Shown here in pieces: positions 1-64,000 of a stretch of 64,000 nucleotides of DNA. A program made the position numbers and the translations under genes. The notes beneath the pieces are model-generated. The model was not told the origin of the DNA. It saw nothing but the letters and a program-made list of their open reading frames with translations, and did no database searches. Source of the DNA: a virus. Lineage: Duplodnaviria > Caudoviricetes. Positions within the stretch are counted from its first letter, which is position 1. Every line of letters begins with the position of its first letter. Location of the stretch: the IMG/VR virus record IMGVR_UViG_3300010340_000454, positions 32,001 through 96,000 of that record; one strand, written 5' to 3'.

Positions 1-2592
1 CAAATATCAGGGGCCGTAGTAGTTCAGACCGACACAAGTGATCCTACCACGCTATCTTCTAGACTGTCTTCGTCAGATAATTTTGGACTAACTTATACTC
101 CTCCTGTAGGTTATATCGGGTATGGTTCTGTTGGGGACGCGGTTCCTCCTGCCGGTGTTGAAGACGGTAACCGTTTCCGAGTTACTGCTCCAGGCACTTA
201 CGCAGGAAATGCAGCCCAGACAAACGACTTGGTAGAATTTCGTAACAGTACCGCAAACATTTTTGTCTACAAGCATTCTTCTAGTGTGGTTACCCCAGAA
301 ACTCTTGCCGCTGGCCTTATTGAAGTGGAATCTAAGATTGACTCTAAACTCTCGATTACTCGGGTGCAGAACATTTATAACTCGTCCGCTGACCAACCTG
401 CCTGGACTGCTACAGACGTTGGTTTGTACTTCTTAGTAGGAACTATCCCGACTGGAGACTTTTCTACCGCTACTTTCGGCCAACTAGCTAAGGTTATATC
501 TGTTACTTCAGGTACACCTACTTTTACGTTTATTTCTCCGTTAGAAAATGATAGAATTTTTTACGTTCCGTTTGGCGTTAGTTACGTGTATGACCCTAAC
601 GACGCCTATCTCCCCTCCGTTGCAGATTCTCTTACAGAACTAAAGTGGATACATGATTCTTCTCACCCTAAATATCAAGGGTTAGAACGCTGGAATGCCA
701 CGTCTCCTTATAGTGTACTGGTAGATGACGAAAATCCCAACAATCAAGTTTATTTAACTAATACAGCCCAGTATCATAGAGTAGACCTTGTAGCAAATAA
801 TACCTCTTTAAGTGCGAACGTTCAGCTTTATCTTAATACAACCTTCTTATTTATGACAGATAACGCTCCTACCACCGGAACAATAGAAATTGAAGTAAGC
901 GGTGGAGGCAACCAGCCTTTAACGTTGACTGTACCCTCTTCCGGTGGAGGAACCATACCAACTAAAGGTTTCACTGTATATACCTTTGATCTAGACCCTC
1001 CTAATTTTAATTCCTATCAAGCTTTGCTGTTGGAATACAAGATTACTAATGGGACTCTTGCTCTTGAGCAAATATATCCTACTCCAGCTCCAAATATTCC
1101 GGTAGTTACCACCGATTACAATGGCCTAATGTCTGTGCAGGATAAAAGAAAACTTGATAACCTTGATGACTCCGTAGGCTTTGGATCTTATGTTACTACA
1201 AACTTGCCAAACTTACCTCTGATATGGTCTGACTCTTTCAGCACACCTTTTACTAAGTCTACCAACGACGAGATAATTTTTACCTACCAGAGTAACGGGT
1301 CTTCTTGGGCAACCTCCTATATAAATAGAAGCTCTCTTCTAGAATCCTCAAATCCAACATGGACTACCTATACTTTAGGGTCACAACTCGTTAAAAGTCT
1401 AGCCTATTCACCTTTACTGGACATGGCTATAGGTATAAGTATATTAGGAAACTCCTTAACAAAATTTAGCGGTTTTAATAATAACTATCTCAGTACTCCT
1501 AGTATTCCTTCTATACCTGGTATATCGCAGTTGAAAGGAATTATATGGTCAGACGTATTCAAAGCTTTTATAGCTTACTCAGACGCCAGCAATTTTGGGA
1601 ATAAAGTTTTATACTCTACAGACGGCGATACTTGGCTATCTGCTACTGGTTTTACTTCTCATAGGTATCTTGGAATAGTACCTACTGAAGAAGGCGTTAT
1701 CTGTTTGATGTATAACGGTTTTAACGTTAGTTTGTATAAAAACGCCGCAGTTAACTGGCAGTCTTCGTTCCCTGGCTCCTCTTTGGCTATCACTAACCTG
1801 TCAAGGGCAAATAGCGACCACTGCCTTGCCATTAATAAATATGGAACTGTGGTAGCTACCGATGGCTATTTCTTTTACGCAGGTGTTTCTGACCAATACA
1901 CCTTCTATAAAGAAGTTTTCATCCCTGCAAACATTAATAACCTCGTTTACTCTAAGGATCTTAACTGTTTTATTGGGGTATCTACAGGTAGTTTTGATAC
2001 GATGTTTATGTCCCCTGATGGATTAGACTGGACTTCCATTAGTGTGGGAGATGGAACTGCCACAAACGCAGGCTTTGCTGTTCACATTCAAGGCACGCCT
2101 TACGTAGCTAAATGGACAGCACCTGCTTTAACCCTTAATACCTTTAAGTATGGCCCAACGTTACTAACAAAGAAAGCAGACCTGCGAGCTAACCAAGCTA
2201 TCTCTCCTGTATTGAAATTGCTGGATGCTCCTTTAGAGCAAGTTAACCTAATGACTTCTAAGGATGGGTGGCTAAATATGACCCTAGTAAATTCTTGGAT
2301 AGGACCTATCGCAGCTACCAGAAAAAATGGGAACCGAGTGGACTTTGTTCTGGACATTAATTCAGGTACTACAGGGGGGATAGGTTCTGTACCAGTAAAT
2401 TGCAGGCCTACCTATAGTATCCGACTGCCTGCTGTTGTAAGCAACTCAAATTCAGGGCTACTCTATCATGGACACATCTATATTGATGCAACTGATGGTG
2501 GTGTCCAATTAATAACTAACCCCGGCGACTTCATTCCTACTGATATTGCTGTTCAACTTAACGCCACTTACTTTATTCTTCCTACTGCTTAA
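1..2592 (+). CDS. Tail fibre / receptor-binding protein, 5'-truncated by the window (frame is open from base 1)
   Basis: Frame 1 has no stop from base 1. It contains a GLMSVQDKRKLD fibre motif, Asp-box-like repeats (YQSNGSSW, YSTDGDTW, MSPDGLDW) suggesting a beta-propeller, and a C-terminal RKNGNRV..IGSVPVNCRP domain typical of fibre tips. Confidence 0.7.
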   Translation, partial: QISGAVVVQTDTSDPTTLSSRLSSSDNFGLTYTPPVGYIGYGSVGDAVPPAGVEDGNRFRVTAPGTYAGNAAQTNDLVEFRNSTANIFVYKHSSSVVTPETLAAGLIEVESKIDSKLSITRVQNIYNSSADQPAWTATDVGLYFLVGTIPTGDFSTATFGQLAKVISVTSGTPTFTFISPLENDRIFYVPFGVSYVYDPNDAYLPSVADSLTELKWIHDSSHPKYQGLERWNATSPYSVLVDDENPNNQVYLTNTAQYHRVDLVANNTSLSANVQLYLNTTFLFMTDNAPTTGTIEIEVSGGGNQPLTLTVPSSGGGTIPTKGFTVYTFDLDPPNFNSYQALLLEYKITNGTLALEQIYPTPAPNIPVVTTDYNGLMSVQDKRKLDNLDDSVGFGSYVTTNLPNLPLIWSDSFSTPFTKSTNDEIIFTYQSNGSSWATSYINRSSLLESSNPTWTTYTLGSQLVKSLAYSPLLDMAIGISILGNSLTKFSGFNNNYLSTPSIPSIPGISQLKGIIWSDVFKAFIAYSDASNFGNKVLYSTDGDTWLSATGFTSHRYLGIVPTEEGVICLMYNGFNVSLYKNAAVNWQSSFPGSSLAITNLSRANSDHCLAINKYGTVVATDGYFFYAGVSDQYTFYKEVFIPANINNLVYSKDLNCFIGVSTGSFDTMFMSPDGLDWTSISVGDGTATNAGFAVHIQGTPYVAKWTAPALTLNTFKYGPTLLTKKADLRANQAISPVLKLLDAPLEQVNLMTSKDGWLNMTLVNSWIGPIAATRKNGNRVDFVLDINSGTTGGIGSVPVNCRPTYSIRLPAVVSNSNSGLLYHGHIYIDATDGGVQLITNPGDFIPTDIAVQLNATYFILPTA

Positions 2593-2701
2593 TCTTTGGC
2601 GAAACACCGCTAAACACCGCATTATTGTATTTTTCCTCTAGGCAACGTTTAAACTTGCCGAGCTTTAGGAACTCTTGGTGGAGTTAGCATTGTCTACTTT
2701 T

Positions 2702-2711
2702 TTAATTTTAT
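2702..2711 (+). promoter_or_regulatory. Putative late-promoter motif A variant (TTAATTTTAT)
   Basis: One mismatch to CTAATTTWAT, intergenic, starting 28 nt before ATG 2730, which has an AGGAG RBS. Confidence 0.4.
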
Positions 2712-2729
2712 CTTCTAATAGGAGTTAAT

Positions 2730-3716
2730 ATGGCTACACCTACACCAGAAGAAATCTACCTTGGAGTTCAGAGGCTAAAGCTATATTTCCAGCAAAACTT
2801 TCCGTATAAGCATACGTACTACGAAGGTAGTGTCGATCCTCTAACGTCTGGGTACGCTGCACCTGTAGGCGCGGTATACGCACAGAAAGACGGCTTAGGT
2901 GACGTTGTTAACCTTTGGCTAAAAACGTCTACTGGAAATAATAGTTGGAAACCTTTAGACGCAACCGAGGCACCTCCTGCCATTGCTGCGTGGTCCCCTA
3001 ATACTGCATACTCTTCGTTTGCAGATACAAGCGCCCCAACAATTGTTTGGGAACCTATATCGTCTACTCTGTACTATAATACGCAGGACTTTACGTCCTC
3101 AGCAACGTTTGCAGAAGATCAATTATTAAACAGATGGTTAGAGGTAGCACCGGAGCCTGCACCTCCTACTCCTGTAGACACAACTATTCCATATTGGGAC
3201 ATGTCTTCCTTAGTAGGGGACGCTACACCGCCTGTTGATGCTACCGACGGTAAAATGTACAGGGCTAACCCAGGTGGAACTTTTGCGGGTAAAACAGTAT
3301 TACCTAATTCTTTAGTCGTTTTTAAAAATGCTATCTCCCAGATTGATGTATACGTCGAACAGCAAGACTTACCTGCACCCTACACTGGACTAGATGTAGT
3401 TACTACCATAGCTAGTGCGTCCGGAATCCTTACTATAGATTTATCCTTAGGCAAGCTTTTCCAGACCACTCTTTATGAAGACGTTACTTCCGTTTTAGTT
3501 TTAAATCCACCACCAGCGGGTTTCGGCACTACATTTGTTCTTTGGATTACACAAGATGCCGTTACGCCCAAAACTTTTGCTATGCCAGCTTTCTTTACAT
3601 GGGACAATGGGTTGGAAGAAGACATATCCACTGCGTTAGGCGCTACCGACATGATTGCAGCCACTACTCGTAACGGAACAACATTCGACGTTACTCTGAG
3701 TCGAGGTAGGGCATAA
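2730..3716 (+). CDS. Virion appendage / tail-fibre-associated protein
   Basis: Contains a WSPNTAY carbohydrate-binding-like motif, a module shared with the upstream fibre, and a C-terminal beta-domain shared with 27295..28125. Confidence 0.55.
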   Translation: MATPTPEEIYLGVQRLKLYFQQNFPYKHTYYEGSVDPLTSGYAAPVGAVYAQKDGLGDVVNLWLKTSTGNNSWKPLDATEAPPAIAAWSPNTAYSSFADTSAPTIVWEPISSTLYYNTQDFTSSATFAEDQLLNRWLEVAPEPAPPTPVDTTIPYWDMSSLVGDATPPVDATDGKMYRANPGGTFAGKTVLPNSLVVFKNAISQIDVYVEQQDLPAPYTGLDVVTTIASASGILTIDLSLGKLFQTTLYEDVTSVLVLNPPPAGFGTTFVLWITQDAVTPKTFAMPAFFTWDNGLEEDISTALGATDMIAATTRNGTTFDVTLSRGRA

Positions 3717-4807
3717 TGTCTGCCCTGCTTGGTCACTACGGCTTGCTATTGCAGAAGAGAGCCATACCACCTCTGTACACTATGGCACCAATACTAGGAA
3801 CTACCTATTACAAATTCTTTGAAAAAGCTGCTATAGCTAGAGGCCCATTGTCTTACGGTAGTACGCCTGAGGATTTCGACTACTGCTTATGGACAGCATA
3901 TCAGAGCGGCACAGACGTAGTGGTAGAAAGGTTTGACGGGTCAGCTTGGGTAGACTTAACCGTTATCGCCTCAGGTATAGTAGGAACTATCCACCACATA
4001 TCATTAACCTTCGATCAGCTAGGCAACCCTATATGTTCGTGGGAAATAGATGGAACCATATACCTACGTTGGTACGATCCTCTAATACCTGCCATGACTA
4101 CTACTAATCTTGGAGCAGGCAAGTCTCCTTTTATTACAATGTCTTGCTTCAATTCTTTCTTAGGGAATCGACAAATCTATTTGGTTTATGTAAAGCCTAA
4201 CATGGATCTTGTGTACAGGCTACAAGACGACAGGTATACAGTAGAATACCTAGTTCAATCTAGCGTAGATGACATTCTTGCTTTTGGTGTAACGCCTTAC
4301 AACAACCTTAAAATTATTCTGACGTATAGAGTTGGAGGCACAACTCAGGTAATAGATAATAAGGCAACCGTTCGTAAAGGTTTATGGCAGGGAGATAGCA
4401 CACCACAAACAGTAACGCCTGAGGTGCAGCGGCTAGAGATTGTTGACGTATCTAAAATTATTAGTGACGTTACAGACCCGGTGCTATCAGATAAGGCTAC
4501 GGTAGACTCTTCGGGAACCGTAGTTAGTATAGGTTTAGCACTAGCTGTCATAACTATAGACAGTACCTCACAGCCTAATCTTACAGACCTAGCGACCGTA
4601 GACTCCTCAGGCACCGTGACTTTTATTGAACTGAAGAATGTAACAATACATAACTCACAGGAAGAGCCTATACCAGCAGCACTATCAAGTACAATGTCAG
4701 ACTTTATTGTAGGAATTGAGGAGGCTTTGATACAAACTTCACAGGAAGAGCCTATACCTGCTGCGCTTAGTAGCTCCATTTCTAATTTCAGCCTTACTGT
4801 AGTCTAA
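3716..4807 (+). CDS. Virion structural protein with C-terminal tandem repeats
   Basis: Coupled to the upstream gene by a TAATG overlap. ATVDSSGTV occurs twice and SQEEPIPAALSS twice. Confidence 0.55.
   Translation: MSALLGHYGLLLQKRAIPPLYTMAPILGTTYYKFFEKAAIARGPLSYGSTPEDFDYCLWTAYQSGTDVVVERFDGSAWVDLTVIASGIVGTIHHISLTFDQLGNPICSWEIDGTIYLRWYDPLIPAMTTTNLGAGKSPFITMSCFNSFLGNRQIYLVYVKPNMDLVYRLQDDRYTVEYLVQSSVDDILAFGVTPYNNLKIILTYRVGGTTQVIDNKATVRKGLWQGDSTPQTVTPEVQRLEIVDVSKIISDVTDPVLSDKATVDSSGTVVSIGLALAVITIDSTSQPNLTDLATVDSSGTVTFIELKNVTIHNSQEEPIPAALSSTMSDFIVGIEEALIQTSQEEPIPAALSSSISNFSLTVV
4655..4758 (+). repeat. Direct repeat TCACAGGAAGAGCCTATACC (4655-4674, 4739-4758), 84-nt period
   Basis: Exact 20-nt repeat encoding SQEEPIP. 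Confidence 0.85.
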
Positions 4808-4828
4808 GGTATTTCAAAGGAGTTTTAT

Positions 4829-5809
4829 ATGATAGACATTACAACCAGACTTAGCCCAGCGAAAGGCGTAATAGGTTTGCAGGTACTCAAAGCTGATGGG
4901 ACAGAAGTCCCTGAGAAAAGTAGGGAGTTTGAGCAAGTTTTTACTGATTATGGTTTTAAGACTTTGTATAGTGGCGCCAGCTTTGTAACCACTGGAGGTG
5001 GTGGCAGCTACTATGGTCTTTTTCGTATCTGCCGAGTAGGAACAGGCACAGTAGAAAGAACTTTCACCGATGTTGGTTTAGGTTCTATACTACCAGCGAA
5101 TGCGTTTGCCGAAACCATACCTGACGCTATCTGTTCTTTAGAAGTGCATGGTGGAAAAAATTACATAAAAACTGTAAGAAAGTACGCATTTGATTTAGGT
5201 TCGATTGTAGCAACAATATCAGAAGTTGGAATTTTTAATGGTATCAGCAATAATACCGTAATGATGGCAGGTCAGCTTATTAAGGATATAGGAGGGACTC
5301 CAACTACACTAACTCTGCTAGCAGATGAGCAGCTAATTGTAACCTACACTTTTTATGTAGAAACTTTAGTTGTAGGAACTGGGACACTCAATAGAGCGGC
5401 CCTGACGCAAATATCATCGGGGAGCGTTAATGTGAATGGCGTACCCTATGACTACACCATAAACTTTGGTAATGCCATTTATCAGGGAGGCACCTCAGGT
5501 ACAACTGGATACCATCACATCGCTGGGTTCGGACCTACCGCAATGCAAGACCCTTATAGATCCGCTGGAACCGTTTCAGTAACGGCATCTACTAAAACTT
5601 TTACTACGGTGTACTTCTCTAATAAGGTAGAAATTTCTGCGAACATAGTTATTCCTCCTAGCTCTGGAACTTTTTCCACACCAGATATAGATGTACGCGA
5701 TTCGTCAGGTAGAACAGCATACGTCATTACGTTCTCGCCGAATCTGCCTAAAACTAATACACAAACACTGAATCTTTCTTTCAAACACACTATTCAGTGG
5801 AGAGCCTAA
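4829..5809 (+). CDS. Virion structural protein, paralogue 1 of 3
   Basis: CRVGTGT...ISEVGI...EQLIVTY motifs shared with the next two ORFs; AAGGAG RBS. Confidence 0.6.
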   Translation: MIDITTRLSPAKGVIGLQVLKADGTEVPEKSREFEQVFTDYGFKTLYSGASFVTTGGGGSYYGLFRICRVGTGTVERTFTDVGLGSILPANAFAETIPDAICSLEVHGGKNYIKTVRKYAFDLGSIVATISEVGIFNGISNNTVMMAGQLIKDIGGTPTTLTLLADEQLIVTYTFYVETLVVGTGTLNRAALTQISSGSVNVNGVPYDYTINFGNAIYQGGTSGTTGYHHIAGFGPTAMQDPYRSAGTVSVTASTKTFTTVYFSNKVEISANIVIPPSSGTFSTPDIDVRDSSGRTAYVITFSPNLPKTNTQTLNLSFKHTIQWRA

Positions 5810-5810
5810 A

Positions 5811-6794
5811 ATGAAGTTAAAAGCTAAGACCCATATTGGATGTTTAGGTGAAGTAACTTGCGTTGTTCGCCATAAAGATGGCACGGAGACTGTTTATCCA
5901 ACAGAGCAGAACACGCACACTTACACATGGTTTAACTGGGCCACAAGTAATAACACATTGAGTCAGTTCTCAAACCCATTCGCTCCCACAGCAATTGATT
6001 ACTGCTATGTTGGAACTGGAAATACTCCGATAACTAAAACTAGCACGCGCCTGCAAACACCTTTATCAGCGGTTGCTTCAGGTACAATTGGAACTTTTAT
6101 AAACGACCAGGATATAGGGGGTATACTGTACTCAGGAGTTGAGAATCAATACATTTTTACTTTTGGTGTGATAAACGCAACTATTACAGAAATTGGCCTT
6201 CATAAAACTCCGGGAAATACAAGCGGATTACATTGCGGCTTAGTCTTGAATACTCCGGTGATTGTAACATCAGAAGATCAATTGATAGTTAGATACAAAA
6301 GGCTGTATTCTGGTAATTGTATAGGATGGCTCGCATCAGATCTGGCTGGGTGGAACGCTATGCCAAATTCAGATTCTGGCTCTTTTGTTTACGCAGGGAA
6401 TACTTATAATTATACGCTAAAGGTAGCACATCTAATTAAAGGTGGATCAATTGCAGCCCCTACTTCCATACAGACCATGGGAGGAGGAGCCTCTACAGTA
6501 TTTATATGGGATGGAACGGCGTCTACTACAGGAGGCACTACAGTTACCTCGCCAACTATTACTCATACTTTACTTACTCCAAATACAACACAAAGAGATT
6601 TTGTTTCTTACAGTACATCTCTCCTGATACCTCCTACGTCTGGAACTTACCCTATAGGTAGACTCGGCTTTGGTGGGCCAACAGGAAGTGTGTATTGGGC
6701 TATTACTATGCTGCTATCATTCGATCCTCCTCTACCCAAAACAAATCAGTTAAAATTTCAAGTAACTATCGAACACACAATATCGTGGAGCTAA
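5811..6794 (+). CDS. Virion structural protein, paralogue 2 of 3
   Basis: CYVGTGN...ITEIGL...DQLIVRY; C-terminal FDPPLPKTN. Confidence 0.6.
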   Translation: MKLKAKTHIGCLGEVTCVVRHKDGTETVYPTEQNTHTYTWFNWATSNNTLSQFSNPFAPTAIDYCYVGTGNTPITKTSTRLQTPLSAVASGTIGTFINDQDIGGILYSGVENQYIFTFGVINATITEIGLHKTPGNTSGLHCGLVLNTPVIVTSEDQLIVRYKRLYSGNCIGWLASDLAGWNAMPNSDSGSFVYAGNTYNYTLKVAHLIKGGSIAAPTSIQTMGGGASTVFIWDGTASTTGGTTVTSPTITHTLLTPNTTQRDFVSYSTSLLIPPTSGTYPIGRLGFGGPTGSVYWAITMLLSFDPPLPKTNQLKFQVTIEHTISWS

Positions 6795-6798
6795 TCCG

Positions 6799-7701
6799 AT
6801 GACCACGAAAGTAATTGAGGCCAGTATTAAGCTACCAAAGCCTAAAGGGACTATAAGCATACAGGTAGGTAATAAGAGCTATCAAGAAGAAAACTTGTTC
6901 ACTGTATATGGTATGGGTCGTCTTACTACATCCAACGCCATCGTAATGAATACCACAGGGGGCATCTTCATAAATTGCAAGGTAGGCTCAGGCACAACAC
7001 CTATAACCATTAATTCTACCGCGCTGAGTGCAGCCTATGCTGCAAACTCTACTAGGTCTAACACTGTACTTAACTACGTTACTTCTGCCGGTCAACGCTA
7101 CGCCCAGTTGACCTCAACTTTTAGTTTCCCAACAGGCTCCATTGTCGGGAACATTACAGAAATTATGCTTTGCCCGGCAGCATCCAACGCTAATATGTTG
7201 TGTGGTAAGTTATTGGACGTTGCTGTTCCTGTTATCGCATCAGAACAAGTAGTCATTGTCTATACGGTGCGCGTCCCAATCGTTTCAACATTCACACAGA
7301 TAGCGTCTGGCAATGTAACACTAAATGGAACTAATACAAACTACGTCCTAGAGGCGCAACTCCACTCTGAGTCAGCCACTTCGCTAATTTCTCAATTTCC
7401 ATTTCCTACTGCACGTACTTCCGCAAATTACTCAGACTTCTATGTCAATTCAGCTTCGCTAGGGGCTAGCAACGGCTCGTATGAGTGTGTGAAAACGGTA
7501 AATGGTCTGCAAATAGAATACTTATTAAAATGTGACATTTTAGGTTTTGTGCCATCTACGCCTATAACTGTATTTGGATTTGGCTCGTATTACCAAGGAG
7601 CAACTTATAGCTTGCGCTTTGTATTTGACATACCTTTTACCAAGCCCCTAAACTTAAACTTCAGAACCTATGTCAAACTAACTATTTTATGGGAGGCATA
7701 A
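6799..7701 (+). CDS. Virion structural protein, paralogue 3 of 3
   Basis: CKVGSGT...ITEIML...EQVVIVY; C-terminal FDIPFTKP. Confidence 0.6.
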   Translation: MTTKVIEASIKLPKPKGTISIQVGNKSYQEENLFTVYGMGRLTTSNAIVMNTTGGIFINCKVGSGTTPITINSTALSAAYAANSTRSNTVLNYVTSAGQRYAQLTSTFSFPTGSIVGNITEIMLCPAASNANMLCGKLLDVAVPVIASEQVVIVYTVRVPIVSTFTQIASGNVTLNGTNTNYVLEAQLHSESATSLISQFPFPTARTSANYSDFYVNSASLGASNGSYECVKTVNGLQIEYLLKCDILGFVPSTPITVFGFGSYYQGATYSLRFVFDIPFTKPLNLNFRTYVKLTILWEA

Positions 7702-7702
7702 T

Positions 7703-7966
7703 ATGTCATTTACAACAACAGAACCTGCAGGCATTATTGGATACCCACTGAAGCAAACACAAACAGAATTTATAAGTTCCGCAGGTACACCAGGAACTCC
7801 AGAAACACCTATTACAGGGGATAGAATTTTACCAGGAACTACGGCCGAAACCTCGCAATTTACTGCTCCTAATTCAATAAGGCCTATAATTACCTCTACA
7901 GCCGTGCGGGCCTCTAGGACTACAACGGATAAAATTGCGGTAGTTACTATCGCACAAGACCTTTAA
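7703..7966 (+). CDS. Hypothetical Thr/Pro-rich protein
   Basis: GGAGG RBS and tight packing in the operon. Confidence 0.55.
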   Translation: MSFTTTEPAGIIGYPLKQTQTEFISSAGTPGTPETPITGDRILPGTTAETSQFTAPNSIRPIITSTAVRASRTTTDKIAVVTIAQDL

Positions 7967-7978
7967 AGGAGAACAAAA

Positions 7979-8629
7979 ATGTTTAAGATAACCAAAGAAC
8001 TATTTAAGGTTGCTGCACCTACATGTAAAACGCCTGACGTTTTTGTTGACTTGTTGAACGAACACTTACCTAAGTTCGGTATAGATACAAGATTAGAGGT
8101 AGTACACTTTTTGGCCCAGTACTCGCATGAGACTTCGGACTTTAACAAATTTATTGAGAATACAAACTACACATCTCCTGAAAGGCTAGTGGCCATCTTT
8201 GGTAAGTACTTCTACTTAAATACCAAAACTCCTCGTAAGTATGATGCTAGGCAGTATGCAGGGAAGCCCGAAGCTATTGCTAACATTGTTTACGCTAACC
8301 GAAACGGTAATGGAGGGCCTGAAACAGGCCATGGGTTTAAGTACAGAGGAAGAGGCGCTTGTCATTTAACCTTTCTAGATAACTATAAGGCATTTCAAAA
8401 AGACATGGGCAAACTCTTCCCAAAGTCAGTAGTTGAGGCTCCTGAACAAATAGAGCAACCTTTTGGTAGCGTGATGGCAGGAATTTGGTACTGGAACTAT
8501 AGGAAAATTAACATTGCAGCTACAAAGAACTCTGTCGAAGCGGTATCTCGTTTAGTAAATGGAGGTACTAACGGACTATCTGATAGAATAGCTAGAACAA
8601 ACAAGCTATTATCCTACACGAAAACCTGA
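7979..8629 (+). CDS. Endolysin, glycoside hydrolase family 19
   Basis: HFLAQYSHET..EN, IANIVYANRNGNG, YRGRG and NGGTNGLSDR motifs of phage GH19 lysins. Confidence 0.92.
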   Translation: MFKITKELFKVAAPTCKTPDVFVDLLNEHLPKFGIDTRLEVVHFLAQYSHETSDFNKFIENTNYTSPERLVAIFGKYFYLNTKTPRKYDARQYAGKPEAIANIVYANRNGNGGPETGHGFKYRGRGACHLTFLDNYKAFQKDMGKLFPKSVVEAPEQIEQPFGSVMAGIWYWNYRKINIAATKNSVEAVSRLVNGGTNGLSDRIARTNKLLSYTKT

Positions 8630-8637
8630 GGCTATTT

Positions 8638-8979
8638 ATGGAAATAATTTATGAGACTAAGACTGTTTTTCTTCTAGGTATAGTGTTTATAATAGGCCTA
8701 GTCACTGGTATGACATTGGCTACCCGTAAGCAAATAAACTTATTAGATTTGGTAGTTGGAAAAGATGGTAAATTATCTGCGGCAAGGCTTTGGGAGAACA
8801 TTGCTCTAGCAGTAGGTGTCTGGGCTTTTGTATATAGCGTGTACACCAGAATAATAACAGAGGCCATATGGTTAATCTTCCTAGCGTCTTATACAGGTAA
8901 TAAACTTTTAGGTAATCTTATACATGCCAAATATACAGGCAACAGCGAATCCAACAAAAACGATTCTAGCTCTGCCTGA
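8638..8979 (+). CDS. Putative holin
   Basis: Two to three hydrophobic segments, a DGKLS..R motif, and position directly after the endolysin. Confidence 0.7.
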   Translation: MEIIYETKTVFLLGIVFIIGLVTGMTLATRKQINLLDLVVGKDGKLSAARLWENIALAVGVWAFVYSVYTRIITEAIWLIFLASYTGNKLLGNLIHAKYTGNSESNKNDSSSA

Positions 8980-8989
8980 CTAATTTAAT
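8980..8989 (+). promoter_or_regulatory. Putative late-promoter motif A (CTAATTTAAT)
   Basis: Recurring intergenic motif, here upstream of the sheath operon. Confidence 0.55.
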
Positions 8990-9013
8990 ACTGACAATAT
9001 GAGGGATTCCTCC

Positions 9014-9250
9014 ATGTACCAAATGATTGCAAATACGCACGATTTTCAGATTAACCTTTTGGTAAATACCGCAAACGGAGAGACTAGGAGTGTCGCTCTC
9101 CCTCCTAAGCAGCGTGGCCGTCTTAATGAAGGCGAAACTGTTTCTGAGCAATCTTTGAGGGATTACCCTAAGTTAAAAGTAGCAGAAATTCCTGACACAC
9201 CACCTGTTCAAGGTAATCCGGCTAACAACGACAATGAGGTGCCTGAATAA
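9014..9250 (+). CDS. Small hypothetical protein preceding the sheath gene (ORF track start 8999)
   Basis: A GAGGG RBS favours ATG 9014; the stop overlaps the sheath ATG. Confidence 0.6.
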   Translation: MYQMIANTHDFQINLLVNTANGETRSVALPPKQRGRLNEGETVSEQSLRDYPKLKVAEIPDTPPVQGNPANNDNEVPE

Positions 9251-11166
9251 TGGCAAACTATGGAGCCGCTGACGTATACGTTGTAGAACGTGACCTCAGC
9301 CAAGAGATCGAAGCAACCGCTACTAGCGTAGGCGCTAGCTTAGTTTACGCCGACAAAGGTGAAATAGGTAAGCCTATCCTTGTCACTTCTCCTCAAGATT
9401 ATATTGATCGCTTCGGTACGCCTAAGCCTTCTAATGGTTATGGTGGTTACGCTGCCTTAGCGTTCCTTAATGTTAGCAACCAGCTTTACGTTTCGCGTGT
9501 TGTTGCAGGCAGCTACGCACATGCAGGTGTAAAAATTGGTGTTGCTGCAGGCGTGCCTACGGGAACAGGCCAAGGCGAAAAAGACCCCGAAGGTATTACC
9601 ATGGCAGTTAGTGATGCTTTCTATATCTACCGTAGTGGCCCTGGCGAAGAAGGCGATAACTTCTCCGTTAGCATTGACTCCCAGAACATGAGCGTGCCTA
9701 CTGGTGTAACTGCGACCGCTTCTACTTCAGGCGGTACGCTAGCTGCAGGTGCTAAGAATTACCGTGTAGTTGCTTTTAACTCTTTAGGAACTACCGCACT
9801 CAGCACCGCAGCGGCTGCTACTACTACTGGTTCTACGTCGTCTGTAACTATAAAATTTGGACGTGTTCCAGGTGCTGCAGGGTATAAGCTTTATGGTAGA
9901 GCAGGTACTGGGACTGACCAGCTGCTGGCAGTTATTTCCCAAGCAGATACCTCCACTATTAGCTACGTGGACACCGGAGCAGCCGCATACGATTCTTTAA
10001 ACACCGCAGCAGGCATTACTGCCTACACTGCAACTGAAGAATTTACTGTTAACATTTTTGATAACAGTCAGTCCTTGTCGCAGCCTGTAGAATCTTGGAA
10101 CGTTACGCTGGAACAATCTGTGGACGGCTTTGGGCAGCAACAGAAAATCGACGAAAAGATTAACGTCTATTCCAGATACGTTAAAGTCTACGTGAACGAA
10201 CTGTACACAGGATCGTTAAACCTTCAGCCCATGGATAAGACCGACTTCTCTGGCGGCGCTAACGGCGACGTTTACTCCGGAACAGGCGGGCCTTTGCTAT
10301 CTGATTCTGCCTACATCAATACCTGGAATCAGTATCTCGATAAGGAAAGCGTCACTGTTCGATTGCTTATTGAAGGCGGGCGTGGTTCTGCCGCAGTTCA
10401 ACTCAATATGGACAACGTGGCCAAGAAGCGCCAAGATTGCGTGGCAATTCTTGACGTGCCTTCTTCTGCACAGGAAGCCACTCGCGCCGTTGACTACAGA
10501 AATTTAACGCTCAACCTTAACTCTAACCGTTCTACGCTGTATACGCCTGACGTTCAGATTCAAGACCCCTACAACGACCTTGTGCTTTACATTCCACCGT
10601 CTGGTTACATTGCATCTGTTTATGCTTACACTGATGCGGTAACCAATGCCTGGTGGGCACCTGCAGGTCTTAACCGGGGTCTGCTGAATGTGTTAGGCTT
10701 ACGCTACAAATACGATGCAGGCCAGCGCGACATTCTGTCCAACGCTCGCATTAACTATATCCGCAACTTCCCTGGATTAGGTATTGCAGTCTGGGAAAGC
10801 TGGACACTACAGAGCAAACTGTCTGCATTTAGCTTCGTGAACGTGCGCCGTTTGTTTGACCTTATTGGTGTTTCCGTTTCGCGTGCCCTGCTGTTCTCTG
10901 AGTTTGAGCCTAATGACGATTTTGTTAAGCGTCAGGTGGTGAACCTTATTGCACAGTTCCTAGATACTATCCAGAACGCCCGCGGTATTAACCAATACCA
11001 GGTTGTTTGCGATAGCAGCAATAACACTGGGATAGACGCTGCTAAGGGTCAGTTGAACATTGACGTATACATTCAGCCTACGCTTCCGGTCAGAGTGATT
11101 CAGCTTAAACTTATTGCTACCAAGCAAGGCGTTTCGGTCGCTGAATTTATCGGACAAGCCGCTTAA
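9250..11166 (+). CDS. Contractile tail sheath protein
   Basis: VYVVERDLS N-terminus; PPSGYIA, WWAPAGLNRG, VNVRRL and FEPND sheath motifs. Confidence 0.96.
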   Translation: MANYGAADVYVVERDLSQEIEATATSVGASLVYADKGEIGKPILVTSPQDYIDRFGTPKPSNGYGGYAALAFLNVSNQLYVSRVVAGSYAHAGVKIGVAAGVPTGTGQGEKDPEGITMAVSDAFYIYRSGPGEEGDNFSVSIDSQNMSVPTGVTATASTSGGTLAAGAKNYRVVAFNSLGTTALSTAAAATTTGSTSSVTIKFGRVPGAAGYKLYGRAGTGTDQLLAVISQADTSTISYVDTGAAAYDSLNTAAGITAYTATEEFTVNIFDNSQSLSQPVESWNVTLEQSVDGFGQQQKIDEKINVYSRYVKVYVNELYTGSLNLQPMDKTDFSGGANGDVYSGTGGPLLSDSAYINTWNQYLDKESVTVRLLIEGGRGSAAVQLNMDNVAKKRQDCVAILDVPSSAQEATRAVDYRNLTLNLNSNRSTLYTPDVQIQDPYNDLVLYIPPSGYIASVYAYTDAVTNAWWAPAGLNRGLLNVLGLRYKYDAGQRDILSNARINYIRNFPGLGIAVWESWTLQSKLSAFSFVNVRRLFDLIGVSVSRALLFSEFEPNDDFVKRQVVNLIAQFLDTIQNARGINQYQVVCDSSNNTGIDAAKGQLNIDVYIQPTLPVRVIQLKLIATKQGVSVAEFIGQAA

Positions 11167-11184
11167 TTAAGAGGAAAATAAATC

Positions 11185-11691
11185 ATGGCAAAACCAGGTT
11201 TAGCGGATCTCCGGTCGCTTCCAGATCCCTTACAAACACAAAACTTTGCACTTTTCGTTAACGTACCTAGTCCTAATGGTAACGCTCGTCGCCTTACTTT
11301 GCAGTGCCAGAGCGTGCCTCTGTCTGGCATTAGCAACGACCAGCTAACTGTAGGCCTGCACGGCGTTGAAGCAATGTACCAAGGTCGTCCTATGTACGAA
11401 AAAACCTTGTCTACTAGCTTCGTTGAAACCCGTGACATGGTTATTCGTAATACCATACGTAACTGGATTGAGTATGCGCGTAACGCTAGAAACAATACCG
11501 GTGCTTACAAGGCAGAGTACGAATCTACAGGCGATCTAGTGTTGTACGACGACCGTTATCGTCCTATCAAAACCGTTCGCCACTTTGGTTTCTACCCTAA
11601 CAACCTGTCTGAGCTTTCTTTAGATGGTTCTTCGTCAGGTGTAGCTATTATCCAAGTTACCTGGCTATACGATTTTACGGTGGACGCCTAA
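11185..11691 (+). CDS. Tail tube protein (T4 gp19-like)
   Basis: 168 aa, follows the sheath gene, with a gp19-like pattern (FVET..W..FYP..LS.LSLD..VTW.YD). Confidence 0.85.
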   Translation: MAKPGLADLRSLPDPLQTQNFALFVNVPSPNGNARRLTLQCQSVPLSGISNDQLTVGLHGVEAMYQGRPMYEKTLSTSFVETRDMVIRNTIRNWIEYARNARNNTGAYKAEYESTGDLVLYDDRYRPIKTVRHFGFYPNNLSELSLDGSSSGVAIIQVTWLYDFTVDA

Positions 11692-11700
11692 CTTTGGCAT

Positions 11701-11735
11701 AAGGTAAGTGGGCGTCTGTTCACTTACCTTTTTGT
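11701..11735 (+). terminator. Rho-independent terminator
   Basis: AAGGTAAGTG...CACTTACCTT stem followed by a T-run, after the tube gene. Confidence 0.85.
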
Positions 11736-11740
11736 CTTTT

Positions 11741-11751
11741 TACTGTAAAGT
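11741..11751 (+). promoter_or_regulatory. Putative phage promoter motif B (TACTGTAAAGT)
   Basis: The exact 11-mer also occurs at 47173 and 51295; here it lies just after a terminator and before an RBS. Confidence 0.6.
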
Positions 11752-11763
11752 AGGAGTGATAAC

Positions 11764-13155
11764 ATGTCAAAACTACCTACACTAGTTAAAGCGTTTCTCG
11801 GTGAGAAAATTAGGGTAGACTCTAATGAGAACGCACAACCTACAATAACTGGCGCTGACGGAATAAGTGATGTTCCTCCAGTTTCCTCTACTGCCGCATT
11901 TGAAGGCGTTGGGGGCAGTGTCAATCAGCGTTCTGGCACTACTTCTTCAGGCGACCCCGTTTCAGGTGTACAAGCTGTTGGCGCCGTTACAGTAGGCGCT
12001 GCTGCTGGCGGTTTAATGCAAAGCGGGGCTTTAGGGGACTCTGACTCTACTAAAGAAACTATAAAAGCCGTAGGACAAGAGATACTGCAAAATTATGGAA
12101 TTTCTTCCAGGACAGCTAATGATATAGTTGAAGCTGCCTCTGGAAATAAGAATGCCCAAGTAGATTTAGGTATCCAAGCCGTTAGCGCTTTAAGTAAGGG
12201 CTTTATAACGGAAGATGCAGGAAGAACCGTAGTAGGAGCTTTAGAGGGAGACAAAGCTGCCCAACAGAAGCTAGTGCTTAAGGCAGTTGACGTTCTAAGT
12301 AATAACCCTACCGCAGCCCCCGTAATTAAGGCAGCAGGCGAACTAGGTCAAAAAGCTATTGATACCATACTCCCAAGAGGTTCTCCTCTTCGTGGGGTAG
12401 TATCTGACTTCTTAGGAAAAGAGTACAACAAGTTAGCTAACAATGCGCCTTTAGATAACGCTCCTCCTAGAATAGCTGCATCTACAGGAGTCTCGCGCCT
12501 ACAGAAACTTAGGCAGCGAAGGGATCCACTACTAAATTTTGATTGGAAAGTTGAGCTTCCAGATATAGGCAACGCGGGCGTAAATGTTACAGGTGACACC
12601 TTTAATTTTTACGCTGAAGAAGTTACTATAGCTCTTCCGTATTACCAATCTAACGACGTGTTCCGTTGTGGCTCCCGAAAAAATTATCCTGGATTTTCGG
12701 ATGTTGGTTCTATTACTGTTACTCTGTATGAAGATAATCAGATGACAGCCTCAGCGTACCTTAATCACTGGCATTCTTTAATACAAAATAAGGCAGGCGC
12801 TTACTATAACTTGCCTAGTGTCTACAAGAAAACCTTCTACGTTTATTGCTATGACGTTAAGGGGAACACTGTGGGATTGTTTAAAGTAACCGATGCCTGG
12901 CCACTACAGCGAGGTAACTATAGCTTGCAATCTTCCTCCTCTGATCGTGTAATACTCTCCGCAGAATTTGCAACGGATGGTATCTTCTTCCAAAGAGTAG
13001 AGAACGGCGCTCCGGTAGAACAAGCTGTGCCTGTGTCTTCCCTAGCAAAAGCAGATTATTCGGGCAAAATAAGCAGTATGCTACAATCGGTTGGCCTTAG
13101 TAGTAAAATCGCAGGCCCCGTGTCCAAAGTAGCTAATTCTTTTATACCAACGTAG
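11764..13155 (+). CDS. Tail-tube-like baseplate protein (gp48/gp54-like) with long N-terminal extension
   Basis: The C-terminal ~160 aa has a tube fold pattern (ITVTLYED..W..I..YKK..DAWP). Confidence 0.65.
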   Translation: MSKLPTLVKAFLGEKIRVDSNENAQPTITGADGISDVPPVSSTAAFEGVGGSVNQRSGTTSSGDPVSGVQAVGAVTVGAAAGGLMQSGALGDSDSTKETIKAVGQEILQNYGISSRTANDIVEAASGNKNAQVDLGIQAVSALSKGFITEDAGRTVVGALEGDKAAQQKLVLKAVDVLSNNPTAAPVIKAAGELGQKAIDTILPRGSPLRGVVSDFLGKEYNKLANNAPLDNAPPRIAASTGVSRLQKLRQRRDPLLNFDWKVELPDIGNAGVNVTGDTFNFYAEEVTIALPYYQSNDVFRCGSRKNYPGFSDVGSITVTLYEDNQMTASAYLNHWHSLIQNKAGAYYNLPSVYKKTFYVYCYDVKGNTVGLFKVTDAWPLQRGNYSLQSSSSDRVILSAEFATDGIFFQRVENGAPVEQAVPVSSLAKADYSGKISSMLQSVGLSSKIAGPVSKVANSFIPT

Positions 13156-13183
13156 TAAACTTGTTATTTAATCGAGGTCACGT

Positions 13184-14290
13184 ATGAGTGAAGACAAAGA
13201 TTTGAAACCGTCTCTTGAGGAAGCCCCAGAATTTCCACACGGAGGGCACCAGCTAACACCAGTAGAAGCTAAGCTGGAAGAGGCTGCAAGAATAAAGCCT
13301 CAAGTGACCATCATTGACGAAAACGGCGCTACCAATGTAACTGGTAGAAAAATCGTTTCTCAGGAGCAAATAGAAAAACGGTTTAGTGATGATTCTGCAC
13401 CATACTCCGAAAAGAATCCAGAGTTTGTTAACATCGCTGGAGACATTCCTTCAAGCATGGCATTCTACCCAGGGAATAGCCTTTGCATCCGCACTTTCAA
13501 ATCCTCGCATATTATTAAGCTAATCGACGGTATGGAGCTAGAAGACCTAGGTGTAATAGTAGATACCGTATCTGCTGTTTTAGAGCCTAGCTTCTCTGCC
13601 TTAGACCTAACCCCAGAAGATTTTTTCTACTGCCTTTATTGGCTGAAAATCAATAGCTTCAAGAAACACCCTTACGAAATAGAGTTTATCTGCACGAATG
13701 TAAAACACCATGAAGACGTTCTAACTAAGAAACTTCCTCAGGAAACTTTGCGTAATAAAACCTTAGTAAAGCAAGTAGGCCAACTTACTATTGACAAAAT
13801 AACTGAAAATAGTCTTGCGGTAAGCACCAAACTTCTCCAAGAGATAAAGGAAAATTATGGGGTTGACGTTTTCGCCATGCGTATGCGCGACTACGTAGAC
13901 TTGCAAGGGTATTTGAAGCGCTCTGCAATGTTCGCTGTGAAAATAGCGGAGTTTGAGGAAGCCGGAACGTTTGATTCTCCTGAGCTGGAAGAACTAAAAG
14001 CCAAAAAGAGAGAGCTGGATGCAATGTACGCGATGAAAGACTACGCTCCGTATATTTGCTTGCCCGACCCTAAAGCAACAATAGCAGACAAGATCAATTA
14101 CTTGAATAGCCTTGACCTTGATCCAGATTTCTTCATTGACTTGGACGCTTTTATCCAGTCGCTCGCCCATGGTGTAAGAGAAACCGCAGTGGTTCACTGC
14201 CAGGAGTGCAAGGCTAAGGTAGAGGTTCCAGTCTCTATCGAAGCCTTGCATTTCTTTCCCGAAATTATCCGAAGGAGATTTGCTCAATAG
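13184..14290 (+). CDS. Baseplate hub / tail assembly chaperone (T4 gp26-like)
   Basis: DLTPEDFFYCLYWLKINS and a C-terminal CQEC...FFP, located between the tube genes and the tape measure. Confidence 0.7.
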   Translation: MSEDKDLKPSLEEAPEFPHGGHQLTPVEAKLEEAARIKPQVTIIDENGATNVTGRKIVSQEQIEKRFSDDSAPYSEKNPEFVNIAGDIPSSMAFYPGNSLCIRTFKSSHIIKLIDGMELEDLGVIVDTVSAVLEPSFSALDLTPEDFFYCLYWLKINSFKKHPYEIEFICTNVKHHEDVLTKKLPQETLRNKTLVKQVGQLTIDKITENSLAVSTKLLQEIKENYGVDVFAMRMRDYVDLQGYLKRSAMFAVKIAEFEEAGTFDSPELEELKAKKRELDAMYAMKDYAPYICLPDPKATIADKINYLNSLDLDPDFFIDLDAFIQSLAHGVRETAVVHCQECKAKVEVPVSIEALHFFPEIIRRRFAQ

Positions 14291-14411
14291 GCTGTCAAAC
14301 TATCATATATGGACACACATTGACCTGTACGAAAACTACGACTACAGGCAAATTGTCCATCTGACAGACTTGTTACAAGCAGACCTTCGGGAGAAAGGAC
14401 TAATTAAGTGA
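14259..14411 (+). CDS. Probable +1 frameshift extension of the chaperone (gp51 / GT-like segment, ~50 aa)
   Basis: The +1 frame is open from 14223 to 14411 with no ATG or GTG and fills the gap to the tape measure RBS; TTT CCC G lies at 14255-14261. Confidence 0.55.
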   Translation, partial: PKLSEGDLLNRLSNYHIWTHIDLYENYDYRQIVHLTDLLQADLREKGLIK

Positions 14412-14418
14412 GGTAAGT

Positions 14419-16494
14419 ATGGCAAACTCAGGACGCAAGGCTAGTAAAATGCTCCAAGAGTTTATGAAAACTGCCGTAAAAGCTAAAGCCGACTTCAAGA
14501 AAACAGGCTCGGATTCAAAGGCTTCAAATGCAGCCTTTGAATCTGTTATTGACAAGTTAGAGAACCTTTTTTCTACTATGGAAAAAGGTCAAGAGGGCAA
14601 CCGCTCTAACTTAGAAAAAAGCCAGATGAAAGACCTTACGCATGTTACTGCCTCACTGCTAGCTATTCTTAGGTCTAAAGATAAATCTATAAACTCCTTA
14701 CAGGATACTTTAGCTAACTTCCAAGAAAGTACGCTACGACTAGCTGAAACTTTAGGCGGGGAAAACCGAATAGAGGATACTAAAAACATTAACGCTAGGA
14801 TGCTTAAGGAAGTCCAAGCAGGCCTAACTTCTGATATTGCCGAGGCTTTCGCAAAGTCGCAAGGCAAAATAGAAAAAGCCTCTAAAGTTGCCTCTAAGTC
14901 AGGCTTATACGGAACTATAGCTGACGCTTTTGCTGGAGGCATCTTCGGTCCCGCAGGGAAAGATATATCAGAAATGTTCGGCCTTGAGGATAGGGTCGAA
15001 AAGATGTTTACTAAGACAGCTGGTCACTGGAGTAGAAAAAAGAGGAGGGCAGGTGCTGCTGGTGTACAAGGGTTATCCGCAACGGCTGCTACGGGAACCG
15101 ACGCTTTGTCTAACAAGCAAGCCCGAACAGATGCGGCGCTAGCAGCAGACGCTAACGCTGACTTCATGCGGAATAGTCTAGAATCCAATAAAGATGTTGT
15201 AAGGGAATTAAAAGGTATAAAGTCCGGCTTCAGTGTAGGCGGAATGATGGGGTCTTTGTTTAAGATGTTCTTAGGCGGAGGCTCTACTATCGTAAGGGTA
15301 CTAGGTGCAATTGCATCTGGTATCATGGGTTTAATGGGCTTGAAATCTTTGCTACCTGGAGGTATGCCGGACATAGATGTAGACTTGCCTGGAGGTGGAG
15401 ATGGTGACATAGGTCCTGATGGTAAGCCTAAACCTAAGCCGAAGCCGAAGCCGAAGGGGGGTAGGCTCAAAAACATTCTTAAAGGCGCTAAGGGTCTTGG
15501 AGGGCGGGCTCTTTCTATGGGGGGCCGTGCACTTCCTTGGTTAGGCCGAGCTGGTATGGGGTTGCTCTCATCACCCGCTGCGGCAGTAGCAGGTGCAGGC
15601 GCTACTGGGTACGCTGTAGGCACCGAACTAAACAATCAGTTTGATCTATCTACAAAGCTTGTTGACGGCGTAATGGCTGCTCAATCTGGCGTTAGCAGTG
15701 CTTGGGACAAAGCCAAAACCTTTATGTCAGGCGGCGAGTCTGTATCTGATATTCTTAAGAAAGCTGCTGACAGGACAGGTGTGGATTATGGAATTCTCAT
15801 GTCTGTGGCAAAACAAGAATCTGGCTTTAATCCTAACGCAAAGGCGGGGGGCAAATCCTCTGCTAAAGGCCTATTTCAATTCGTAGATAAGACCTGGGCC
15901 GGCATGGTAAAACAGTACGGTGCGGCTTATGGCATCGGAATCGGAGACGTGATGGACCCTCTAGCTAACGCTACAATGGGCGCACTCTACCTTAAAGATA
16001 ATATGAGGATACTAAAAAATGCAAAGGTTCCCATTAACGGAACGTCTTTGTACGCCGCGCACTTTATGGGGCCTTACGCGGCAGCAAAATTATTTAGCGC
16101 AGACCCTTCGGCTGAAATAACTTCTGTCAAAGGAATTCCTGGCCTTTCTGACCCTACTAATTCTAACATATATTATAGGGACGGTAAGAAAATGTCGCAA
16201 CCTAAGACTGTTGCTGAGGTGCAGCAGACCTTATTCGATAAAGTAGGAAAAAGCGCAGACGCTTTTGCAGCGCACGCCAACGCCCAAGGCTCTTCTGTGG
16301 CTCCGCCTACAGTTGCGAGGTCCAAAGGCGGCGACAACATTCCTCAAACCATTGCTGCTCCTCAAGGTTCTTCTGGGCCTGTTTCCTCCAGTAATACTGG
16401 AGCTAATGGTGCGCCTGCTGCTACCATTGATGAAATACCTATGTTTGTTAATGATATGGGCCTAGTACTAACCACAGCTGGCGCTATTCTTTAA
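14419..16494 (+). CDS. Tape measure protein with lytic transglycosylase (SLT) domain
   Basis: Helical N-terminus and Gly/Ala-rich middle; QESGFNPNA..SSAKGLFQF..TW and YAAHFMG SLT motifs. Confidence 0.85.
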   Translation: MANSGRKASKMLQEFMKTAVKAKADFKKTGSDSKASNAAFESVIDKLENLFSTMEKGQEGNRSNLEKSQMKDLTHVTASLLAILRSKDKSINSLQDTLANFQESTLRLAETLGGENRIEDTKNINARMLKEVQAGLTSDIAEAFAKSQGKIEKASKVASKSGLYGTIADAFAGGIFGPAGKDISEMFGLEDRVEKMFTKTAGHWSRKKRRAGAAGVQGLSATAATGTDALSNKQARTDAALAADANADFMRNSLESNKDVVRELKGIKSGFSVGGMMGSLFKMFLGGGSTIVRVLGAIASGIMGLMGLKSLLPGGMPDIDVDLPGGGDGDIGPDGKPKPKPKPKPKGGRLKNILKGAKGLGGRALSMGGRALPWLGRAGMGLLSSPAAAVAGAGATGYAVGTELNNQFDLSTKLVDGVMAAQSGVSSAWDKAKTFMSGGESVSDILKKAADRTGVDYGILMSVAKQESGFNPNAKAGGKSSAKGLFQFVDKTWAGMVKQYGAAYGIGIGDVMDPLANATMGALYLKDNMRILKNAKVPINGTSLYAAHFMGPYAAAKLFSADPSAEITSVKGIPGLSDPTNSNIYYRDGKKMSQPKTVAEVQQTLFDKVGKSADAFAAHANAQGSSVAPPTVARSKGGDNIPQTIAAPQGSSGPVSSSNTGANGAPAATIDEIPMFVNDMGLVLTTAGAIL

Positions 16495-16504
16495 GAGGTG
16501 AAAC

Positions 16505-17548
16505 ATGGTAGGAAAATTATCAGATTTCGCTAATACCTTCGTGCCTACTATTAAAGAAGGCCAAGGCCCTAGCACTAGGTCCTACACACCTATAAGTGCG
16601 CCTGCAGGCACCGCAGAAGCTGCCCAGCAAGGGGCAGTTGCTAAGTCTGAGGCTACTTTTCGAGAATCTCTCCAGCATAAATACCAGATACATATAGCAT
16701 CTATAACATCAAACGTAGAGAATCCAGTTATTTCGGTAACTGGTTTTCTTCCTGAAGACATAAGCATAGATATTAGTGCCGAGTACACTCCCGCCTTTGG
16801 CGAAGGCTTGTTCGACCCTAGCGCAGGGTTAGTCCAAAAGGCAGTTCGACTTGCAGGCTTCTCCGGTATATCTCAAGAAATGTCTGTAAAAATATGGGAG
16901 TCTACTCAAGGCATAAACATATCCATACCTATTACATTTGTTGCTGGTGAAATTATAGGCGGTAAACCTGTAAACAACATTATGGATCCTATAATGGATC
17001 TAATGAGTCTGTGCACACCTAGTAAAACTAAGGGTGACTGGTTCTTAACCCCGCCCGGGCCTACAGTGGTAGCCGATTTTGCTATGATCGGTAGGGTTCT
17101 TAAAGACTCTGCCGCACTTAGCGCTTCCTTCGCGTCAGAGGTTGTAGAGGAAATTCCTGTAGTAGGTAGTGTTGTGACAGCATTAAAAGCCGCCGCAACA
17201 GGAGCCGTAGACGTTGTTAACAAAACTACAGGCGTAGATTTAAGTACGTACAACCTAGAAGGCGTAACTAAACAGGTAGACGACCTTAAGAAGTCGTGGG
17301 CTGGCTTGGACTTCAGCCAAGTGTTAAGGTTTAACAGTAAAATTTCCGTATTCATCGGTGACTTTCTCCACTTCGACAACGTTGTGGTTAACAGCGTTAG
17401 CCAGAATTACCAGATGATACTGGACGAAGTAGGTAACCCTATGCAGGCCACAGTAACGTTTAACTTTACTACAATGCTGTCGCCTACTATACAGGATTTG
17501 CGTAAGATATTCCTGCACCACTCTAAGAGAGGGGCCGCACAGAAATGA
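16505..17548 (+). CDS. Baseplate / tube-initiator protein
   Basis: Follows the tape measure; C-terminal IGDFLHFDNVVVNSV..G.PMQATV pattern of tube-fold proteins. Confidence 0.6.
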   Translation: MVGKLSDFANTFVPTIKEGQGPSTRSYTPISAPAGTAEAAQQGAVAKSEATFRESLQHKYQIHIASITSNVENPVISVTGFLPEDISIDISAEYTPAFGEGLFDPSAGLVQKAVRLAGFSGISQEMSVKIWESTQGINISIPITFVAGEIIGGKPVNNIMDPIMDLMSLCTPSKTKGDWFLTPPGPTVVADFAMIGRVLKDSAALSASFASEVVEEIPVVGSVVTALKAAATGAVDVVNKTTGVDLSTYNLEGVTKQVDDLKKSWAGLDFSQVLRFNSKISVFIGDFLHFDNVVVNSVSQNYQMILDEVGNPMQATVTFNFTTMLSPTIQDLRKIFLHHSKRGAAQK

Positions 17549-17913
17549 CTTCACAATATGAGAGAACAGAATACATTCCTATAAAAGCCTTGTCCGCTGG
17601 CATTTCTAGGGAACCTAAGTTGTATCTAGATTACCTAAATGCAAAGTACTTGCCTATTGTGCAGCAAATAGGCATCTACACTGAGTACCAAGTAACTTCG
17701 TCTATGGAGGCTCGGTTAGATTTAATAAGCAACCTATTTTACCAGACACCTACTCTGTGGTGGTTTATAGGTATGTACAATGGCATAACTAACCCTATAT
17801 TTGAGGTTACTACAGGAAGAAAATTAAAAATTCCTGACAGAAATAGCTTGGATTCTGTGCTGCAAGTTGCCGTAGAGCCTAGCTCGAACAAAGGCGTAGT
17901 GGAGTTACAATAA
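17545..17913 (+). CDS. Baseplate wedge protein (gp53 / LysM-like)
   Basis: RLDLISNLFYQTPTLWWFIGMYNGI.NP...G.KLKIP motif. Confidence 0.85.
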   Translation: MTSQYERTEYIPIKALSAGISREPKLYLDYLNAKYLPIVQQIGIYTEYQVTSSMEARLDLISNLFYQTPTLWWFIGMYNGITNPIFEVTTGRKLKIPDRNSLDSVLQVAVEPSSNKGVVELQ

Positions 17914-19079
17914 TGCTTCGTGTGTCTGATAGATTCTATATTTCCGTTAAGATAGACGGGAAAGAGCTACCGTTAGAAAAGCTGGCGTTTAGGTCTTTTC
18001 AGGCGCATAGCAGCGTAAACTTTTACCAGCCAATGGCAAACCTTTCTGTTGTAGATAACCAAAGATACTTCGACACTAACCCAGTAGGCGATGGCGTTAA
18101 GTTTGAAGTGTATACAGGAACTACGAAAGACATAGCAAAAGCCAAAATATATAAGTTTAGGCACTTTAAAACAGACAAGTCTCCTATTGGCGGCAACATA
18201 CAGGCTTACAACTTTCGCCTAGTTTTTGACGCCCCTCGTTTCCTAAATGAAAATCTGGTAAGTTCCATAAAAGGCACCTCAAGCGAAGTAATTAAAAAAC
18301 TCGCCGCACAAGTTCCTATAAACAAAGTTGTTGCCGACCCTAGTTCTGACTCTATGTCTTGGCTGCCTTTCGGAATGAAGCGGTGCGAGTTTGCTAGGCA
18401 GGTATGTAATCACGCTTACGCTAACGCTTCAAGTTGCTTTATGTTAGGCATTCGCCTCGACGGCTCCTTGCACTTCAGAAATGTTTCCACAATTGATTTG
18501 TCAAAGTCCAACACCTTGATGGTTAGAGGTACGTCTAAGCTAAGTGATTCTATTAAAATAATAGGGTACCGAGAAGTAGCCGCATCCGGATTATCTAATC
18601 TTGTTACAGGCTACAAGATGGAAACAATAGAACAAGGTACTGGCGAAGATAAGTCTTACACTAAAGTGTCTGCACCTACTACATCGCCTAGTGTTCTGAT
18701 AAATTCAAACATTAGCTTAGGGATAGAAGGCTCTAAAATAGTAAACACGCCTATAGCAAGTTCTAACACACACCCTAACTACCAGAATGCGTTACACCAG
18801 AACAAGCGCATACGAAATACCTTTATGCTATCCACTTTCGTTGCTACTGACCACATGACTGATCTTGACCTGTTTGATACAGCAAAATTCATGCTAGTGG
18901 AGCAAGGCCAAGGCAAAACCCAATTAAATGAAAAAATCTCCGGCTCCTACCTAATTGTAGCTAAGACTATATATGCAACAAAAGATGGAATGTATTATGA
19001 AAAGTTTCAATTGCAGAGGCAAGGCTATAATGCTAATACCATAAGCTCCTCGCAGATGAAGGCCTTGGAGGCAAAATGA
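17913..19079 (+). CDS. Baseplate hub protein (gp27-like)
   Basis: Size and position between gp53 and the spike; SGSYLI motif near the C-terminus. Confidence 0.65.
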   Translation: MLRVSDRFYISVKIDGKELPLEKLAFRSFQAHSSVNFYQPMANLSVVDNQRYFDTNPVGDGVKFEVYTGTTKDIAKAKIYKFRHFKTDKSPIGGNIQAYNFRLVFDAPRFLNENLVSSIKGTSSEVIKKLAAQVPINKVVADPSSDSMSWLPFGMKRCEFARQVCNHAYANASSCFMLGIRLDGSLHFRNVSTIDLSKSNTLMVRGTSKLSDSIKIIGYREVAASGLSNLVTGYKMETIEQGTGEDKSYTKVSAPTTSPSVLINSNISLGIEGSKIVNTPIASSNTHPNYQNALHQNKRIRNTFMLSTFVATDHMTDLDLFDTAKFMLVEQGQGKTQLNEKISGSYLIVAKTIYATKDGMYYEKFQLQRQGYNANTISSSQMKALEAK

Positions 19080-19654
19080 GCGAAAGCATTCTTAATATGA
19101 GGCCGCAAGACCTCAAAGACCTACTTTTTATTGCGACTGTAGTAAGTGCTTCGGACCCAGAAAGAGAGGCGGAAGTACAAATTAGAATACCAAAGCGCAT
19201 GGACGCTATTCCAGACGAAGACCTTCCTTGGGCCCGTCCTAAACTACAAGGCGCGTTCTTCAAAGTTCCAGACGTGGGTGAGAAAATATATGTAGAATTC
19301 CAGCAAGGCAGCATATATCATCCAATGTACTATGCTAGGGCAATTGCTCCAAACGGCGTTAACGTTTTCTCTGACGATTACCCTAATACTTGGGGTATAT
19401 CTGACGGTAAGAACTATATCCGCATAAATAAAAACACGAACATAATGGAATTTGTTAACGACGAAGGTGTTAAGGTAACGATGGGCGCAGGTACTATGGC
19501 TGTAGACGTTCCTTCAACTTACACTCTGGATGCAGGGGATAACGTTGTTATTAACGTAGGCCTGAATGCGTCGATTACTGCATTAACCGCAGACGTTACC
19601 ACAACAGGCCCTGCTACAATTACAGGTGTCCCTATCCTACTGAACAACGGGTGA
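19076..19654 (+). CDS. Baseplate central spike (gp5 / gpV OB-fold), without a lysozyme domain
   Basis: DPE...VQIRIP...LPWARP...VPDVGEKIYVEFQQG..P motif plus a short beta-helical tail. Confidence 0.88.
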   Translation: MSESILNMRPQDLKDLLFIATVVSASDPEREAEVQIRIPKRMDAIPDEDLPWARPKLQGAFFKVPDVGEKIYVEFQQGSIYHPMYYARAIAPNGVNVFSDDYPNTWGISDGKNYIRINKNTNIMEFVNDEGVKVTMGAGTMAVDVPSTYTLDAGDNVVINVGLNASITALTADVTTTGPATITGVPILLNNG

Positions 19655-19657
19655 ACT

Positions 19658-19963
19658 ATGACAGGTATAGCTAGACTGAATGACATAGGAATTGGAGTCT
19701 GCCCAGGACACCCTGTACCAGTTCCCTTCACAGCAGTAATCATACAAGGCTGCACAATGACAATATCTGAAGGAATGCCCGTATCTAACTCAAACTCCAT
19801 ATTGATGTGTACCTGCGGCCACACCGCAATACCTACTATGTTTTCATCTAACGTAATAGCAGAAGGTGGCGGTGTCCACCGACTAGGAGACCTAGGTGTT
19901 AACAACGCAGGCGGTACTTACGTAATTTCATTAGCAGGCGCTACCGTAATAGCCGGAGGTTAA
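19658..19963 (+). CDS. PAAR-like spike tip protein
   Basis: IARLND..C..H, CGH and VHRLGD motifs; follows the spike gene. Confidence 0.8.
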   Translation: MTGIARLNDIGIGVCPGHPVPVPFTAVIIQGCTMTISEGMPVSNSNSILMCTCGHTAIPTMFSSNVIAEGGGVHRLGDLGVNNAGGTYVISLAGATVIAGG

Positions 19964-19964
19964 C

Positions 19965-20843
19965 ATGGGGGTTCACGTAGATTCTGTCATTCCTACTTGG
20001 ATAAATACGTATCACCCTACTTTTTACACTTCTCTAACAGATAAGGAGGAGTACACCTACAATACTTACCCTTCCTACAAGTCTCAGTGGATAACCGAAT
20101 TCACTAATTTAAGTACAGCAATGAATAACTGGAAAAACGTGTCTAGAGAAACCTCAGTGTCCGGTTTACTCAGTAGCATACACACTTACATCCAGCTGTA
20201 CTTAAACTTTGGAACTAGCAGCGCAGCATTAGCTTCCATGCAGGCTTACACTATCTTTAACATTAACGGTTTTATATCTTCTACACTGGCTAGGCCTATT
20301 GGTTACTACAATGATATGACCTCGGTAGCGCCTTACAACTCTGCCAAGGTAGACGCCGACATTGCCGCAATAAATACTATGGCTACAGAAACTTCTAGCA
20401 TAACCACAGCGCAGAACAACTCAAAAGCGGTGGTTACGCCTTTTGTAGCTAACGCATTATTCGTGGATGTTTCTCCTGTAGGGCCTGCGGGGGCAACTCA
20501 GGTCACATTGCCAGGCTCAGGCTACACGGATGGCATTTACACAAACATTGCTTTATCCACTGTTTCAGGAACAGGTTCCGGCGCACAAGCAGGCACTATA
20601 CAGGTGACAGGCGGAGAGGTTGTTCTATGTGTTGTAGGGGCTACCAAAGGCTCTGCCTATAAGCCAGGCACAATAGTAACCGCTGCGTTACCTGGTGGTT
20701 CTGGTTTCCAAGCCAAAATTGTTGCTGTCATTGGTGCGAGCAAACAAAACGTTGGAGAGTTTATTTTCAACAATATGAATTACAGGAAAGTGTACGAGAA
20801 CTTGAACGTAGGAAGCTTAACGTTGCCTCCGTACATTACCTAA
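19965..20843 (+). CDS. Hypothetical virion protein
   Basis: In the baseplate operon; has a GSGYTDG..GTGSGA..GSAY Gly-rich beta-repeat seen in phage structural proteins. Confidence 0.5.
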   Translation: MGVHVDSVIPTWINTYHPTFYTSLTDKEEYTYNTYPSYKSQWITEFTNLSTAMNNWKNVSRETSVSGLLSSIHTYIQLYLNFGTSSAALASMQAYTIFNINGFISSTLARPIGYYNDMTSVAPYNSAKVDADIAAINTMATETSSITTAQNNSKAVVTPFVANALFVDVSPVGPAGATQVTLPGSGYTDGIYTNIALSTVSGTGSGAQAGTIQVTGGEVVLCVVGATKGSAYKPGTIVTAALPGGSGFQAKIVAVIGASKQNVGEFIFNNMNYRKVYENLNVGSLTLPPYIT

Positions 20844-20853
20844 GAGGTAGAAT

Positions 20854-21261
20854 ATGATTCTGACATACCCTACTGCAAAGTTAGAAGGCGCTACCTATAT
20901 TGACTTAAACAATTTGCTAGGCGTTAACCTAGATCCAAACCTGATCACCGACGTTAAAGCTATTAGAGGCTCTATCTACAATATACTAATGACCCCTCTA
21001 GGTACACGCTACAGGCTTCCTGAGTTTGGTTCTGCTCTTCTATGGTTGTTGCAAGAGCCTAGAGACCTTAGTACTGCCTTTAAAATAAAAAATGCAGTGT
21101 TAACAGCAATTGACCGATGGGAGCCTAGGGTGGAAATAGATACACCTCAATCTAAAGTCGATCTGTTTGGAATGGATGGGTACTCCATGAGCCTTGTTTT
21201 TTACATGCCTAGATTCAGTCAGACAGCCTCTTTCTCAATGAACATTCGGAGACCTAACTAA
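20854..21261 (+). CDS. Baseplate wedge protein gp25-like
   Basis: I.NIL.TPLGTR..PEFGS...AIDRWEPRV motif. Confidence 0.93.
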   Translation: MILTYPTAKLEGATYIDLNNLLGVNLDPNLITDVKAIRGSIYNILMTPLGTRYRLPEFGSALLWLLQEPRDLSTAFKIKNAVLTAIDRWEPRVEIDTPQSKVDLFGMDGYSMSLVFYMPRFSQTASFSMNIRRPN

Positions 21262-23252
21262 TGACTGACCGCGTTAAGTCATTATCGACAATCCATCCAG
21301 ATTTCGACTACCTGGTAACCCAGCTCAGTAGCTACCTTAGCACTCGCCCTGTTTGGAAAGACCAACTGCGCTCGTCTACGGGCCAGTTTACGCTAGAGGT
21401 AGCAGCCGCTATTGGTGAATTAGATCAGTACTCTTTGGAACGCATCATGCAGGACGCTTTTCCGGAAACAGCAAAACTGGATAGCGCTGTATATGCTGCA
21501 ATGAAATCCTTGGGTACAAGATTAGGAAGAAAAAAGCCAGGTACTACTGTATTACCTCTGGCCGAAGTTACTACTCCTAACGGCCCTCCTGTTGGGTTTA
21601 CTCGTTTAAAAAGAACTACTAACGGCGCACCTCTGATTATTCCTCCAATGACGCAGTTCTCTACGTCTTTGGGTCTAATGTTCAATCGTAAAACTATTAG
21701 ATTCGACTCTGGTTCTTTTTTCGGGTATCAGGTTCCTGATTCTTCTATAGGAAAAGAAGCGATTGAGTTATACGAGGGTAGAGTAGAGACGCGCTACTTC
21801 TCTATGACAGGCGAAGATTTTGCCTCTATCTTTTCGGGCGAAGACAACTTTGTAATTTCGGATACTGACGTTTCTATTACGCTAGGGGCTGGCGGCACCT
21901 CAGCAGGCCCTATACCAAGACAGACCGTTGGCCTGTGGAACAATAAAAATAACTTACCAGGTTGGCAAGACATTACTACCTCAGATGGCAGACTACACGT
22001 ATTGTTTGGCAGTAGCGTTTACGGTACCATACCGGCAGCCAATCAGCTAGTAATCATGTCGTATGCTGTAACGAAAGGCGCTTCTGGTGATGGCGTTTTT
22101 CCAACGTATAAAGTAGCGTGCGAGGCTTTTCCTCAAATCGACTCTTCATACGACGTATTCGTAAGTACACCTACTCTGGCAGGGCCTGTTAATATCTCTG
22201 CAACCTCTATCTCCGGAGGTGTGAATGAGGTCTCCGCTTCCCAGTATAAAAAACTTGGTTCCCAGATTTTTGCTGCTGACCAAGGCAATAGGGCAGTACA
22301 ACAACAGGATTATGCTGCGGTAGTTAAGAGTTTCACCGGAGTATCTGACGCTTTGGTAATACCTCAGAGGGATCTAGACCCTAGCGACCTTAGATTTATG
22401 AATGTGGCAAAGATTGTTACGTATCCTAAAAATATGAACAATGCCGCATTCCAGCAGCTACTATCCTACGTAAATGCTCGTTCTATGATGAGCATGAATT
22501 TTTACAGGGAAGAACTCCCAGGAGGGGATCCGTTAGAGCCTTACATAAGACTAGTAGATTTAAAACTTAACGTGTACTGCGCCCAGAACGCCGACCTAGT
22601 TGGCATTAGAGACAACTACGTAGTACCTGCTATCCTTGGTCTTTTAGATAGGCAATGGACCGCGCTTAACCCGCGCCCGTCAGGCTCCTCGAAGATTAAC
22701 AGAAAAATAACAGTGTCGGACTTCACCACTGTTATAAAGAATGCTCACCCTAGCATAGACTATATTGTTTTGACGGAACCTAGCACAGATGTTTTGGCTA
22801 AGGTAGAAGCCCCTCTACCGACCCTAACCTTACTGAATACAGGATTAGGAACGTTCGGGAGTTTAGCTCAATTCTACTCCATTACAATAATAACTCCTAC
22901 AGGAGAAACTCTGCCTTCTCCTCCTGTCAGCATTTTCCTGGATGATTTAACAGACGAGGTTTCTATATCTGTAGACTTGCCTAGCAACTACATGAACACC
23001 TGGCTTGTCTTTAGAGTTTATAGAGGGCCTACTATTGATACTATGGCCCTAGTTAATCCTGCTCTAATTTCATGGAGCTACTCAGGAAATACAGGCACTG
23101 TACAGGATTCTGGCGTAGCGCTTACGGCAGCCACTCCACCTACTACTGATACTACAGGTGAATGGGTTATTAACTTGCCTAACAATTGGTCGCCTGTAGA
23201 TAAGGTATTTATGTTTAATTCTGAGCGCACACTAAGACTGCCTGGGACTTAA
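21261..23252 (+). CDS. Baseplate wedge protein gp6 / J-like
   Basis: FPETAKLDS, FG....G..P, Y..TKGASG, GG.NE and RAV..QDY motifs. Confidence 0.88.
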   Translation: MTDRVKSLSTIHPDFDYLVTQLSSYLSTRPVWKDQLRSSTGQFTLEVAAAIGELDQYSLERIMQDAFPETAKLDSAVYAAMKSLGTRLGRKKPGTTVLPLAEVTTPNGPPVGFTRLKRTTNGAPLIIPPMTQFSTSLGLMFNRKTIRFDSGSFFGYQVPDSSIGKEAIELYEGRVETRYFSMTGEDFASIFSGEDNFVISDTDVSITLGAGGTSAGPIPRQTVGLWNNKNNLPGWQDITTSDGRLHVLFGSSVYGTIPAANQLVIMSYAVTKGASGDGVFPTYKVACEAFPQIDSSYDVFVSTPTLAGPVNISATSISGGVNEVSASQYKKLGSQIFAADQGNRAVQQQDYAAVVKSFTGVSDALVIPQRDLDPSDLRFMNVAKIVTYPKNMNNAAFQQLLSYVNARSMMSMNFYREELPGGDPLEPYIRLVDLKLNVYCAQNADLVGIRDNYVVPAILGLLDRQWTALNPRPSGSSKINRKITVSDFTTVIKNAHPSIDYIVLTEPSTDVLAKVEAPLPTLTLLNTGLGTFGSLAQFYSITIITPTGETLPSPPVSIFLDDLTDEVSISVDLPSNYMNTWLVFRVYRGPTIDTMALVNPALISWSYSGNTGTVQDSGVALTAATPPTTDTTGEWVINLPNNWSPVDKVFMFNSERTLRLPGT

Positions 23253-23254
23253 TT

Positions 23255-24568
23255 ATGGCTAGATATAAGCTTATGCCTCCAAACTTCCAGGACTTAGAGT
23301 TCTGGAAGGAGTTCTGTGATGCTATCGACTACGTTTGGAAAAATGAAGTAGATAATCCTCAAAAGGCTTTCAGGCTGTTGCGTGACACCTATGCAATGAC
23401 CTTTGTGCCTTATGGCGAAAGCCCCGATAGCAGCTACCCAAATAACGAGTACGACCCATTAGAAGGCACAAAAGTATTCGATATTAACAATTTTTTCGAC
23501 TTCTCTAGGCAAGCAGAATCCGCAGAGTTTACGCTGGCTTCTCCAGAAAGTGTTATAAATTTAGCGTCTTACGGTGCCACTAACGTACAAACAGGTTACC
23601 CACAAACATTAGTAATTGTGTATAAGTGGAATGGGTCAAAGTGGTCTCAAATACCTCCTAGCCAATACGTTGCTACCTCACCGATAGAATTAACTTTTAG
23701 CTATGTTTTACCCTCAGGTACAAAGCTAAAGCTTGTAGAACGAATCTCTTCTCCAGAATTATCCTCACAGCTTAGGTATTTAGGGTTTCAATTTCCTAAT
23801 ACTGAATTTATTTCTAGGGCGTCTAGTGTATTAAAGTCACCCGCTTTGCAGGTTCTAGCATCCAATTATGGCAATTACTTAGCAGCTACTAAAGGAACGC
23901 CCCAGTTTTTTGATTTCTTTGGATTTTGCCTAGCTTCCGAATTTAGTGTTCGTAGGTTATGGGCTGAAGTTCCATACGCGCCTGCTTCAGTAAGCTATCA
24001 GGCTCAAGGCGCTCCTTATAAATACGATACTTCGCTAACGTTTAAAAAAGTGGTTAACCCTCCGAGTGTTCCACAAAACGGCATAACGCTGTCTACAAAT
24101 ATAAGTATTGATATTTACCCTTACACAAAGTCTAATGTAGACCTTTACATAAAAGGCCCTACTGAAACCAGCTACACACTTGTTCCTGTTTCTGACTACG
24201 ATCCAACGCCGGGCATTGCTAGCTCTTTTAACGTACTAAATTTCGGATCACCCCTAGCCATAGGTACTGAAATACTTATAATGTATAAACGCTCTAAAAT
24301 ACCTTACGGCATTCTCAGAGAAGAAGGTGATCCACTTATAGGAACTCCTGTGTGGGCAGGTGGCAATTGGTTTCCTACTTCCCATGTTAACCTTAGGTAC
24401 AACTTGCTTAAATACGGTGGAAGCTTGGATAGCAATGAAATACGAAAGTTTTTTGATTACGTTGCTAACCTAAACTTGGTGCTAGACTCCGTGATCCTGA
24501 GTGAGTCCGGCTCTATAGCCCCAGCCAACGTAGGCCTAGCCGCAAAAATGAAAATTACGCAGTTGTAA
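23255..24568 (+). CDS. Baseplate wedge protein (gp7 / I-like)
   Basis: Follows gp6; LGF and KGT motifs. Confidence 0.6.
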   Translation: MARYKLMPPNFQDLEFWKEFCDAIDYVWKNEVDNPQKAFRLLRDTYAMTFVPYGESPDSSYPNNEYDPLEGTKVFDINNFFDFSRQAESAEFTLASPESVINLASYGATNVQTGYPQTLVIVYKWNGSKWSQIPPSQYVATSPIELTFSYVLPSGTKLKLVERISSPELSSQLRYLGFQFPNTEFISRASSVLKSPALQVLASNYGNYLAATKGTPQFFDFFGFCLASEFSVRRLWAEVPYAPASVSYQAQGAPYKYDTSLTFKKVVNPPSVPQNGITLSTNISIDIYPYTKSNVDLYIKGPTETSYTLVPVSDYDPTPGIASSFNVLNFGSPLAIGTEILIMYKRSKIPYGILREEGDPLIGTPVWAGGNWFPTSHVNLRYNLLKYGGSLDSNEIRKFFDYVANLNLVLDSVILSESGSIAPANVGLAAKMKITQL

Positions 24569-24588
24569 CGCTGCATAGAGAGGACAAC

Positions 24589-27282
24589 ATGATTTTCTAC
24601 ACAACTGACATAGGTATTCAAGCAGCAATTGATTTTGGCACGGGAGGGCCTGCTGTAAATTTAACGCATTTTCGAGTAGGTGCCGACTACGGATATGCGT
24701 TGCCCGCACCCGTACTACCTAGTAATACTCCTAACGGAACTTCAACTACTTCCATTAGCCCACCCGGCCTAGGTTTAGCAGGCGAGCTACCTATAATTGG
24801 GTATCGCGAAGTTGCTCCTGACACCGTAGAATATACGCTACGCATGGATGCAAACATAGGTACGTTTGACTTTGGCAATATTGGAATATATATGAGTACA
24901 GGCCAGCTATTCGCTATAGCTGTATTAGACGCTCCTGTACGCAAAGAAATTTTTGGCCCAGGTACCGCAGGTAACGTTGTAGAATTTGTTGTTCGCTTGG
25001 TGTTTGGCGGAGCTACTGTAACTATTGATTACGTAATTAACCCTGTTGTTAACGCTAACCTGCTAGAAGTTTCTTCTGTGGATCTTCTTACTACGCCTAC
25101 CCTAGCAGACTCGAACGCGTACTCGGTTAAAGGCTCTCTAGTTAACCCGATAGGCTTGACTGATAACTCTAACGCTTTTATAGCTTACAGCAAGGATAAC
25201 ACCTTCTGGAACTTTACCGAATACTCTAAGGTAATGTACACTGGTACTGTTACTACTTCTACCATTACGTCCCTGTCTGACTCCTCATTACCTGCGCTCC
25301 CTTGGGTTGCGGGGCGCTACCTAGTACAATTCACCTCTGGGGCGCACGCAGGCATTGTACGCGCAGTTACCGCAAGTCCAGCAGGAAGCTTAACTTGGCA
25401 TACGTCGACGGGTAGTCCTGTTGCAGCAGGCACTTCTTACGTGGTGTTGTGCTCCGATTACTTTGCTCGTAGCCTAGAAACATACCCAGAAGTAAACGAT
25501 TTGGCATTATTGCCTGTTGCTGAGGCCACTGCATCCAGAACCTATAGACTTACAAGGAATGAAGGCTTAGCTTCTAGCGGTGTAAATAGCTATTTGGTAT
25601 CTGCTGCTAAACTAAACTACGACAGTAAAGCCTATCAAAATAACGAGTGGATTCCTACCTCGCATAGCCTAGTTTGGTCCGCGAACGCTTTAAAGGTGCA
25701 GTCTGCTTCTGGTGGTGGGTTTACCTCCGATACTACTCATGTAGTTGTAGCACTACCCGTAACTACCCCACTGGCTTCTGCCTCTATACCATCTCCATAT
25801 AATAGCCTAGTTATAAGTTTTTTTGAATCAGGCGACAGCAACCAAGGCCTAATTCGTAACGTTACCAATGTATCTTCTAATGTGTCAGGCGGCACAGAAT
25901 ACGTAGAGTTTACTTTGAGCCAGCCTATACCAAACACACCTGGCGTTGGGGCTAGGTTTAAGTTGTGGTCACCTTCAGGTATAGGCGGGGGCGGATCTGG
26001 TGGAGGCGGTAGCGGTACAGGACAGAACGATTTTCACGAAGGGACTGCTACTGATTCCGGCGATGGTTTCCAATACATAATCGGTACAGGTACAGTCAGT
26101 GCCGCTAGCTGCCTTATGTTTGCCTCACCTGGCTACATACCAGAATCGTTATACACAGTAACAGGCACCAATCAAATCACACTTAGCGCAGGTAACGGTC
26201 TTCCGGTAGGCACTAAATACCAGTTTGTAGAACGCACTATATACGGAATACCTGGAGGTAATAGCAATCAGGTATTAGCAAAGCTCAGTAACGCTGACTA
26301 TGACTACGGTTGGGTTACATTAGCCCAGTCTACGCCTATGACTCAAGTTATACTCCGTTATCAAGGATCTTCTACTACGTTAAGGATGTTTCCAGTCCTA
26401 GGTGGTCAGATAGTTATTAACGGTACCGCATACCCTGTACCAGCATCCGTATCCTTAAACATTAGCGCCATGCCTATCAATGAACTTAGACTCGTTTACG
26501 CTTACTGGACAGGAACTAACCTCGCGTTAGAAATTTCTACCACGGACTACGCGATAGGTCCATTTAATACTATTAAGGCAGGTGATCCTACCAGAACCCT
26601 AGTGGGATTAGTAATTAAAACAGGCGCTACTACTGGAGCTACTCGCTCTTACTGGTGGGATAATTTAAACCAGTACAGTGGTTCAACTCTTCTTGACAGA
26701 AGGCCTTATAATAGAAGCTGGCTAACCGCACATCAGAATTGTTTGGTTACTGGAACAAACTCTGACGCTAACCTTGCGAATGGTGCTGCTCAAGTACCTA
26801 ACTTTGCAATGCTGCCTGTACTTCTATTTAAGAACGAACCCTTTAGAGTTAAGACCCGTATGCTATTTGGGTATGGCACTTACTCTGGAGGCGGTTATTT
26901 CGGTCGTATGGGAGTCGTTGACGCCTTACAGTCTAATCTTCTAGCTAGCTGGGCCTACGGAGACTCTGCAGGGGCAGGAGATGATAGGTTACCTAATGTT
27001 TACGTAAACGAAAGCTTCACCTATGATACGGGATCCTCTTTTAGTCAAGCTATGCTGTTAAGGCTTCACGCCTTTGCCTCGTCAGACCCTGACTCAGGAA
27101 ATAGAAGTATCATGTTTGCCACTGCGGACTATGGGTATCCGTTTTCACCAATGTCTGCGGGCTCCACCGTTGGGGCAGGCAGCTACGTAACACGTAGCCT
27201 TAATTCAAACCTGATGTTGGATTACTACACACAGATCCAGATAGAATATATAGGCTTCCCTAATTATTCGCACAACTTGTAA
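24589..27282 (+). CDS. Tail fibre protein with baseplate-attachment N-domain
   Basis: TDIGI..THFRVG..F.FGNIGIY...LFAIA collar-type N-domain, a poly-Gly linker and a GGNSNQVLAK..DYDYGW fibre motif. Confidence 0.75.
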   Translation: MIFYTTDIGIQAAIDFGTGGPAVNLTHFRVGADYGYALPAPVLPSNTPNGTSTTSISPPGLGLAGELPIIGYREVAPDTVEYTLRMDANIGTFDFGNIGIYMSTGQLFAIAVLDAPVRKEIFGPGTAGNVVEFVVRLVFGGATVTIDYVINPVVNANLLEVSSVDLLTTPTLADSNAYSVKGSLVNPIGLTDNSNAFIAYSKDNTFWNFTEYSKVMYTGTVTTSTITSLSDSSLPALPWVAGRYLVQFTSGAHAGIVRAVTASPAGSLTWHTSTGSPVAAGTSYVVLCSDYFARSLETYPEVNDLALLPVAEATASRTYRLTRNEGLASSGVNSYLVSAAKLNYDSKAYQNNEWIPTSHSLVWSANALKVQSASGGGFTSDTTHVVVALPVTTPLASASIPSPYNSLVISFFESGDSNQGLIRNVTNVSSNVSGGTEYVEFTLSQPIPNTPGVGARFKLWSPSGIGGGGSGGGGSGTGQNDFHEGTATDSGDGFQYIIGTGTVSAASCLMFASPGYIPESLYTVTGTNQITLSAGNGLPVGTKYQFVERTIYGIPGGNSNQVLAKLSNADYDYGWVTLAQSTPMTQVILRYQGSSTTLRMFPVLGGQIVINGTAYPVPASVSLNISAMPINELRLVYAYWTGTNLALEISTTDYAIGPFNTIKAGDPTRTLVGLVIKTGATTGATRSYWWDNLNQYSGSTLLDRRPYNRSWLTAHQNCLVTGTNSDANLANGAAQVPNFAMLPVLLFKNEPFRVKTRMLFGYGTYSGGGYFGRMGVVDALQSNLLASWAYGDSAGAGDDRLPNVYVNESFTYDTGSSFSQAMLLRLHAFASSDPDSGNRSIMFATADYGYPFSPMSAGSTVGAGSYVTRSLNSNLMLDYYTQIQIEYIGFPNYSHNL

Positions 27283-27294
27283 TAGGAGATTATT

Positions 27295-28125
27295 ATGTTC
27301 CAACGACTGATTAAACTTATGGGAGGAGTGCCTACTCCATCTGCGTCAGGAAGGGTACTTCGCAGTTCTGGGACAGGTGGCGAGGACTACACGTGGAGTG
27401 ACCTAGATGCAGCAGACGTTAAGACAGGCACATTTGATATTGCTAGGATTCCTATTGCAGCTTTAGAGCGTTTGGTTGTAGTAGCAGACCAACCAGCTAG
27501 ATACGCCCTTACTACTGCATCCGTACAAAATGGTGATACGGTACTTCAAGTATCTCCTAATAACGAAATGTACTTCGTTGCAGATGACACCAACCTAGGC
27601 AATTCTGCTGGTTACCAAATGTATAATGCTACCGCAGTATGGTCTTCTGTACTTAATAAGCCTGTGCCTATAACAGATATTGCCGCAATCACGTCGCCTT
27701 CCGCGGACGATGTTATTCAGTATGTTGGTGGAGTGTGGACCAAACGAAGTATTTCCCAATTAAAAACTTCGTTAGCACTTAACCAAGTTGACATTGCCTT
27801 AGGTACTACAACAGTGTCTAGCGTATCTGGTGTGGTTACAATAGATACCGCAGCCTTAACCAATCATTATCAACTTACGCTTACAGAAAACGTTACGTCT
27901 TGGGTGTTTAACAATTTACCTAGTGCAGGTTACTACAGGGATATTTACGTTCATGTAATTCAGGGACCGGCTACGGATAGAACGGTAGTAAGTCCAGCAA
28001 CAGCAGGTAGAACAGCAGGGGGTGCCTGGGTAGTTAGTGCTACATTGTCCTCTAGAGAAACTCTCCGCCTTCGTATCTTTTCAGATGGTACTGTGCACCT
28101 ATTTCCTAGTGGGGTGATGGGATGA
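27295..28125 (+). CDS. Tail-fibre-associated protein
   Basis: DVKTGTFDIARIP fibre motif; C-terminal domain paralogous to that of 2730..3716. Confidence 0.6.
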   Translation: MFQRLIKLMGGVPTPSASGRVLRSSGTGGEDYTWSDLDAADVKTGTFDIARIPIAALERLVVVADQPARYALTTASVQNGDTVLQVSPNNEMYFVADDTNLGNSAGYQMYNATAVWSSVLNKPVPITDIAAITSPSADDVIQYVGGVWTKRSISQLKTSLALNQVDIALGTTTVSSVSGVVTIDTAALTNHYQLTLTENVTSWVFNNLPSAGYYRDIYVHVIQGPATDRTVVSPATAGRTAGGAWVVSATLSSRETLRLRIFSDGTVHLFPSGVMG

Positions 28126-28341
28126 GTATGATGAACATACTAGGGGCTTCCGAAGCCTTCATGGGGTATGCTAGAGAACTTATTTAATTCCTAGTCCTAC
28201 TTCACCTTTCTTAGTGTTAACAACATAAAATTTAATCGAATGCGGGATCATGTACAACCTAATGGGAACCTAGTGTTGGAGCACCCCGGTAACCTAAATA
28301 ACCATAAAGTATGGGCAGACTTTTCCTTTTCTATTACCTAA
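28122..28341 (+). pseudogene. Possible relic of a deleted fibre gene
   Basis: An ATGA-coupled 21-codon ORF is followed by an out-of-frame fragment ending VQPNGNLVLEHPGNLNNHKVWADFSFSIT*, which resembles fibre C-termini. Confidence 0.3.
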
Positions 28342-28351
28342 GAGGTGCTGT

Positions 28352-28768
28352 ATGCAGGAGTTATCTGCAACAAAAACGAAAGATGAAATGTACCAGTACC
28401 TTAGAGATTCTTGGAGATTTCAAGTTCAACAAGGTAAAAAGTATGGAAGATTTCCTCAAATTAAGCCATCTAAAATCTATGTAGCCTTATTTGGAGCTTT
28501 GCCTTATTCTAAGGAAAATAAGGCATTACTGAAACAACTAGACTCGGAATTTGACTCCAAGCACGCGGAAGATTATCAGTTTGTTTTTAAATATAAAAGC
28601 GGAACTTACAGCGTACTAATTACTAACGTTTCCAACTACGAGGAAGCATTAAAGAAGGCGCTAGGTGCTTTGGTAAAAAAGTCTAACTTAGGTATACCCT
28701 CGTATCCACTAGCTAAACACCTAATGAATACGGGCGAACTAACTATGGATTTTACTAACATACAGTGA
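28352..28768 (+). CDS. Hypothetical protein
   Basis: GAGGT RBS; followed by a terminator. Confidence 0.65.
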   Translation: MQELSATKTKDEMYQYLRDSWRFQVQQGKKYGRFPQIKPSKIYVALFGALPYSKENKALLKQLDSEFDSKHAEDYQFVFKYKSGTYSVLITNVSNYEEALKKALGALVKKSNLGIPSYPLAKHLMNTGELTMDFTNIQ

Positions 28769-28778
28769 CTAACTACCT

Positions 28779-28808
28779 AAAGGCTCCTTAATGGGGCCTT
28801 TGTCATTT
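28779..28808 (+). terminator. Rho-independent terminator
   Basis: AAAGGCTCC-ttaat-GGGGCCTTT stem followed by a T-rich tail. Confidence 0.7.
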
Positions 28809-28839
28809 GGAGACCTTAACTCTATTTAGGTACTTTTCA

Positions 28840-28849
28840 CTAATTTAAT
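28840..28849 (+). promoter_or_regulatory. Putative late-promoter motif A (CTAATTTAAT)
   Basis: Intergenic, after a terminator; same ACTAATTTAATA as at 8979. Confidence 0.55.
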
Positions 28850-28890
28850 AATAGCAATATACACTTGCAATTAACAAGAGGTTAACTCAA

Positions 28891-30180
28891 ATGGCTATCA
28901 AGAGTGTCCGTATTATAAATAGGTTGAGAGAGTTAGTTAACTCTTCCACAACGGACGTTGCCAACTTTAATTTCCGTTCCTTAGAAGAAGTGCAGCAATT
29001 CCTTAGAGGTGTGTCCGATAAAGCCAAAGACTATACCAAGCAATTAAATGACTTGGAAAAAGGCTTTGAGGAAGCCGCCATAAGAGGCGCCATATTTACA
29101 GTAGCCCCAAGGGCTAAAAGAGAACAATACAAACCGGGCAGCGTAAAGAAGGAAAAGCCCAACTTCGTCTTTGACGTTAAGAAGCTAGAAAAGGCTTTCA
29201 GTGTTGTCGATGAAATCCACGACAAAGTTGAAGCAATGGATGCTGTCATCAATAACTTGGCGCTAAACTTTAAAGGCGTTACAGGTTCCGCTAAGCTTAT
29301 ATCTGACGCCAAGAAAGTACGCGCCACATTGCAGGGTCAGTTAGATAAGGCGTATCGGTTCTTAACCGAAACTGCTACCAAGAACGAGCCTGAAAAGTTT
29401 TCTAAGATCGTTACAACTATCTTGGATGACATTCTTAAAACGTTTAGTGAAGACTACGAAAAATACAAGCAGACGGTTTACGTGGTACCTGCCGTTCGTA
29501 ACGGCGTTGACATGGTATTGTTTTCTAGGTATGTGGAATTTATCAATTTCACTAACGATGACGGTACTGTATACCCTAAGGTTTACTTAGTGTTCAATTG
29601 CTTGCTAGACGAGTTTGGAAATCAGACCTATAGCGTTAATTCCTTCCGTGAGTTCTCTCCTCCAGGTAAAGCCACTAGAGGCGCAGAATTTACTAACGCA
29701 GAATCTGGACGAGTTAAGGCTTACATAGAATTAGAACACCACAACTTTGCTACTATGATTGAACGTGTTCCTGTTCCAGCGGAAGGCCATGAACTGAAAG
29801 CCATAAACTGGGGCGTTCCCAAAGACTGGATTAAGTCTGTAAAAGTTGAGGACAATGTTATTGACTTCGCCTTTACGCAGAAGGTTACTTCCGCTAATAA
29901 AGACAAAGCTATTGCACAGGTAATGCTTGATCTAAAGACTTTCTTTTCTTCTCGCATTAAAGCAAGTATCGCCCCTAAGCCTTACAAAATAGGAAAGAAT
30001 TTCGGTGCAGAATTTATACTCACTCTGCCTGACAACAATGCTGTGAAACGTCAGATGCGTGCCGACGCACACTCCCTCCAGTACTTGCAAAACAAGTTAG
30101 GTTTGAGTGATAAACAAGCAGTAGGCCTAGTTAAATACCTCAACCAGCTGGCGGAAGACGAAGGAGGTCACCTGAAATGA
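28891..30180 (+). CDS. Hypothetical protein, probably head-associated
   Basis: 429-aa ORF with GAGGT RBS; first gene after motif A. Confidence 0.6.
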   Translation: MAIKSVRIINRLRELVNSSTTDVANFNFRSLEEVQQFLRGVSDKAKDYTKQLNDLEKGFEEAAIRGAIFTVAPRAKREQYKPGSVKKEKPNFVFDVKKLEKAFSVVDEIHDKVEAMDAVINNLALNFKGVTGSAKLISDAKKVRATLQGQLDKAYRFLTETATKNEPEKFSKIVTTILDDILKTFSEDYEKYKQTVYVVPAVRNGVDMVLFSRYVEFINFTNDDGTVYPKVYLVFNCLLDEFGNQTYSVNSFREFSPPGKATRGAEFTNAESGRVKAYIELEHHNFATMIERVPVPAEGHELKAINWGVPKDWIKSVKVEDNVIDFAFTQKVTSANKDKAIAQVMLDLKTFFSSRIKASIAPKPYKIGKNFGAEFILTLPDNNAVKRQMRADAHSLQYLQNKLGLSDKQAVGLVKYLNQLAEDEGGHLK

Positions 30181-30533
30181 GAACCCTTAAGACAAAAGAA
30201 ACTGCCGCGTCCAGCATCGTTGGTCTGGTTGTAGGTTTGTGTAAAAAGAACAAGCTGGCAGTTAAGGCAGTTAGTCCTGCACTCGACGCACAAGACGAAG
30301 CCGTAACATTGATAGATATAGTGGTGAACGACAAACTTATGCTTGAAAGTGGATCCTACTTTCTTCCTATGCCTTTAGTCGTTGCCTTGAATAAGCTATC
30401 TTTTTCTACGAAAAAATTTATGTACACCACAGGGCACAACCCAAAAAATCCTCGCATTTTAACACTACTCGTTAATGAAGTTAGCAACACCATGGCACCT
30501 TATAAGGTAAATACAAACCAAGCAAACGTGTAA
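30177..30533 (+). CDS. Hypothetical protein
   Basis: ATGA overlap with the upstream gene; GGAGG RBS. Confidence 0.65.
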   Translation: MRTLKTKETAASSIVGLVVGLCKKNKLAVKAVSPALDAQDEAVTLIDIVVNDKLMLESGSYFLPMPLVVALNKLSFSTKKFMYTTGHNPKNPRILTLLVNEVSNTMAPYKVNTNQANV

Positions 30534-30556
30534 ATACACACACCCCGGAGTTTAAA

Positions 30557-31390
30557 ATGAAAAACGGTATTGATTTTAACAAAATGGCTGCTCGCGTTAA
30601 GAAGGCTACTGGCGCTGAGACTTTCGCAAAGCTTCACGACTTCGCTCCTGTGACTGCCTCAGTTGATGGCGTTACTCCTAGCGTTTTCAAGGTTGTGGTG
30701 ACTTTCTCGAAAGAGGCCAACAAGCAAGCTCTTCACCGCGCCGTTGCCGCTGCTACGCAGAACAAAGTTGCACCTGTCGAGGCTTCTTTCCGTCCTATCC
30801 CTGGCACCAAAGCTTTCGTCGGTTTTGTCGCCCGCAACGCCGAAGTCCGCGATTATGAAACGGCTGCTGTGGAAGGCATGAAAGTGATGGCTTCTAACCT
30901 GCTGATGGATGAGTCTGACAAGTCTCTGTGGGAAGTACGTTCTAATGGTGACGCCAAGTTCCTTACTCGTCATGCAGAAGATGACCTGAACGAACTGGTT
31001 GCGCTGGCTAACGTGCGTCTTGACAACCGTACTTTCGGTGTTCCTGTTCTGTCTAGCCTCGGTACCCCTGAAGCTGTTGTCAATGAAGCTGTGGTTTTCG
31101 TTAACCCGGAAACCGCGTGTGTCCAGCACGCAATCATTATCGCTGCCTGCGACGGTGAAATCGAAGCCATTGACATGGACTCTATGGAGCGTGTTAAGGT
31201 AGACCCTGAAACCGTTGTGGAAATGGCGTCGTTTGACGCTAAGGAAGTGGTTGCAGCTTTCCCCGAAGTCGCTGCCCCGGAGAACTTCAACGCTCCTACT
31301 ATGGAAGCCTACTACAAGCAGGTTTTTGGGTACGATGCTGCATATTGGGCAGAGTTCAAGAAAATCCTGGATAGCCGTGCAACCATCTAA
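30557..31390 (+). CDS. Probably abundant virion (head) protein
   Basis: Codon usage typical of highly expressed genes, followed by a terminator; contains several E[VT]xA motifs. Confidence 0.55.
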   Translation: MKNGIDFNKMAARVKKATGAETFAKLHDFAPVTASVDGVTPSVFKVVVTFSKEANKQALHRAVAAATQNKVAPVEASFRPIPGTKAFVGFVARNAEVRDYETAAVEGMKVMASNLLMDESDKSLWEVRSNGDAKFLTRHAEDDLNELVALANVRLDNRTFGVPVLSSLGTPEAVVNEAVVFVNPETACVQHAIIIAACDGEIEAIDMDSMERVKVDPETVVEMASFDAKEVVAAFPEVAAPENFNAPTMEAYYKQVFGYDAAYWAEFKKILDSRATI

Positions 31391-31400
31391 GTGAAACACG

Positions 31401-31433
31401 AGGAAAGGCTGCTTTTGTGGCCTTTCCTTACTT
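31401..31433 (+). terminator. Rho-independent terminator
   Basis: AGGAAAGGC...GCCTTTCCT stem. Confidence 0.7.
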
Positions 31434-31453
31434 GTATCTGACAGGAGGTAAGC

Positions 31454-32629
31454 ATGGCAGGTTTTCTGAATAGCTTTAGCCCTATTGTTGCAGGTAGCTC
31501 AGGAACTACTGCAATTCAGTTTATACTGCCACCCGGCACGGATGCGTCCTTAGGCAGTATTACTTACAAGCTTCAAGACCCTGACGGTATTGTCTACGCA
31601 TCAGGTAACGCTATAGGGTATAGTGTGACTGCTGCTCCTAATGCTGTACAGGTTAACGGAACTATTGTGTTAGCTATTCCAGATAGCATACCAACTAACA
31701 CAGTAGGGACCGCTTACCAAGTCTCCATGACGCTAACACTACCTGGCCAGAACTCGGTTATGCAGAATGCCTTGGTTACGGTTCTGCCCAACACTATGGT
31801 TGCAACAGGTGCGTCCGATACTGTAATTATTCAAGGCAACTTGTCGGAACTAGAGTTAGTACTACCTAATGTAGAGGCTTACGTTACAGCAAACTTCTAC
31901 CGGGACAACGACATAATTAACCCTACGCCCCCGACAGTCACAGGGCCTGTAGCAACTTCTGACGGGTATAGGTACACCATCAGTGTTAACACTTCCCAGA
32001 TTCCTCCATCCCTAGAACCTTATGGTGTTATTTGGTTGTTTGGGGATAGTAACGTCTCTATATCTGACCAAGAACAGTCGGCTGTTTACATAGTTACGCC
32101 TACACAAATTCAGGCTGCTAAGGACTTGATGTTGCGTATCAATAAAGCGAGAACAAGCATCGGAGACAAGCCTACTTTCTCAGTTACCGAAATGTTCTCC
32201 TATTTGCGTCGTGGTATGGACTGGTTCAACTCCACTGGAGTAGCTACTTCGTTTACTATGACGAATGCGAAGTACGGTACCCGAGAATTTTGGTTGAAGT
32301 TTTCCGAAGTTATCGCGTTACGCGCTCAGTATATGTTTGAAGGTGAAACCGCTTTCGACTTCCAAGGACAGGCAATATCTCTTAACGTGGATCGCGCCCA
32401 ATACTACGAAGGCCTCGCTTCTTCTATTGAAAATGAAGCGATGGAGCCTACTCGTCAGTACAAGCAGCAACTAGGTAAACGGGGCAATACAGGAGGTGAT
32501 GGATCAGTAAATCCGAATACTCTGAGGCATGGAGCAATCGGTAGCGTAGGTATCTCGCTGACGCCTGTGTCTAATATTCGCCTTGGTAACCCCAACTCTT
32601 ATTTCTTCGGCATTCGGCCTTTCTGGTGA
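31454..32629 (+). CDS. Putative neck / head-tail adaptor protein with Ig-like N-terminal part
   Basis: The C-terminal FQGQAISLNVDRAQYY resembles neck (gp13-type) proteins; the N-terminus is beta-rich. Confidence 0.45.
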   Translation: MAGFLNSFSPIVAGSSGTTAIQFILPPGTDASLGSITYKLQDPDGIVYASGNAIGYSVTAAPNAVQVNGTIVLAIPDSIPTNTVGTAYQVSMTLTLPGQNSVMQNALVTVLPNTMVATGASDTVIIQGNLSELELVLPNVEAYVTANFYRDNDIINPTPPTVTGPVATSDGYRYTISVNTSQIPPSLEPYGVIWLFGDSNVSISDQEQSAVYIVTPTQIQAAKDLMLRINKARTSIGDKPTFSVTEMFSYLRRGMDWFNSTGVATSFTMTNAKYGTREFWLKFSEVIALRAQYMFEGETAFDFQGQAISLNVDRAQYYEGLASSIENEAMEPTRQYKQQLGKRGNTGGDGSVNPNTLRHGAIGSVGISLTPVSNIRLGNPNSYFFGIRPFW

Positions 32630-32633
32630 CAAA

Positions 32634-32960
32634 ATGAAAACTTTAGAACTTGCAAAGAAGGCAGTAGCTAGACTTAAGGAAGTCTCTGCAAATAAACATG
32701 TACCGTCTAGTCGATGGGAAGTCGTTGAGGATAAAAAACTCAAAGGTTCCTCTCATTCTGGTTTTCTAAAACTAGTTTATAGAGGTCACACGCTGCATAT
32801 AGGAGCTGCCCCTGGACCTAAAGGCTACACTGGGTATATAGATCGCAAACTCGTCATTACCCCAGACGTGGCACTTTATGATGGGGCACCTGGCCGATCC
32901 AAGCTAGCCTTTAAGTTGCAGGAAATGATAGATACGTCACTAAACAAAAAGGGAGCATAA
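32634..32960 (+). CDS. MKTLEL-leader family protein (leader only, no DHP motif)
   Basis: Starts MKTLELAKKAVARLKEVSA; ATG 32634 is preferred to the track's start at 32583. Confidence 0.75.
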   Translation: MKTLELAKKAVARLKEVSANKHVPSSRWEVVEDKKLKGSSHSGFLKLVYRGHTLHIGAAPGPKGYTGYIDRKLVITPDVALYDGAPGRSKLAFKLQEMIDTSLNKKGA

Positions 32961-32962
32961 TC

Positions 32963-33409
32963 GTGCCTAAACTTGTACGCGCAAATCAGGAACCAGATTT
33001 TGAGTTACATGGACAAATCGTCCAGTTCTTCCTAGATAACCCTTCTGCTAGCGACGCTCAGGTGCACACTTGGTCTACTTCGCTCGGTGTCGAACCCGAA
33101 ATTATGGAAGCCGCTATCTACAAGTTGCTTTCTAGCCTGCTTCGAGCTATTGGAAAACACAATCATATTCCAGACGTTTCTCTTGACCAAATACAATTGG
33201 ACCAAGGCATACGTATCGAAATGGAACACACTGATATTCCGTTCATTGCCAAGATGATTGCTAAAGATCACCTTGTGGAATGCCCTGAGTACTACACATA
33301 CTTAGCGAAAGCGGAGTCGGATTGCGCTAATGGGGAAATGACAGATAGAACCCCTCTCATTACAGTATCTTCTGTTTTGAAGAATATAAAGAAGGCCAAA
33401 GGAAAATGA
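32963..33409 (+). CDS. DUF5661-like protein
   Basis: GIRIEMEHT...AKMIAKDHL.E.PEYY..L motif. Confidence 0.7.
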   Translation: MPKLVRANQEPDFELHGQIVQFFLDNPSASDAQVHTWSTSLGVEPEIMEAAIYKLLSSLLRAIGKHNHIPDVSLDQIQLDQGIRIEMEHTDIPFIAKMIAKDHLVECPEYYTYLAKAESDCANGEMTDRTPLITVSSVLKNIKKAKGK

Positions 33410-34287
33410 AAACCATTAGTTTCGCTTTAGCTGCCATACAAAGAATAGAAGTTGCTAAACAAACTAGCGAATGGTGGGAGTCCCAAAGCGACTCTTTCAA
33501 AGAACAATACATTAAAGACCACCCTAGATCCAAGTTTGCCCGAGAGGCTAGGGCCTTAGAAGATAAGGAAGGCAAGCACGCAAAAAAGTATTCGGAAGTT
33601 TTCGATAAAGACTTCTATACTGCCAAGAAGCCTTCTCCTAAGGATAAGGAGGCTCCCAAGAAGAGTCCTCCGAAATCGTTAATGCCTACTGCGGTTAAAG
33701 CATTAGACTACGCATCAGAGGAATTTTTTAAACAAGCAACAAGTTCAATCAATAGGTTCTTAAATGTAGATACCTTTGATTTAACGCCTCTACATGTTAA
33801 GTCCTTAAAATTACTAGACTCCGCAATAAGCAAAAAATTACAAGTCTATGCCAAGCAAAAGGCACAGATACGTAAACAGCAAAAGGTATTGCAGTCTAAG
33901 TTAAAGAAGGCAACTACTAAGGAAGAGAAAGCCGCAGTCAAGAGAGAAATATCCAAACTAGAGACTTCCCATAATAGGATAACTCGCCAGGAGCAAGGCC
34001 TTACTAAAAGCCATGCCGCATTGGTTGAAAAACATCCTGGTGTTCTAAAGAACGTAAACACTATTAGGAAGCAGCGTAAGGCTCGTGCAGAGAAAAAATC
34101 TAACGAGGCTAAGATCAATAAAGAGATAACTAAACTGAAGTCTAGTCTAGCTAAAGTACAGAAAGCAATGGAAGCTTCTACAGATTCTAAGGAGCGCAGA
34201 CAATACCGCGCAAAGATCAGGGAAATAAAAGCAGAGATAGTTTTAAAAACCAAAGAACTTAAATCCAACAGCAAGGTGAACCCATGA
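33406..34287 (+). CDS. Lys-rich leader-family protein (divergent)
   Basis: MKTISFALAAIQRIEVA leader and WW...YIKDHPRSKF motif; coiled-coil basic body. Confidence 0.75.
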   Translation: MKTISFALAAIQRIEVAKQTSEWWESQSDSFKEQYIKDHPRSKFAREARALEDKEGKHAKKYSEVFDKDFYTAKKPSPKDKEAPKKSPPKSLMPTAVKALDYASEEFFKQATSSINRFLNVDTFDLTPLHVKSLKLLDSAISKKLQVYAKQKAQIRKQQKVLQSKLKKATTKEEKAAVKREISKLETSHNRITRQEQGLTKSHAALVEKHPGVLKNVNTIRKQRKARAEKKSNEAKINKEITKLKSSLAKVQKAMEASTDSKERRQYRAKIREIKAEIVLKTKELKSNSKVNP

Positions 34288-34694
34288 AAACATTAGAACT
34301 AGCCAAGAAAGCCATAACCCGCATAGCAGAAGTAGCCGTAACCCAAGATCAATTCGACGCTTGGAATTCAACTAAGAAGAGACAGTGGTTGAAAGACCAC
34401 CCTACAAGTAAGTTTGGGAAGAAGCCTGCAGGTAAAGCTAAACCTACTGGTGGTAAATCCCCTAAGAGTAAACTTAAAGAACAGAAGACTGACCCTAAAG
34501 TTCAAAAACTATTGGACCTAAAGAAAAGCTTGGAAGATAAATGGGACGCCCTAGATGAAGAATACGAACGTATTCGCAGAACAACTAATACAGGGATGAG
34601 CCGCAGCCGAGAAAACGATAAGCTAGACTCAATAAATAGGCGAAAGGAAAAGATAGAGATTAAGCTAGACGAAATAGAAGATAAATTGCCCTGA
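34284..34694 (+). CDS. MKTLEL-leader family protein
   Basis: Leader followed by QWLKDHPTSKFG. Confidence 0.8.
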   Translation: MKTLELAKKAITRIAEVAVTQDQFDAWNSTKKRQWLKDHPTSKFGKKPAGKAKPTGGKSPKSKLKEQKTDPKVQKLLDLKKSLEDKWDALDEEYERIRRTTNTGMSRSRENDKLDSINRRKEKIEIKLDEIEDKLP

Positions 34695-34718
34695 TTATAA
34701 CCAATAGAGGAAAGCGAA

Positions 34719-34937
34719 ATGGAAAATAAAAGCTTCATTTATTCCAAGACCAATATCTTCGCTATTCTGCTAGCTATTCTGGTGCAGTTCCAAGAGTATA
34801 TTCCTATGCTTCAGGATATTGCACCAGCTGAGTTATACAAGCAGATCGCTATTTGGGTTCCTGTTGCTATCGTGGTTCTTCGTGCTATGACCACAAGCGG
34901 CATTTCGCCTAGACTGCCTTGGTCTACTAGCAAGTAA
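34719..34937 (+). CDS. Small two-TM membrane protein (holin-like)
   Basis: Two hydrophobic segments and a LRAMTT motif; GAGG RBS. Confidence 0.55.
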   Translation: MENKSFIYSKTNIFAILLAILVQFQEYIPMLQDIAPAELYKQIAIWVPVAIVVLRAMTTSGISPRLPWSTSK

Positions 34938-34979
34938 GGAAAAATTGGACAAGGACGTCCTTCATCCAGGTAAAAAATT

Positions 34980-35588
34980 ATGCCAATAATCTCCTCTAAG
35001 AAAAAGCTTTCTTCTAAAGGTAAAGACGAAAGCAAGAAGGAATCCAAAGTAAAGAAACCGAAACACCTAAAAGAATTTAGTAAGGAACTAGACTTAGACT
35101 CCATAAAAGACACACAGTCTTACTTAAAAGACAAGTCTAGAAAAATCCGCAAGCTTGTTAAGAACGGGGAGAACGATGCTGCTGCGGAAATGATTATGAA
35201 GTCGCTTACTTCTGTCCTAGTTGACCTGCTCCCTATCGCTGAGGAACGTTATAGGTCAGACCCTAGGCAGGGTAACGCTTACGCTTTCAATAACTTGGTG
35301 TCTACAGCAAGAGAACTTGTAGCAGACCTCCAAGCTAACACAGATAAGTCGGTTGTGGTTAACAACATTATTTTCAACATTCTACAGCCTTCTTCTACAA
35401 CCATCGTTACCTTCCTTATTGATACCAATTTCTCCTTCAAGAAAGAATTAGCAGGCTACATTAAGCCTGAACATGCGAAAGACGCTAACGACGTTATCGA
35501 CAAAATGTCTAAGAGTTATGTGTCTTTCCTCAAAGCAGTATTGGTTGACATTCAAGACCGCATTTCACAAGCCTTACAGGATGCTTAA
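34980..35588 (+). CDS. Hypothetical helical protein with Lys-rich N-terminus
   Basis: 202-aa ORF within the operon. Confidence 0.65.
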   Translation: MPIISSKKKLSSKGKDESKKESKVKKPKHLKEFSKELDLDSIKDTQSYLKDKSRKIRKLVKNGENDAAAEMIMKSLTSVLVDLLPIAEERYRSDPRQGNAYAFNNLVSTARELVADLQANTDKSVVVNNIIFNILQPSSTTIVTFLIDTNFSFKKELAGYIKPEHAKDANDVIDKMSKSYVSFLKAVLVDIQDRISQALQDA

Positions 35589-35590
35589 TC

Positions 35591-36397
35591 ATGCACACTT
35601 TAGAACTAGCCAAGAAGGCGGTAGAGCGTTTAGCAGAAGTGGCAATTACCCAAGAGCACTTTGACTCCTGGGACTCCGCAAAACAGAAACAGTGGCTCAA
35701 GGATCACCCTAACAGCAAGTTTGGTAAGAAGCCTGCAGGTAAAGCCCCTAAAAATAAACCTATTAAGCAGGCAGATTTGAAGAAAGCGGCTACACCGACA
35801 ACCCCAAAAGAAAAATACGTAACCTACAAACCTAAGTTTACGGAAGTCCCTAGCGGTATTGAGGCTATAATTATAGATAAGCCTCGTACTGAGGAAGACA
35901 GAAAGAAGTCGGCTAAAATACTGAAAGAATTTGAAGAAGACCTGAACAACCAAGTAAAACACATGCAGGAGAATACAGGTCATGGCTACACTCAATCTGC
36001 GGTGCGTTCTCTTGCAGATAGAAGTCATAAAGTAATAGACGTGGCTAGGAAACTGGAGCCTATAGTAGACGACTTTAATGTTGCAATGAGAGGATTCATA
36101 AAAGTTCGAGACTCAAAAGACCCTGAAAAAATTCAAGCCGCGGCTCGAGGAATAGATAAGGTGCTGTGGTCGACCCGTCAATTTAGAGGCCCTGCACTCA
36201 CCCTTGTAAAGAAAGGGCGTATCCTTAAGTCGGTTTCTCCTTTAGCCAAAGGCTGTACTATGCGACTGGAATACATGGCTAAGGCTAGAGATGCTGCTCT
36301 TAAGGAAGCTAAACACGCAGGGTTGACCGATACCCAAAAAGACGCGGCGGCTAAACGTTCAGCTAGTATGCGTGCTCGTTGGGGTAGTATGTACTAA
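35591..36397 (+). CDS. MKTLEL-leader family protein (MHTLEL)
   Basis: Leader followed by QWLKDHPNSKFG. Confidence 0.8.
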   Translation: MHTLELAKKAVERLAEVAITQEHFDSWDSAKQKQWLKDHPNSKFGKKPAGKAPKNKPIKQADLKKAATPTTPKEKYVTYKPKFTEVPSGIEAIIIDKPRTEEDRKKSAKILKEFEEDLNNQVKHMQENTGHGYTQSAVRSLADRSHKVIDVARKLEPIVDDFNVAMRGFIKVRDSKDPEKIQAAARGIDKVLWSTRQFRGPALTLVKKGRILKSVSPLAKGCTMRLEYMAKARDAALKEAKHAGLTDTQKDAAAKRSASMRARWGSMY

Positions 36398-36473
36398 TGC
36401 CTGCAAAAAAGAAATAGGGTCAAACAGTCTCTTACATAACAAACGTCATAATCACATGGTAGGACGAAAATGA
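36397..36473 (+). pseudogene. Internally deleted copy of the HNH gene at 37264
   Basis: Reads MPAKKK*GQTVSY fused to HNKRHNHMVGRK*, matching both ends of the intact gene (MPAKKKWGQTGSY...HNKRHKHMIGRK*). Confidence 0.9.
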
Positions 36474-37261
36474 AAACATTGGAACTGGCCAAGAAGGCCG
36501 TAACCCGCATCGCGGAAGTGGCAATTACCCAAGAGCACTTTGACTCCTGGGATTCCAGAAAACAGAAACAGTGGCTTAAGGATCACCCTAACAGTAAGTT
36601 TGGTAAGAAGGAAGCCCCAAAAGCAGGCAGGCCAATTAAGCAGGCTGATCTAAAGAAGTCATCCCAGAAAGAGCCTGAGATTCATTCAAACGTTAAACTT
36701 AAACCTTTCACCCTTAAGGAAGTAGATAAGGAAAAGTTGAAAAAAGCTATTAAAAAAGCTGACGAAGCTTATCGTAAAAGGCTTACAGAGGACTTAAACG
36801 CTAGCGTAGCCTACTTCACTAAACAACTAAAAACCCCTTTAGATCCTAGGTATAAAAAAATCGTAGAACATACCTTAAAAAACCTCACTAAGAAACTTGA
36901 TAAAGTTAAACAACCGTTTAAACCTGGAACTGAAGCTTACAAGTCTATTGTAGACCCTGTCATAGCCAAAATGAGGCAGGCCCATAATAAGGCCGAACTG
37001 AATAGGGTACGTAAGCTTCTTCCTTTGAGTACCCAGAAACAGCTTAATTCATTAGACGCCAAGGTTAAAGCCTTAGACAGCCAGCTAGCTAAGTTACGTA
37101 GTAGTCTGCGCCTAAATGCTAAGAAAGGTATAGCAGGAAACGAAGTGCTTCGTAACGAAGCGGAAGACAAAATAGACATGATTAAGGCACAAATAGAGCG
37201 TATCGAAGAGAAAATTCGAGACGTATTTGACAAAGCAACAAAAGCATACAAGCCTAAATAA
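36470..37261 (+). CDS. MKTLEL-leader family protein
   Basis: Leader followed by QWLKDHPNSKFG. Confidence 0.8.
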   Translation: MKTLELAKKAVTRIAEVAITQEHFDSWDSRKQKQWLKDHPNSKFGKKEAPKAGRPIKQADLKKSSQKEPEIHSNVKLKPFTLKEVDKEKLKKAIKKADEAYRKRLTEDLNASVAYFTKQLKTPLDPRYKKIVEHTLKNLTKKLDKVKQPFKPGTEAYKSIVDPVIAKMRQAHNKAELNRVRKLLPLSTQKQLNSLDAKVKALDSQLAKLRSSLRLNAKKGIAGNEVLRNEAEDKIDMIKAQIERIEEKIRDVFDKATKAYKPK

Positions 37262-37263
37262 CA

Positions 37264-37548
37264 ATGCCTGCAAAAAAGAAGTGGGGCCAAACAGGCTCGT
37301 ACCGAACTAAAGGCGGAACTGTAGCTAAGATACAAAAGCACACGTATCCGCCTAACTGGCGGGAAATATGCAAAGACAAGATACGTGAGGCAGGAGGAAG
37401 GTGTCAAAGGTGCCCTAGCGAAGACAGATTAGAGGTGCACCATATTATAGCGTTGTCTAGAGGTGGTACAAATCATCCCTTAAACCTTATAGTGCTTTGT
37501 TATACGTGCCATAATAAACGACACAAACACATGATAGGCAGGAAATGA
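37264..37548 (+). CDS. Small HNH endonuclease
   Basis: CQRC..LEVHHII..GGTN..NL..LCYTCHNKRH motif. Confidence 0.92.
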   Translation: MPAKKKWGQTGSYRTKGGTVAKIQKHTYPPNWREICKDKIREAGGRCQRCPSEDRLEVHHIIALSRGGTNHPLNLIVLCYTCHNKRHKHMIGRK

Positions 37549-38015
37549 AAACGTTAGAACTAGCCAAGAAAGCCGTAGAACGTTTAGCGGAAACTGCGGT
37601 TACCCAGAAGCAGTTTGACGCTTGGAATTCTACTAAGAAGAGACAGTGGCTTAAGGATCATCCTACGAGTAAGTTCGGAAAGCCTACGGATAAACCTATA
37701 GATAAGTACACCTCTAAGAGTGATTCACTAAAAAATGAAATTTCAGGCTTACGAAAGCAACAGCAACTTTTAAAGTCTAAGATGCGAGCCTTAAATAGAA
37801 AAATTAACCTACTAGAAAAAGATACAACTATAGACGATGATACCGCAGTAAAAAAGATTGACCGTTATTACGATACTATCCATGAATTGCAGAATAAGGA
37901 AGAGTCTATTAGTGCCCGTATCAAAAAGTTAGAGTCTGCTCTAGTAAAAGGGCGACACATCCGCTCCGATAGTAAGGGACTTTTTTATCACAGAAATGAT
38001 GATAAATTCAAATAA
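37545..38015 (+). CDS. MKTLEL-leader family protein
   Basis: Leader followed by QWLKDHPTSKFG. Confidence 0.8.
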   Translation: MKTLELAKKAVERLAETAVTQKQFDAWNSTKKRQWLKDHPTSKFGKPTDKPIDKYTSKSDSLKNEISGLRKQQQLLKSKMRALNRKINLLEKDTTIDDDTAVKKIDRYYDTIHELQNKEESISARIKKLESALVKGRHIRSDSKGLFYHRNDDKFK

Positions 38016-38040
38016 TCCCTAATGACCTAAAACACAATAA

Positions 38041-38048
38041 TGTAAAGT
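38041..38048 (+). promoter_or_regulatory. Putative motif B core (TGTAAAGT)
   Basis: Intergenic, starting 37 nt before GTG 38078. Confidence 0.4.
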
Positions 38049-38077
38049 GTCTTGATAACTTGAATAGGTAACGTATT

Positions 38078-38473
38078 GTGAACAAGAAACGAATCCTAGA
38101 ATTGGCAGAAGAGTCAAAGCCAGCCAGAACTTCCATGGAACGCTTGCAAGATTACGTCCAGAAATTGGAAGATTTAATTTCCGACTTGGTAGTTAGGACT
38201 CCTGAGAAAGCAGACAAGGAAATCCAATCTATACTTGCTGGCCTGAACAATATACGTGACAACTATATTCTAGATATTAAAGTAACGAAAGATTATTCTC
38301 CTAGTTTCTTTACTAAGGAACCTGACGTGGAATTTAAAAAGAAACTAGCAAGGAACCTATTAGTATATATGAATGGCAGGTTCAACGGGAAGTATAAAAA
38401 CGCTTTGCTAGAAGGTATAGCTAGCGAAGACCTAAACTACATGGAATACTTACAAACTTTGTTCACGGAGTAA
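38078..38473 (+). CDS. Hypothetical protein
   Basis: GTG start with an AGGT RBS. Confidence 0.6.
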   Translation: MNKKRILELAEESKPARTSMERLQDYVQKLEDLISDLVVRTPEKADKEIQSILAGLNNIRDNYILDIKVTKDYSPSFFTKEPDVEFKKKLARNLLVYMNGRFNGKYKNALLEGIASEDLNYMEYLQTLFTE

Positions 38474-38478
38474 ACCAG

Positions 38479-41400
38479 ATGCAAACTTTGATCGCACGTA
38501 CCCCAGTGACTGCCGCTGACGCTGGTATACTGAGGCCTACTTTCGGTGTAGATTTTTCTGCATTCGGTACAAAGGGTGCCGATGTACGTAAGATGCCTGC
38601 AGCGGTTCCAGGAACTTTTTTAGACTTGCTTACCCCAGCCGTATCTGCCAAGAAACGTGACCGTTATTCGTTCACCCCTAAGGGGCTTACCCAAGTCTTT
38701 GGCCGCGCGTTAGCCCGAGACTTGGCTGGTGCTATACTTCCTGACGACAAGCGTTCTGACCTGGAGATTACTAAGTTCTTTGACGAAGAGGAACTGCGTA
38801 AACTTTACACAGGTGTTACACCTTCGTTAGCAAAGCTAGTTCGCGTAAAGCGCGAAGGCAATAGCTGGATGCTCTCTTTGCCTATCCTTGCCATTAACCT
38901 AAGCTCTTTGATTAGAGACTGCATGAAACCGTATGAAGGCGAACCAACTTCTTACGTAGCTGCTGAACTTAACCGAATAGCTACATACGTTCTCCCTACG
39001 CTACGTGCCTTAGGGTGGCGTTTCGATAGCGCTCAAGTTAAATTCGATATTCCTAAGAATCGAGTCGGTACCTCACTTCACGGTGACTACTTACAGGCTA
39101 ATCAATTCTTTACTAAATACGTTAGAGGGTTTAGTGTCGAAGGAAATCACAAGGCAGCTTTTATCCGCACCCGTAATGGAGATGCGGCAACTACACTTGC
39201 GGAAGTTCCTATAGGCGAACCTGAAACGCTAGGAGCATTTATTAGAGGTGCGATGGAAACAAACTACATCGTTTACGCTAATGTTTTCCTGCCAGATGAA
39301 GAAGCTCCTTATTACTTTCAACAGCCTTCTGATGATGTTAAGCCGGGCACTGTTCTGGATTTTTTCTATCGCTGGTATCGTTATGCGTTCACTACTAAGA
39401 TAGAGTTGCCTACATTTACTCACCCTATTTCGGCACCCGTTAAGAAAAATGCAGCGTTTACGCCGCGCCCGAGAACCAACAACATCGGGCTTGTCCTAAC
39501 TAATAGGAATACTTTGCTTTATGTGCCCAACGACGCTAATGAGCTAGAAGCTTTTGAAGCTAGCTACTCTGAGCTAGCGGAAGCCGAAGAAGGTTATTAC
39601 ACTATCTCCAATAAAGGTGCAGCGGGCAAGAGTTCCAACATCACACACCGACTGCTGTACGTTGACTGGGTAAGCAACAAAATTATGTTTACCGGCGACA
39701 CCCCTAACATCCAGACCATAGACCTGGAAGCAACCTACAAGCCTAGCGCTGCTTCTATTGTTAAGCGATTGCTATGGACCTTTAGCTTCGATACCATTAA
39801 CACCATTGTTGCACCTATTGCAGCACGAAATAAAAAGGTGTTTGGCCAGGAAGATAGTCTAAAAAACTTTGCTTCCGCCGCTGAAATAGACAACCTAATA
39901 AATACACTTGTTTCTATTAACAATGTTTCAGGTAGAGCTTTTGCCCGAAGCGTACACGCTGACATGACTATTGAGGCATATTCGCTTGCTGCGCTTTCCT
40001 TCTTGTTCGACATTAACGAAGGCGGGAATAAGCGCTATAACGAAACTATTACAGCCGAGTTTACCTCTTATCCTGTACAGTTGCGTGATATTGTAACTAA
40101 CTCGGCAAATCCTCTACTTATTCCTATTGCTCGCTGGATTAAAGAAACCCATACTAAGGTAATGAAAGACCCGCTAAACTACATAAATAGTTGCGGAACT
40201 TCTCCTGCGGCCACTATGGAACACCTAGGTTTCCTTCTGCTGTTCAACGAAGCCGTAAAGTTTAAAGAATTAAAGATTGAAGACTACAACGAGCGCAAGG
40301 TTTACTTTGAACAGGATGAGTTGGACGAAGACTACGTACCTGCATTCAAAAATTCTGACGGCGTAGAAAAGCTGCTCCCTCACCAGGCCAAAGTCCTAAA
40401 CGCCAATAGAAAAATTCCTAAGTTTTCTATTATTGCAGTGGCAGCAGGCGGTGGTAAAACCATTATAGCTATCGAAGACATTATGAGGGCACTAGAAGAG
40501 GGGATAGTAAAGAAGCCTCTCGTAATTTGTCCTTCCTACCTTATGAAAGACTACGTAGCGGAAGTAAACTATGTATCCCAAGGTAAAACTAACGTTGTGG
40601 TATTTGACACCTCCGTTTTCAACGCTTACTCCAAGACTCCTGATACTTTTACAACGGGTCAGCGGGACTACTCTAAGCTGAAGGCTCTAGTAGATAACGC
40701 CCCTATTAACACTATCTATGTTACTGGATATGACACGTATGCTAGGTCAGGTAATCAATCCTCGGTGTACGGTGGGGAACTCGTATACTCTAATAGTCAT
40801 ATTGAGTTTATGCGGTCGTGTAATTTCGACGGCGTTTGGATGGATGAATCGCACTTCCTAAAAGCATCGGGCTCCAATCGAGCTATCGCGACCGAGACAC
40901 TTATCGCCGAGATTCCGTACAAGAGATTGCTGACAGGAACCATAGCGCCTAATAGCCTTGTGGATTTGGTTAGACAGGTTAGTTATTTCAGCCCAGACAT
41001 TTTAGGTAGCGAATCAGAGTTCCGCGTACGCTTCTCAGAAGATGGTTCGGACTCAGGCGCTTTTGTGGCTAGAAAAGGTGCGGAGTATGAAATTTTTAAG
41101 GAGCTAAAGAATCAGGTTGTGTTCCAAAACGTGCAGCGTAAGGAATGGGCAGCTTTGCTCCCTCGTATGCACGAACACTTTATACCTGCTTATCTAACGT
41201 CTAACCAAAAGAAAGTGTACGATATTCTTATCGGCGATATGGTGGACAAAATGTCCTCAGACTCTGAGGTTAAGACTTTTCTTAAGGAAGAACAGTCCGC
41301 AGACGTAGGAGACGCAGACGATATTGAACACGTTTTTGAGAACTACGAGGAAAATCTATCTGCTATAGAATCTTTCTTGGCTTCCCCTATGTCTACACCT

Positions 41401-43344
41401 ATGTCAGAAGAAATGCTAGTTAGCCCTGAAGATCGTGTTTCCCCTAAAGGGAAAGAAGTTTTAGAGATTATCAGAACGCACTTATCTAATCCAACGCAGT
41501 ACCCAGGCAAGATTATAGTTTTTTGTAATACTTACGCCTCGGTTGAGGGTATTTTCCGACAGTTCCCTCCTGAAATTCAGGCTGTTACGGTTAAATACTC
41601 CGCAGAAACAAAGACGGAAGATGAAGCTGAATTTAAGACTAACCCTAAGAAACGTGTGATTATAGGCATTTCGCAGTCTATGGAGACAGGCTTGAACCTG
41701 CAGATTGCGGATACTTTGATTCGCGTGGATAATGTGTGGAGCCCAGGTCGCTTTGAACAAGGCCTTGCACGAGTGAACCGCCCTAATCTAAAAGACAAAG
41801 GCGGCGACCCTCGTATGAAGACGGGCATCCACATGTACTACATTATGGTCGACCGCACTATCGACGTCCTAAAGACAGCGCGACTGACCTCTAAGACTGT
41901 GCAAATTGCCAAATTCTATAACGCAGGCACTGAGGACTATGTCCACTATGAGAACATAGGGTTTAATGCGGACGGAACACCTTTAGAGCCTATACGGGTC
42001 TCCATGGAAAACTTGAGACATGGACTAACCTATAGCGAAGACCTAATGCCTTATATGGAAGCCTACGAGCAGTATAGAGAGGCCGAAGATACTGTGTTTG
42101 ACGAGTATCAGAAAGCTCACCCTGAGCTTGTTCCTGTTGAGGTAAAACACACGGGTCTGCTAAAAGGCTCTAAGCTGCTAACACGTATCCCGTACACTCC
42201 AGGCATGTCTATTTTTGCTGCTGACAAGCTGGGTCTTGTACCTTACCCAACCTATAAGCGCCAATTCATAGAAAAGTACGGGGAAGCTCGGTGGGACCCG
42301 TCTAACCTTCCAGTACACACGGAATATGGTGAAGGGAATATAGGCAATGCCCGAGTAAACCATATTAGCGTACATTTGACCTCCGGCGGTACTGCTAACT
42401 TACAACCTTCCGTTATTTTTGTTATTACTAAGAAAGTAACGTCTACGAAGGAAATCCGACAGACACTCGCTGATATTGTTGGACTAGAAGGCTTAGAAAT
42501 TCAGCTAGAAAACTTTAGAGTAGAGAAACGCAAAGCACGAAAAGAGGCAAGGGAGCAAAGGTTAGCACAACGCGAGCTTGAGAAGCAAATGCGCTTAGCC
42601 GAACGTCAAAAGCGTAAGGAAGAAAAGCTACAGCCTACTGAAGTAGTGCGTGAGGACAAGCGCCGTAAGAAAGACGCGGAAGAGGAAATGATCGCGCCTG
42701 CTGACATGGAGGAGAACAGCACTATTAGTCTCTACCTGACTCTTACTAACGACATGATTTCCTTAGCGACCTCCGCAGACGACCCTGACGCTAACTACAG
42801 GGAACTGAAACCTTACGGGTTCAACCTAGTACGCCCCTATTGGTATCTTGAGTTGAAACAGGCAGCCGCGCTAGACACCTTTATTGACAAGCTAGATCAA
42901 ATGTCGCAGAAAGGAACTATTGTTATCAATGATAAATACTTCTACATGTTGGAAGACATTTATAATGAGTTCAAACAAGGTAGAAGCAAGCTACTACAGG
43001 TGTCTCAACGAACCACTACAGAAATTGGTCACTTCCTTATAGACCGTCGCCGTAAGATTACAAATCCGCTAGAGATTCGCCCTGTTCCTATGATCGTAGA
43101 TGGTAGTCTATACATCTGTATGGATACGCTCATTCACAATCCCGCTATTGTTCAAAAGGTTAAGCGTATTCAGGTCCCTGGAGTTAAGTGGGAACTGCAA
43201 GATGATGCACTGATAGCCTTCTTCACTAGAAAGTCGGAAGTTATGAGCACAGTCAAGGAGCTTAAGGCAGACGGCTTCATTATTGAAAACGAAGCGGAGC
43301 TTAAGGAAGCATACAATCAACTTAAAGTAAGAGGCGTAAAATGA
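38479..43344 (+). CDS. Large SNF2/SWI2-family ATPase
   Basis: LLPHQ, AGGGKT, DESH, LTGT, ETGLNLQ and QGLARVNR helicase motifs. Confidence 0.9.
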   Translation: MQTLIARTPVTAADAGILRPTFGVDFSAFGTKGADVRKMPAAVPGTFLDLLTPAVSAKKRDRYSFTPKGLTQVFGRALARDLAGAILPDDKRSDLEITKFFDEEELRKLYTGVTPSLAKLVRVKREGNSWMLSLPILAINLSSLIRDCMKPYEGEPTSYVAAELNRIATYVLPTLRALGWRFDSAQVKFDIPKNRVGTSLHGDYLQANQFFTKYVRGFSVEGNHKAAFIRTRNGDAATTLAEVPIGEPETLGAFIRGAMETNYIVYANVFLPDEEAPYYFQQPSDDVKPGTVLDFFYRWYRYAFTTKIELPTFTHPISAPVKKNAAFTPRPRTNNIGLVLTNRNTLLYVPNDANELEAFEASYSELAEAEEGYYTISNKGAAGKSSNITHRLLYVDWVSNKIMFTGDTPNIQTIDLEATYKPSAASIVKRLLWTFSFDTINTIVAPIAARNKKVFGQEDSLKNFASAAEIDNLINTLVSINNVSGRAFARSVHADMTIEAYSLAALSFLFDINEGGNKRYNETITAEFTSYPVQLRDIVTNSANPLLIPIARWIKETHTKVMKDPLNYINSCGTSPAATMEHLGFLLLFNEAVKFKELKIEDYNERKVYFEQDELDEDYVPAFKNSDGVEKLLPHQAKVLNANRKIPKFSIIAVAAGGGKTIIAIEDIMRALEEGIVKKPLVICPSYLMKDYVAEVNYVSQGKTNVVVFDTSVFNAYSKTPDTFTTGQRDYSKLKALVDNAPINTIYVTGYDTYARSGNQSSVYGGELVYSNSHIEFMRSCNFDGVWMDESHFLKASGSNRAIATETLIAEIPYKRLLTGTIAPNSLVDLVRQVSYFSPDILGSESEFRVRFSEDGSDSGAFVARKGAEYEIFKELKNQVVFQNVQRKEWAALLPRMHEHFIPAYLTSNQKKVYDILIGDMVDKMSSDSEVKTFLKEEQSADVGDADDIEHVFENYEENLSAIESFLASPMSTPMSEEMLVSPEDRVSPKGKEVLEIIRTHLSNPTQYPGKIIVFCNTYASVEGIFRQFPPEIQAVTVKYSAETKTEDEAEFKTNPKKRVIIGISQSMETGLNLQIADTLIRVDNVWSPGRFEQGLARVNRPNLKDKGGDPRMKTGIHMYYIMVDRTIDVLKTARLTSKTVQIAKFYNAGTEDYVHYENIGFNADGTPLEPIRVSMENLRHGLTYSEDLMPYMEAYEQYREAEDTVFDEYQKAHPELVPVEVKHTGLLKGSKLLTRIPYTPGMSIFAADKLGLVPYPTYKRQFIEKYGEARWDPSNLPVHTEYGEGNIGNARVNHISVHLTSGGTANLQPSVIFVITKKVTSTKEIRQTLADIVGLEGLEIQLENFRVEKRKARKEAREQRLAQRELEKQMRLAERQKRKEEKLQPTEVVREDKRRKKDAEEEMIAPADMEENSTISLYLTLTNDMISLATSADDPDANYRELKPYGFNLVRPYWYLELKQAAALDTFIDKLDQMSQKGTIVINDKYFYMLEDIYNEFKQGRSKLLQVSQRTTTEIGHFLIDRRRKITNPLEIRPVPMIVDGSLYICMDTLIHNPAIVQKVKRIQVPGVKWELQDDALIAFFTRKSEVMSTVKELKADGFIIENEAELKEAYNQLKVRGVK

Positions 43345-43892
43345 AAAAAGTTTCCCCCGACGTGGTACTAAAGATTCAAATTTTTCTGAAGGAAGCCAGC
43401 ATTTTTTACGGTGTTCCTTCAGAATCTTGGAGTGCTCAAGCTATAAACGCCCTTAAGGAGTACCGGAGACGTAAGGGAACTAAGTTTCCTAACTATACAA
43501 CGATGCCGGGTAGTGTCGAAGAATTGCCTGAAGAGTTGCAAAAATACATTCAGGACAAGGAAGGCGCCTCTAATGTCGAGGTGGTAGGTGAGGACGAAGC
43601 TACGTCTGACACCCTTGAGCTTTCTTCAGACCAACAGGCTTCGCTGCAACGCGCTATTGACTACGCTGAAAATAATCCTCCTAAGGAAACTACAGGTGAA
43701 GACCTGGAGGAATTATTTAAGGGTGAGCCTACTGAAGAGAAGGATGAAGCGAGCGACAACATTGAAATCGTTACTAAGGTTGCGGCTACTGAGCCTGTAA
43801 AGCAGGAAAGCGCCCCTGAAGTAGCGGCTCAAGCGCCTGCTGCACCCATAGTCAATCCTACTTCTGCTTCTTCTAAAAAGAAGAGACGGTAA
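43341..43892 (+). CDS. Hypothetical acidic protein
   Basis: ATGA overlap; acidic low-complexity C-half. Confidence 0.65.
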   Translation: MKKVSPDVVLKIQIFLKEASIFYGVPSESWSAQAINALKEYRRRKGTKFPNYTTMPGSVEELPEELQKYIQDKEGASNVEVVGEDEATSDTLELSSDQQASLQRAIDYAENNPPKETTGEDLEELFKGEPTEEKDEASDNIEIVTKVAATEPVKQESAPEVAAQAPAAPIVNPTSASSKKKRR

Positions 43893-43926
43893 TACTGTTA
43901 AGTGTAGTATATAGCACACTAACATT

Positions 43927-43953
43927 AAGCCCTTACTAACCCTAAGGGCTTTT
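43927..43953 (+). terminator. Rho-independent terminator
   Basis: AAGCCCTTA...TAAGGGCTT followed by TT. Confidence 0.8.
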
Positions 43954-43956
43954 CAC

Positions 43957-43964
43957 CTGTAAAG
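43957..43964 (+). promoter_or_regulatory. Putative motif B (CTGTAAAG)
   Basis: Between the terminator and the polymerase ATG. Confidence 0.5.
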
Positions 43965-43974
43965 GTACATTGGA

Positions 43975-46900
43975 ATGTTTGACTACGTTGAATACAGGGA
44001 CTTTGAAAACAGAGTCCCTAAGTACTGGAAGTCTGTTTCTTCTAAATGCACGCCGTTCAACCTAAAGATTCCTGTTGAGAAAAAGTGGAGCAAGGCGTCT
44101 CGCAGGGTTCTTATTGTGGTTGGACACGTCGCGTCTGAGGACCTGAGTGCAGAACAACTGCTATCAGGAAATTCTAAAAAGGTTCTGGTTAATTGTTTCG
44201 AGTACGCTAAGAGGCTAGCCCAGCCTTACGGATACGTAGAGGACAATTCCACAGCCTATGCAGCAATCAATTTCAATTTTTTCAAGAACTACCACCTATC
44301 AAATACAGATCGTACTAAGTCGGATTCAGATGCAGCTAATAGAGTACGCGCCTACATACGCGAGGTCGACCCTACGCACATTCTTTGTTTGGGGGAAGAG
44401 CCGAGTTCCTCGTTGTTCGGTGACGACATTAACTTGGTCTTGAATAAGAAAGGCTGGGTACACAAAATAAAAGTGGAAGGTCGCACTAGGACAGTAGTTA
44501 CAACAATAGACTATAGTGAAGCAGTAATTAACTCTAATAAATCTTCTTCTTTCGAGGATGATGGTGGAGATAACGGCGAAGGGGCGTTGAAGGCTGCGTA
44601 TACTCTAGGGTATCTATGCCGCAACATTCGCAACCTTCTGCTAGACCGAAATCCACATGACATTGGCCACATAAAAGTAAAGCCTTACCTAGTAGACACT
44701 ATAGAAAAGTTTGACGAAATGATGAAAGAGTTGAAAGCAGCTAAAAAGATTGCTTTTGATACGGAAACTGCCAACCTAAATAAAATAGCTAACAAGTTGT
44801 TGGTTATGCAGTTCTCCACCACCTCAAAGCGCGGCTATATTCTTCCATACCTCCACAAAGACACTCCGTTTAACAAAGGCGAGCTAGACTATATTAGGAA
44901 AAAACTGCGTAAATTCTTTATGCAGAAAAAAGAAATGAGCCTTGACGAATACCTTATAATGTACAACGGCAAATTTGACTTGACTGTTGTAAAGCAGGCC
45001 TTAGGAATACCTTTTATATATTGGCCTGTATACGATGCAATGGTTGGCGAACATACCCACGATGAAACCTTGCGGTTCATGGAAAATCAGTCTAGCACAC
45101 CGCACGGTAACATGGCACAAACTTGCTGTACTTATGGAAGCGCTTTCTATTTTGAAGCAGGTTTTTCCAAGAAAGATCGCGGTAATATGGAAGCAACCGA
45201 CCTGTATGATAGGGACTTCCAAAAATACTGCGCTGCGGATACCCAGCTACTGCTAGCGGTGCACGACGAACAAGTATCTAGGGCCAAGCACTTGATACAT
45301 AAAGAGAGCGGGGAATCGGTTTCTTTTAAGCAGGATTTCTTGCGCGTTGTTATCAATCAAATGTCTAACAATATACATGTGTTTGCTGCTATGGAACACC
45401 GCGGTGTCCACATGGATGCCAAGTACTTATCCTTTATGAAAACCCGAGAGTCTCCTATATCTAAATCTATTACTGACCACATCAGAAACTTCAACAAAAT
45501 TGAAGCTGTCCGAAAGGCCAACGATGCGCTTCTGGAAGATGAAGGCGAAGTACAGGAGGGAGGTCTGTTCAATATAACACCTTGGGTATTCGATATAGGT
45601 AAGCCTGCACATAAAGATAAATTATTCTTCGATATTCTAGGCCTCAAGGCACTCTCGTACGGTAAGAAAGGAACACCTAAACTAGATAAATCTTTCAAGA
45701 GCGCGTATGCTGACGTACCTGAAGTAGCTATGCTAAACGACTTGGAAAAATTAAAGAAATTGAAGTCTTCCTACGTGGATGCTTTTGCCCGACAGCTTAA
45801 TGAGCCTGACGGCAAAGTGGATATGAGACTGCGCCCTATGTACGGATTCTTTAAGGTTCTGTCAGGGCGCTCCAACTCAGAGAAGCCTTCTTTGCAACAG
45901 GTTCCTCAGCACTCTGCCAACGCCAAGTACATTAAGCGGATGTTTGCCCCTGAACAAGGCAAACTTATAGTTAAGATGGACTACTCCGCGCATGAAGTAA
46001 GAGGATGGTCTATTATTAGTCACGATAAACTTCTAGCCGAGCTTTTCGCTATCGGTAGACGCATTCGCCAATCGTATAGGGCTACAGGTAAAAAGAAATA
46101 TGCGCTTGAGCTTCAACTAAAGGGCGACGTTCACAAACTAAACGTGGAATTCTTCTTCGGTACGCCTATTGACAAGGTAACTAAGGAAGAACGTAACGCT
46201 ATTAAAGGTGTGGTGTTCGGCGCTATCTACGGTAAGTCCTATAAGACCTTGGCGAAAGACTTGAAAAAAGACGATAGTTTCACTAAGGATTTATACGACA
46301 GGTTCTTTGCTCGGTTCAAGAAAGCCGCAGCTTGGCTGGAATGGGCAAAAGCTTTCGGACAGAAGAACCTTTTTGTTAAGTCTGCTCTAGGTAGGCGTCG
46401 CCATCTTTTTGGTCATCTTATAGGAGATAAAGGCGTAAGCGCTGCTATGGATCGCCGCGCTATGAACTCACCTATTCAAGGTATGGGTGCAGATTTTGGT
46501 CACACTGGTTCGCGCATAACCGAAATGCACTTGTATGAGTACCTACAAAAAGTAGGCGAACTAGACGAAGATTCAACACATTGCCCTATAGGAACCGAGA
46601 TCATGGTGCATGACTCCATCTTCTCTAGCGCCCCACTAAAGCATATCTTGGCAACCGCCCAGATTATGCAATGGTGTACTACCCTGGGAGTGCAGGCATA
46701 TTACGATAAGTACTTCGACCTGAAGTTTACGGTGCCTGTAGAAATTGAAATGGAATTTGGCGCCTCTCAGGACGCTACCTACAAGTGGGACTGGTCTAAC
46801 TCTGGTTATGATCCACAGATCCACGAATGGAACGAAGACTCTTTAGCATATCACGGGTACAAACTGAAATCCTATGACAAAGAGAGTGGCGCCTACAGAG

Positions 46901-47136
46901 TAAAGAAAGATGGCGAAACTTTGGAAGGCAAGGCTATTAAAGACGGTTTCTTTTCTATAGAAGAAGCTATACGCTTGTCTCTGCAGGATCATGCTAAAAT
47001 TTATCCTGACCTTGACCCAGAAAAAGAGTTCAAACGTGTGTTTAAGGATTGGGAAATAAGCAAGACCAAAAAGTATCTGGACAAGCACTATCCAATCCTA
47101 GACAACTATAAGGAAGAGTATAAGGAGTGCGTCTAA
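43975..47136 (+). CDS. Family A DNA polymerase with 3'-5' exonuclease and N-terminal UDG-like domain
   Basis: Exonuclease motifs FDTET, YNGKFD and YCAAD; polymerase motifs DYSAHEVR, RNAIKGVVFGAIYG and VHDS; N-terminal VLIVVG..P.HILCLGE. Confidence 0.95.
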   Translation: MFDYVEYRDFENRVPKYWKSVSSKCTPFNLKIPVEKKWSKASRRVLIVVGHVASEDLSAEQLLSGNSKKVLVNCFEYAKRLAQPYGYVEDNSTAYAAINFNFFKNYHLSNTDRTKSDSDAANRVRAYIREVDPTHILCLGEEPSSSLFGDDINLVLNKKGWVHKIKVEGRTRTVVTTIDYSEAVINSNKSSSFEDDGGDNGEGALKAAYTLGYLCRNIRNLLLDRNPHDIGHIKVKPYLVDTIEKFDEMMKELKAAKKIAFDTETANLNKIANKLLVMQFSTTSKRGYILPYLHKDTPFNKGELDYIRKKLRKFFMQKKEMSLDEYLIMYNGKFDLTVVKQALGIPFIYWPVYDAMVGEHTHDETLRFMENQSSTPHGNMAQTCCTYGSAFYFEAGFSKKDRGNMEATDLYDRDFQKYCAADTQLLLAVHDEQVSRAKHLIHKESGESVSFKQDFLRVVINQMSNNIHVFAAMEHRGVHMDAKYLSFMKTRESPISKSITDHIRNFNKIEAVRKANDALLEDEGEVQEGGLFNITPWVFDIGKPAHKDKLFFDILGLKALSYGKKGTPKLDKSFKSAYADVPEVAMLNDLEKLKKLKSSYVDAFARQLNEPDGKVDMRLRPMYGFFKVLSGRSNSEKPSLQQVPQHSANAKYIKRMFAPEQGKLIVKMDYSAHEVRGWSIISHDKLLAELFAIGRRIRQSYRATGKKKYALELQLKGDVHKLNVEFFFGTPIDKVTKEERNAIKGVVFGAIYGKSYKTLAKDLKKDDSFTKDLYDRFFARFKKAAAWLEWAKAFGQKNLFVKSALGRRRHLFGHLIGDKGVSAAMDRRAMNSPIQGMGADFGHTGSRITEMHLYEYLQKVGELDEDSTHCPIGTEIMVHDSIFSSAPLKHILATAQIMQWCTTLGVQAYYDKYFDLKFTVPVEIEMEFGASQDATYKWDWSNSGYDPQIHEWNEDSLAYHGYKLKSYDKESGAYRVKKDGETLEGKAIKDGFFSIEEAIRLSLQDHAKIYPDLDPEKEFKRVFKDWEISKTKKYLDKHYPILDNYKEEYKECV

Positions 47137-47172
47137 ATTCTTTATACTCTACCAAGTAGGCATGTATAAGAC

Positions 47173-47183
47173 TACTGTAAAGT
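47173..47183 (+). promoter_or_regulatory. Putative motif B (TACTGTAAAGT)
   Basis: Exact repeat of the 11-mer, intergenic. Confidence 0.6.
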
Positions 47184-47210
47184 TAAGGATATACTCATGG
47201 GAGTAGACCA

Positions 47211-47978
47211 ATGCAAAATGATTTTAAAATACCTATTATTCACGTAGACCCTCCTCAGTATAGGTGTCAGGATAAAAAAATCCTAGAAGAAGTCAGGTGC
47301 GCTCCAATCAACCCAAACGCTTTGCCTATTCTTCATATAACTCGAGGCTTTGAAGATGAAGGCTCCTTAATAGGGCAACCTCAGGCTCGTATCATAATAG
47401 GAGGATGTGCGGTAGGCCGTAAAGACTGCCAACCACAGAGTGATATAGGGGCCGCTGCGTCTAAAGTAATGAGCATTGCCGAAATTATAGTAGAGCTTTA
47501 TAAGATAGGCGCAGACAAAATTAAGACAGTAGTTATCTCTGAAGGCGATTCACCGCAGTACCGTACACAAACTGCTGCATTATCAAACGCCCTAAAAGAT
47601 AATGGGTGGAATACCCATCTGGAAACCTCAGGATTTCTTATAGACACCAAGTACTATAATTGGTTTAACTACATATCTATAGCAATTAAGACTACGTATT
47701 CCACAGCACCGTCCGACAACAAGCATATTAGAAAAATTATTGAATACTCTATGCTAACACCTCAACCCCACCAAATTAAGGCTAGGGTATCCTGCGTAGA
47801 GGACCTTCAGTGGATAGAGGAAAAGTTTAGACCTCTTCTATTGCAAAAAGAACGCCCACTAATCATTACTACACAAACAGAAGATACTACCGCTTTTGAC
47901 TTAGTACAAGATTGGATTAGACCGGAGTACAACGTAAGAGTTATTGCCTCACAACACGTTATATTAAAACAACGGTGA
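47211..47978 (+). CDS. Degenerate QueE-like radical SAM protein
   Basis: EDEG..IG.P..GGCAVGRKDC, VVISEG, HLETSG and SQH align with QueE, but the middle Cys is Arg. Confidence 0.7.
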   Translation: MQNDFKIPIIHVDPPQYRCQDKKILEEVRCAPINPNALPILHITRGFEDEGSLIGQPQARIIIGGCAVGRKDCQPQSDIGAAASKVMSIAEIIVELYKIGADKIKTVVISEGDSPQYRTQTAALSNALKDNGWNTHLETSGFLIDTKYYNWFNYISIAIKTTYSTAPSDNKHIRKIIEYSMLTPQPHQIKARVSCVEDLQWIEEKFRPLLLQKERPLIITTQTEDTTAFDLVQDWIRPEYNVRVIASQHVILKQR

Positions 47979-47981
47979 CTT

Positions 47982-48791
47982 ATGTTTGGAGTATTGGTGC
48001 TTTATAATTCAACAAAAAATAGTAACAACCTAACTGAAATATGTAAGGGTTTGTGCAAAGACCAAAAGGTAACATACGCTACCGCGAATGACCTACATAT
48101 AGAGGTGGACCCTGATACATTAAACCTACAGACAGGGGATTTTTTCCTGTCGAGTTCAGATCAAGCCTGTAGCGTACCCATCCCTTCGAAAGGAAGCGCT
48201 GCCGTATCTTGGTTCAACGGGTTCGTTACTCAGCCTAGTAAGGAAGAGCTAGACGCATTTACCGGAATCAGTGACGATACCTGTAGTAGCGACGGGTACT
48301 ATCCAGCAAAACTTTTGGTTAAGTTAAACAGCTACAAGCACCCGCATAGTCAAGATTTAGAAATGAATTATACTAAGTTAGTACATTCTAGAGTGACGTG
48401 CCTAATTGAGGGAATGTTTTCTTTTTGTTTAGCCTATCTGACCAAGAGTAGTAGGTCTAGGGTAGTGCTAGCTGCGAAAGATAAAGACCTATATATTACT
48501 CTGGCGTATTCCACAGACTTCTACGCTTTGGTTTGGTCCGATGACGTAAGCACAAGCAGCAGATTTAGAGACGCTGACTGCTACATTTATGGGCTAACGC
48601 CACTATCAAATAACGGAACTCTAGTATTACATCCAAAGTTTTTAACTTCAAAGTGGAGAAAGTGGAGGTCCCCTTCTCAGGAAGGAAATAAAGCCCCGAA
48701 CGCTTTGAGGGCTGTATCCATATTGGAGTCCTACCTAAAAAGAAATACGGTAGACTTCTGTGCGGATAAGTACGATTGTACAATTATTTAG
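47982..48791 (+). CDS. Degenerate class II glutamine amidotransferase-like protein
   Basis: MFGV (cf. MCGI), FNG (cf. HNG), IEGMFSF, VLAAKDKDLY. Confidence 0.5.
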   Translation: MFGVLVLYNSTKNSNNLTEICKGLCKDQKVTYATANDLHIEVDPDTLNLQTGDFFLSSSDQACSVPIPSKGSAAVSWFNGFVTQPSKEELDAFTGISDDTCSSDGYYPAKLLVKLNSYKHPHSQDLEMNYTKLVHSRVTCLIEGMFSFCLAYLTKSSRSRVVLAAKDKDLYITLAYSTDFYALVWSDDVSTSSRFRDADCYIYGLTPLSNNGTLVLHPKFLTSKWRKWRSPSQEGNKAPNALRAVSILESYLKRNTVDFCADKYDCTII

Positions 48792-48814
48792 TAAACTCCA
48801 AGGAGTAAGTCAAA

Positions 48815-49900
48815 ATGAAAGTAAAAGTAACTACAGAAAGTTTTATTAACGCCTTAAAGGACGTGCAAAAAGTAGCGCCTTCGGAAACAATAAATATAAC
48901 GGCGTCTAGCAAAGCGTTAACCCTGTCCTCATCCTCAACAGGTGCCTCTATTTGTGTTATTGTATCCGGGGCTAAAGTGGAGTCTAAAGGCTACTGCGCG
49001 GTGCCTGTCGCTACTTTAGAAGGTGTCCTTAAGAAGCGTAAAGACGTAGTATTCGAGTTGCATAAGGATGAGCTTCAATTCAAAGCAGGCTCTGCTACTA
49101 GCTACGCAGGTAAGCTAACGACAGTTCCTTACCAAGAAATTAAAATAGAAAAAGAAGAATCCATATTAAAGCTAGACGAAGAAACTTTGTCCAAGCTTTC
49201 TGAAATTATTTCCAACGTAGCCTTAAATTCAGTCAACTTAAAGAAGCAGGATATCCTACCTATCTGTGTTCGCCTGTCGGATGAAGGTATTGAAGCCTCG
49301 TGCGCGTCACGCAATCACATGGCTTACGCACATTTCCATAAGAAAACATTTAAGAAGACTAACGAATTTTGTGTAGAACCCTCAATCCTGCCTCTTATTG
49401 AATCGGTAAGCCGCAAATCCGCCTACAAGTTAGCGGTGACCGACAATTCTGTTTTCGCGGAAAGCGACACCTTTCAGATTAGATTCGTAACCCAACAGTT
49501 AGACCGCTTTGTAAAATTACAAACAGTAAAAGACTTCCTTAAGAATCGCCCTAAGGCCGAGGCAACCATTAAAGCTAAATCCGAGGACGTAGTAGCAAGC
49601 TTTCAGAATATGTTGTCTCTATACGAGCAGAATAGTTTTATTGAGGTCACTTGCAAAGATAACACACTGAAAGTAGCTACTAAAACCAAGTTTGGAGCCG
49701 CCTCAGAAAATCTTAAAGGGGAAGCAAAAGGCGGCTTTAAAAAGCCTTACGGAGTGCATCCTAAAGTATTTGATGATCTGCTAGTAAAGTGTAAGGCAAA
49801 CACGATAAAAATAGGATTTCACGATGGGACCTCTATCTCTATAGACCAGTCCAAATCAGACGTAGATTACTCCTACTCCTGTTCTACCACAAAACTATAA
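48815..49900 (+). CDS. DNA sliding clamp (DNA polymerase III beta-like)
   Basis: 361 aa with a three-domain alpha/beta pattern of beta clamps, in the replication cluster. Confidence 0.75.
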   Translation: MKVKVTTESFINALKDVQKVAPSETINITASSKALTLSSSSTGASICVIVSGAKVESKGYCAVPVATLEGVLKKRKDVVFELHKDELQFKAGSATSYAGKLTTVPYQEIKIEKEESILKLDEETLSKLSEIISNVALNSVNLKKQDILPICVRLSDEGIEASCASRNHMAYAHFHKKTFKKTNEFCVEPSILPLIESVSRKSAYKLAVTDNSVFAESDTFQIRFVTQQLDRFVKLQTVKDFLKNRPKAEATIKAKSEDVVASFQNMLSLYEQNSFIEVTCKDNTLKVATKTKFGAASENLKGEAKGGFKKPYGVHPKVFDDLLVKCKANTIKIGFHDGTSISIDQSKSDVDYSYSCSTTKL

Positions 49901-50340
49901 TGAAGCTACATAATAAGGTGTTTTCCCTACCTGAGCTATACATTACTGAAACCTTCCAACGCATGTTAATAGATAAAAAACAATGCGTGTTATATACCAA
50001 AAAAGATTTATCTATGCACGCTAGTCTAGTACTAAACTATATGGAACATATCACAATACCTTTTCTTAGCGTTTATGAAATAAATGCTGAATGCGTCGAC
50101 GGCATAACGGTAGGCTACCTATTCGAGGTTCACTCGAAAAAAATATCACATAGCTACAATTTTTTTGCAGTTACAAGCCTAAAAAAGTCCGAGCTTAGCC
50201 TGACTGAAATGAAGAAAGCGAAGATAGCTTTAGACCTTAGATTTAAAATAAAAGGGTTAAAGCTTTATGCCTTGGATGCCACAGGAGTATTAGTTACGTG
50301 TGGCTTTAATGAAGACTTAAAGGAAATTTTGGAGTTCTAA
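49900..50340 (+). CDS. Hypothetical protein
   Basis: Coupled to the clamp gene by a TAATG overlap. Confidence 0.6.
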   Translation: MKLHNKVFSLPELYITETFQRMLIDKKQCVLYTKKDLSMHASLVLNYMEHITIPFLSVYEINAECVDGITVGYLFEVHSKKISHSYNFFAVTSLKKSELSLTEMKKAKIALDLRFKIKGLKLYALDATGVLVTCGFNEDLKEILEF

Positions 50341-51030
50341 ATGTCTGCAAAAAATGTAGCGAAGAAAGCAGCTTCTAAGGCTAAGCCTGCAAAGATAGGG
50401 CTCTCCGAGCTGGAGAGTGCCTACAAGGTCATTGTAGATTATTTACAATCGAATACGTCCGAGTATGACAACAAAAACAATCTGAATGGAACTCCTAACC
50501 TAGCAGCTAAGTCTCTTATGGAAAGGGCCAAAAGTGATTTAGAAATTTCTAAGGAGCTTCGGCAATCCCTACAAAACCTTCAGTACATCGCCAGAGACAC
50601 AGGCGAGGCAGACGTTGTGGTTCATGGGCCTATTGAGCTACATAGTATATGTCCTAGTCACTTGATGCCTACTTCATACGAAGCTTACGTATCGTATGTG
50701 CCGAATCCGCAGGACGGTTACGTTGTTGCCACACCTAGCCTATATCAGGCGGTCGCGGCCCTAGGCAGACGCGCCGTTATACATGCCAAGCTTGCCTCAG
50801 ATATTGTAGACGTTCTATGTAAGCCAGCTAAACCCAATTTCCCTTCTATAGAAACTGCTGGTGCTGCTGCACTATTGTTAAGCACATCACCGTGTGTTGC
50901 ATGTAATAAGGAAATGTCTGAGGTGACTTCACTAACTTATGTGTTTAGAGGCGTATTTAAAAATAAAGATATGGAAGCCAAGTTCTATCAGGCTATCAAT
51001 AACATCCAAACATCGAGGCCGAAGCGTTGA
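50341..51030 (+). CDS. Degenerate GTP cyclohydrolase I (FolE)-like protein
   Basis: GTP, IELHSICPSHLMP, YVSYVP, GRR, SPC and FRGVF align with FolE, but substrate residues are altered. Confidence 0.8.
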   Translation: MSAKNVAKKAASKAKPAKIGLSELESAYKVIVDYLQSNTSEYDNKNNLNGTPNLAAKSLMERAKSDLEISKELRQSLQNLQYIARDTGEADVVVHGPIELHSICPSHLMPTSYEAYVSYVPNPQDGYVVATPSLYQAVAALGRRAVIHAKLASDIVDVLCKPAKPNFPSIETAGAAALLLSTSPCVACNKEMSEVTSLTYVFRGVFKNKDMEAKFYQAINNIQTSRPKR

Positions 51031-51302
51031 AAAAATCGACTGCCCAAGACCTGTTACCTTTGATTGAAAAAATTCAACACCTATTAAACAAAGACGCCTT
51101 TAAGGAAATTGAATCTCTGCTACTAGAAAAAACAGAAAACATAGGAAGCCTAACCTTAGAGGAAATACTTACTTACCTGCGTTGTACTTTTTCCAAACGT
51201 CACTACTACTCAGAAGCTTGGGAGATTTTTAAGGAAGCAGCCATTGACGAAGTGCAACAGTCTAATATAAACCCAAGCGATATATTTATAGGTTTACTGT
51301 AA
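51027..51302 (+). CDS. Hypothetical protein
   Basis: TTG start overlapping the upstream stop; GAGG RBS. Confidence 0.55.
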   Translation: MKKSTAQDLLPLIEKIQHLLNKDAFKEIESLLLEKTENIGSLTLEEILTYLRCTFSKRHYYSEAWEIFKEAAIDEVQQSNINPSDIFIGLL

Positions 51303-51305
51303 AGT
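51295..51305 (+). promoter_or_regulatory. Putative motif B (TACTGTAAAGT)
   Basis: Exact 11-mer overlapping a stop codon, starting 29 nt before ATG 51324. Confidence 0.55.
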
Positions 51306-51323
51306 GAGCTAGAGGTAATAATT

Positions 51324-51857
51324 ATGGGAATGTCGCAAGTAAAGCGGGTCTTGAAGAAAGACCCAGCCTTCCTCAAGTTTAAGGAAGTTGCGGAGTATTG
51401 CAAAACCGTAGCAGAGTTCGACAACCTAGTTAAAGAAATGGAAAACATGCACCAGGCTAGGAAGTCTAGAGCGCTGTATCTAGGAAAGCCTAAGCTAAAA
51501 ACACTTATGGATGCCTCTCTGCAAGGTACCGCATTCCGCTCGCGCTGCGTGGAAATTATGATTAACGTAATGAAGGCACAACGCACAATGGAGGCCGCTA
51601 TCGACCGTATAGAAGCCCACATAATGGCAAGCTACAAGGACGAACTCGGCGTAAAGTCTCAGGCAGATAGAAAAACCGTTATCAAGGCGCTGCTACAGAA
51701 AGAGTATTACAGGTTAGCAGACTACAACCGAATAATTGAAATGGCGCAGGCCTTGATACATGACCTAGACCAATGGATGTGGACGGCGAAACATACTCTA
51801 GACGCATTAAATATCCTGTACACAAGGGAAAGCATATTAGGACAAAAGAAATTGTGA
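51324..51857 (+). CDS. Helical hypothetical protein (possibly UvsY-like)
   Basis: All-helical 177 aa near the UvsW-like helicase. Confidence 0.45.
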   Translation: MGMSQVKRVLKKDPAFLKFKEVAEYCKTVAEFDNLVKEMENMHQARKSRALYLGKPKLKTLMDASLQGTAFRSRCVEIMINVMKAQRTMEAAIDRIEAHIMASYKDELGVKSQADRKTVIKALLQKEYYRLADYNRIIEMAQALIHDLDQWMWTAKHTLDALNILYTRESILGQKKL

Positions 51858-51864
51858 GGTCACA

Positions 51865-52125
51865 ATGAGGCTGACTTATGTGGTAGCAGAGTCCGACGAA
51901 CAATTTAATTGCTTCAAAGACTCAAAAAAGTATAGAGATAAAGGCTGCTGTATACGGCTTACCGACAGTTGCCAGATACGAGGCCAGTCCTCGCCTGAAG
52001 TTGTGGTTTTGTCTAAAGACGTTCCAAATTACGTAGAGATAGAAAGGGTTGTCAAGCTAACAAAAATAAGTAAGAATGAACACCACCTCCCTCTCGAAAT
52101 CCTGCCAAAAGAATTGTACCTGTAA
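51865..52125 (+). CDS. Hypothetical protein
   Basis: GAGGT RBS. Confidence 0.55.
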   Translation: MRLTYVVAESDEQFNCFKDSKKYRDKGCCIRLTDSCQIRGQSSPEVVVLSKDVPNYVEIERVVKLTKISKNEHHLPLEILPKELYL

Positions 52126-52157
52126 TTTCCTCGCACCCAAATCTTCTAGGACGTACC

Positions 52158-53744
52158 ATGCTAAAAGCTTACATAAAAGACAGAATTTATCTGCCTATTA
52201 AAGCAGTAGACCTAGACAAACTTAGAGACCAGTACGTAGTTAAGCAATACCAAGAAGACAGGTGTGCAAAATGCCCCTTCCTACAGGACCGACACTCCGA
52301 TACTTGCGATGACTGCCCTGCCTACTTAGGTGAGTTCCAGCTTTTTAATGAAAAGCAGCACAACGGAAAGGGATATGTAGGTCTCTCTATTGGTCAAACC
52401 AAGAAGTTTAAAAAAGTTCTTAAAGTAGATAAAGACGAAATACGGTTCAAAGACTCTAGAACGGCTACAAAGTTTAAGCATAAGATTAAGTTTACAGGCA
52501 CTTTATACGATTACCAGAAGCCCGCGATCAAGCGCATGGTCGAGAAAGGCTACGGCGTCTTACAAGCACCGCCTCGCAGCGGTAAAACCGTTATGTTTAC
52601 CGACATAATGTGCGAGCTTGGTGTAAAGACGCTAATCATTGCGAACCAATACGACTATCTAGAACAATTCTATGAAACCATGTGTGGGTCGGACACACAG
52701 AAGCCTCTAACCAACATCCCAGATATTGAGGCAGATACTAGACGGAAAATTTGCGGTATCTGCAATTCAGTTGAAGACTTTGAAAAGTATGACGTTTGTT
52801 TAGCAACGTACCAGCAGTTTATTAACGATAAGAAAGGCAAGAAGCGCCTTAAGCAAATCAAAAAATTGTTCGGCCTAGTTCTAATAGACGAATGCGACCT
52901 AACACCGGCTGAAGCCTACTCTCGCGTTATAAATCAGTTCCAATCCAAATATAGAATGGGTTGCACAGGTACAACAGACCGCAAAGACGGCCGCTACTTC
53001 CTAGTAGACCACTTGCTTGGTCCTACGATGTATACAGTAGAAGTCGAGACCTTGACGCCTCGCGTGGAGTTCATAGAAACAGGAACCGTTATTTCGCATG
53101 ATTACAAGGTGCTTGCATACGCCTATCGCGCACTCGCTAATGATACAAAGAGGCATGATTTAATCTTAGACTGGATTGAACACGATATTAAGAATGGACG
53201 TTCTATCGTTATTCCTGTAGCAACCGTAGATCAGTGTAAACGAATAGTTGCAGACATTAACTCAAGATTCGGAAAAGAGATTGCCTGTGCATTCACACAA
53301 GCTACCGCTAAGAAAAAAGAAAACCGCAAAAACATTATCCTTAAAGCCAGAAAAGGCAAGTACAAGCTAATTGTTGGCATACGTAAAATGGTGCAACGCG
53401 GCATCAATGTACCTGCTTGGGATACACTGTACGAGATAACTCCTATCAGCAACTCACCAAATTTCCGTCAGGAAACCTCGCGTATTCTAACGCCGCTTGA
53501 AGGTAAGCCTCAGCCTATAATACGCTTCTTCCTAGACGACTTCGGGCTTTCTCGCGGCTGCCTACGAACTTGCCTGTATAATGATGGCATCTTAGCTATG
53601 AAGTTTAAAGTAAGCAAAGAAAACTGGGATAGGGCCCGTCGTTATACTCCACCTAAGGGTAGGGTCGTAGACATTGCCAAGATGACTCCAGATGGCGCAG
53701 TAAAGATAAAGAAGAGAACCAAACAAAAAATTGGGAAACTATAA
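52158..53744 (+). CDS. SF2 DNA helicase (UvsW-like)
   Basis: LYDYQ, PPRSGKT, DECD, TGT..RKDG, RGINVP and Q..SRILT motifs; N-terminal CxxC..CxxC. Confidence 0.9.
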   Translation: MLKAYIKDRIYLPIKAVDLDKLRDQYVVKQYQEDRCAKCPFLQDRHSDTCDDCPAYLGEFQLFNEKQHNGKGYVGLSIGQTKKFKKVLKVDKDEIRFKDSRTATKFKHKIKFTGTLYDYQKPAIKRMVEKGYGVLQAPPRSGKTVMFTDIMCELGVKTLIIANQYDYLEQFYETMCGSDTQKPLTNIPDIEADTRRKICGICNSVEDFEKYDVCLATYQQFINDKKGKKRLKQIKKLFGLVLIDECDLTPAEAYSRVINQFQSKYRMGCTGTTDRKDGRYFLVDHLLGPTMYTVEVETLTPRVEFIETGTVISHDYKVLAYAYRALANDTKRHDLILDWIEHDIKNGRSIVIPVATVDQCKRIVADINSRFGKEIACAFTQATAKKKENRKNIILKARKGKYKLIVGIRKMVQRGINVPAWDTLYEITPISNSPNFRQETSRILTPLEGKPQPIIRFFLDDFGLSRGCLRTCLYNDGILAMKFKVSKENWDRARRYTPPKGRVVDIAKMTPDGAVKIKKRTKQKIGKL

Positions 53745-53745
53745 A

Positions 53746-54408
53746 ATGGCACGCGATAGTCTAAAAATATGTTTAGATAAGCGTAATACAATAGCTACTA
53801 AGCAAATGGTAACCAGAGGACTTCCTAAGTCTATTCTATCGTACCCTTCTTTCCGCCTTGAGGACAAAGCTGCCTCTTTCGTTTCTAAGGTAGAAGGTCT
53901 CCGAGAGAAGCGTATTGAGAAAGGTAAGCAAGTAGACAGCATAAAGAAAATGATAGAAGACCCTTTCTTAGGGCCTTATGTCGCCTGCATTAGTGGTTCT
54001 CCACATGATGTTAACGCTAAACTGCTAGGCGCGTACATAATGATGCAAGCTGTAATAATGCAGATGAATAAGGAAGAACTTCCTAAAAAACAGCAGAAGA
54101 GGCTTAAAGATAAAAGTTTTCCTATCTGGCACAACCTGTATGGCGGGTTCGACAATCCGTTAGTGACTAAAGACAACAACTCTATCCATAAGCCTAGCCT
54201 GATTATTATTTCTAACGTAACAATTGATAGTACAGGCCCTAAGATAGAAAAGCTTCGTGACATTCTGGAAGCTTATTCCTCAGTACCTAGAATTGTGATT
54301 GCATCTGGCACTGACCCTTTAACGCTGTTTCATTCCAGACTATATAGCAACCTGAATTTTTGCTGCCACTTAGGCTCATCTTTGACCAAGAAATCCCACG
54401 TGTTGTAA
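53746..54408 (+). CDS. Hypothetical protein (possibly a degenerate helicase-loader fold)
   Basis: Precedes DnaB; alpha/beta pattern without an intact Walker A; ATG 53746 preferred. Confidence 0.45.
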   Translation: MARDSLKICLDKRNTIATKQMVTRGLPKSILSYPSFRLEDKAASFVSKVEGLREKRIEKGKQVDSIKKMIEDPFLGPYVACISGSPHDVNAKLLGAYIMMQAVIMQMNKEELPKKQQKRLKDKSFPIWHNLYGGFDNPLVTKDNNSIHKPSLIIISNVTIDSTGPKIEKLRDILEAYSSVPRIVIASGTDPLTLFHSRLYSNLNFCCHLGSSLTKKSHVL

Positions 54409-54421
54409 ACGAGGAAATCAA

Positions 54422-55765
54422 GTGAAATTGCATAACGCGGACCTTGAGCTATCAGTTCTCTACTCCATCTGTGAGAGCGATTCTAAGGTAAAGGCTAAAC
54501 TTCTTGCTAACACAGGCCCTAAGTATTTCTTTAATGACCACACCAATGAAGCTGTCAAACGCATTATGGCTTTGGTTAAGGTATCCGATGAAATACCTTC
54601 ATTCTCCGAACTGACTAGCGATCCAGTACTATCTGAAACGACTAGAAAAAAGCTGAAGAAGTACAAAGGAGAACCTATCACTGAGAAAAAATTCCGTAGA
54701 CGCTTAGGCCAGCTTCAGCAGTATTATCAAGTTAGGGAACTGTACTTCCTAAGCGAAGGCCTAAACAAGGCGTTACAACAGGAAAAAGTAGACGTACCTG
54801 ATCTTCTAGAACAAACTGCGGATAAGCTAACCAATGCCCGAGTTCGCAGGGACCTGAAGCAAGAGATACACCACATCGGCAAGTCTAATAACTCTGCGGA
54901 TATTGTTAAGCGCCTCTTATCCAAAGAGAAGCCTAACTTGGTTCCGACAGGGTTTTCTCCATTTGATAACGTTAATGGCGGAATCGCGTATGGTGGTCTG
55001 TTTGGCTTAGGTGGTCCTGCTGGTGGTGGTAAGACGTCCTTAGCAATTCAGTTAGCTATGAACATGAGTGAGCTAGGGCGCGAGGACGTAGCTTATGTAC
55101 CACTAGAAATGGATGAAGATGAAACCATGGAACGCATCCTGGCTAACAAGTCAGGAGTTAAGTTGAACCGAATTAAACAACGTATTACCACAGAAAAAGA
55201 AGACAAGATTATTAAACGCGCCTATAAAAAGCACGTTAAAGGTTTGAAGGAAGATAAGACACGTTTCACCATATTCTCCCCATCCGAGGATATGACTATT
55301 GAGGAAATACTTCTAACGCTAAAGCCGTACGGGCACCGGGTAATTATCATTGACTACCTTACACTTTTGAAAGGCGTAGACAGCGACGCAGGCGGGGAAA
55401 AGCAATGGCAGAAGTTGTCTCAAGTAGGCCGCTATTGCAAGATTTGGGCAAAAGCAAATAAGACTGTAGTAATTCTCCTAGCGCAGGTTAATGACGAAGG
55501 TGCTTTACGCTATTCTCAGGCCTTGAAAGAACACGCCAATAATCTATGGGTGTGGCCTGCTAATAAGGAAACGCGAGAGAACAAAGTTATGCGTATCTCT
55601 CAGATTAAAGCACGTAACCAGTCCTTGTTTGATTTTGAGCTTGGTTATGATGATGAGTTGTTCCAAGTATTCGACGTTAATAAAGCACCGGATTCCAAAG
55701 AAGAAGAGGAAACTTCAGGCAAGCCTGCGGAAGATGAGTACCTTGCTAGCGTAGACGAGGACTGA
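54422..55765 (+). CDS. dnaB: Replicative DnaB-like helicase
   Basis: PTGF..FD...GG, GPAGGGKT, LEM, IIIDYL, LAQ and KARN motifs. Confidence 0.92.
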   Translation: MKLHNADLELSVLYSICESDSKVKAKLLANTGPKYFFNDHTNEAVKRIMALVKVSDEIPSFSELTSDPVLSETTRKKLKKYKGEPITEKKFRRRLGQLQQYYQVRELYFLSEGLNKALQQEKVDVPDLLEQTADKLTNARVRRDLKQEIHHIGKSNNSADIVKRLLSKEKPNLVPTGFSPFDNVNGGIAYGGLFGLGGPAGGGKTSLAIQLAMNMSELGREDVAYVPLEMDEDETMERILANKSGVKLNRIKQRITTEKEDKIIKRAYKKHVKGLKEDKTRFTIFSPSEDMTIEEILLTLKPYGHRVIIIDYLTLLKGVDSDAGGEKQWQKLSQVGRYCKIWAKANKTVVILLAQVNDEGALRYSQALKEHANNLWVWPANKETRENKVMRISQIKARNQSLFDFELGYDDELFQVFDVNKAPDSKEEEETSGKPAEDEYLASVDED

Positions 55766-55766
55766 T

Positions 55767-56366
55767 ATGGAAAACCCTTTCGGTAATTTAGCTCCTATTA
55801 TACCTGCTATTATAGACATAGACCCTGAAAACTTCGACACCAAAGTGTTCGCTACTAACAAAAAGAAGAAGACTAAGGAAATTTATGACCCCGCTAAGCC
55901 GAAATCCCGGTTTTTCTCTGACAAGAGAGGCTCTCGCTTTTTAGAGATTAAGGCCCGCAGAAAAACCTTACGAGAACTTAGGCAGGAGTGGGAAGCCACT
56001 ATTCGTCCTAAGGATGAAATTATTGAGGAAAAGGTAGAAGTCAAAGTATCTAAAAAAGAAAAAGCAGACTTTTTGGAGGCTCTTCATAAGAACACTGACA
56101 GCCTACACCAATTCTTTCTAAAAGAAATTCTGCCTGTATACACCGCTATTGACCCTGCATTACGCCAAACCGTAGAGTCGGCTTCACACATCGTAGGAGA
56201 TGATGCGGATTTATACCTTAGCGACGACCTACTAAATATGATTGACGACGCTATTAACCTTAAAGTATTCCATTTCATTTGTGATAAGCTCTTTGTGGAC
56301 GAAAAAACCAAGAAGCTAATACAGTCCCGGTACTTTACTCCTGTTGAACGGAAGCCTAAAAAATGA
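55767..56366 (+). CDS. Hypothetical protein (terminase small subunit candidate by position)
   Basis: Overlaps the start of the large terminase. Confidence 0.45.
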   Translation: MENPFGNLAPIIPAIIDIDPENFDTKVFATNKKKKTKEIYDPAKPKSRFFSDKRGSRFLEIKARRKTLRELRQEWEATIRPKDEIIEEKVEVKVSKKEKADFLEALHKNTDSLHQFFLKEILPVYTAIDPALRQTVESASHIVGDDADLYLSDDLLNMIDDAINLKVFHFICDKLFVDEKTKKLIQSRYFTPVERKPKK

Positions 56367-58570
56367 ATGCTAACTGCCTAAACTGTAGCAAGTTTATTCA
56401 GTGCAGCTATCCTAATAAACGTGGGTCCTATAAATGCGATAAGTGGTCCGAGGTCAAGCTTAGAGACGGCCTGCTAATTAGCTTTGATGCAGATGAAGAA
56501 AAACTCTCCTTGCCTAGCCTATCAAAAGCAGACCTACACTTCGACGAAAACAAGCTAGATACTGCCTTCGATAACATGGAGGCTTACTTGGATGAGGCTC
56601 TTAACAACAAACTTCCTGTTCCTAAAGATTTTAAGTTTGACGATCGAGACTTGCCTCTAGCCAAGAACATGCACGACTTTATCACTAACCCTGTGTATGG
56701 TTTCAGAGAGTCTACACTATTTTCTAGGCAATTGTGGATGGCTACTAAGCTGTTTGGTGAATGGTGTTATGACTGTACCAAAAATAGACATAAGAATTCT
56801 AGCCAGACTAACAAAGTAAAGAACCCGATGAAGGATGTCAGGAACATAAAAATCAGGGCAACTATGGAAGACTTTGCTGATAAGGTACAACTGCTAGAGC
56901 ATGGAGTGTGCCCTAAATGCGGAACGAATAAGCTAAAACTGTATAAGGAAAAGAAATTAAAATTCTACACTGAGTTAGCTGTATGCGCAGGGCAGCGTTC
57001 CGGTAAGTCTATTGTTACGTCGTTCCTGTTTGCCTACCACACTCATCGCCTGCTAAAGTTGCAAAAGCCTGCACAGCTATTAACAGGTGCCTCTAACACA
57101 TTGCTCACCATTTCTATGGTCTCTATTGATAAAGGCGGCGTTATGCGAAATCTTTGGATGCCTTTCTACGCCGCTTTAGAGGATAGTAAATGGTTCCAAG
57201 AATACCACAGTATGCTGTCACACTATGGTAAGAAGTACGGTGAGGAAGGATTCAAACAGATGGATACCTTTCTCCACTACAAACATAGAAGGCTCTACAT
57301 TCACCCTACAGTACCTAACCAACGTGGCCTTCGCGGTGCTACTCGAATAGGATCCGCAATCGACGAACTTGGTTGGTTTGACGCAAACTCTCCTGATAAG
57401 ATTACCCTGTCGGCAGACGGTATTTACGAATCGCTTAACCGCTCTATGCTTACAACTAGAACGAGCGCTAGAAAACTATTCAAGTCCGGTTACTTCGATA
57501 TACCTACAGGATTTTCTTTCAACATTTCCAGCCCGTCTTCTACCGACGACAAAATAATGCAGCTAGTTACTAAGCACAGCCACAGTAAGACGGTTCTAGC
57601 CGTACATGCGCCTACGTGGGAACTAAATCCTAACGTACCTCGCAAAGACCCTGAAATTCAAAAGGCCTACAGCGAAGACCCTATTGCGGCTGACCGAGAT
57701 TATGGAGCTAATCCTCCTTCTCGTAATGGATCGCCTTTCATATCAAGTCCTGCTTTGATTGAAGACGCCTTTACTAACAAGAAAAATACAGTGGAATACA
57801 GATATGAAACCAAGAAATCAGAGAAAGAAGACGGAAAAATCTATAAGGCAGCACAAGCAACGATTCACGCCCCTAGTGTCGTTAACGGCTCTGTCCTTGC
57901 TATTGACGCTGCTTATTCTGATAACTCTTTCGCTATTAGCGTAGGTCACCTAGAGGAAAAGAAAATTGTATTTGATGCCTTAGTGGAAATTATTCCAGAT
58001 AAAGGCAGAAATGTGTTGAACCACGCCCGAATTGTCAAGAATATAATCGAACCTATGATTCGTGCCTACAACGTGAAGTACGTGGTAGCTGACCGTTGGA
58101 ACTCTCTGTATTTGCTCCACAAATTTATGGAAGACTTTCCTCAACTAGTGTCTGCGGAACAATACTCAGTTAAGTACCAAGACTTTGTAGAGTTCCGCTC
58201 CTACGTAGAACACCAAGGCATCGTTTTTCCTAAGCTGGAATCAGACGATAAACATTTCTATATAAATGGCATAGGTAAGGAAGGGCAGTTCTATCCTAAC
58301 CTGTTCGATTATAAACCTGTGTGCCATTTGTTCCATCAAATGCTAACTGTTCAAGATGGAAAGAAGACCGTTGAGAAGGCACATAAGAAAACGGATGACC
58401 TATTCCGATCTGTTGTATTAGCTAGCGCCTACCTATTAGATGCAGACGTAGTACCTAACCTAGCCGATAAGAAAGTTAACTATAATAGAGGCGTTGCGGC
58501 GCTAGCTTCTGGAGGCGCGTCTACTAATGTGGTAGTTAATGGTAGAGGAAAAGGTATTGCTGCTATGTAG
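56363..58570 (+). CDS. terL: Terminase large subunit
   Basis: Walker A GQRSGKS, Walker B IDELG, ISSP, PTWELNP; nuclease motifs AIDAA..D, DRWNS and DDL. Confidence 0.92.
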   Translation: MNANCLNCSKFIQCSYPNKRGSYKCDKWSEVKLRDGLLISFDADEEKLSLPSLSKADLHFDENKLDTAFDNMEAYLDEALNNKLPVPKDFKFDDRDLPLAKNMHDFITNPVYGFRESTLFSRQLWMATKLFGEWCYDCTKNRHKNSSQTNKVKNPMKDVRNIKIRATMEDFADKVQLLEHGVCPKCGTNKLKLYKEKKLKFYTELAVCAGQRSGKSIVTSFLFAYHTHRLLKLQKPAQLLTGASNTLLTISMVSIDKGGVMRNLWMPFYAALEDSKWFQEYHSMLSHYGKKYGEEGFKQMDTFLHYKHRRLYIHPTVPNQRGLRGATRIGSAIDELGWFDANSPDKITLSADGIYESLNRSMLTTRTSARKLFKSGYFDIPTGFSFNISSPSSTDDKIMQLVTKHSHSKTVLAVHAPTWELNPNVPRKDPEIQKAYSEDPIAADRDYGANPPSRNGSPFISSPALIEDAFTNKKNTVEYRYETKKSEKEDGKIYKAAQATIHAPSVVNGSVLAIDAAYSDNSFAISVGHLEEKKIVFDALVEIIPDKGRNVLNHARIVKNIIEPMIRAYNVKYVVADRWNSLYLLHKFMEDFPQLVSAEQYSVKYQDFVEFRSYVEHQGIVFPKLESDDKHFYINGIGKEGQFYPNLFDYKPVCHLFHQMLTVQDGKKTVEKAHKKTDDLFRSVVLASAYLLDADVVPNLADKKVNYNRGVAALASGGASTNVVVNGRGKGIAAM

Positions 58571-58589
58571 TCCGTAGCAGCTTTTCCTA

Positions 58590-58606
58590 TTTCTGACTAA
58601 TTTTAT
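58590..58606 (+). promoter_or_regulatory. Putative late-promoter motif A (TTTCTGACTAATTTTAT)
   Basis: The identical 17-mer occurs at 63834; this copy is upstream of the portal operon. Confidence 0.65.
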
Positions 58607-58631
58607 ATTAGAAACTACGAGGACATGTAAT

Positions 58632-58826
58632 ATGGAACGCATAAATCCTTTGGTGGCTGCTGCTACCAACCCTGAGAGAATTAAAGAGACAGCAAAACAC
58701 AATACGTTAGAAAGCGTAGAAAACTGTCCTGTGTGCGCCAAACAGATGCGCGTAATTTTGGCAAACAAAATTCCTTCCTTTGTTTGCCTAGCTGACCGTA
58801 TTTCTTTTCCAACAAAAGATGATTAA
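58632..58826 (+). CDS. Small Cys-motif (zinc-ribbon-like) protein
   Basis: CPVC...C motif; GAGGA RBS. Confidence 0.6.
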   Translation: MERINPLVAAATNPERIKETAKHNTLESVENCPVCAKQMRVILANKIPSFVCLADRISFPTKDD

Positions 58827-58829
58827 GCC

Positions 58830-60659
58830 ATGTTGAAATTTCGAGGCTCTGTTTCCACCAAAGTTTCTGATGGTAAAATAAAAGTTGTTTCTTCCACAAA
58901 AAGTATCCGTCAGAAGTCACTAGCTAAAGCGTCAGGTAGTGCCGAGCTTGCTAACTTAGGTGGGCTTGGTAGTCGAAACTCTGTATCAATGAGTACGATT
59001 GGCGGTAGCCAACGTAACAACATGGACTTGTACTTGATGGGTCTGTTAGATGACTCTCAAGAAGCACTACTCCATAAGTACTACAGAGACATTTATTATT
59101 ACGACCCCGTTGCAGGTTCGGCGGTAGACCTACAGTCTTCACTACCTTTCAGTGACTTCGATTTAGTCGGAGCGAAACCCGAACAGTTGCATAAGTACAA
59201 CTCCGCTATAGCTCGCCTAAATTTTAAGTTGATGAACCGATTTATCAGCGCAAACTATTTGGTTTATGGTTCGTTTACAGGCACAACGGTATATAACCGT
59301 CAGCAAAAGATTTTTACAGACCTTCTTCCCTACGAAGTTGAGGATTGCGCTTTTCAGTATAATCCTTTTGCTAGTATGGACCCTATGATTACGGTCACTC
59401 CTAACAAGGAACTGCAGGAGTTCCTAACCTCTGAAGAGGAGGTAGTCAAGAATTTACGCTCACAGATTCCTAGTAGCCTTATAGATGTAATGAATAAAGG
59501 GGAGTTTGTTCTAGACCCCCTAACAACATTATTTCTGGCTCGCCGTGGTATGGATGCCAATAAACCCGTGTCCTACTATAAGCGTATTTTGCCTTTGTAT
59601 CTCCTAGAAAAGACCTTGCTGCGCGGCACATTAGTAGAAGCAGGAAAACGCCAGCGCAGTTTGTTACACGTTCAGGCAGGCGATGACAACTGGGAACCAA
59701 CACCAGAAGAATTGCAAGCTTTAGTATCCTTGTTCCAGCAGGCCGACTTAGATCCGTTAGGACCTATCATTGCCACTAGACAAGGCATTTCCGCGAACGA
59801 AGCTCGACAAGGCGGGGACTTCTGGAAGTATACAGACATAATCGACATTACCAACGGATTGAAACTTAGGGCTCTTGGTATCAGTGACACTTTCCTATCA
59901 GGTGAAACTTCTTACGCAACCGCTGAAGTTGCTCTTTCTGTTTTTATCGAGAACTTGAAGGCGTACCGAGACTACTATACGCAAAGTATTTTCTACAACA
60001 AATTATTCCCCGTTATCGGAGCAGTTAATGGATTTGTAAGAGAAAATCCTGGGGATAATTTCTCTAAAGCTCAGAAGAGTGGGGATTTGGGAACTAGTGT
60101 AAAAGACTCCAGTAACTATATTATTCCTCAGGTGCGCTGGCATAAATCCCTAGAGCCAAATAATGACAGGGACACGTATGAAATGCTAGAACAGCTTTCG
60201 GAAAAAGGTTTCCCTGTTACCTTGCGAATGATGGCAGCTTCTGCTGGACTTCGTGTAGAAAACATTATGAATGAGCTTGAAGAGGACCTGAAAATCCGCA
60301 AGAAGTTTGCGGAGTACAACAAGAGGGTTCAAGAAGCCTCAGGCCAAGGAGACGAGGGGGGTCAAGAAGGCTATGGTGACCAAGGAGGAGACTATGAGGA
60401 TGATATGGTTGACGACGTTGGCGGTACTGAAACGAGTAGCCTAACTGCTTTCTCTAGACTACAGCTTAAAGGTGCCTTCTCTCGTGAAATGGGGTCTAAC
60501 TCCGAGGTTGTAGGTCGCACAAAAACAGGCAAGCCTAAGTACGTTATGAATCAGCGAGAGGCATTAAGAAAAGAGAACGCGGCTATTGCTAAAGCGGCAG
60601 GTAACCTTACAGACCCTGCTTACCGAGAAGCTATTAGAAAAAAGCGTCGAGGTGGTTAA
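58830..60659 (+). CDS. Portal protein
   Basis: Downstream of TerL; YYYDPVAGSAVD, ALGISDTFLSGE.SYA patterns and an acidic C-terminal tail typical of portals. Confidence 0.8.
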   Translation: MLKFRGSVSTKVSDGKIKVVSSTKSIRQKSLAKASGSAELANLGGLGSRNSVSMSTIGGSQRNNMDLYLMGLLDDSQEALLHKYYRDIYYYDPVAGSAVDLQSSLPFSDFDLVGAKPEQLHKYNSAIARLNFKLMNRFISANYLVYGSFTGTTVYNRQQKIFTDLLPYEVEDCAFQYNPFASMDPMITVTPNKELQEFLTSEEEVVKNLRSQIPSSLIDVMNKGEFVLDPLTTLFLARRGMDANKPVSYYKRILPLYLLEKTLLRGTLVEAGKRQRSLLHVQAGDDNWEPTPEELQALVSLFQQADLDPLGPIIATRQGISANEARQGGDFWKYTDIIDITNGLKLRALGISDTFLSGETSYATAEVALSVFIENLKAYRDYYTQSIFYNKLFPVIGAVNGFVRENPGDNFSKAQKSGDLGTSVKDSSNYIIPQVRWHKSLEPNNDRDTYEMLEQLSEKGFPVTLRMMAASAGLRVENIMNELEEDLKIRKKFAEYNKRVQEASGQGDEGGQEGYGDQGGDYEDDMVDDVGGTETSSLTAFSRLQLKGAFSREMGSNSEVVGRTKTGKPKYVMNQREALRKENAAIAKAAGNLTDPAYREAIRKKRRGG

Positions 60660-61280
60660 ATGGTGAAGGCACTCCCAATTAAAATAAATTCGTTCAGACC
60701 TCGCCATCAAGTTTACTACGTAGGCATTGATGGCGTATTTAATGCAGGCGCCGACAAATACTATATAAGCAAAGTTCTTATGCAAAAGCTTATCCAGATA
60801 TGTTCCTATTGCAAAAAATATGGAAAGTCGGTTACCGCTGTATTAAATTCTAAAGTGGTTCCTGACTATATACCTAGCTTGTTGTCTACGTTAGGCGTTA
60901 ATCTTCTATCTGTCGTTAATGACCCACTAGCTACTATATACAGCGATTTCCTAGTTAATGAAGAACCCTCAAAGTTTATAGCCGACAACACCGAAGTTGT
61001 TATTGTTATAAAAGGAGAGGAAGATGACTATGACGTGGATACAGAAACTCCTTTGGTTTTTATAAAATACCCTACGCTAAGTACTAGAGAAAAGCGTACC
61101 GATGAACCAGGAGAGGTAGTCGAAGGCTTTAACGAAGTATTTCGTTCCAACAATAATCCGTATGGCGTATTCGATTTAGGTGAGCAAGGGCGTCGCGTGG
61201 ATGATGACTATATGGAGCGCATAATGCAGGCCCCTGAGCCTACAGGAATCCCTAAACCTTTACGTCGCAGCAGTTCTTGA
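60660..61280 (+). CDS. Hypothetical protein
   Basis: Abuts the portal stop codon. Confidence 0.6.
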   Translation: MVKALPIKINSFRPRHQVYYVGIDGVFNAGADKYYISKVLMQKLIQICSYCKKYGKSVTAVLNSKVVPDYIPSLLSTLGVNLLSVVNDPLATIYSDFLVNEEPSKFIADNTEVVIVIKGEEDDYDVDTETPLVFIKYPTLSTREKRTDEPGEVVEGFNEVFRSNNNPYGVFDLGEQGRRVDDDYMERIMQAPEPTGIPKPLRRSSS

Positions 61281-61289
61281 GGATAGATT

Positions 61290-62075
61290 ATGAGACTCAC
61301 ATCGCATAACGGCAAAAACTTAGAGTACAGTGACGCTATTGGCTTTGGTAAGTGCGTTATAGACGTACACAAAGGACTAAAAAACAAGGATATCCACCAA
61401 GTAAAAAATACCATAGTAGTTAAAGCTAGCTACAGTGACCGCGCAGCTAACAACACGTTTCAGGAAAAATTAGATATTTCCACTTGGCTTCCTTTTGCTT
61501 CCCCTAAGTACGATATTTCGCCTAACATATCGGACTACATTTTCGTTCCTGTATTCACTATACCGAGTGAGCTACCTAATCGTAACGGTGTGGCCTTTCC
61601 AACTAAAGCTCTGCTAGAGTTTAACGTGGAAGCAGGTATGCAGGCGTACAGAACGTTCAAGGGTAAGCCTGTCCATTATGAACATTGTAATCAAGACCCA
61701 CTAAAAGCCTACGGTGTGATCGCAGATTGCAGCCTACGTAAGTTGAAAGGTTTTGGTAACGGTAAAATCTGGAAGCACATGGAGCTTCTAGCTATCGACC
61801 GTAGCAAGAACCCGGGGTACGCCAATCAAGTGTTAAGCGGCGATATGAACTCCTATTCTATGGGAGCTATGGTTGGTAGGTATAGCTGTTCTATCTGCGG
61901 TGAAGGTCTAGGTAGGTGTAGCCACGTACAGGGCAAGCCAGGTACTGTAGACTTCCGCGAAATTAACGGCGAGCTTGCCTTTAAGAACGTCTGGGATATA
62001 TGCGGGTTTGAAACTTCTGGTGTTGCTACTCCTGCATTCCACGTAGCCAACTCTAACTGGCTGATGATGTTCTAA
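61290..62075 (+). CDS. Prohead maturation protease
   Basis: NRNG..F, KPVHYEH, SMGA (catalytic Ser), CSICG..CSH and FETS.V..PAF motifs. Confidence 0.85.
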   Translation: MRLTSHNGKNLEYSDAIGFGKCVIDVHKGLKNKDIHQVKNTIVVKASYSDRAANNTFQEKLDISTWLPFASPKYDISPNISDYIFVPVFTIPSELPNRNGVAFPTKALLEFNVEAGMQAYRTFKGKPVHYEHCNQDPLKAYGVIADCSLRKLKGFGNGKIWKHMELLAIDRSKNPGYANQVLSGDMNSYSMGAMVGRYSCSICGEGLGRCSHVQGKPGTVDFREINGELAFKNVWDICGFETSGVATPAFHVANSNWLMMF

Positions 62076-62368
62076 TGCGTGAGTTACCGCTAAGCGCAAC
62101 GTCTGCAACATCGCTAGCTATACAAAAGGTCGTAGTGGATTCAGGCTATAGGGTGCACGACCTTTTCCATTCTCCTCAGAACAGATGCGTTACACTAGTG
62201 GTAGACTTAAAAACGGTTAAAGCCTTGCCTAAGAAAAACCTAGATACTTTTGTAGCCAACCTATTGGAAAGCGTTCCTGTTATACAGGATATTTCCCTAG
62301 ACTTTATTATGACAAAAAAGACAGGTGGTTTTCCATCTTTTATCTTAAATATCTCAGAATGGAATTAA
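62075..62368 (+). CDS. Hypothetical protein
   Basis: Coupled to the protease gene by a TAATG overlap. Confidence 0.6.
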   Translation: MRELPLSATSATSLAIQKVVVDSGYRVHDLFHSPQNRCVTLVVDLKTVKALPKKNLDTFVANLLESVPVIQDISLDFIMTKKTGGFPSFILNISEWN

Positions 62369-62369
62369 C

Positions 62370-62918
62370 ATGAAGGAACTTATAACTAAAGCCTCTTCCC
62401 TAGTTACATCTTCTTTTGTAAGAAAAGGTGACGGCCTATACGTATCTGTAGTACCATCAGCAGCCTCTATAGACATTGTTTACCCAGCTATTCAGTCTAT
62501 TATGGATATAGGTCTAAGCTATACTGGGCTTCCTAACCTACACGTAACTGTTATCTACTCTTCTACAACCGTAAAAGACGTAGATGCCATGTATAGAAGC
62601 GCAGAGATTGACCCTGCTAAAAAATACTTGGCCGTCATCGAGCGCTTCGAGTACTGGGCAGGCCACAAGAATCAGGGTGTACTGGTACTTAAAATGAAGT
62701 CGCCTGCGTTAGAAGCTGTCCACTACTCTTTACGAGAAGATGGTTTTGAGGTTAACTACCCTGATTATCAGGCGCACATGACTTTTATTGATGATCTACA
62801 CGAACAAGGCTTTGACGAGGAGAAGTCCAAAAAGCTTTTACAGTTCCTAAACTCCACGTTTAGTTTAGCTGGAAAAACTTTAGAACTTACAGGGATGAAA
62901 GCGGAAGCCGTAAACTGA
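62370..62918 (+). CDS. acb1: 2H phosphoesterase, Acb1 / T4 57B-like anti-CBASS nuclease
   Basis: GLYV, LHVTVIYS, W..GVLVL..SP.L..H and YPDYQAHMT: two HxT motifs with 57B-like spacing. Confidence 0.8.
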   Translation: MKELITKASSLVTSSFVRKGDGLYVSVVPSAASIDIVYPAIQSIMDIGLSYTGLPNLHVTVIYSSTTVKDVDAMYRSAEIDPAKKYLAVIERFEYWAGHKNQGVLVLKMKSPALEAVHYSLREDGFEVNYPDYQAHMTFIDDLHEQGFDEEKSKKLLQFLNSTFSLAGKTLELTGMKAEAVN

Positions 62919-62960
62919 GGAGGCTAACATGAATATCACCGAAACCCATAGAGAGCTTAC

Positions 62961-63302
62961 ATGAAACATTCTCTAAATATGTTTACTGTTACCTTAGCTA
63001 ATAAAGCTTTAAGACGACTAGAAAAATCGAGTGTTACTCCAGAAAGTGCCGACATTTTTCAAGTGTATGTAGAAAACTACCTTGGACGCATGTTTGACTT
63101 TGACTTGTCCACTGATTACTCAGTAGCTACCAAAGAACTGTCTTTTGTTTTCACTAACATAGAAGGGGTCGGTTTTACTTCTTCCTTTCCTAAAGCTTTA
63201 GAATACGCATTCAACTTAACTAAAGGTCTTTCTGATATGGAGCTTCTTACCAAAGAAAGGAAAGCAGGCACTAAACAATCTTATGTAGTGAGGTTATCCT
63301 AA
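62961..63302 (+). CDS. Hypothetical protein
   Basis: 113-aa ORF coupled to an upstream mini-ORF. Confidence 0.6.
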   Translation: MKHSLNMFTVTLANKALRRLEKSSVTPESADIFQVYVENYLGRMFDFDLSTDYSVATKELSFVFTNIEGVGFTSSFPKALEYAFNLTKGLSDMELLTKERKAGTKQSYVVRLS

Positions 63303-63781
63303 TGCCAACCCCAATGCTCCAATCAATGGCGGCCCGCTCTGGCAAGTCTATAGCAGAAGTAGAAAAGATGTGGGATGAAGCTAAGTCCCAAGCTAAGGAC
63401 AAAGCAGACGTTAACGACTTCTATGCCTACACCACAAGCATTATGAAAAAGATGCTAAACTTGGATGATACTTCCACTGAGGCAGTTCCAGAAACGTCTG
63501 CGGTTAAAGTTAGTGGTAAGAAGTATGCCTCTATCTATGAGGTACCTAACATCTGGGTGTTGAACGTCGTTTCTAACGTGATTGAGGAAGCTGCCTACGA
63601 CCCTAAAACTGCTACGCTGTACCTAAACTTTAAGTCAGGCTCCATAAATGATTGGTATGCCTACCTTAAAGTTCCTATCAAGGTATTTACGGAGTTTAGC
63701 CTAGCAGATAGTAAAGGTATTTTCTTTTCTAAGAAAATTCGTAACGTATACGAAGGTGGGAAACTTCCTCCTATCAAGTAA
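63302..63781 (+). CDS. KTSC-domain protein with an additional N-terminal helical domain
   Basis: SNVI..AAYD..T.TLYLNFKSG..Y.Y..VP..F..ADSKG.FF..IR motif. Confidence 0.85.
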   Translation: MPTPMLQSMAARSGKSIAEVEKMWDEAKSQAKDKADVNDFYAYTTSIMKKMLNLDDTSTEAVPETSAVKVSGKKYASIYEVPNIWVLNVVSNVIEEAAYDPKTATLYLNFKSGSINDWYAYLKVPIKVFTEFSLADSKGIFFSKKIRNVYEGGKLPPIK

Positions 63782-63789
63782 GCCCTACG

Positions 63790-63817
63790 GCCTGAGTCTT
63801 AATACACTCAGGCTTTT
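63790..63817 (+). terminator. Rho-independent terminator
   Basis: GCCTGAGT...ACTCAGGC followed by TTTT. Confidence 0.8.
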
Positions 63818-63833
63818 CTATTTAAGTCTCGAC

Positions 63834-63850
63834 TTTCTGACTAATTTTAT
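63834..63850 (+). promoter_or_regulatory. Putative late-promoter motif A
   Basis: Identical to 58590-58606; lies after a terminator. Confidence 0.65.
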
Positions 63851-63884
63851 TATAACAAGACTTAGTTAATAGGTAATTAACAAT

Positions 63885-64000
63885 ATGAAAACTTTGGTCG
63901 TAACTTCCACGATAGCTAGTTATAAAGAAGCTTACCGCACCTTAGTAGTTGCGGATTCCTTTTCAAAGGAAGATGCTTGGTTCTTTAAAATGTCGAAAGA
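63885..64000 (+). CDS. 5' end of a gene running off the window (MKTLVVTSTIAS...DAWFFKMSK)
   Basis: ATG with an AGGT RBS, open to the window end; resembles the leader family. Confidence 0.6.
   Translation, partial: MKTLVVTSTIASYKEAYRTLVVADSFSKEDAWFFKMSK

Follow-up and report, generated by a model that had tools for sequence, protein, structure and literature searches.

The question raised by this locus is why neighboring phage genes should begin alike and then continue into proteins that have little else in common. The window analyzed here is a stretch of 64,000 nucleotides from a jumbo phage, a virus of the Caudoviricetes (IMG/VR record IMGVR_UViG_3300010340_000454, positions 32,001 to 96,000). 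A sequence-only reading of it had proposed a system, comparable to the internal proteins of T4, that loads exchangeable cargo into the phage head. Packaged and ejected proteins are the first move of a phage against host defenses; to our knowledge, the choice of proteins for packaging is poorly understood outside T4, P1, N4, and the phiKZ group.

An array of genes with a common start and unrelated bodies

Alignment found the leader MKTLELAKKA..R(L/I)AE(V/T)A in all six plus-strand open reading frames for which it had been claimed (starting at 32634, 33406, 34284, 35591, 36470, and 37545), and the leader of 33406, which reads MKTISFALAAIQRIEVA, is indeed divergent. The motif said to follow it, W-x7-W/Y-(L/I)-K-D-H-P-x-S-K-F, is present in five of the six genes; the exception, 32634, has the leader only. 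The array and the related features of the window are the following:

31454-32629, + strand: head-tail connector homologue, 391 aa (phrog_17327, E 4.6e-46)
32634-32960, + strand: leader-only member, 108 aa, pI 9.95, its ATG inside a longer TTG frame; a MKTLELAKKAVARLKEVSAN leader (leader HMM E 1e-12), then a small non-helical body without the HPxSK core
32963-33409, + strand: DUF5661 protein, 148 aa, acidic, pI 5.45 (PF18905, E 1.8e-9)
33406-34287, + strand: divergent-leader member, 293 aa, pI 10.1, 24% K+R (module HMM E 1e-16)
34284-34694, + strand: member with module, disordered basic linker, and helical hairpin, 136 aa
34719-34937, + strand: 72-aa open reading frame with two hydrophobic stretches and without leader or core (from translation only)
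34980-35588, + strand: basic protein without the module, 202 aa, pI 9.35 (phrog_23026, E 4e-7)
35591-36397, + strand: member, 268 aa
36398-36469, + strand: intergenic remnant whose final ~40 nt match, at ~80% identity, the 3' end of the HNH gene located before 37545
36470-37261, + strand: member with an orphan body, 263 aa, pI 10.0
37264-37548, + strand: HNH endonuclease inserted in the array, 94 aa (PF01844, E 2e-12)
37545-38015, + strand: member, 156 aa, pI 9.85
61290-62075, + strand: prohead maturation protease, 261 aa (phrog_18299, E 2e-69)
62961-63302, + strand: 113-aa protein of the head-gene cluster with a leader-like N-terminus, ..TLANKALRRLEKSSVT (E 0.008 with the leader HMM run over all N-termini of the contig)
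63885-64000, + strand: seventh member, starting in the window, 260 aa; ends at window-equivalent 64667

It is uncertain whether the 34719 frame is part of the module system. In G005, the closest relative, the 34980 protein has a syntenic counterpart, to which it is 41% identical (L078:4437-5096). The gene at 63885, which had been taken for a partial further member, is a member and is complete in the parent contig (L007:1423-2205); its protein carries the core YLREHPHSKF behind a longer, divergent leader. This gene lies within the portal-protease cluster, two genes upstream of a Topo IB gene, and has a syntenic orthologue in G005 (L079:7300-8043, 41% identical). An eighth copy of the module lies outside the window, on the minus strand in contig bases 1-1020, where it occupies residues ~301-340 of a protein (340+ aa) cut off by the end of the contig. 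The pattern W..(W/Y)(L/I)(K/R)(D/E)HPxSK(F/I) is found in five of the six array genes, in 63885, and in this last protein. When the 114-kb contig was translated in six frames, seven HPxSK sequences were counted, all of them in the module family, against a chance expectation of ~1 as roughly estimated from residue frequencies.

The description of the bodies as highly basic and mutually unrelated also stands. The tails have pI values of 9.8-10.1, contain 19-26% K+R, and are partly coiled-coil. When the tails were compared, we found a ~34-aa linker common to 35591 and 36470, one weak coiled-coil match, and no other convincing pairwise similarity. Each array protein consists of the module and one body, with no Pfam domain or enzyme signature in the bodies. 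When 5.8 billion clusters were searched at near-length (144-461 aa), the body of 36470 matched only itself. The body of 35591 (residues 87-267), together with its C-terminal KRSA.MR.RWGSM tail, recurs as the C-terminal domain of a 905-aa polyvalent-type protein, P0156 (BLASTP E 5e-6 over 191 residues).

Leader and core form one module

Rather than a leader specific to this phage plus a separate motif, the two belong to one widespread module, which a profile search detected in 404 protein clusters at E<=1e-3. It is a single unit of ~45 aa, in which a leader with the consensus R-L-x-E-V-A-x-T, an amphipathic helix, is followed by a two-helix core ending in HPxSK(F/Y)(A/G)K. Across the family the aromatic residues are invariant, K or R is conserved at positions -2, +4, and +7 counted from HP, and the stretch that follows is rich in K. 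The AF2 model of 34284 (m9503a927e811) has a leader helix at residues 3-14 (pLDDT ~69), helices at 21-26 and 29-38 (pLDDT ~95), a disordered basic linker at 45-70, and a confident helical hairpin at 71-134. The module is under strong purifying selection: over codons 1-46, dN/dS is ~0.07-0.14, with synonymous sites near saturation. The common leader does not stem from recent duplication: dS lies between 0.5 and values above 2, with dN at about 0.1.

Leader and core can also be uncoupled. Gene 32634 and the start of P0009 have the leader without the core, and in L077:16646-17764 a 14-aa basic spacer separates the two. Four phiRSL1 proteins (ORF123, 124, 126, and 127) have an N-terminus that looks similar by eye, with leader-HMM E values of 0.18 and 0.29 for two of them. 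The sequence R(L/I)AE was seen in four of the six aligned array genes. As a putative (L/I)-x-E cleavage site it is weakly conserved, with E at ~20% family-wide, and it is missing from internal module copies (LLAALGI..).

The module is undescribed. Searches with the array proteins gave no convincing Pfam or PHROG match to it, and no Pfam family, LPD families included, matched it; the sole PHROG overlap was with phrog_6154, of no known function, which residues 20-104 of 36470 matched weakly (E 0.002). A tblastn search against 50,697 phage records returned nothing, the best hit of a PDB profile search was a chance match to IdeS (E 0.072), and Atlas structure neighbors were uninformative at a length of 55 residues. 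Term searches in the polyvalent-protein paper, and two of its sections, yielded no mention of the module (PMC5512222).

Distribution and cargo of the module

Profile searches recovered the same module on varied cargo, including enzymes. In 120 of 149 listed representatives the HP pair falls at residues 21-47, that is, at the extreme N-terminus, and leader length is fairly constant. In the remaining ~20% of the 150 listed clusters, the module is internal, C-terminal, or present in two to four copies. Because the core is also found internally, in tandem, and at the C-terminus, it behaves as an autonomous domain, not as a disposable propeptide.

The module is virus-restricted and virtually absent from cellular genomes, as far as a pattern-limited scan can tell: of the 49 stretches that the peptide pattern hit in prokaryote genomes (596 Gb), a single one was confirmed, and this is a spurious frame. 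Within the phage clade its distribution is patchy. Related phages carry from 0 to 12 copies, the syntenic array locus holds one copy in G005 versus six here, and the module is absent from phiRSL1, Lu11, JA11, Amme-1, and G006-G008.

Two or more disparate domains per polypeptide are found in P0013, P0057, P0136, and P0031, and not in the array genes. Repeated internal module copies accompany LPD1, HNH, and RelA/SpoT domains in P0013 and 2H, HNH, and Zeta toxin domains in P0057, and P0136 combines module copies with InPase. P0013 is encoded ~5 kb from a TerL gene whose product is of the same PHROG family as TerL of the window. Among 80 longer members, Pfam identified Topo IB in four and ADPrib_exo_Tox, GNAT, and ankyrin in one each. 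Foldseek assigned a DarT-like ART fold to our contig's module protein (E 3e-4, prob 1.0). In the full-length relatives of this protein a further domain follows, which has a DGHHR motif and which we take to be ParB-like. The tail of P0113 contains KKPAAKK repeats with a histone H1-like look. We did not detect MuF, which is known to anchor phage polyvalent proteins in the virion.

Genomic neighborhood

The array begins 4 nt past the stop codon of the connector homologue, which is 35% identical to phiRSL1 ORF118. A strong terminator-like hairpin (31400-31429) lies just upstream of the connector gene, and no plus-strand terminator was found within the array. The protease encoded at 61290 has no Pfam match and is annotated in relatives as "putative prohead core protein protease"; it is a candidate processing enzyme. 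The DUF5661 protein is a recurrent companion among leader genes: its homologues adjoin module or leader genes in L014 and G005, and phiRSL1 ORF125, between ORF124 and ORF126, resembles it by eye. An HNH gene occupies the syntenic place in phiRSL1, BcepSaruman, L017, and G005.

A late structural neighborhood was seen in every related jumbo-phage record whose surroundings were examined. Module genes adjoin homologues of the 31454 connector in L010, L015, and L017, and connector, protease, neck-gene, or sheath homologues stand beside them in these three as well as in L011 and L018. In Burkholderia phage BcepSaruman, gp075, with three modules, directly follows the tail tube gene in a protease-MCP-sheath-tube operon. 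This phage is a cultivable carrier of the module; we found no virion proteomics in the literature for it or for phiRSL1.

A possible tag for loading cargo into the head

We tentatively read the module, with somewhat less than even confidence, as a head-loading tag for ejected cargo, similar to the capsid-targeting sequence (CTS) of T4 but unrelated to it. From sequence and gene order, this reading is suggested by a conserved module on unrelated cargo, its strong N-terminal placement, and the late head and neck neighborhoods; the polyvalent context, effector-type cargo, the 35591 body in P0156, virus restriction, and a separable leader point the same way. ART, Topo IB, and nuclease-type cargo and polyvalent proteins are of a kind known or predicted to be packaged and ejected. 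On the other hand, internal, tandem, and C-terminal cores, the weak conservation of (L/I)-x-E, and the patchy distribution weigh against it, and a DNA-binding domain would account equally well for the conserved K, the lysine-rich flank, and the numerous DNA-acting domains among the cargo.

The tag would operate in a clade of phiRSL1/BcepSaruman-like jumbo myoviruses. Its genes would be expressed with the late head and neck genes; this timing is inferred, and it counts against it that SNF2 helicase and replication genes also adjoin the array. The tag would dock the cargo to an internal component of the prohead, and the prohead protease may then trim the leader near R(L/I)AE|VA. The lysine-rich flank and basic body would come to lie on the packaged DNA, and the proteins would leave with it at infection; their early targets would be DNA of host or phage and the defenses of the host. 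Array and polyvalent proteins would be two layouts of one system: unfused tag-cargo units in the array, and, in the polyvalent proteins of relatives, a copy of the tag placed between enzyme domains.

The diverse defense proteins that make up the T-even internal proteins have in common only the CTS, which is removed by gp21 (PMC3012670, PMC7411985). Like IPI, IPII, IPIII, and Alt, the proteins described here are unrelated, mostly basic, and start with a short MKT leader ending in (L/I)-A-E; the genome encodes what relatives call a prohead core protein protease, gene turnover at the locus is fast, and ART-type cargo is found in both (Alt in T4; ADPrib_exo_Tox and DarT-like domains here). However, we saw no sequence relation to the T4 CTS or internal protein families, the host phages are phiRSL1/BcepSaruman-like and not Tevenvirinae, and the putative tag is longer (~45 aa against ~10 aa in T4), has a folded and strongly conserved core, and is also internal, C-terminal, or tandem. 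The T4-like packaging system first proposed finds partial support in the modular tag on unrelated cargo, the head and neck neighborhoods, the encoded prohead protease, and the polyvalent, ART, Topo IB, and nuclease cargo. Simple removal of an N-terminal propeptide does not hold up as the general mode, because of those other positions of the module.

Two further systems invite comparison. In phiKZ-like giant myoviruses, families of head-internal proteins (ejection and inner-body proteins, such as gp53, gp54, and gp47 of SPN3US) have N-terminal propeptides that are thought to target the prohead and are cut by a gp21-like protease after A-x-E (PMC7411985). These phiKZ-like propeptides are much longer (111-130 aa) and unrelated in sequence, they belong to another phage clade, and the putative motif here is (L/I)-A-E. 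As to polyvalent proteins, Iyer et al. 2017 argue that they are packaged and injected, with late or virion-gene neighborhoods and a predicted early role (PMC5512222). The module likewise joins LPD1, Zeta toxin, RelA/SpoT, HNH, 2H, InPase, and ParB-like domains of the kinds treated there, whereas the array genes are single-cargo, not multidomain.

Alternative explanations

The strongest alternative, which we consider possible but doubtful, is that the module is a small domain anchoring proteins to DNA or another nucleic acid. A helical hairpin, the HPxSK(F/Y)AK loop, and a lysine-rich tail would tether diverse enzymes and histone-like proteins to phage or host DNA in the infected cell, with no need for packaging. 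Bro-N and KilA-N are viral families with an N-terminal DNA-binding domain and variable C-termini; they too form paralogous expansions in large viruses, with a constant N-terminal module and shuffled C-termini, but the present module is much smaller and has no Pfam match. The conserved K/R positions with the K-rich sequence after them, histone H1-like tails such as that of P0113, and the occurrence of the core at any position in a protein all agree with a tether. So do the DNA-acting cargo (Topo IB, HNH, the ParB-like DGHHR domain, and DarT-like ART), the SNF2 helicase that the array abuts, and the synteny of the 63885 member with Topo IB. Yet Pfam and PDB profile searches revealed no similarity to a solved or curated DNA-binding domain, near-absence from cellular genomes (in the pattern-limited scan) would be unusual for a general DNA binder, and Zeta toxin, RelA/SpoT, InPase, GNAT, and ankyrin cargo is not DNA-acting. 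A tether also leaves unexplained the N-terminal preference, the constant leader, the leader-only proteins, and the consistent placement with head and neck genes.

It is improbable that the array encodes abundant structural proteins of the head interior, DNA-condensing or scaffold-like, with an N-terminus shared through common descent and an assembly contact, and tails that are fast-evolving basic filler, not swappable effectors. The basic coiled-coil bodies without enzyme signatures and the position among head and neck genes would agree with such a role, and lysines of T4 internal proteins contact packaged DNA (PMC3012670), but clear enzymes are attached to the same module elsewhere, and the variation in copy number among relatives and at the G005 locus indicates an accessory rather than a core role. 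Less probable still is a protein-protein adaptor through which varied cargo would reach a single hub of host or phage (such as RNA polymerase, the replisome, or a chaperone) for host takeover: the module is short, helical, and strongly conserved, with invariant aromatic residues and many different effector domains attached, but no candidate hub is known, two to four tandem copies and basic flanks are atypical of hub-binding motifs, and the structural-gene neighborhood would go unexplained.

The head-loading reading could be extended to a general "load-me" tag throughout the clade. Any carrier would be built into the prohead, the leader would double as a cut mark for the prohead protease, arrays and polyvalent proteins (there with a tag before each enzyme domain) would be interchangeable forms of one injected-effector system, and foreign proteins could be packaged in jumbo-phage heads by means of the tag. 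The capsid protein of the clade has an invariant GE(V/L/I)NAS near its N-terminus, and leaders contain AE|VA(I/V)T and KE|VSAN, which hints at one shared cleavage grammar. In this sweeping form we regard the reading as unlikely.

Implications

One easily recognized tag links hundreds of uncharacterized small basic proteins, jumbo-phage arrays, and polyvalent proteins. If it is a DNA tether, it would be a new, virus-only nucleic-acid-binding domain. If it is a head-loading tag, it would allow injected effectors to be recognized by sequence in metagenomic jumbo phages, explain how polyvalent proteins without MuF enter the virion, and offer a means of filling large capsids with foreign proteins.

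A shared N-terminal module in an array of variable proteins

Translation and alignment place six ORFs in the window, starting at 32634, 33406, 34284, 35591, 36470 and 37545, with the common leader MKTLELAKKA(V/I)xR(L/I)AE(V/T)A. The leader of 33406 is divergent (MKTISFALAAIQRIEVA), as the sequence-only reading had described it, and the motif W-x7-(W/Y)(L/I)KDHPxSKF follows the leader in five of the six genes; 32634 has the leader without this core. The partial gene at 63885, suspected earlier to be another member, is indeed one, and it is complete in the parent contig (260 aa). An eighth copy was found on the minus strand outside the window, at contig bases 1-1020 (L020:1-1020), where it occupies residues ~301-340 of a longer protein of 340 or more aa. 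Six-frame translation of the contig contains HPxSK seven times, each time within this family. The leader and the KDHPxSKF motif had been treated as separate elements; a profile search corrected this view, as together they form a single widespread module of ~45 aa.

The bodies that follow are basic and mutually unrelated, as had been claimed: the tails have a pI of 9.8-10.1 and 19-26% K+R, with no convincing pairwise similarity. AF2 models the tail of 34284 as a basic, disordered linker that leads into a helical hairpin predicted with confidence. The four closest paralogues, compared over codons 1-46, show dS from 0.5 to >2 and dN of ~0.1; thus, N-terminal identity is maintained by protein-level selection and does not reflect recent duplication. 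Because dS approaches saturation, recent gene conversion was rejected as an explanation for leader identity. The sole exception among the pairs is 35591 and 36470, where dS is 0.24 in the core and 1.13 in the leader, a contrast that fits recombination between leader and core.

Sequence, position and structure of the module across the family

A profile of seven N-termini, searched against 1.84 billion representative proteins, matched 404 clusters at E<=1e-3 and 20 clusters at E<=1e-10. When the logo is anchored on HP, the leader reads R-L-x-E-V-A-x-T (A 50%, T/S 59%) and is followed by (W/Q)(F/W), aromatic in 99%. Relative to HP, L/W/M stands at -12, Q/K at -7, Y/W at -4 (100%) and L/I at -3, and the module ends in H-P-x-S-K-(F/Y)-(A/G)-K, after which the sequence is K-rich. 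For 120 of the 149 representatives, the position of HP (residues 21-47) puts the module at the extreme N-terminus; it is internal only in the other 29. Some proteins have two to four copies, and a divergent subtype, RTQDW..YL.KYPG(S/T)KF, is found at the C-terminus of 300-450-aa proteins encoded near capsid genes. AF2 models the core as two short confident helices (pLDDT ~95) and, less confidently, the leader as a separate helix.

The leader also stands without the core at the start of P0009, one of the proteins from the profile search, and a leader-like start is seen at 62961. One relative has a 14-residue basic spacer between leader and core. In polyvalent proteins (giant multi-enzyme phage proteins), (R)LLAALGI(T)AD stands before the internal copies, so that a leader-like helix is retained there. 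At the syntenic connector-to-helicase locus of phiRSL1 (L009, 66-70 kb), the small proteins ORF123, 124, 126 and 127 share the N-terminus M.Y(D/N)I.AA..RL..(T/S) and have no HPxSK core. Their resemblance to the leader rests mainly on reading by eye, because the leader HMM gave just E 0.18 and 0.29, for two of the four.

No Pfam match to the module was found, a PDB profile search returned only a chance match to IdeS, and the one PHROG overlap, with a family of unknown function, was weak (E 0.002). In the Atlas, the module matched no feature that could be used, and its structural neighbours were uninformative. Searches of 50,697 phage records, by megablast with the locus and by tblastn with 36470 and the consensus-like member P0097, found no match; module genes of isolate phages were detected by HMM scans of whole records. 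The pattern W..LS..Q..Y..HP..KY, as we see it, recalls the C-terminal half of SOX/HMG boxes; this likeness was rejected, as it has no search support and the spacing differs by ~12 residues. When 596 Gb of prokaryote genomes were scanned for a peptide pattern of the module, a single match was confirmed, in a Phycisphaeraceae MAG; we consider it spurious (17 residues in an unlikely frame), and it adjoins a pheS-like gene, as translation suggests. No mention of the module was found by term searches of the polyvalent-protein paper and in two of its sections, or by term searches of a jumbo-phage comparative paper, and our literature search found no virion proteomics for phiRSL1 or Sarumanvirus phages.

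Genome and gene neighbourhoods

The window corresponds to bases 32001-96000 of a 114,429-bp IMG/VR viral contig, estimated by CheckV to be 45% complete. The contig carries tail sheath, tube and baseplate genes, and it also encodes a DNA polymerase and the SNF2 helicase. Its connector shares ~35% identity with the connectors of Ralstonia phage phiRSL1, Burkholderia phages BcepSaruman and BCSR5, and Achromobacter phage Motura, which places the source, an uncultured jumbo myovirus, in that broad group. The closest relative is the clade genome G005, with a 69% identical capsid protein.

Features around the module genes (window positions unless the contig is named)
Contig 23092-24168 (L021:3092-4168): clade capsid protein, ~340-360 aa, 36 IMG/VR homologues
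31454-32629: head-tail connector homologue
32963-33409: acidic DUF5661 protein, embedded among the leader genes, also in G005
37264-37548: HNH gene, preceding 37545
38479-43344: SNF2 helicase, 1621 aa
56363-62075: large terminase, portal and prohead protease
62370-62918 and 63302-63781: Acb1/2H-type phosphoesterase (PF23474, E 5e-14) and KTSC-domain protein, between the prohead protease and the 63885 member

The 36 capsid relatives were recovered with a two-sequence alignment, whereas a single-sequence scan gave none. In the contig protein and these homologues, a variable N-terminus precedes a nearly invariant (V/I)G..GE(V/L/I)NAS at residues ~25-40, a candidate maturation cleavage site after Glu. 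Two genes upstream of the capsid gene is encoded an acidic 490-aa protein with a conserved helical C-terminal domain, scaffold-like in appearance.

The contexts of module genes come from IMG/VR loci and phage records alone and are biased towards the jumbo-phage clade of the window. The array begins 4 nt after the connector gene, and its genes overlap or are separated by short spacers; a terminator-like hairpin of 13 bp is found just upstream of the connector gene, and no comparable plus-strand hairpin was found within the array. Module genes adjoin connector homologues in the related loci L010, L015 and L017, a protease homologue in L015, a neck-region gene in L018 and L010, and a sheath homologue in L011. 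In BcepSaruman, gp075 (576 aa, three modules) comes next after the tail tube in a protease-capsid-sheath-tube operon, and the gene for P0013 is 5 kb away from one for a terminase that shares its PHROG family with the terminase of the window. One complete 237-kb genome has ~12 module copies; genome scans found the module absent from phiRSL1, Lu11, JA11, Amme-1 and three more clade contigs.

G005 has five module genes, just one of them in the syntenic connector-to-helicase interval, and therefore the six-gene array is a local expansion. By contrast, G005 encodes an orthologue of the 63885 member with 41% identity, and the order of KTSC, member, small gene and Topo IB is conserved between the two. 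Within 36398-36469, the final ~40 nt, which run up to 36470, match the 3' end of the HNH gene upstream of 37545 at ~80% identity. A unit of HNH and member was apparently duplicated, after which one copy lost its HNH gene. HNH genes occur at the syntenic place in phiRSL1, BcepSaruman, L017 and G005. A DUF5661 gene is directly upstream of a module gene in L014, and phiRSL1 ORF125 resembles the DUF5661 protein, by eye alone; this protein may serve the basic members as a chaperone or partner.

The SNF2-type protein always comes after the connector-array locus in the clade (phiRSL1 ORF129, BcepSaruman gp088, L017 and G005). It starts with MQTLIARTPVTAAD, which is faintly leader-like. For comparison, phage P1 packages DarB, a large helicase-type protein.

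Cargo attached to the module

Most module tails have no known domain. Among 80 members of at least 200 aa, Topo IB was detected in four and ADPrib_exo_Tox, GNAT and ankyrin in one each.

Module proteins with recognizable domains
P0013: 2530 aa; LPD1, HNH and RelA/SpoT, with four module copies between the domains
P0057: 1802 aa; 2H phosphoesterase, HNH and Zeta toxin, with three module copies
P0136: InPase domain
P0035 and P0055: Topo IB fused directly to the module

The Topo IB homologue encoded at L019:2006-4132 (window-equivalent 65006-67132) is 708 aa long and includes an additional N-terminal region of ~190 aa. The eighth member has an N-terminal domain with a DarT-like ADP-ribosyltransferase fold (Foldseek E 3e-4, prob 1.0, to Thermus DarT), and an Atlas search agrees. 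Its full-length relatives (P0031, P0155 and P0156) have, past the module, a domain with a DGHHR motif, which we take to be ParB-like. The body of 35591 is also the C-terminal domain of one of these relatives, the polyvalent-type P0156 (905 aa). The extreme C-terminus of 35591, P0011 and P0156 has KRSA.MR.RWGSM(Y/S) in common, which may be a second conserved terminal signal.

A putative virion-loading tag

We tentatively read the module as a tag by which accessory proteins destined for ejection are loaded into the virion, a possibility that falls somewhat short of an even chance. This reading is suggested by a strongly selected tag on hypervariable cargo, the effector-type enzymes among that cargo, membership of polyvalent proteins, late structural gene neighbourhoods, and confinement to viruses of one clade encoding a T4-type prohead protease. 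The closest precedent for the putative tag is that of the T-even internal proteins, diverse defence proteins whose common feature is solely the capsid-targeting sequence removed by the prohead protease gp21 (PMC3012670; PMC7411985). In contrast to that sequence, the module is larger and folded, and the two are unrelated. The T4-like addressing proposed from the sequence stands in part. On the one hand, the tag does sit on variable cargo in a late context. On the other hand, the candidate cleavage site, predicted as R(L/I)AE|VA, is poorly conserved family-wide and the core works at any protein position, so that the loading-tag reading is weaker than in its first version.

The main rival, which we regard as somewhat less likely, is that the module is a DNA-tethering domain. 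Tethering would explain why lysines are conserved, why the flank is K-rich and why cargo acts on DNA, but not why the module is mostly N-terminal, why some proteins have the leader alone, or why the genes lie among head genes. Both readings could hold together, with the leader as an address and the core and flank binding packaged DNA. A predicted complex between the module and the 490-aa scaffold-like protein, represented by its conserved C-terminal domain, scored 0.00, in a run without controls, and weighs neither way.

Head-internal or ejected proteins with a common address are known already, as are polyvalent effectors; what is new is the module tag itself, putative in function, which joins gene arrays to polyvalent proteins. 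The simplest summary is that the array consists of unfused tag-cargo units and that polyvalent proteins are strings of such units.

Follow-up and report, generated by a model that had tools for sequence, protein, structure and literature searches.

The QueE-like and FolE-like open reading frames in the replication block of this jumbo phage are best read as recently inactivated relics of a 7-deazaguanine pathway, while two neighboring genes, here called ORF2 and ORF4, stand outside that pathway; we put the probability of this reading at roughly 60%. The block lies in a 64,000-nt stretch (the window) of a 114,429-bp, ~45% complete record, whose source is best explained as an uncultured PaBG/PhiXhv-like jumbo phage. 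The preliminary description had noted three ORFs between the DNA polymerase and the helicases, around the sliding clamp, all intact and each lacking key catalytic residues, and this was confirmed. Its further proposal, a concerted loss of active sites with open frames, was borne out for the QueE-like and FolE-like ORFs and not for ORF2, whose family appears never to have had the catalytic cysteine.

The replication setting of the block is confirmed by its neighbors. Upstream, the block is anchored by PolA (43975..47136, + strand), a family A DNA polymerase with a 3'-5' exonuclease (PF00476, E=7e-49; PF01612, E=8.5e-10; phrog_17), which is 37% identical to the polymerase of phage PhiXhv-15 and 50-58% identical to that of the related phage L015. 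On the same strand follow the QueE-like ORF (47211..47978), ORF2 (47982..48791), a beta-type sliding clamp, i.e., a DNA polymerase processivity factor (48815..49900; phrog_947, E=4.6e-13), ORF4 (49900..50340), the FolE-like ORF (50341..51030) and, as the downstream anchor, a conserved phage protein (51324..51857; phrog_17451, E=1.9e-25), beyond which lie an SF2 helicase (52158-53744) and DnaB (54422-55765). The genes of the block are co-oriented, with no terminator-like signal above chance. The possibility that errors of assembly, sequencing, or frame calling mimic degenerate enzymes in an uncultured metagenomic contig is refuted by independent contigs and can practically be dismissed: 4 contigs (from NCBI, JGI, ENA, and Logan) encode one identical QueE-like protein and 2 further contigs a one-residue variant of it, the FolE-like protein is present on 4 contigs, and the substitutions are numerous and scattered without changes of frame.

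The QueE-like ORF encodes 255 aa homologous to the radical-SAM 7-carboxy-7-deazaguanine synthase. Its matches to QueE models are weak and fall below the curated cut-offs (TIGR04349, 38.5 bits vs 300; TIGR03365, 36.9 vs 206; TIGR04322, 19.7 vs 200), as does its match to the radical-SAM domain PF04055 (17.9 bits, cut-off 29.5), and phrog_2076 is matched at E=1.5e-4; nevertheless, the homology is clear from the comparison with Bacillus subtilis QueE (5TGS, E=1.2e-6). Radical-SAM enzymes need the cysteine motif that holds the 4Fe-4S cluster and the GGE motif that binds SAM. In the alignment to 5TGS and the nearest relatives, the cluster motif CX3CX2C is replaced by C66-AVG-R70-KD-C73, whereas it reads C-AVA-C-xG-C in the relatives P0046 and P0047 and CX8CX2C in L002. 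The SAM-binding GGE has become E111-G112-D113, so that TGGEP now reads SEGDS (T110S, G111E, E113D, P114S); the conserved Arg preceding the GGC motif is Ile62 (R62I), and the Asp of the conserved Asp-Thr by the cluster loop is replaced (D74Q). P0046 (63% identical) and P0047 (55%) keep CX3CX2C, GGEP, and every other motif, and the only clear indel relative to them is an 8-residue in-frame deletion. The active site is destroyed, and the ORF is probably a relic.

The FolE-like ORF encodes a 229-aa homologue of GTP cyclohydrolase I that exceeds the PF01227 cut-off (46.5 bits vs 27) and reaches 35-52 bits with the NCBIfam FolE models, far below their cut-offs of 162-202, and is therefore a homologue rather than an equivalog. 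Alignment to solved FolE chains and clade relatives indicates that its zinc ligands are kept as C104, H107, and C185, corresponding to C110, H113, and C181 of Escherichia coli FolE; the survival of all three by chance has a probability of ~30%. The catalytic His pair, H112 and H179 in the E. coli enzyme, is gone, together with the GTP-binding Ser-Lys, Glu, and Arg. The changes at active-FolE positions are H106S, S132P, K133S, R136Q, E149A, H183S, and R189N; each of these positions is invariant across the comparison set of P0002, P0003, L002, and PhiXhv-15. At the level of motifs, CPSHL stands for CPHHL, VATPS for LGLSK, HAK for QE(K/Q), STSPC for G(I/V)HxC, and CNK for CRG, while the P0002 FolE, 51-52% identical, keeps CPHH, LSK, QE, HxC, and CRG. 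This ORF, too, is probably a relic.

The damage to both genes does not extend beyond one 90%-identity cluster, and the degenerate residues are common to no other sequence found. The nearest relatives, which are 51-63% identical, retain every motif, and a sister lineage whose clamp (P0051) is 87% identical keeps the intact QueE P0046; the two apparently lie on one 7,928-nt contig, as judged from equal size only. The phage dG+/dPreQ0 DNA-modification pathway, e.g., that of Enterobacteria phage 9g, comprises FolE, QueD, QueE, QueC or Gat-QueC, and DpdA (Hutinet et al. 2019, PMC6884629). The two ORFs are homologous to two of its enzymes, and in relatives of the window phage, FolE, QueE, and QueD are joined by QueC or Gat-QueC: in G001-G004, an intact QueE adjoins FolE and is accompanied by QueD and QueC, and the cultured Xanthomonas phage PhiXhv-15 (PV764602.1) has, besides its QueE and FolE, a QueD and a fused Gat-QueC. 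The gene order of PhiXhv-15 is the same as in the window, running through an SNF2 helicase, a small ORF, PolA, QueE, one inserted gene, and the clamp, followed by a small ORF, FolE, a small ORF, an SF2 helicase, an exonuclease-like gene, DnaB, and TerL. Its FolE is 37% identical to the FolE-like protein; in contrast to the window, its QueE (phrog_2076, E=8e-41) and FolE (PF01227, 96.8 bits) keep all motifs, and the slot of ORF2 is filled by a dihydrofolate reductase (DHFR).

Unlike that pathway, the window phage combines two homologues lacking catalytic residues with no QueC, QueD, or TGT-type DpdA in 114 kb. The absence of QueC and QueD, already noted for the window, extends to the whole record, in which PF06508 (QueC), PF01242 (QueD), and PF01702 (TGT) have no match at E<=1 and tblastn with the relatives' QueC, QueD, and Gat-QueC finds no remnants. 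Since the record is only ~45% complete, QueC, QueD, or DpdA could sit in the missing part. No DpdA was identified with PF01702 in the relatives either, and divergent DpdA3/DpdA4 may escape this model (PMC10516641). The search for active paralogues, carried beyond the window, revealed no second FolE or radical-SAM copy in the record. Furthermore, in L015/G005 (216 kb, 84% complete), ORF2, the clamp, and ORF4 are retained and QueE, FolE, and QueD are missing; this phage has deleted QueE and FolE outright, so that both genes would be dispensable in a related phage.

ORF2 (269 aa) has no match in Pfam, including the Pfam GATase families, or in PHROG. An AlphaFold (AF2) model built with 39 homologues (pLDDT 92, pTM 0.89) predicts the four-layer alpha-beta-beta-alpha Ntn fold and bears out the class II glutamine-amidotransferase (GATase) resemblance that had been suggested for this ORF: the model matches PurF (Z 14.9), the GlmS glutaminase (Z 13.8), and AsnB (Z 13.3), the next unrelated fold follows at Z 4.4, and each of the 13 best VIA matches (Z 9.4-14.9) is a class II GATase domain. 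Additionally, Foldseek matches the model to a class II GATase at E=1e-7, and the profile of ORF2 weakly matches the glutaminase domain of GFAT1 at E=0.0017. The fold is thus common to ORF2 and PurF, GlmS/GFAT, and AsnB (Z 13-15 over 170-206 residues). Contrary to these enzymes, the ORF2 family consists of stand-alone ~250-aa proteins of jumbo phages without a synthase domain and without an N-terminal Cys in any member; ORF2 itself begins with M-F-G, lacking the Cys nucleophile, and among the 41 cluster representatives of the family, 0 of the 39 aligned members has it, whether at the N-terminus or adjacent to it in a conserved column. ORF2 belongs to a conserved jumbo-phage family of ~40 clusters that appears never to have had the catalytic Cys1. 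Among viral proteins, it most resembles uncharacterised ones from Ralstonia phage phiRSL1 and Achromobacter phage Motura, and its orthologue in L015, 42% identical, lies directly after PolA, beside the clamp.

The view of ORF2 as a degenerate pathway gene is rejected, given the absence of Cys1, the persistence of the family where QueE and FolE are absent, as in L015, and a profile comparison in which ORF2 bears no similarity to the Gat domain found in the true Gat-QueC of this clade. The repurposed three-gene pseudo-enzyme module of the preliminary description fails on the same grounds. ORF4, which encodes a small protein, has no Pfam, PHROG, or NCBIfam match, and its Atlas scores, at most 0.83, do not rise above chance. 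It is 33% identical to the post-clamp ORF of L015 and weakly matches (E=0.002) the 133-aa ORF that occupies the corresponding position in PhiXhv-15; ORF4 is conserved and always follows the clamp. The phrog_17451 protein downstream is 52% identical to the product of L015:10759-11295, a gene lying directly against the ORF4 homologue without an intervening FolE. Both ORF2 and ORF4 are unrelated to the deazaguanine pathway and belong to the replication module as conserved accessory genes.

The QueE-like and FolE-like genes of the window evolve ~2.5-5 times faster than their sisters. The three-taxon branch lengths of QueE are 30.9% for the window vs 6.0% and 14.2%, and those of the clamp, which served as the within-genome rate control and is 87% to 56% identical to its relatives, are 8.85% vs 3.85% and 11.95%. 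For FolE, the unique changes number 41 vs 12, 42 vs 9, and 24 vs 2 (p 8e-5 to 1e-5), the last being the Tajima test restricted to sites that three outgroups share (p=1e-5). Clade-invariant FolE positions are changed in 24/73 cases in the window vs 2/51 in the sister P0002. The evolution of ORF2 is symmetric and conservative. The replacements are also of a different kind: the mean BLOSUM62 score of window-specific changes is -0.03 for the QueE-like and -0.12 for the FolE-like protein, vs +0.96 for the clamp and +1.27 for ORF2 of the same genome and +0.70 for the pooled functional lineages (Mann-Whitney vs the two window proteins, p ~5e-4; QueE-like, p=4e-4). Random single-nucleotide changes would give -0.5 for QueE-like and -0.4 (-0.42) for FolE-like, and a mixture model of constrained changes plus a fully neutral excess predicts -0.07 and -0.10, respectively; the QueE-like replacements are milder than pure random mutation (P=0.003). 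Changes are dispersed along both proteins, with no significant clustering (chi-square p ~0.29). With the active sites lost and the pattern of change near that of random mutation, the two ORFs therefore look like leftovers of an abandoned pathway. Relaxed selection, which had been raised as the simpler alternative, is thus favored for this pair by the restriction to one cluster, the intact sister, the acceleration, and the near-random replacements.

The open frames fit this reading less easily. In a neutral simulation with substitutions only, the probability of acquiring no stop is ~0.037 for the QueE-like ORF (47 excess changes) and ~0.16 for the FolE-like ORF (32), jointly ~0.006, or ~0.05 with conservative counts. 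Open frames are thus somewhat unlikely under strict neutrality, and a residual role, or selection on translation only, may therefore be involved; the uninterrupted ORFs, the retained Shine-Dalgarno sequences (GGGAG, 8 nt upstream of the QueE-like ORF; GGAG upstream of the FolE-like ORF), and the in-frame indel likewise imply that some selection keeps the frames open. We propose that an ancestor made a 7-deazaguanine base (preQ0 or G+) through folE and queE inside the replication module and probably modified its DNA with it, and that the pathway was then given up in the window lineage, with loss of the catalytic and substrate-binding residues; the protein sequences would since have drifted near the mutational pattern, and both proteins may now be functionless. 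The frames would have stayed open because the inactivation is young, dating to about the final quarter of the branch after its divergence from the nearest sister, and/or because expression of the closely spaced genes downstream depends on ribosomes passing through these frames. Such coupling is proposed because the ATG of ORF2 lies 3 nt past the QueE-like stop and is preceded by a weak Shine-Dalgarno sequence; translational coupling may thus be what maintains the frames.

It is improbable that the two proteins are still enzymes with an altered chemistry, acting on a pterin- or deazapurine-like substrate and contributing, along with ORF2, to an as yet undescribed modification of DNA or nucleotides. 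The retention of C104, H107, and C185 in the FolE-like protein and of two cysteines in the QueE-like protein would suit such a role, as would the single co-oriented gene block and the tailoring enzymes DpdL, DpdM, and DpdN, which derive from pathway enzymes (PMC10516641). However, a radical-SAM enzyme whose middle Cys has become Arg and whose GGE is gone cannot hold its 4Fe-4S cluster, and neither catalytic His is left in the FolE-like protein, which also lacks the Glu that recognises guanine and the Ser-Lys and Arg that bind the triphosphate. No other sequence found shares the new residues, the pattern of replacements looks random, and ORF2 is independent of both genes.

A stronger contender, although still unlikely, holds that both proteins were retained for a non-catalytic job after catalysis was lost, such as the binding of pterin or deazapurine ligands, the binding of zinc, the joining and disturbance of host FolE/QueE oligomers, or a structural function close to the replisome. 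The frames that stayed open despite ~80 excess amino-acid changes argue for it, as do the in-frame deletion in the QueE-like ORF, the ribosome-binding sites of both genes, the FolE-like zinc ligands, the 67% of clade-invariant FolE positions that survive, and the long C-terminal stretches of the QueE-like protein that are nearly identical to the active sisters. Against this stand a replacement spectrum far more radical than that of the clamp and ORF2, changes across the whole proteins instead of the active sites alone, and a related phage that lives without both genes; no partner or binding motif was identified, and no test result favors either the poisoning of host oligomers or replisome scaffolding, which had been suggested earlier. 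The degenerate state occurs in one 90%-identity cluster alone, with no sign of its being conserved among divergent phages. Slightly more doubtful again is the joint reading in which the two proteins would be a freshly exapted pair, with frames kept open by selection on a non-catalytic role such as ligand or zinc binding or interference with host queuosine or folate enzymes, and in which, as a separate matter, the ORF2 family and ORF4 would be undescribed accessory factors of the jumbo-phage replisome, always travelling with PolA and the clamp. A precedent for exaptation within the same pathway is DpdL, a QueD homologue in which the catalytic Cys is replaced and for which a new role has been proposed (Cui, Hutinet et al. 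2023, PMC10516641); like the QueE-like and FolE-like proteins, it is a phage 7-deazaguanine-pathway homologue minus a key catalytic residue. DpdL is conserved in many phages and travels with DpdA3 (PMC10516641), whereas the degenerate forms described here are so far recorded in just one phage species and carry the signs of relaxed selection.

The block under study belongs to a 114,429-bp record of an uncultured virus, estimated by CheckV to be ~45% complete; the window spans bases 32001-96000 of it. The large terminase (TerL; 56363-58570) shares 33-38% identity with its counterparts in jumbo phages with genomes of 207-264 kb, namely Pseudomonas phage PaBG, Vibrio phage GR7B, Xanthomonas phages PhiXhv-12/15/16, and Erwinia phage Y3. 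Every gene of the replication region lies on the + strand, and the genes are closely packed. A very large SNF2 helicase of 1,621 aa (38479-43344), which is kept in PhiXhv-15 (27% identical) and in the 216-kb related phage L015 (37%), lies upstream of PolA (43975-47136). PolA is followed by the QueE-like ORF (47211-47978), ORF2 (47982-48791), the beta-type clamp (48815-49900), ORF4 (49900-50340), the FolE-like ORF (50341-51030), a phrog_17451 protein (51324-51857), an SF2 helicase (52158-53744), an exonuclease-like protein (53731-54408), and DnaB (54422-55765); the layout given in the preliminary description was correct. In a promoter and terminator scan of the block, no signal exceeded shuffled expectation and no internal terminators stood out.

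The QueE-like ORF is a homologue of QueE by its matches to 5TGS (E=1.2e-6) and TIGR04349 (E=1e-9), the score lying far under every curated threshold. Its closest relatives, P0046 (63% identical) and P0047 (55%), retain the canonical C-x3-C-x2-C, TGGEP as the SAM motif, and every further position shared with the QueE of PhiXhv-15 and of L002, a relative with both QueE and FolE. In the window protein, the three-cysteine site reads C66-x3-R70-x2-C73, SEGDS occupies the position where active relatives have TGGEP, and the further changes comprise R62I, D74Q, G49D, and an in-frame deletion of eight residues. Radical-SAM enzymes require all three cysteines and the SAM-binding motif; a protein that lacks the full set, as predicted from its sequence, cannot be a working QueE.

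The FolE-like ORF exceeds the PF01227 threshold (46.5 bits) and retains all three zinc ligands (C104, H107, and C185). Both catalytic histidines are gone (S106 and S183), the triphosphate-holding Ser-Lys and Arg are replaced (P132, S133, and N189), and the guanine-binding Glu has become A149. None of the lost positions varies among the sister P0002 (51-52% identical), the FolE relative P0003, L002, and PhiXhv-15. Of 73 clade-invariant positions, 24 differ in the FolE-like protein, versus 2 of 51 in P0002. The two ORFs are related by homology to FolE and QueE, yet neither is a functional member of its family.

An exhaustive profile-free search defined the family of ORF2, which comprises 41 cluster representatives of ~220-300 aa. 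No aligned member contains an N-terminal Cys, and only G80, N116, and W185 are near-invariant. The AlphaFold model built from the family alignment reached a pLDDT of 92, versus 35 for the single-sequence model, and its structural relatives are class II amidotransferase domains only (PurF, Z 14.9; GlmS, 13.8; AsnB, 13.3), the next fold scoring Z 4.4. Foldseek also supports the fold, and the family profile gives a weak match to the glutaminase domain of GFAT1 (E=0.0017). The model and the profile match thus bear out the class II amidotransferase fold proposed in the preliminary description. That account had also placed ORF2 within a concerted loss of active sites; since the absence of the Cys is ancient and common to the whole family, ORF2 stands outside any recent event of this kind. 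ORF2 is likewise not the detached Gat half of a Gat-QueC protein, since a profile comparison with the Gat domain of the PhiXhv-15 fusion showed no similarity (probability 0.1%). The viral proteins most like it come from the jumbo phages phiRSL1 and Motura and are uncharacterised. As a side product, the analysis delineates a conserved, uncharacterised jumbo-phage family beside the polymerase and clamp, which is a reasonable experimental target.

ORF4 and its L015 counterpart (L015:10315-10758) encode a protein of ~146 aa directly after the clamp gene, the start overlapping the clamp stop; PhiXhv-15 contains a weak match. No family match was obtained for ORF4. A YxiG-like assignment (Atlas 0.83) was dropped because its score is at chance level, and a hidden QueD was dropped because PF01242 finds nothing. 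ORF4 is a candidate clamp-associated factor. We assign both ORF2 and ORF4 to the replication block rather than to the pathway.

No TGT-type DpdA, QueC, or QueD is present in the available 114 kb (~45% complete), nor is a second FolE or radical-SAM gene, and tblastn with the QueC, QueD, and Gat-QueC of relatives recovered no remnant there. The absence of QueC, QueD, and DpdA first noted within the window thus extends to the 114 kb, for DpdA with respect to the TGT type only; divergent types of DpdA can be missed by PF01702 (PMC10516641). The locus does not constitute a working Dpd-type 7-deazaguanine system, and its closest intact model is the dG+ gene set of the phage 9g / PhiXhv type.

The cultured phage PhiXhv-15 (228.7 kb) matches the window in gene order, reading helicase, PolA, QueE, DHFR in the slot of ORF2, clamp, a 133-aa ORF, FolE, helicases, and TerL. 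Its QueE (L014:20019-20918, PV764602.1 220018-220917) is labelled 'GTP 3',8-cyclase' (MoaA-like); it is actually a radical-SAM protein of the QueE type (phrog_2076, E=8e-41) in which a long insertion separates the first two cluster cysteines. Elsewhere, PhiXhv-15 encodes QueD and a 507-aa GATase_7+QueC fusion, i.e., Gat-QueC, a marker of dG+ producers (Hutinet et al. 2019, PMC6884629). The fusion (L020:7370-8893, - strand; PV764602.1 107369-108892) is annotated as 'L-glutamine-D-fructose-6-phosphate aminotransferase' and has as neighbours genes for a glycosyltransferase, a de-N-acetylase-like protein, and a 545-aa acetyltransferase-domain protein. No DpdA was recognized beside it, the neighbouring hypothetical proteins being without Pfam or PHROG match. 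Four IMG/VR phages (G001-G004), with PolA 31% identical, carry an intact QueE adjoining FolE, plus QueC and QueD. L015 (also G005; 216 kb, 84% complete) is related to the window phage through PolA (50-58% identical), DnaB (57%), and a helicase (57%), and its order is PolA, an ORF2 homologue, a 134-aa ORF, clamp, an ORF4 homologue, and a phrog_17451 homologue. QueE and FolE are absent at the block positions of L015, and FolE and QueD occur nowhere in its 216 kb (84% complete). A 288-aa ORF of this genome (L018, G005:C1:109627-109797) matches the QueC model weakly and only N-terminally (23.9 bits, model positions 2-58) and is probably another PP-loop ATPase, not QueC. Given the gene content of PhiXhv-15, G001-G004, and L015, queE and folE in the replication block are, by parsimony, ancestral to the clade; they are dispensable, having been lost at least two times, by deletion in L015 and by inactivation in the window phage.

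The course of the inactivation was followed with protein-level relative-rate tests, replacement spectra, and a simulation of stop-codon gain under neutrality. Among close relatives, P0002, P0004, P0046, P0047, and P0051-P0057 are known from Logan or NCBI assemblies only, and no closer DNA relatives were found in the viral, metagenome, and genome contig collections or the GenBank phages scanned. The window clamp is 87% identical to P0051, versus only 63% for the QueE-like protein and P0046; P0051 and P0046 apparently share one 7,928-nt contig, as the two are single-contig clusters with equally long contigs. In three-taxon comparisons, the window branch amounts to 30.9% for QueE (sisters, 6.0% and 14.2%) and to 8.85% for the clamp (sisters, 3.85% and 11.95%); thus, the QueE-like protein has evolved ~2.5x faster than its active sisters predict, the longer window branch being allowed for. 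For FolE, Tajima-type counts of unique changes between the window and P0002 vary with the outgroup, at 41:12, 42:9, 35:12, and 24:2 (p=1e-3 for 35:12 and 8e-5 to 1e-5 for the others). ORF2 evolves symmetrically (e.g., 31:30) and conservatively in the window genome.

The replacements also differ in kind. Window-specific changes average a BLOSUM62 score of -0.03 in the QueE-like protein (n=70) and -0.12 in the FolE-like protein (n=41), versus +0.70 for 209 pooled changes of functional lineages (Mann-Whitney p ~5e-4 for each); the corresponding means are +0.96 for the window's own clamp and +1.27 for its own ORF2, and random single-nucleotide mutation would yield -0.51 and -0.42 in the QueE-like and FolE-like genes, respectively. 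A mixture of the expected constrained changes and a fully neutral excess predicts -0.07 and -0.10, near the observed values, and the changes are scattered along both proteins with no significant clustering. This pattern is the signature expected, at the level of protein sequence, of relaxed constraint.

Both frames are nevertheless open. Given ~47 and ~32 excess replacements, a substitution-only neutral simulation with the window's own codons leaves the QueE-like frame stop-free with a probability of ~0.037 and the FolE-like frame with ~0.16, or ~0.006 jointly (~0.05 with conservative counts). Frameshifting indels would reduce these values more, the sole clear indel is in frame, and both ORFs keep good Shine-Dalgarno sequences. 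Something therefore keeps the two frames open. Translation through them may be required by the neighbouring genes: the ORF2 ATG, whose ribosome-binding site is poor, lies 3 nt past the QueE-like stop, the ORF2 homologue of L015 starts 8 nt after PolA, and the FolE-like ATG abuts the ORF4 stop. Alternatively, the proteins could hold a residual role, but the near-random replacement spectrum fits read-through better.

Considering these observations together, we regard the two ORFs as relics of an abandoned pathway, i.e., ordinary gene decay caught early, with a probability of about 0.6. The preliminary description had proposed that three degenerate homologues form a repurposed pseudoenzyme module; its observation of missing catalytic residues in intact frames is confirmed, and its interpretation is supported in part, ORF2 dropping out as the third member. 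Exaptation of the remaining two as pseudoenzymes has a precedent for the re-use of pathway enzymes in DpdL, a QueD homologue without the catalytic Cys; however, many phages share a conserved DpdL, whereas only one cluster at 90% identity is known to contain the present degenerate forms, and we consider such re-use rather unlikely. Altered catalysis by the two proteins is more improbable still, to the point that we give it little weight.

No description of a dead FolE or QueE in jumbo phages was found in the literature. If the two ORFs are relics, the finding itself is ordinary; the locus would then represent the loss of a DNA-base-modification pathway caught midway, one clade comprising active genes (PhiXhv-15, G001-G004, and the nearest sisters), dead but open genes (the window), and a clean deletion (L015), which would inform the speed at which anti-restriction DNA modification turns over in jumbo phages. 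Annotation by homology as 'GTP cyclohydrolase' or 'QueE' would mislead here, as modified DNA would be wrongly predicted for the window phage.

Two minor features of these genomes were also observed. A 91-aa ORF with a TTG start (51027-51302) overlaps the FolE-like stop (TTGA) and is itself overlapped by an antisense ORF of 138 aa (51206-51622); homologues of the former are absent from L015 and PhiXhv-15, and it may be either a spurious call or a small gene particular to this lineage. The PolA gene of L015 (L015:3458-7993) consists of two ORFs (3458-4999 and 6062-7993) separated by a ~1.1-kb insert. A 387-aa antisense ORF in this insert belongs to family DUF7487 (E=2.7e-40), and the insert could be a mobile element or an insertion of intron type within the polymerase gene.
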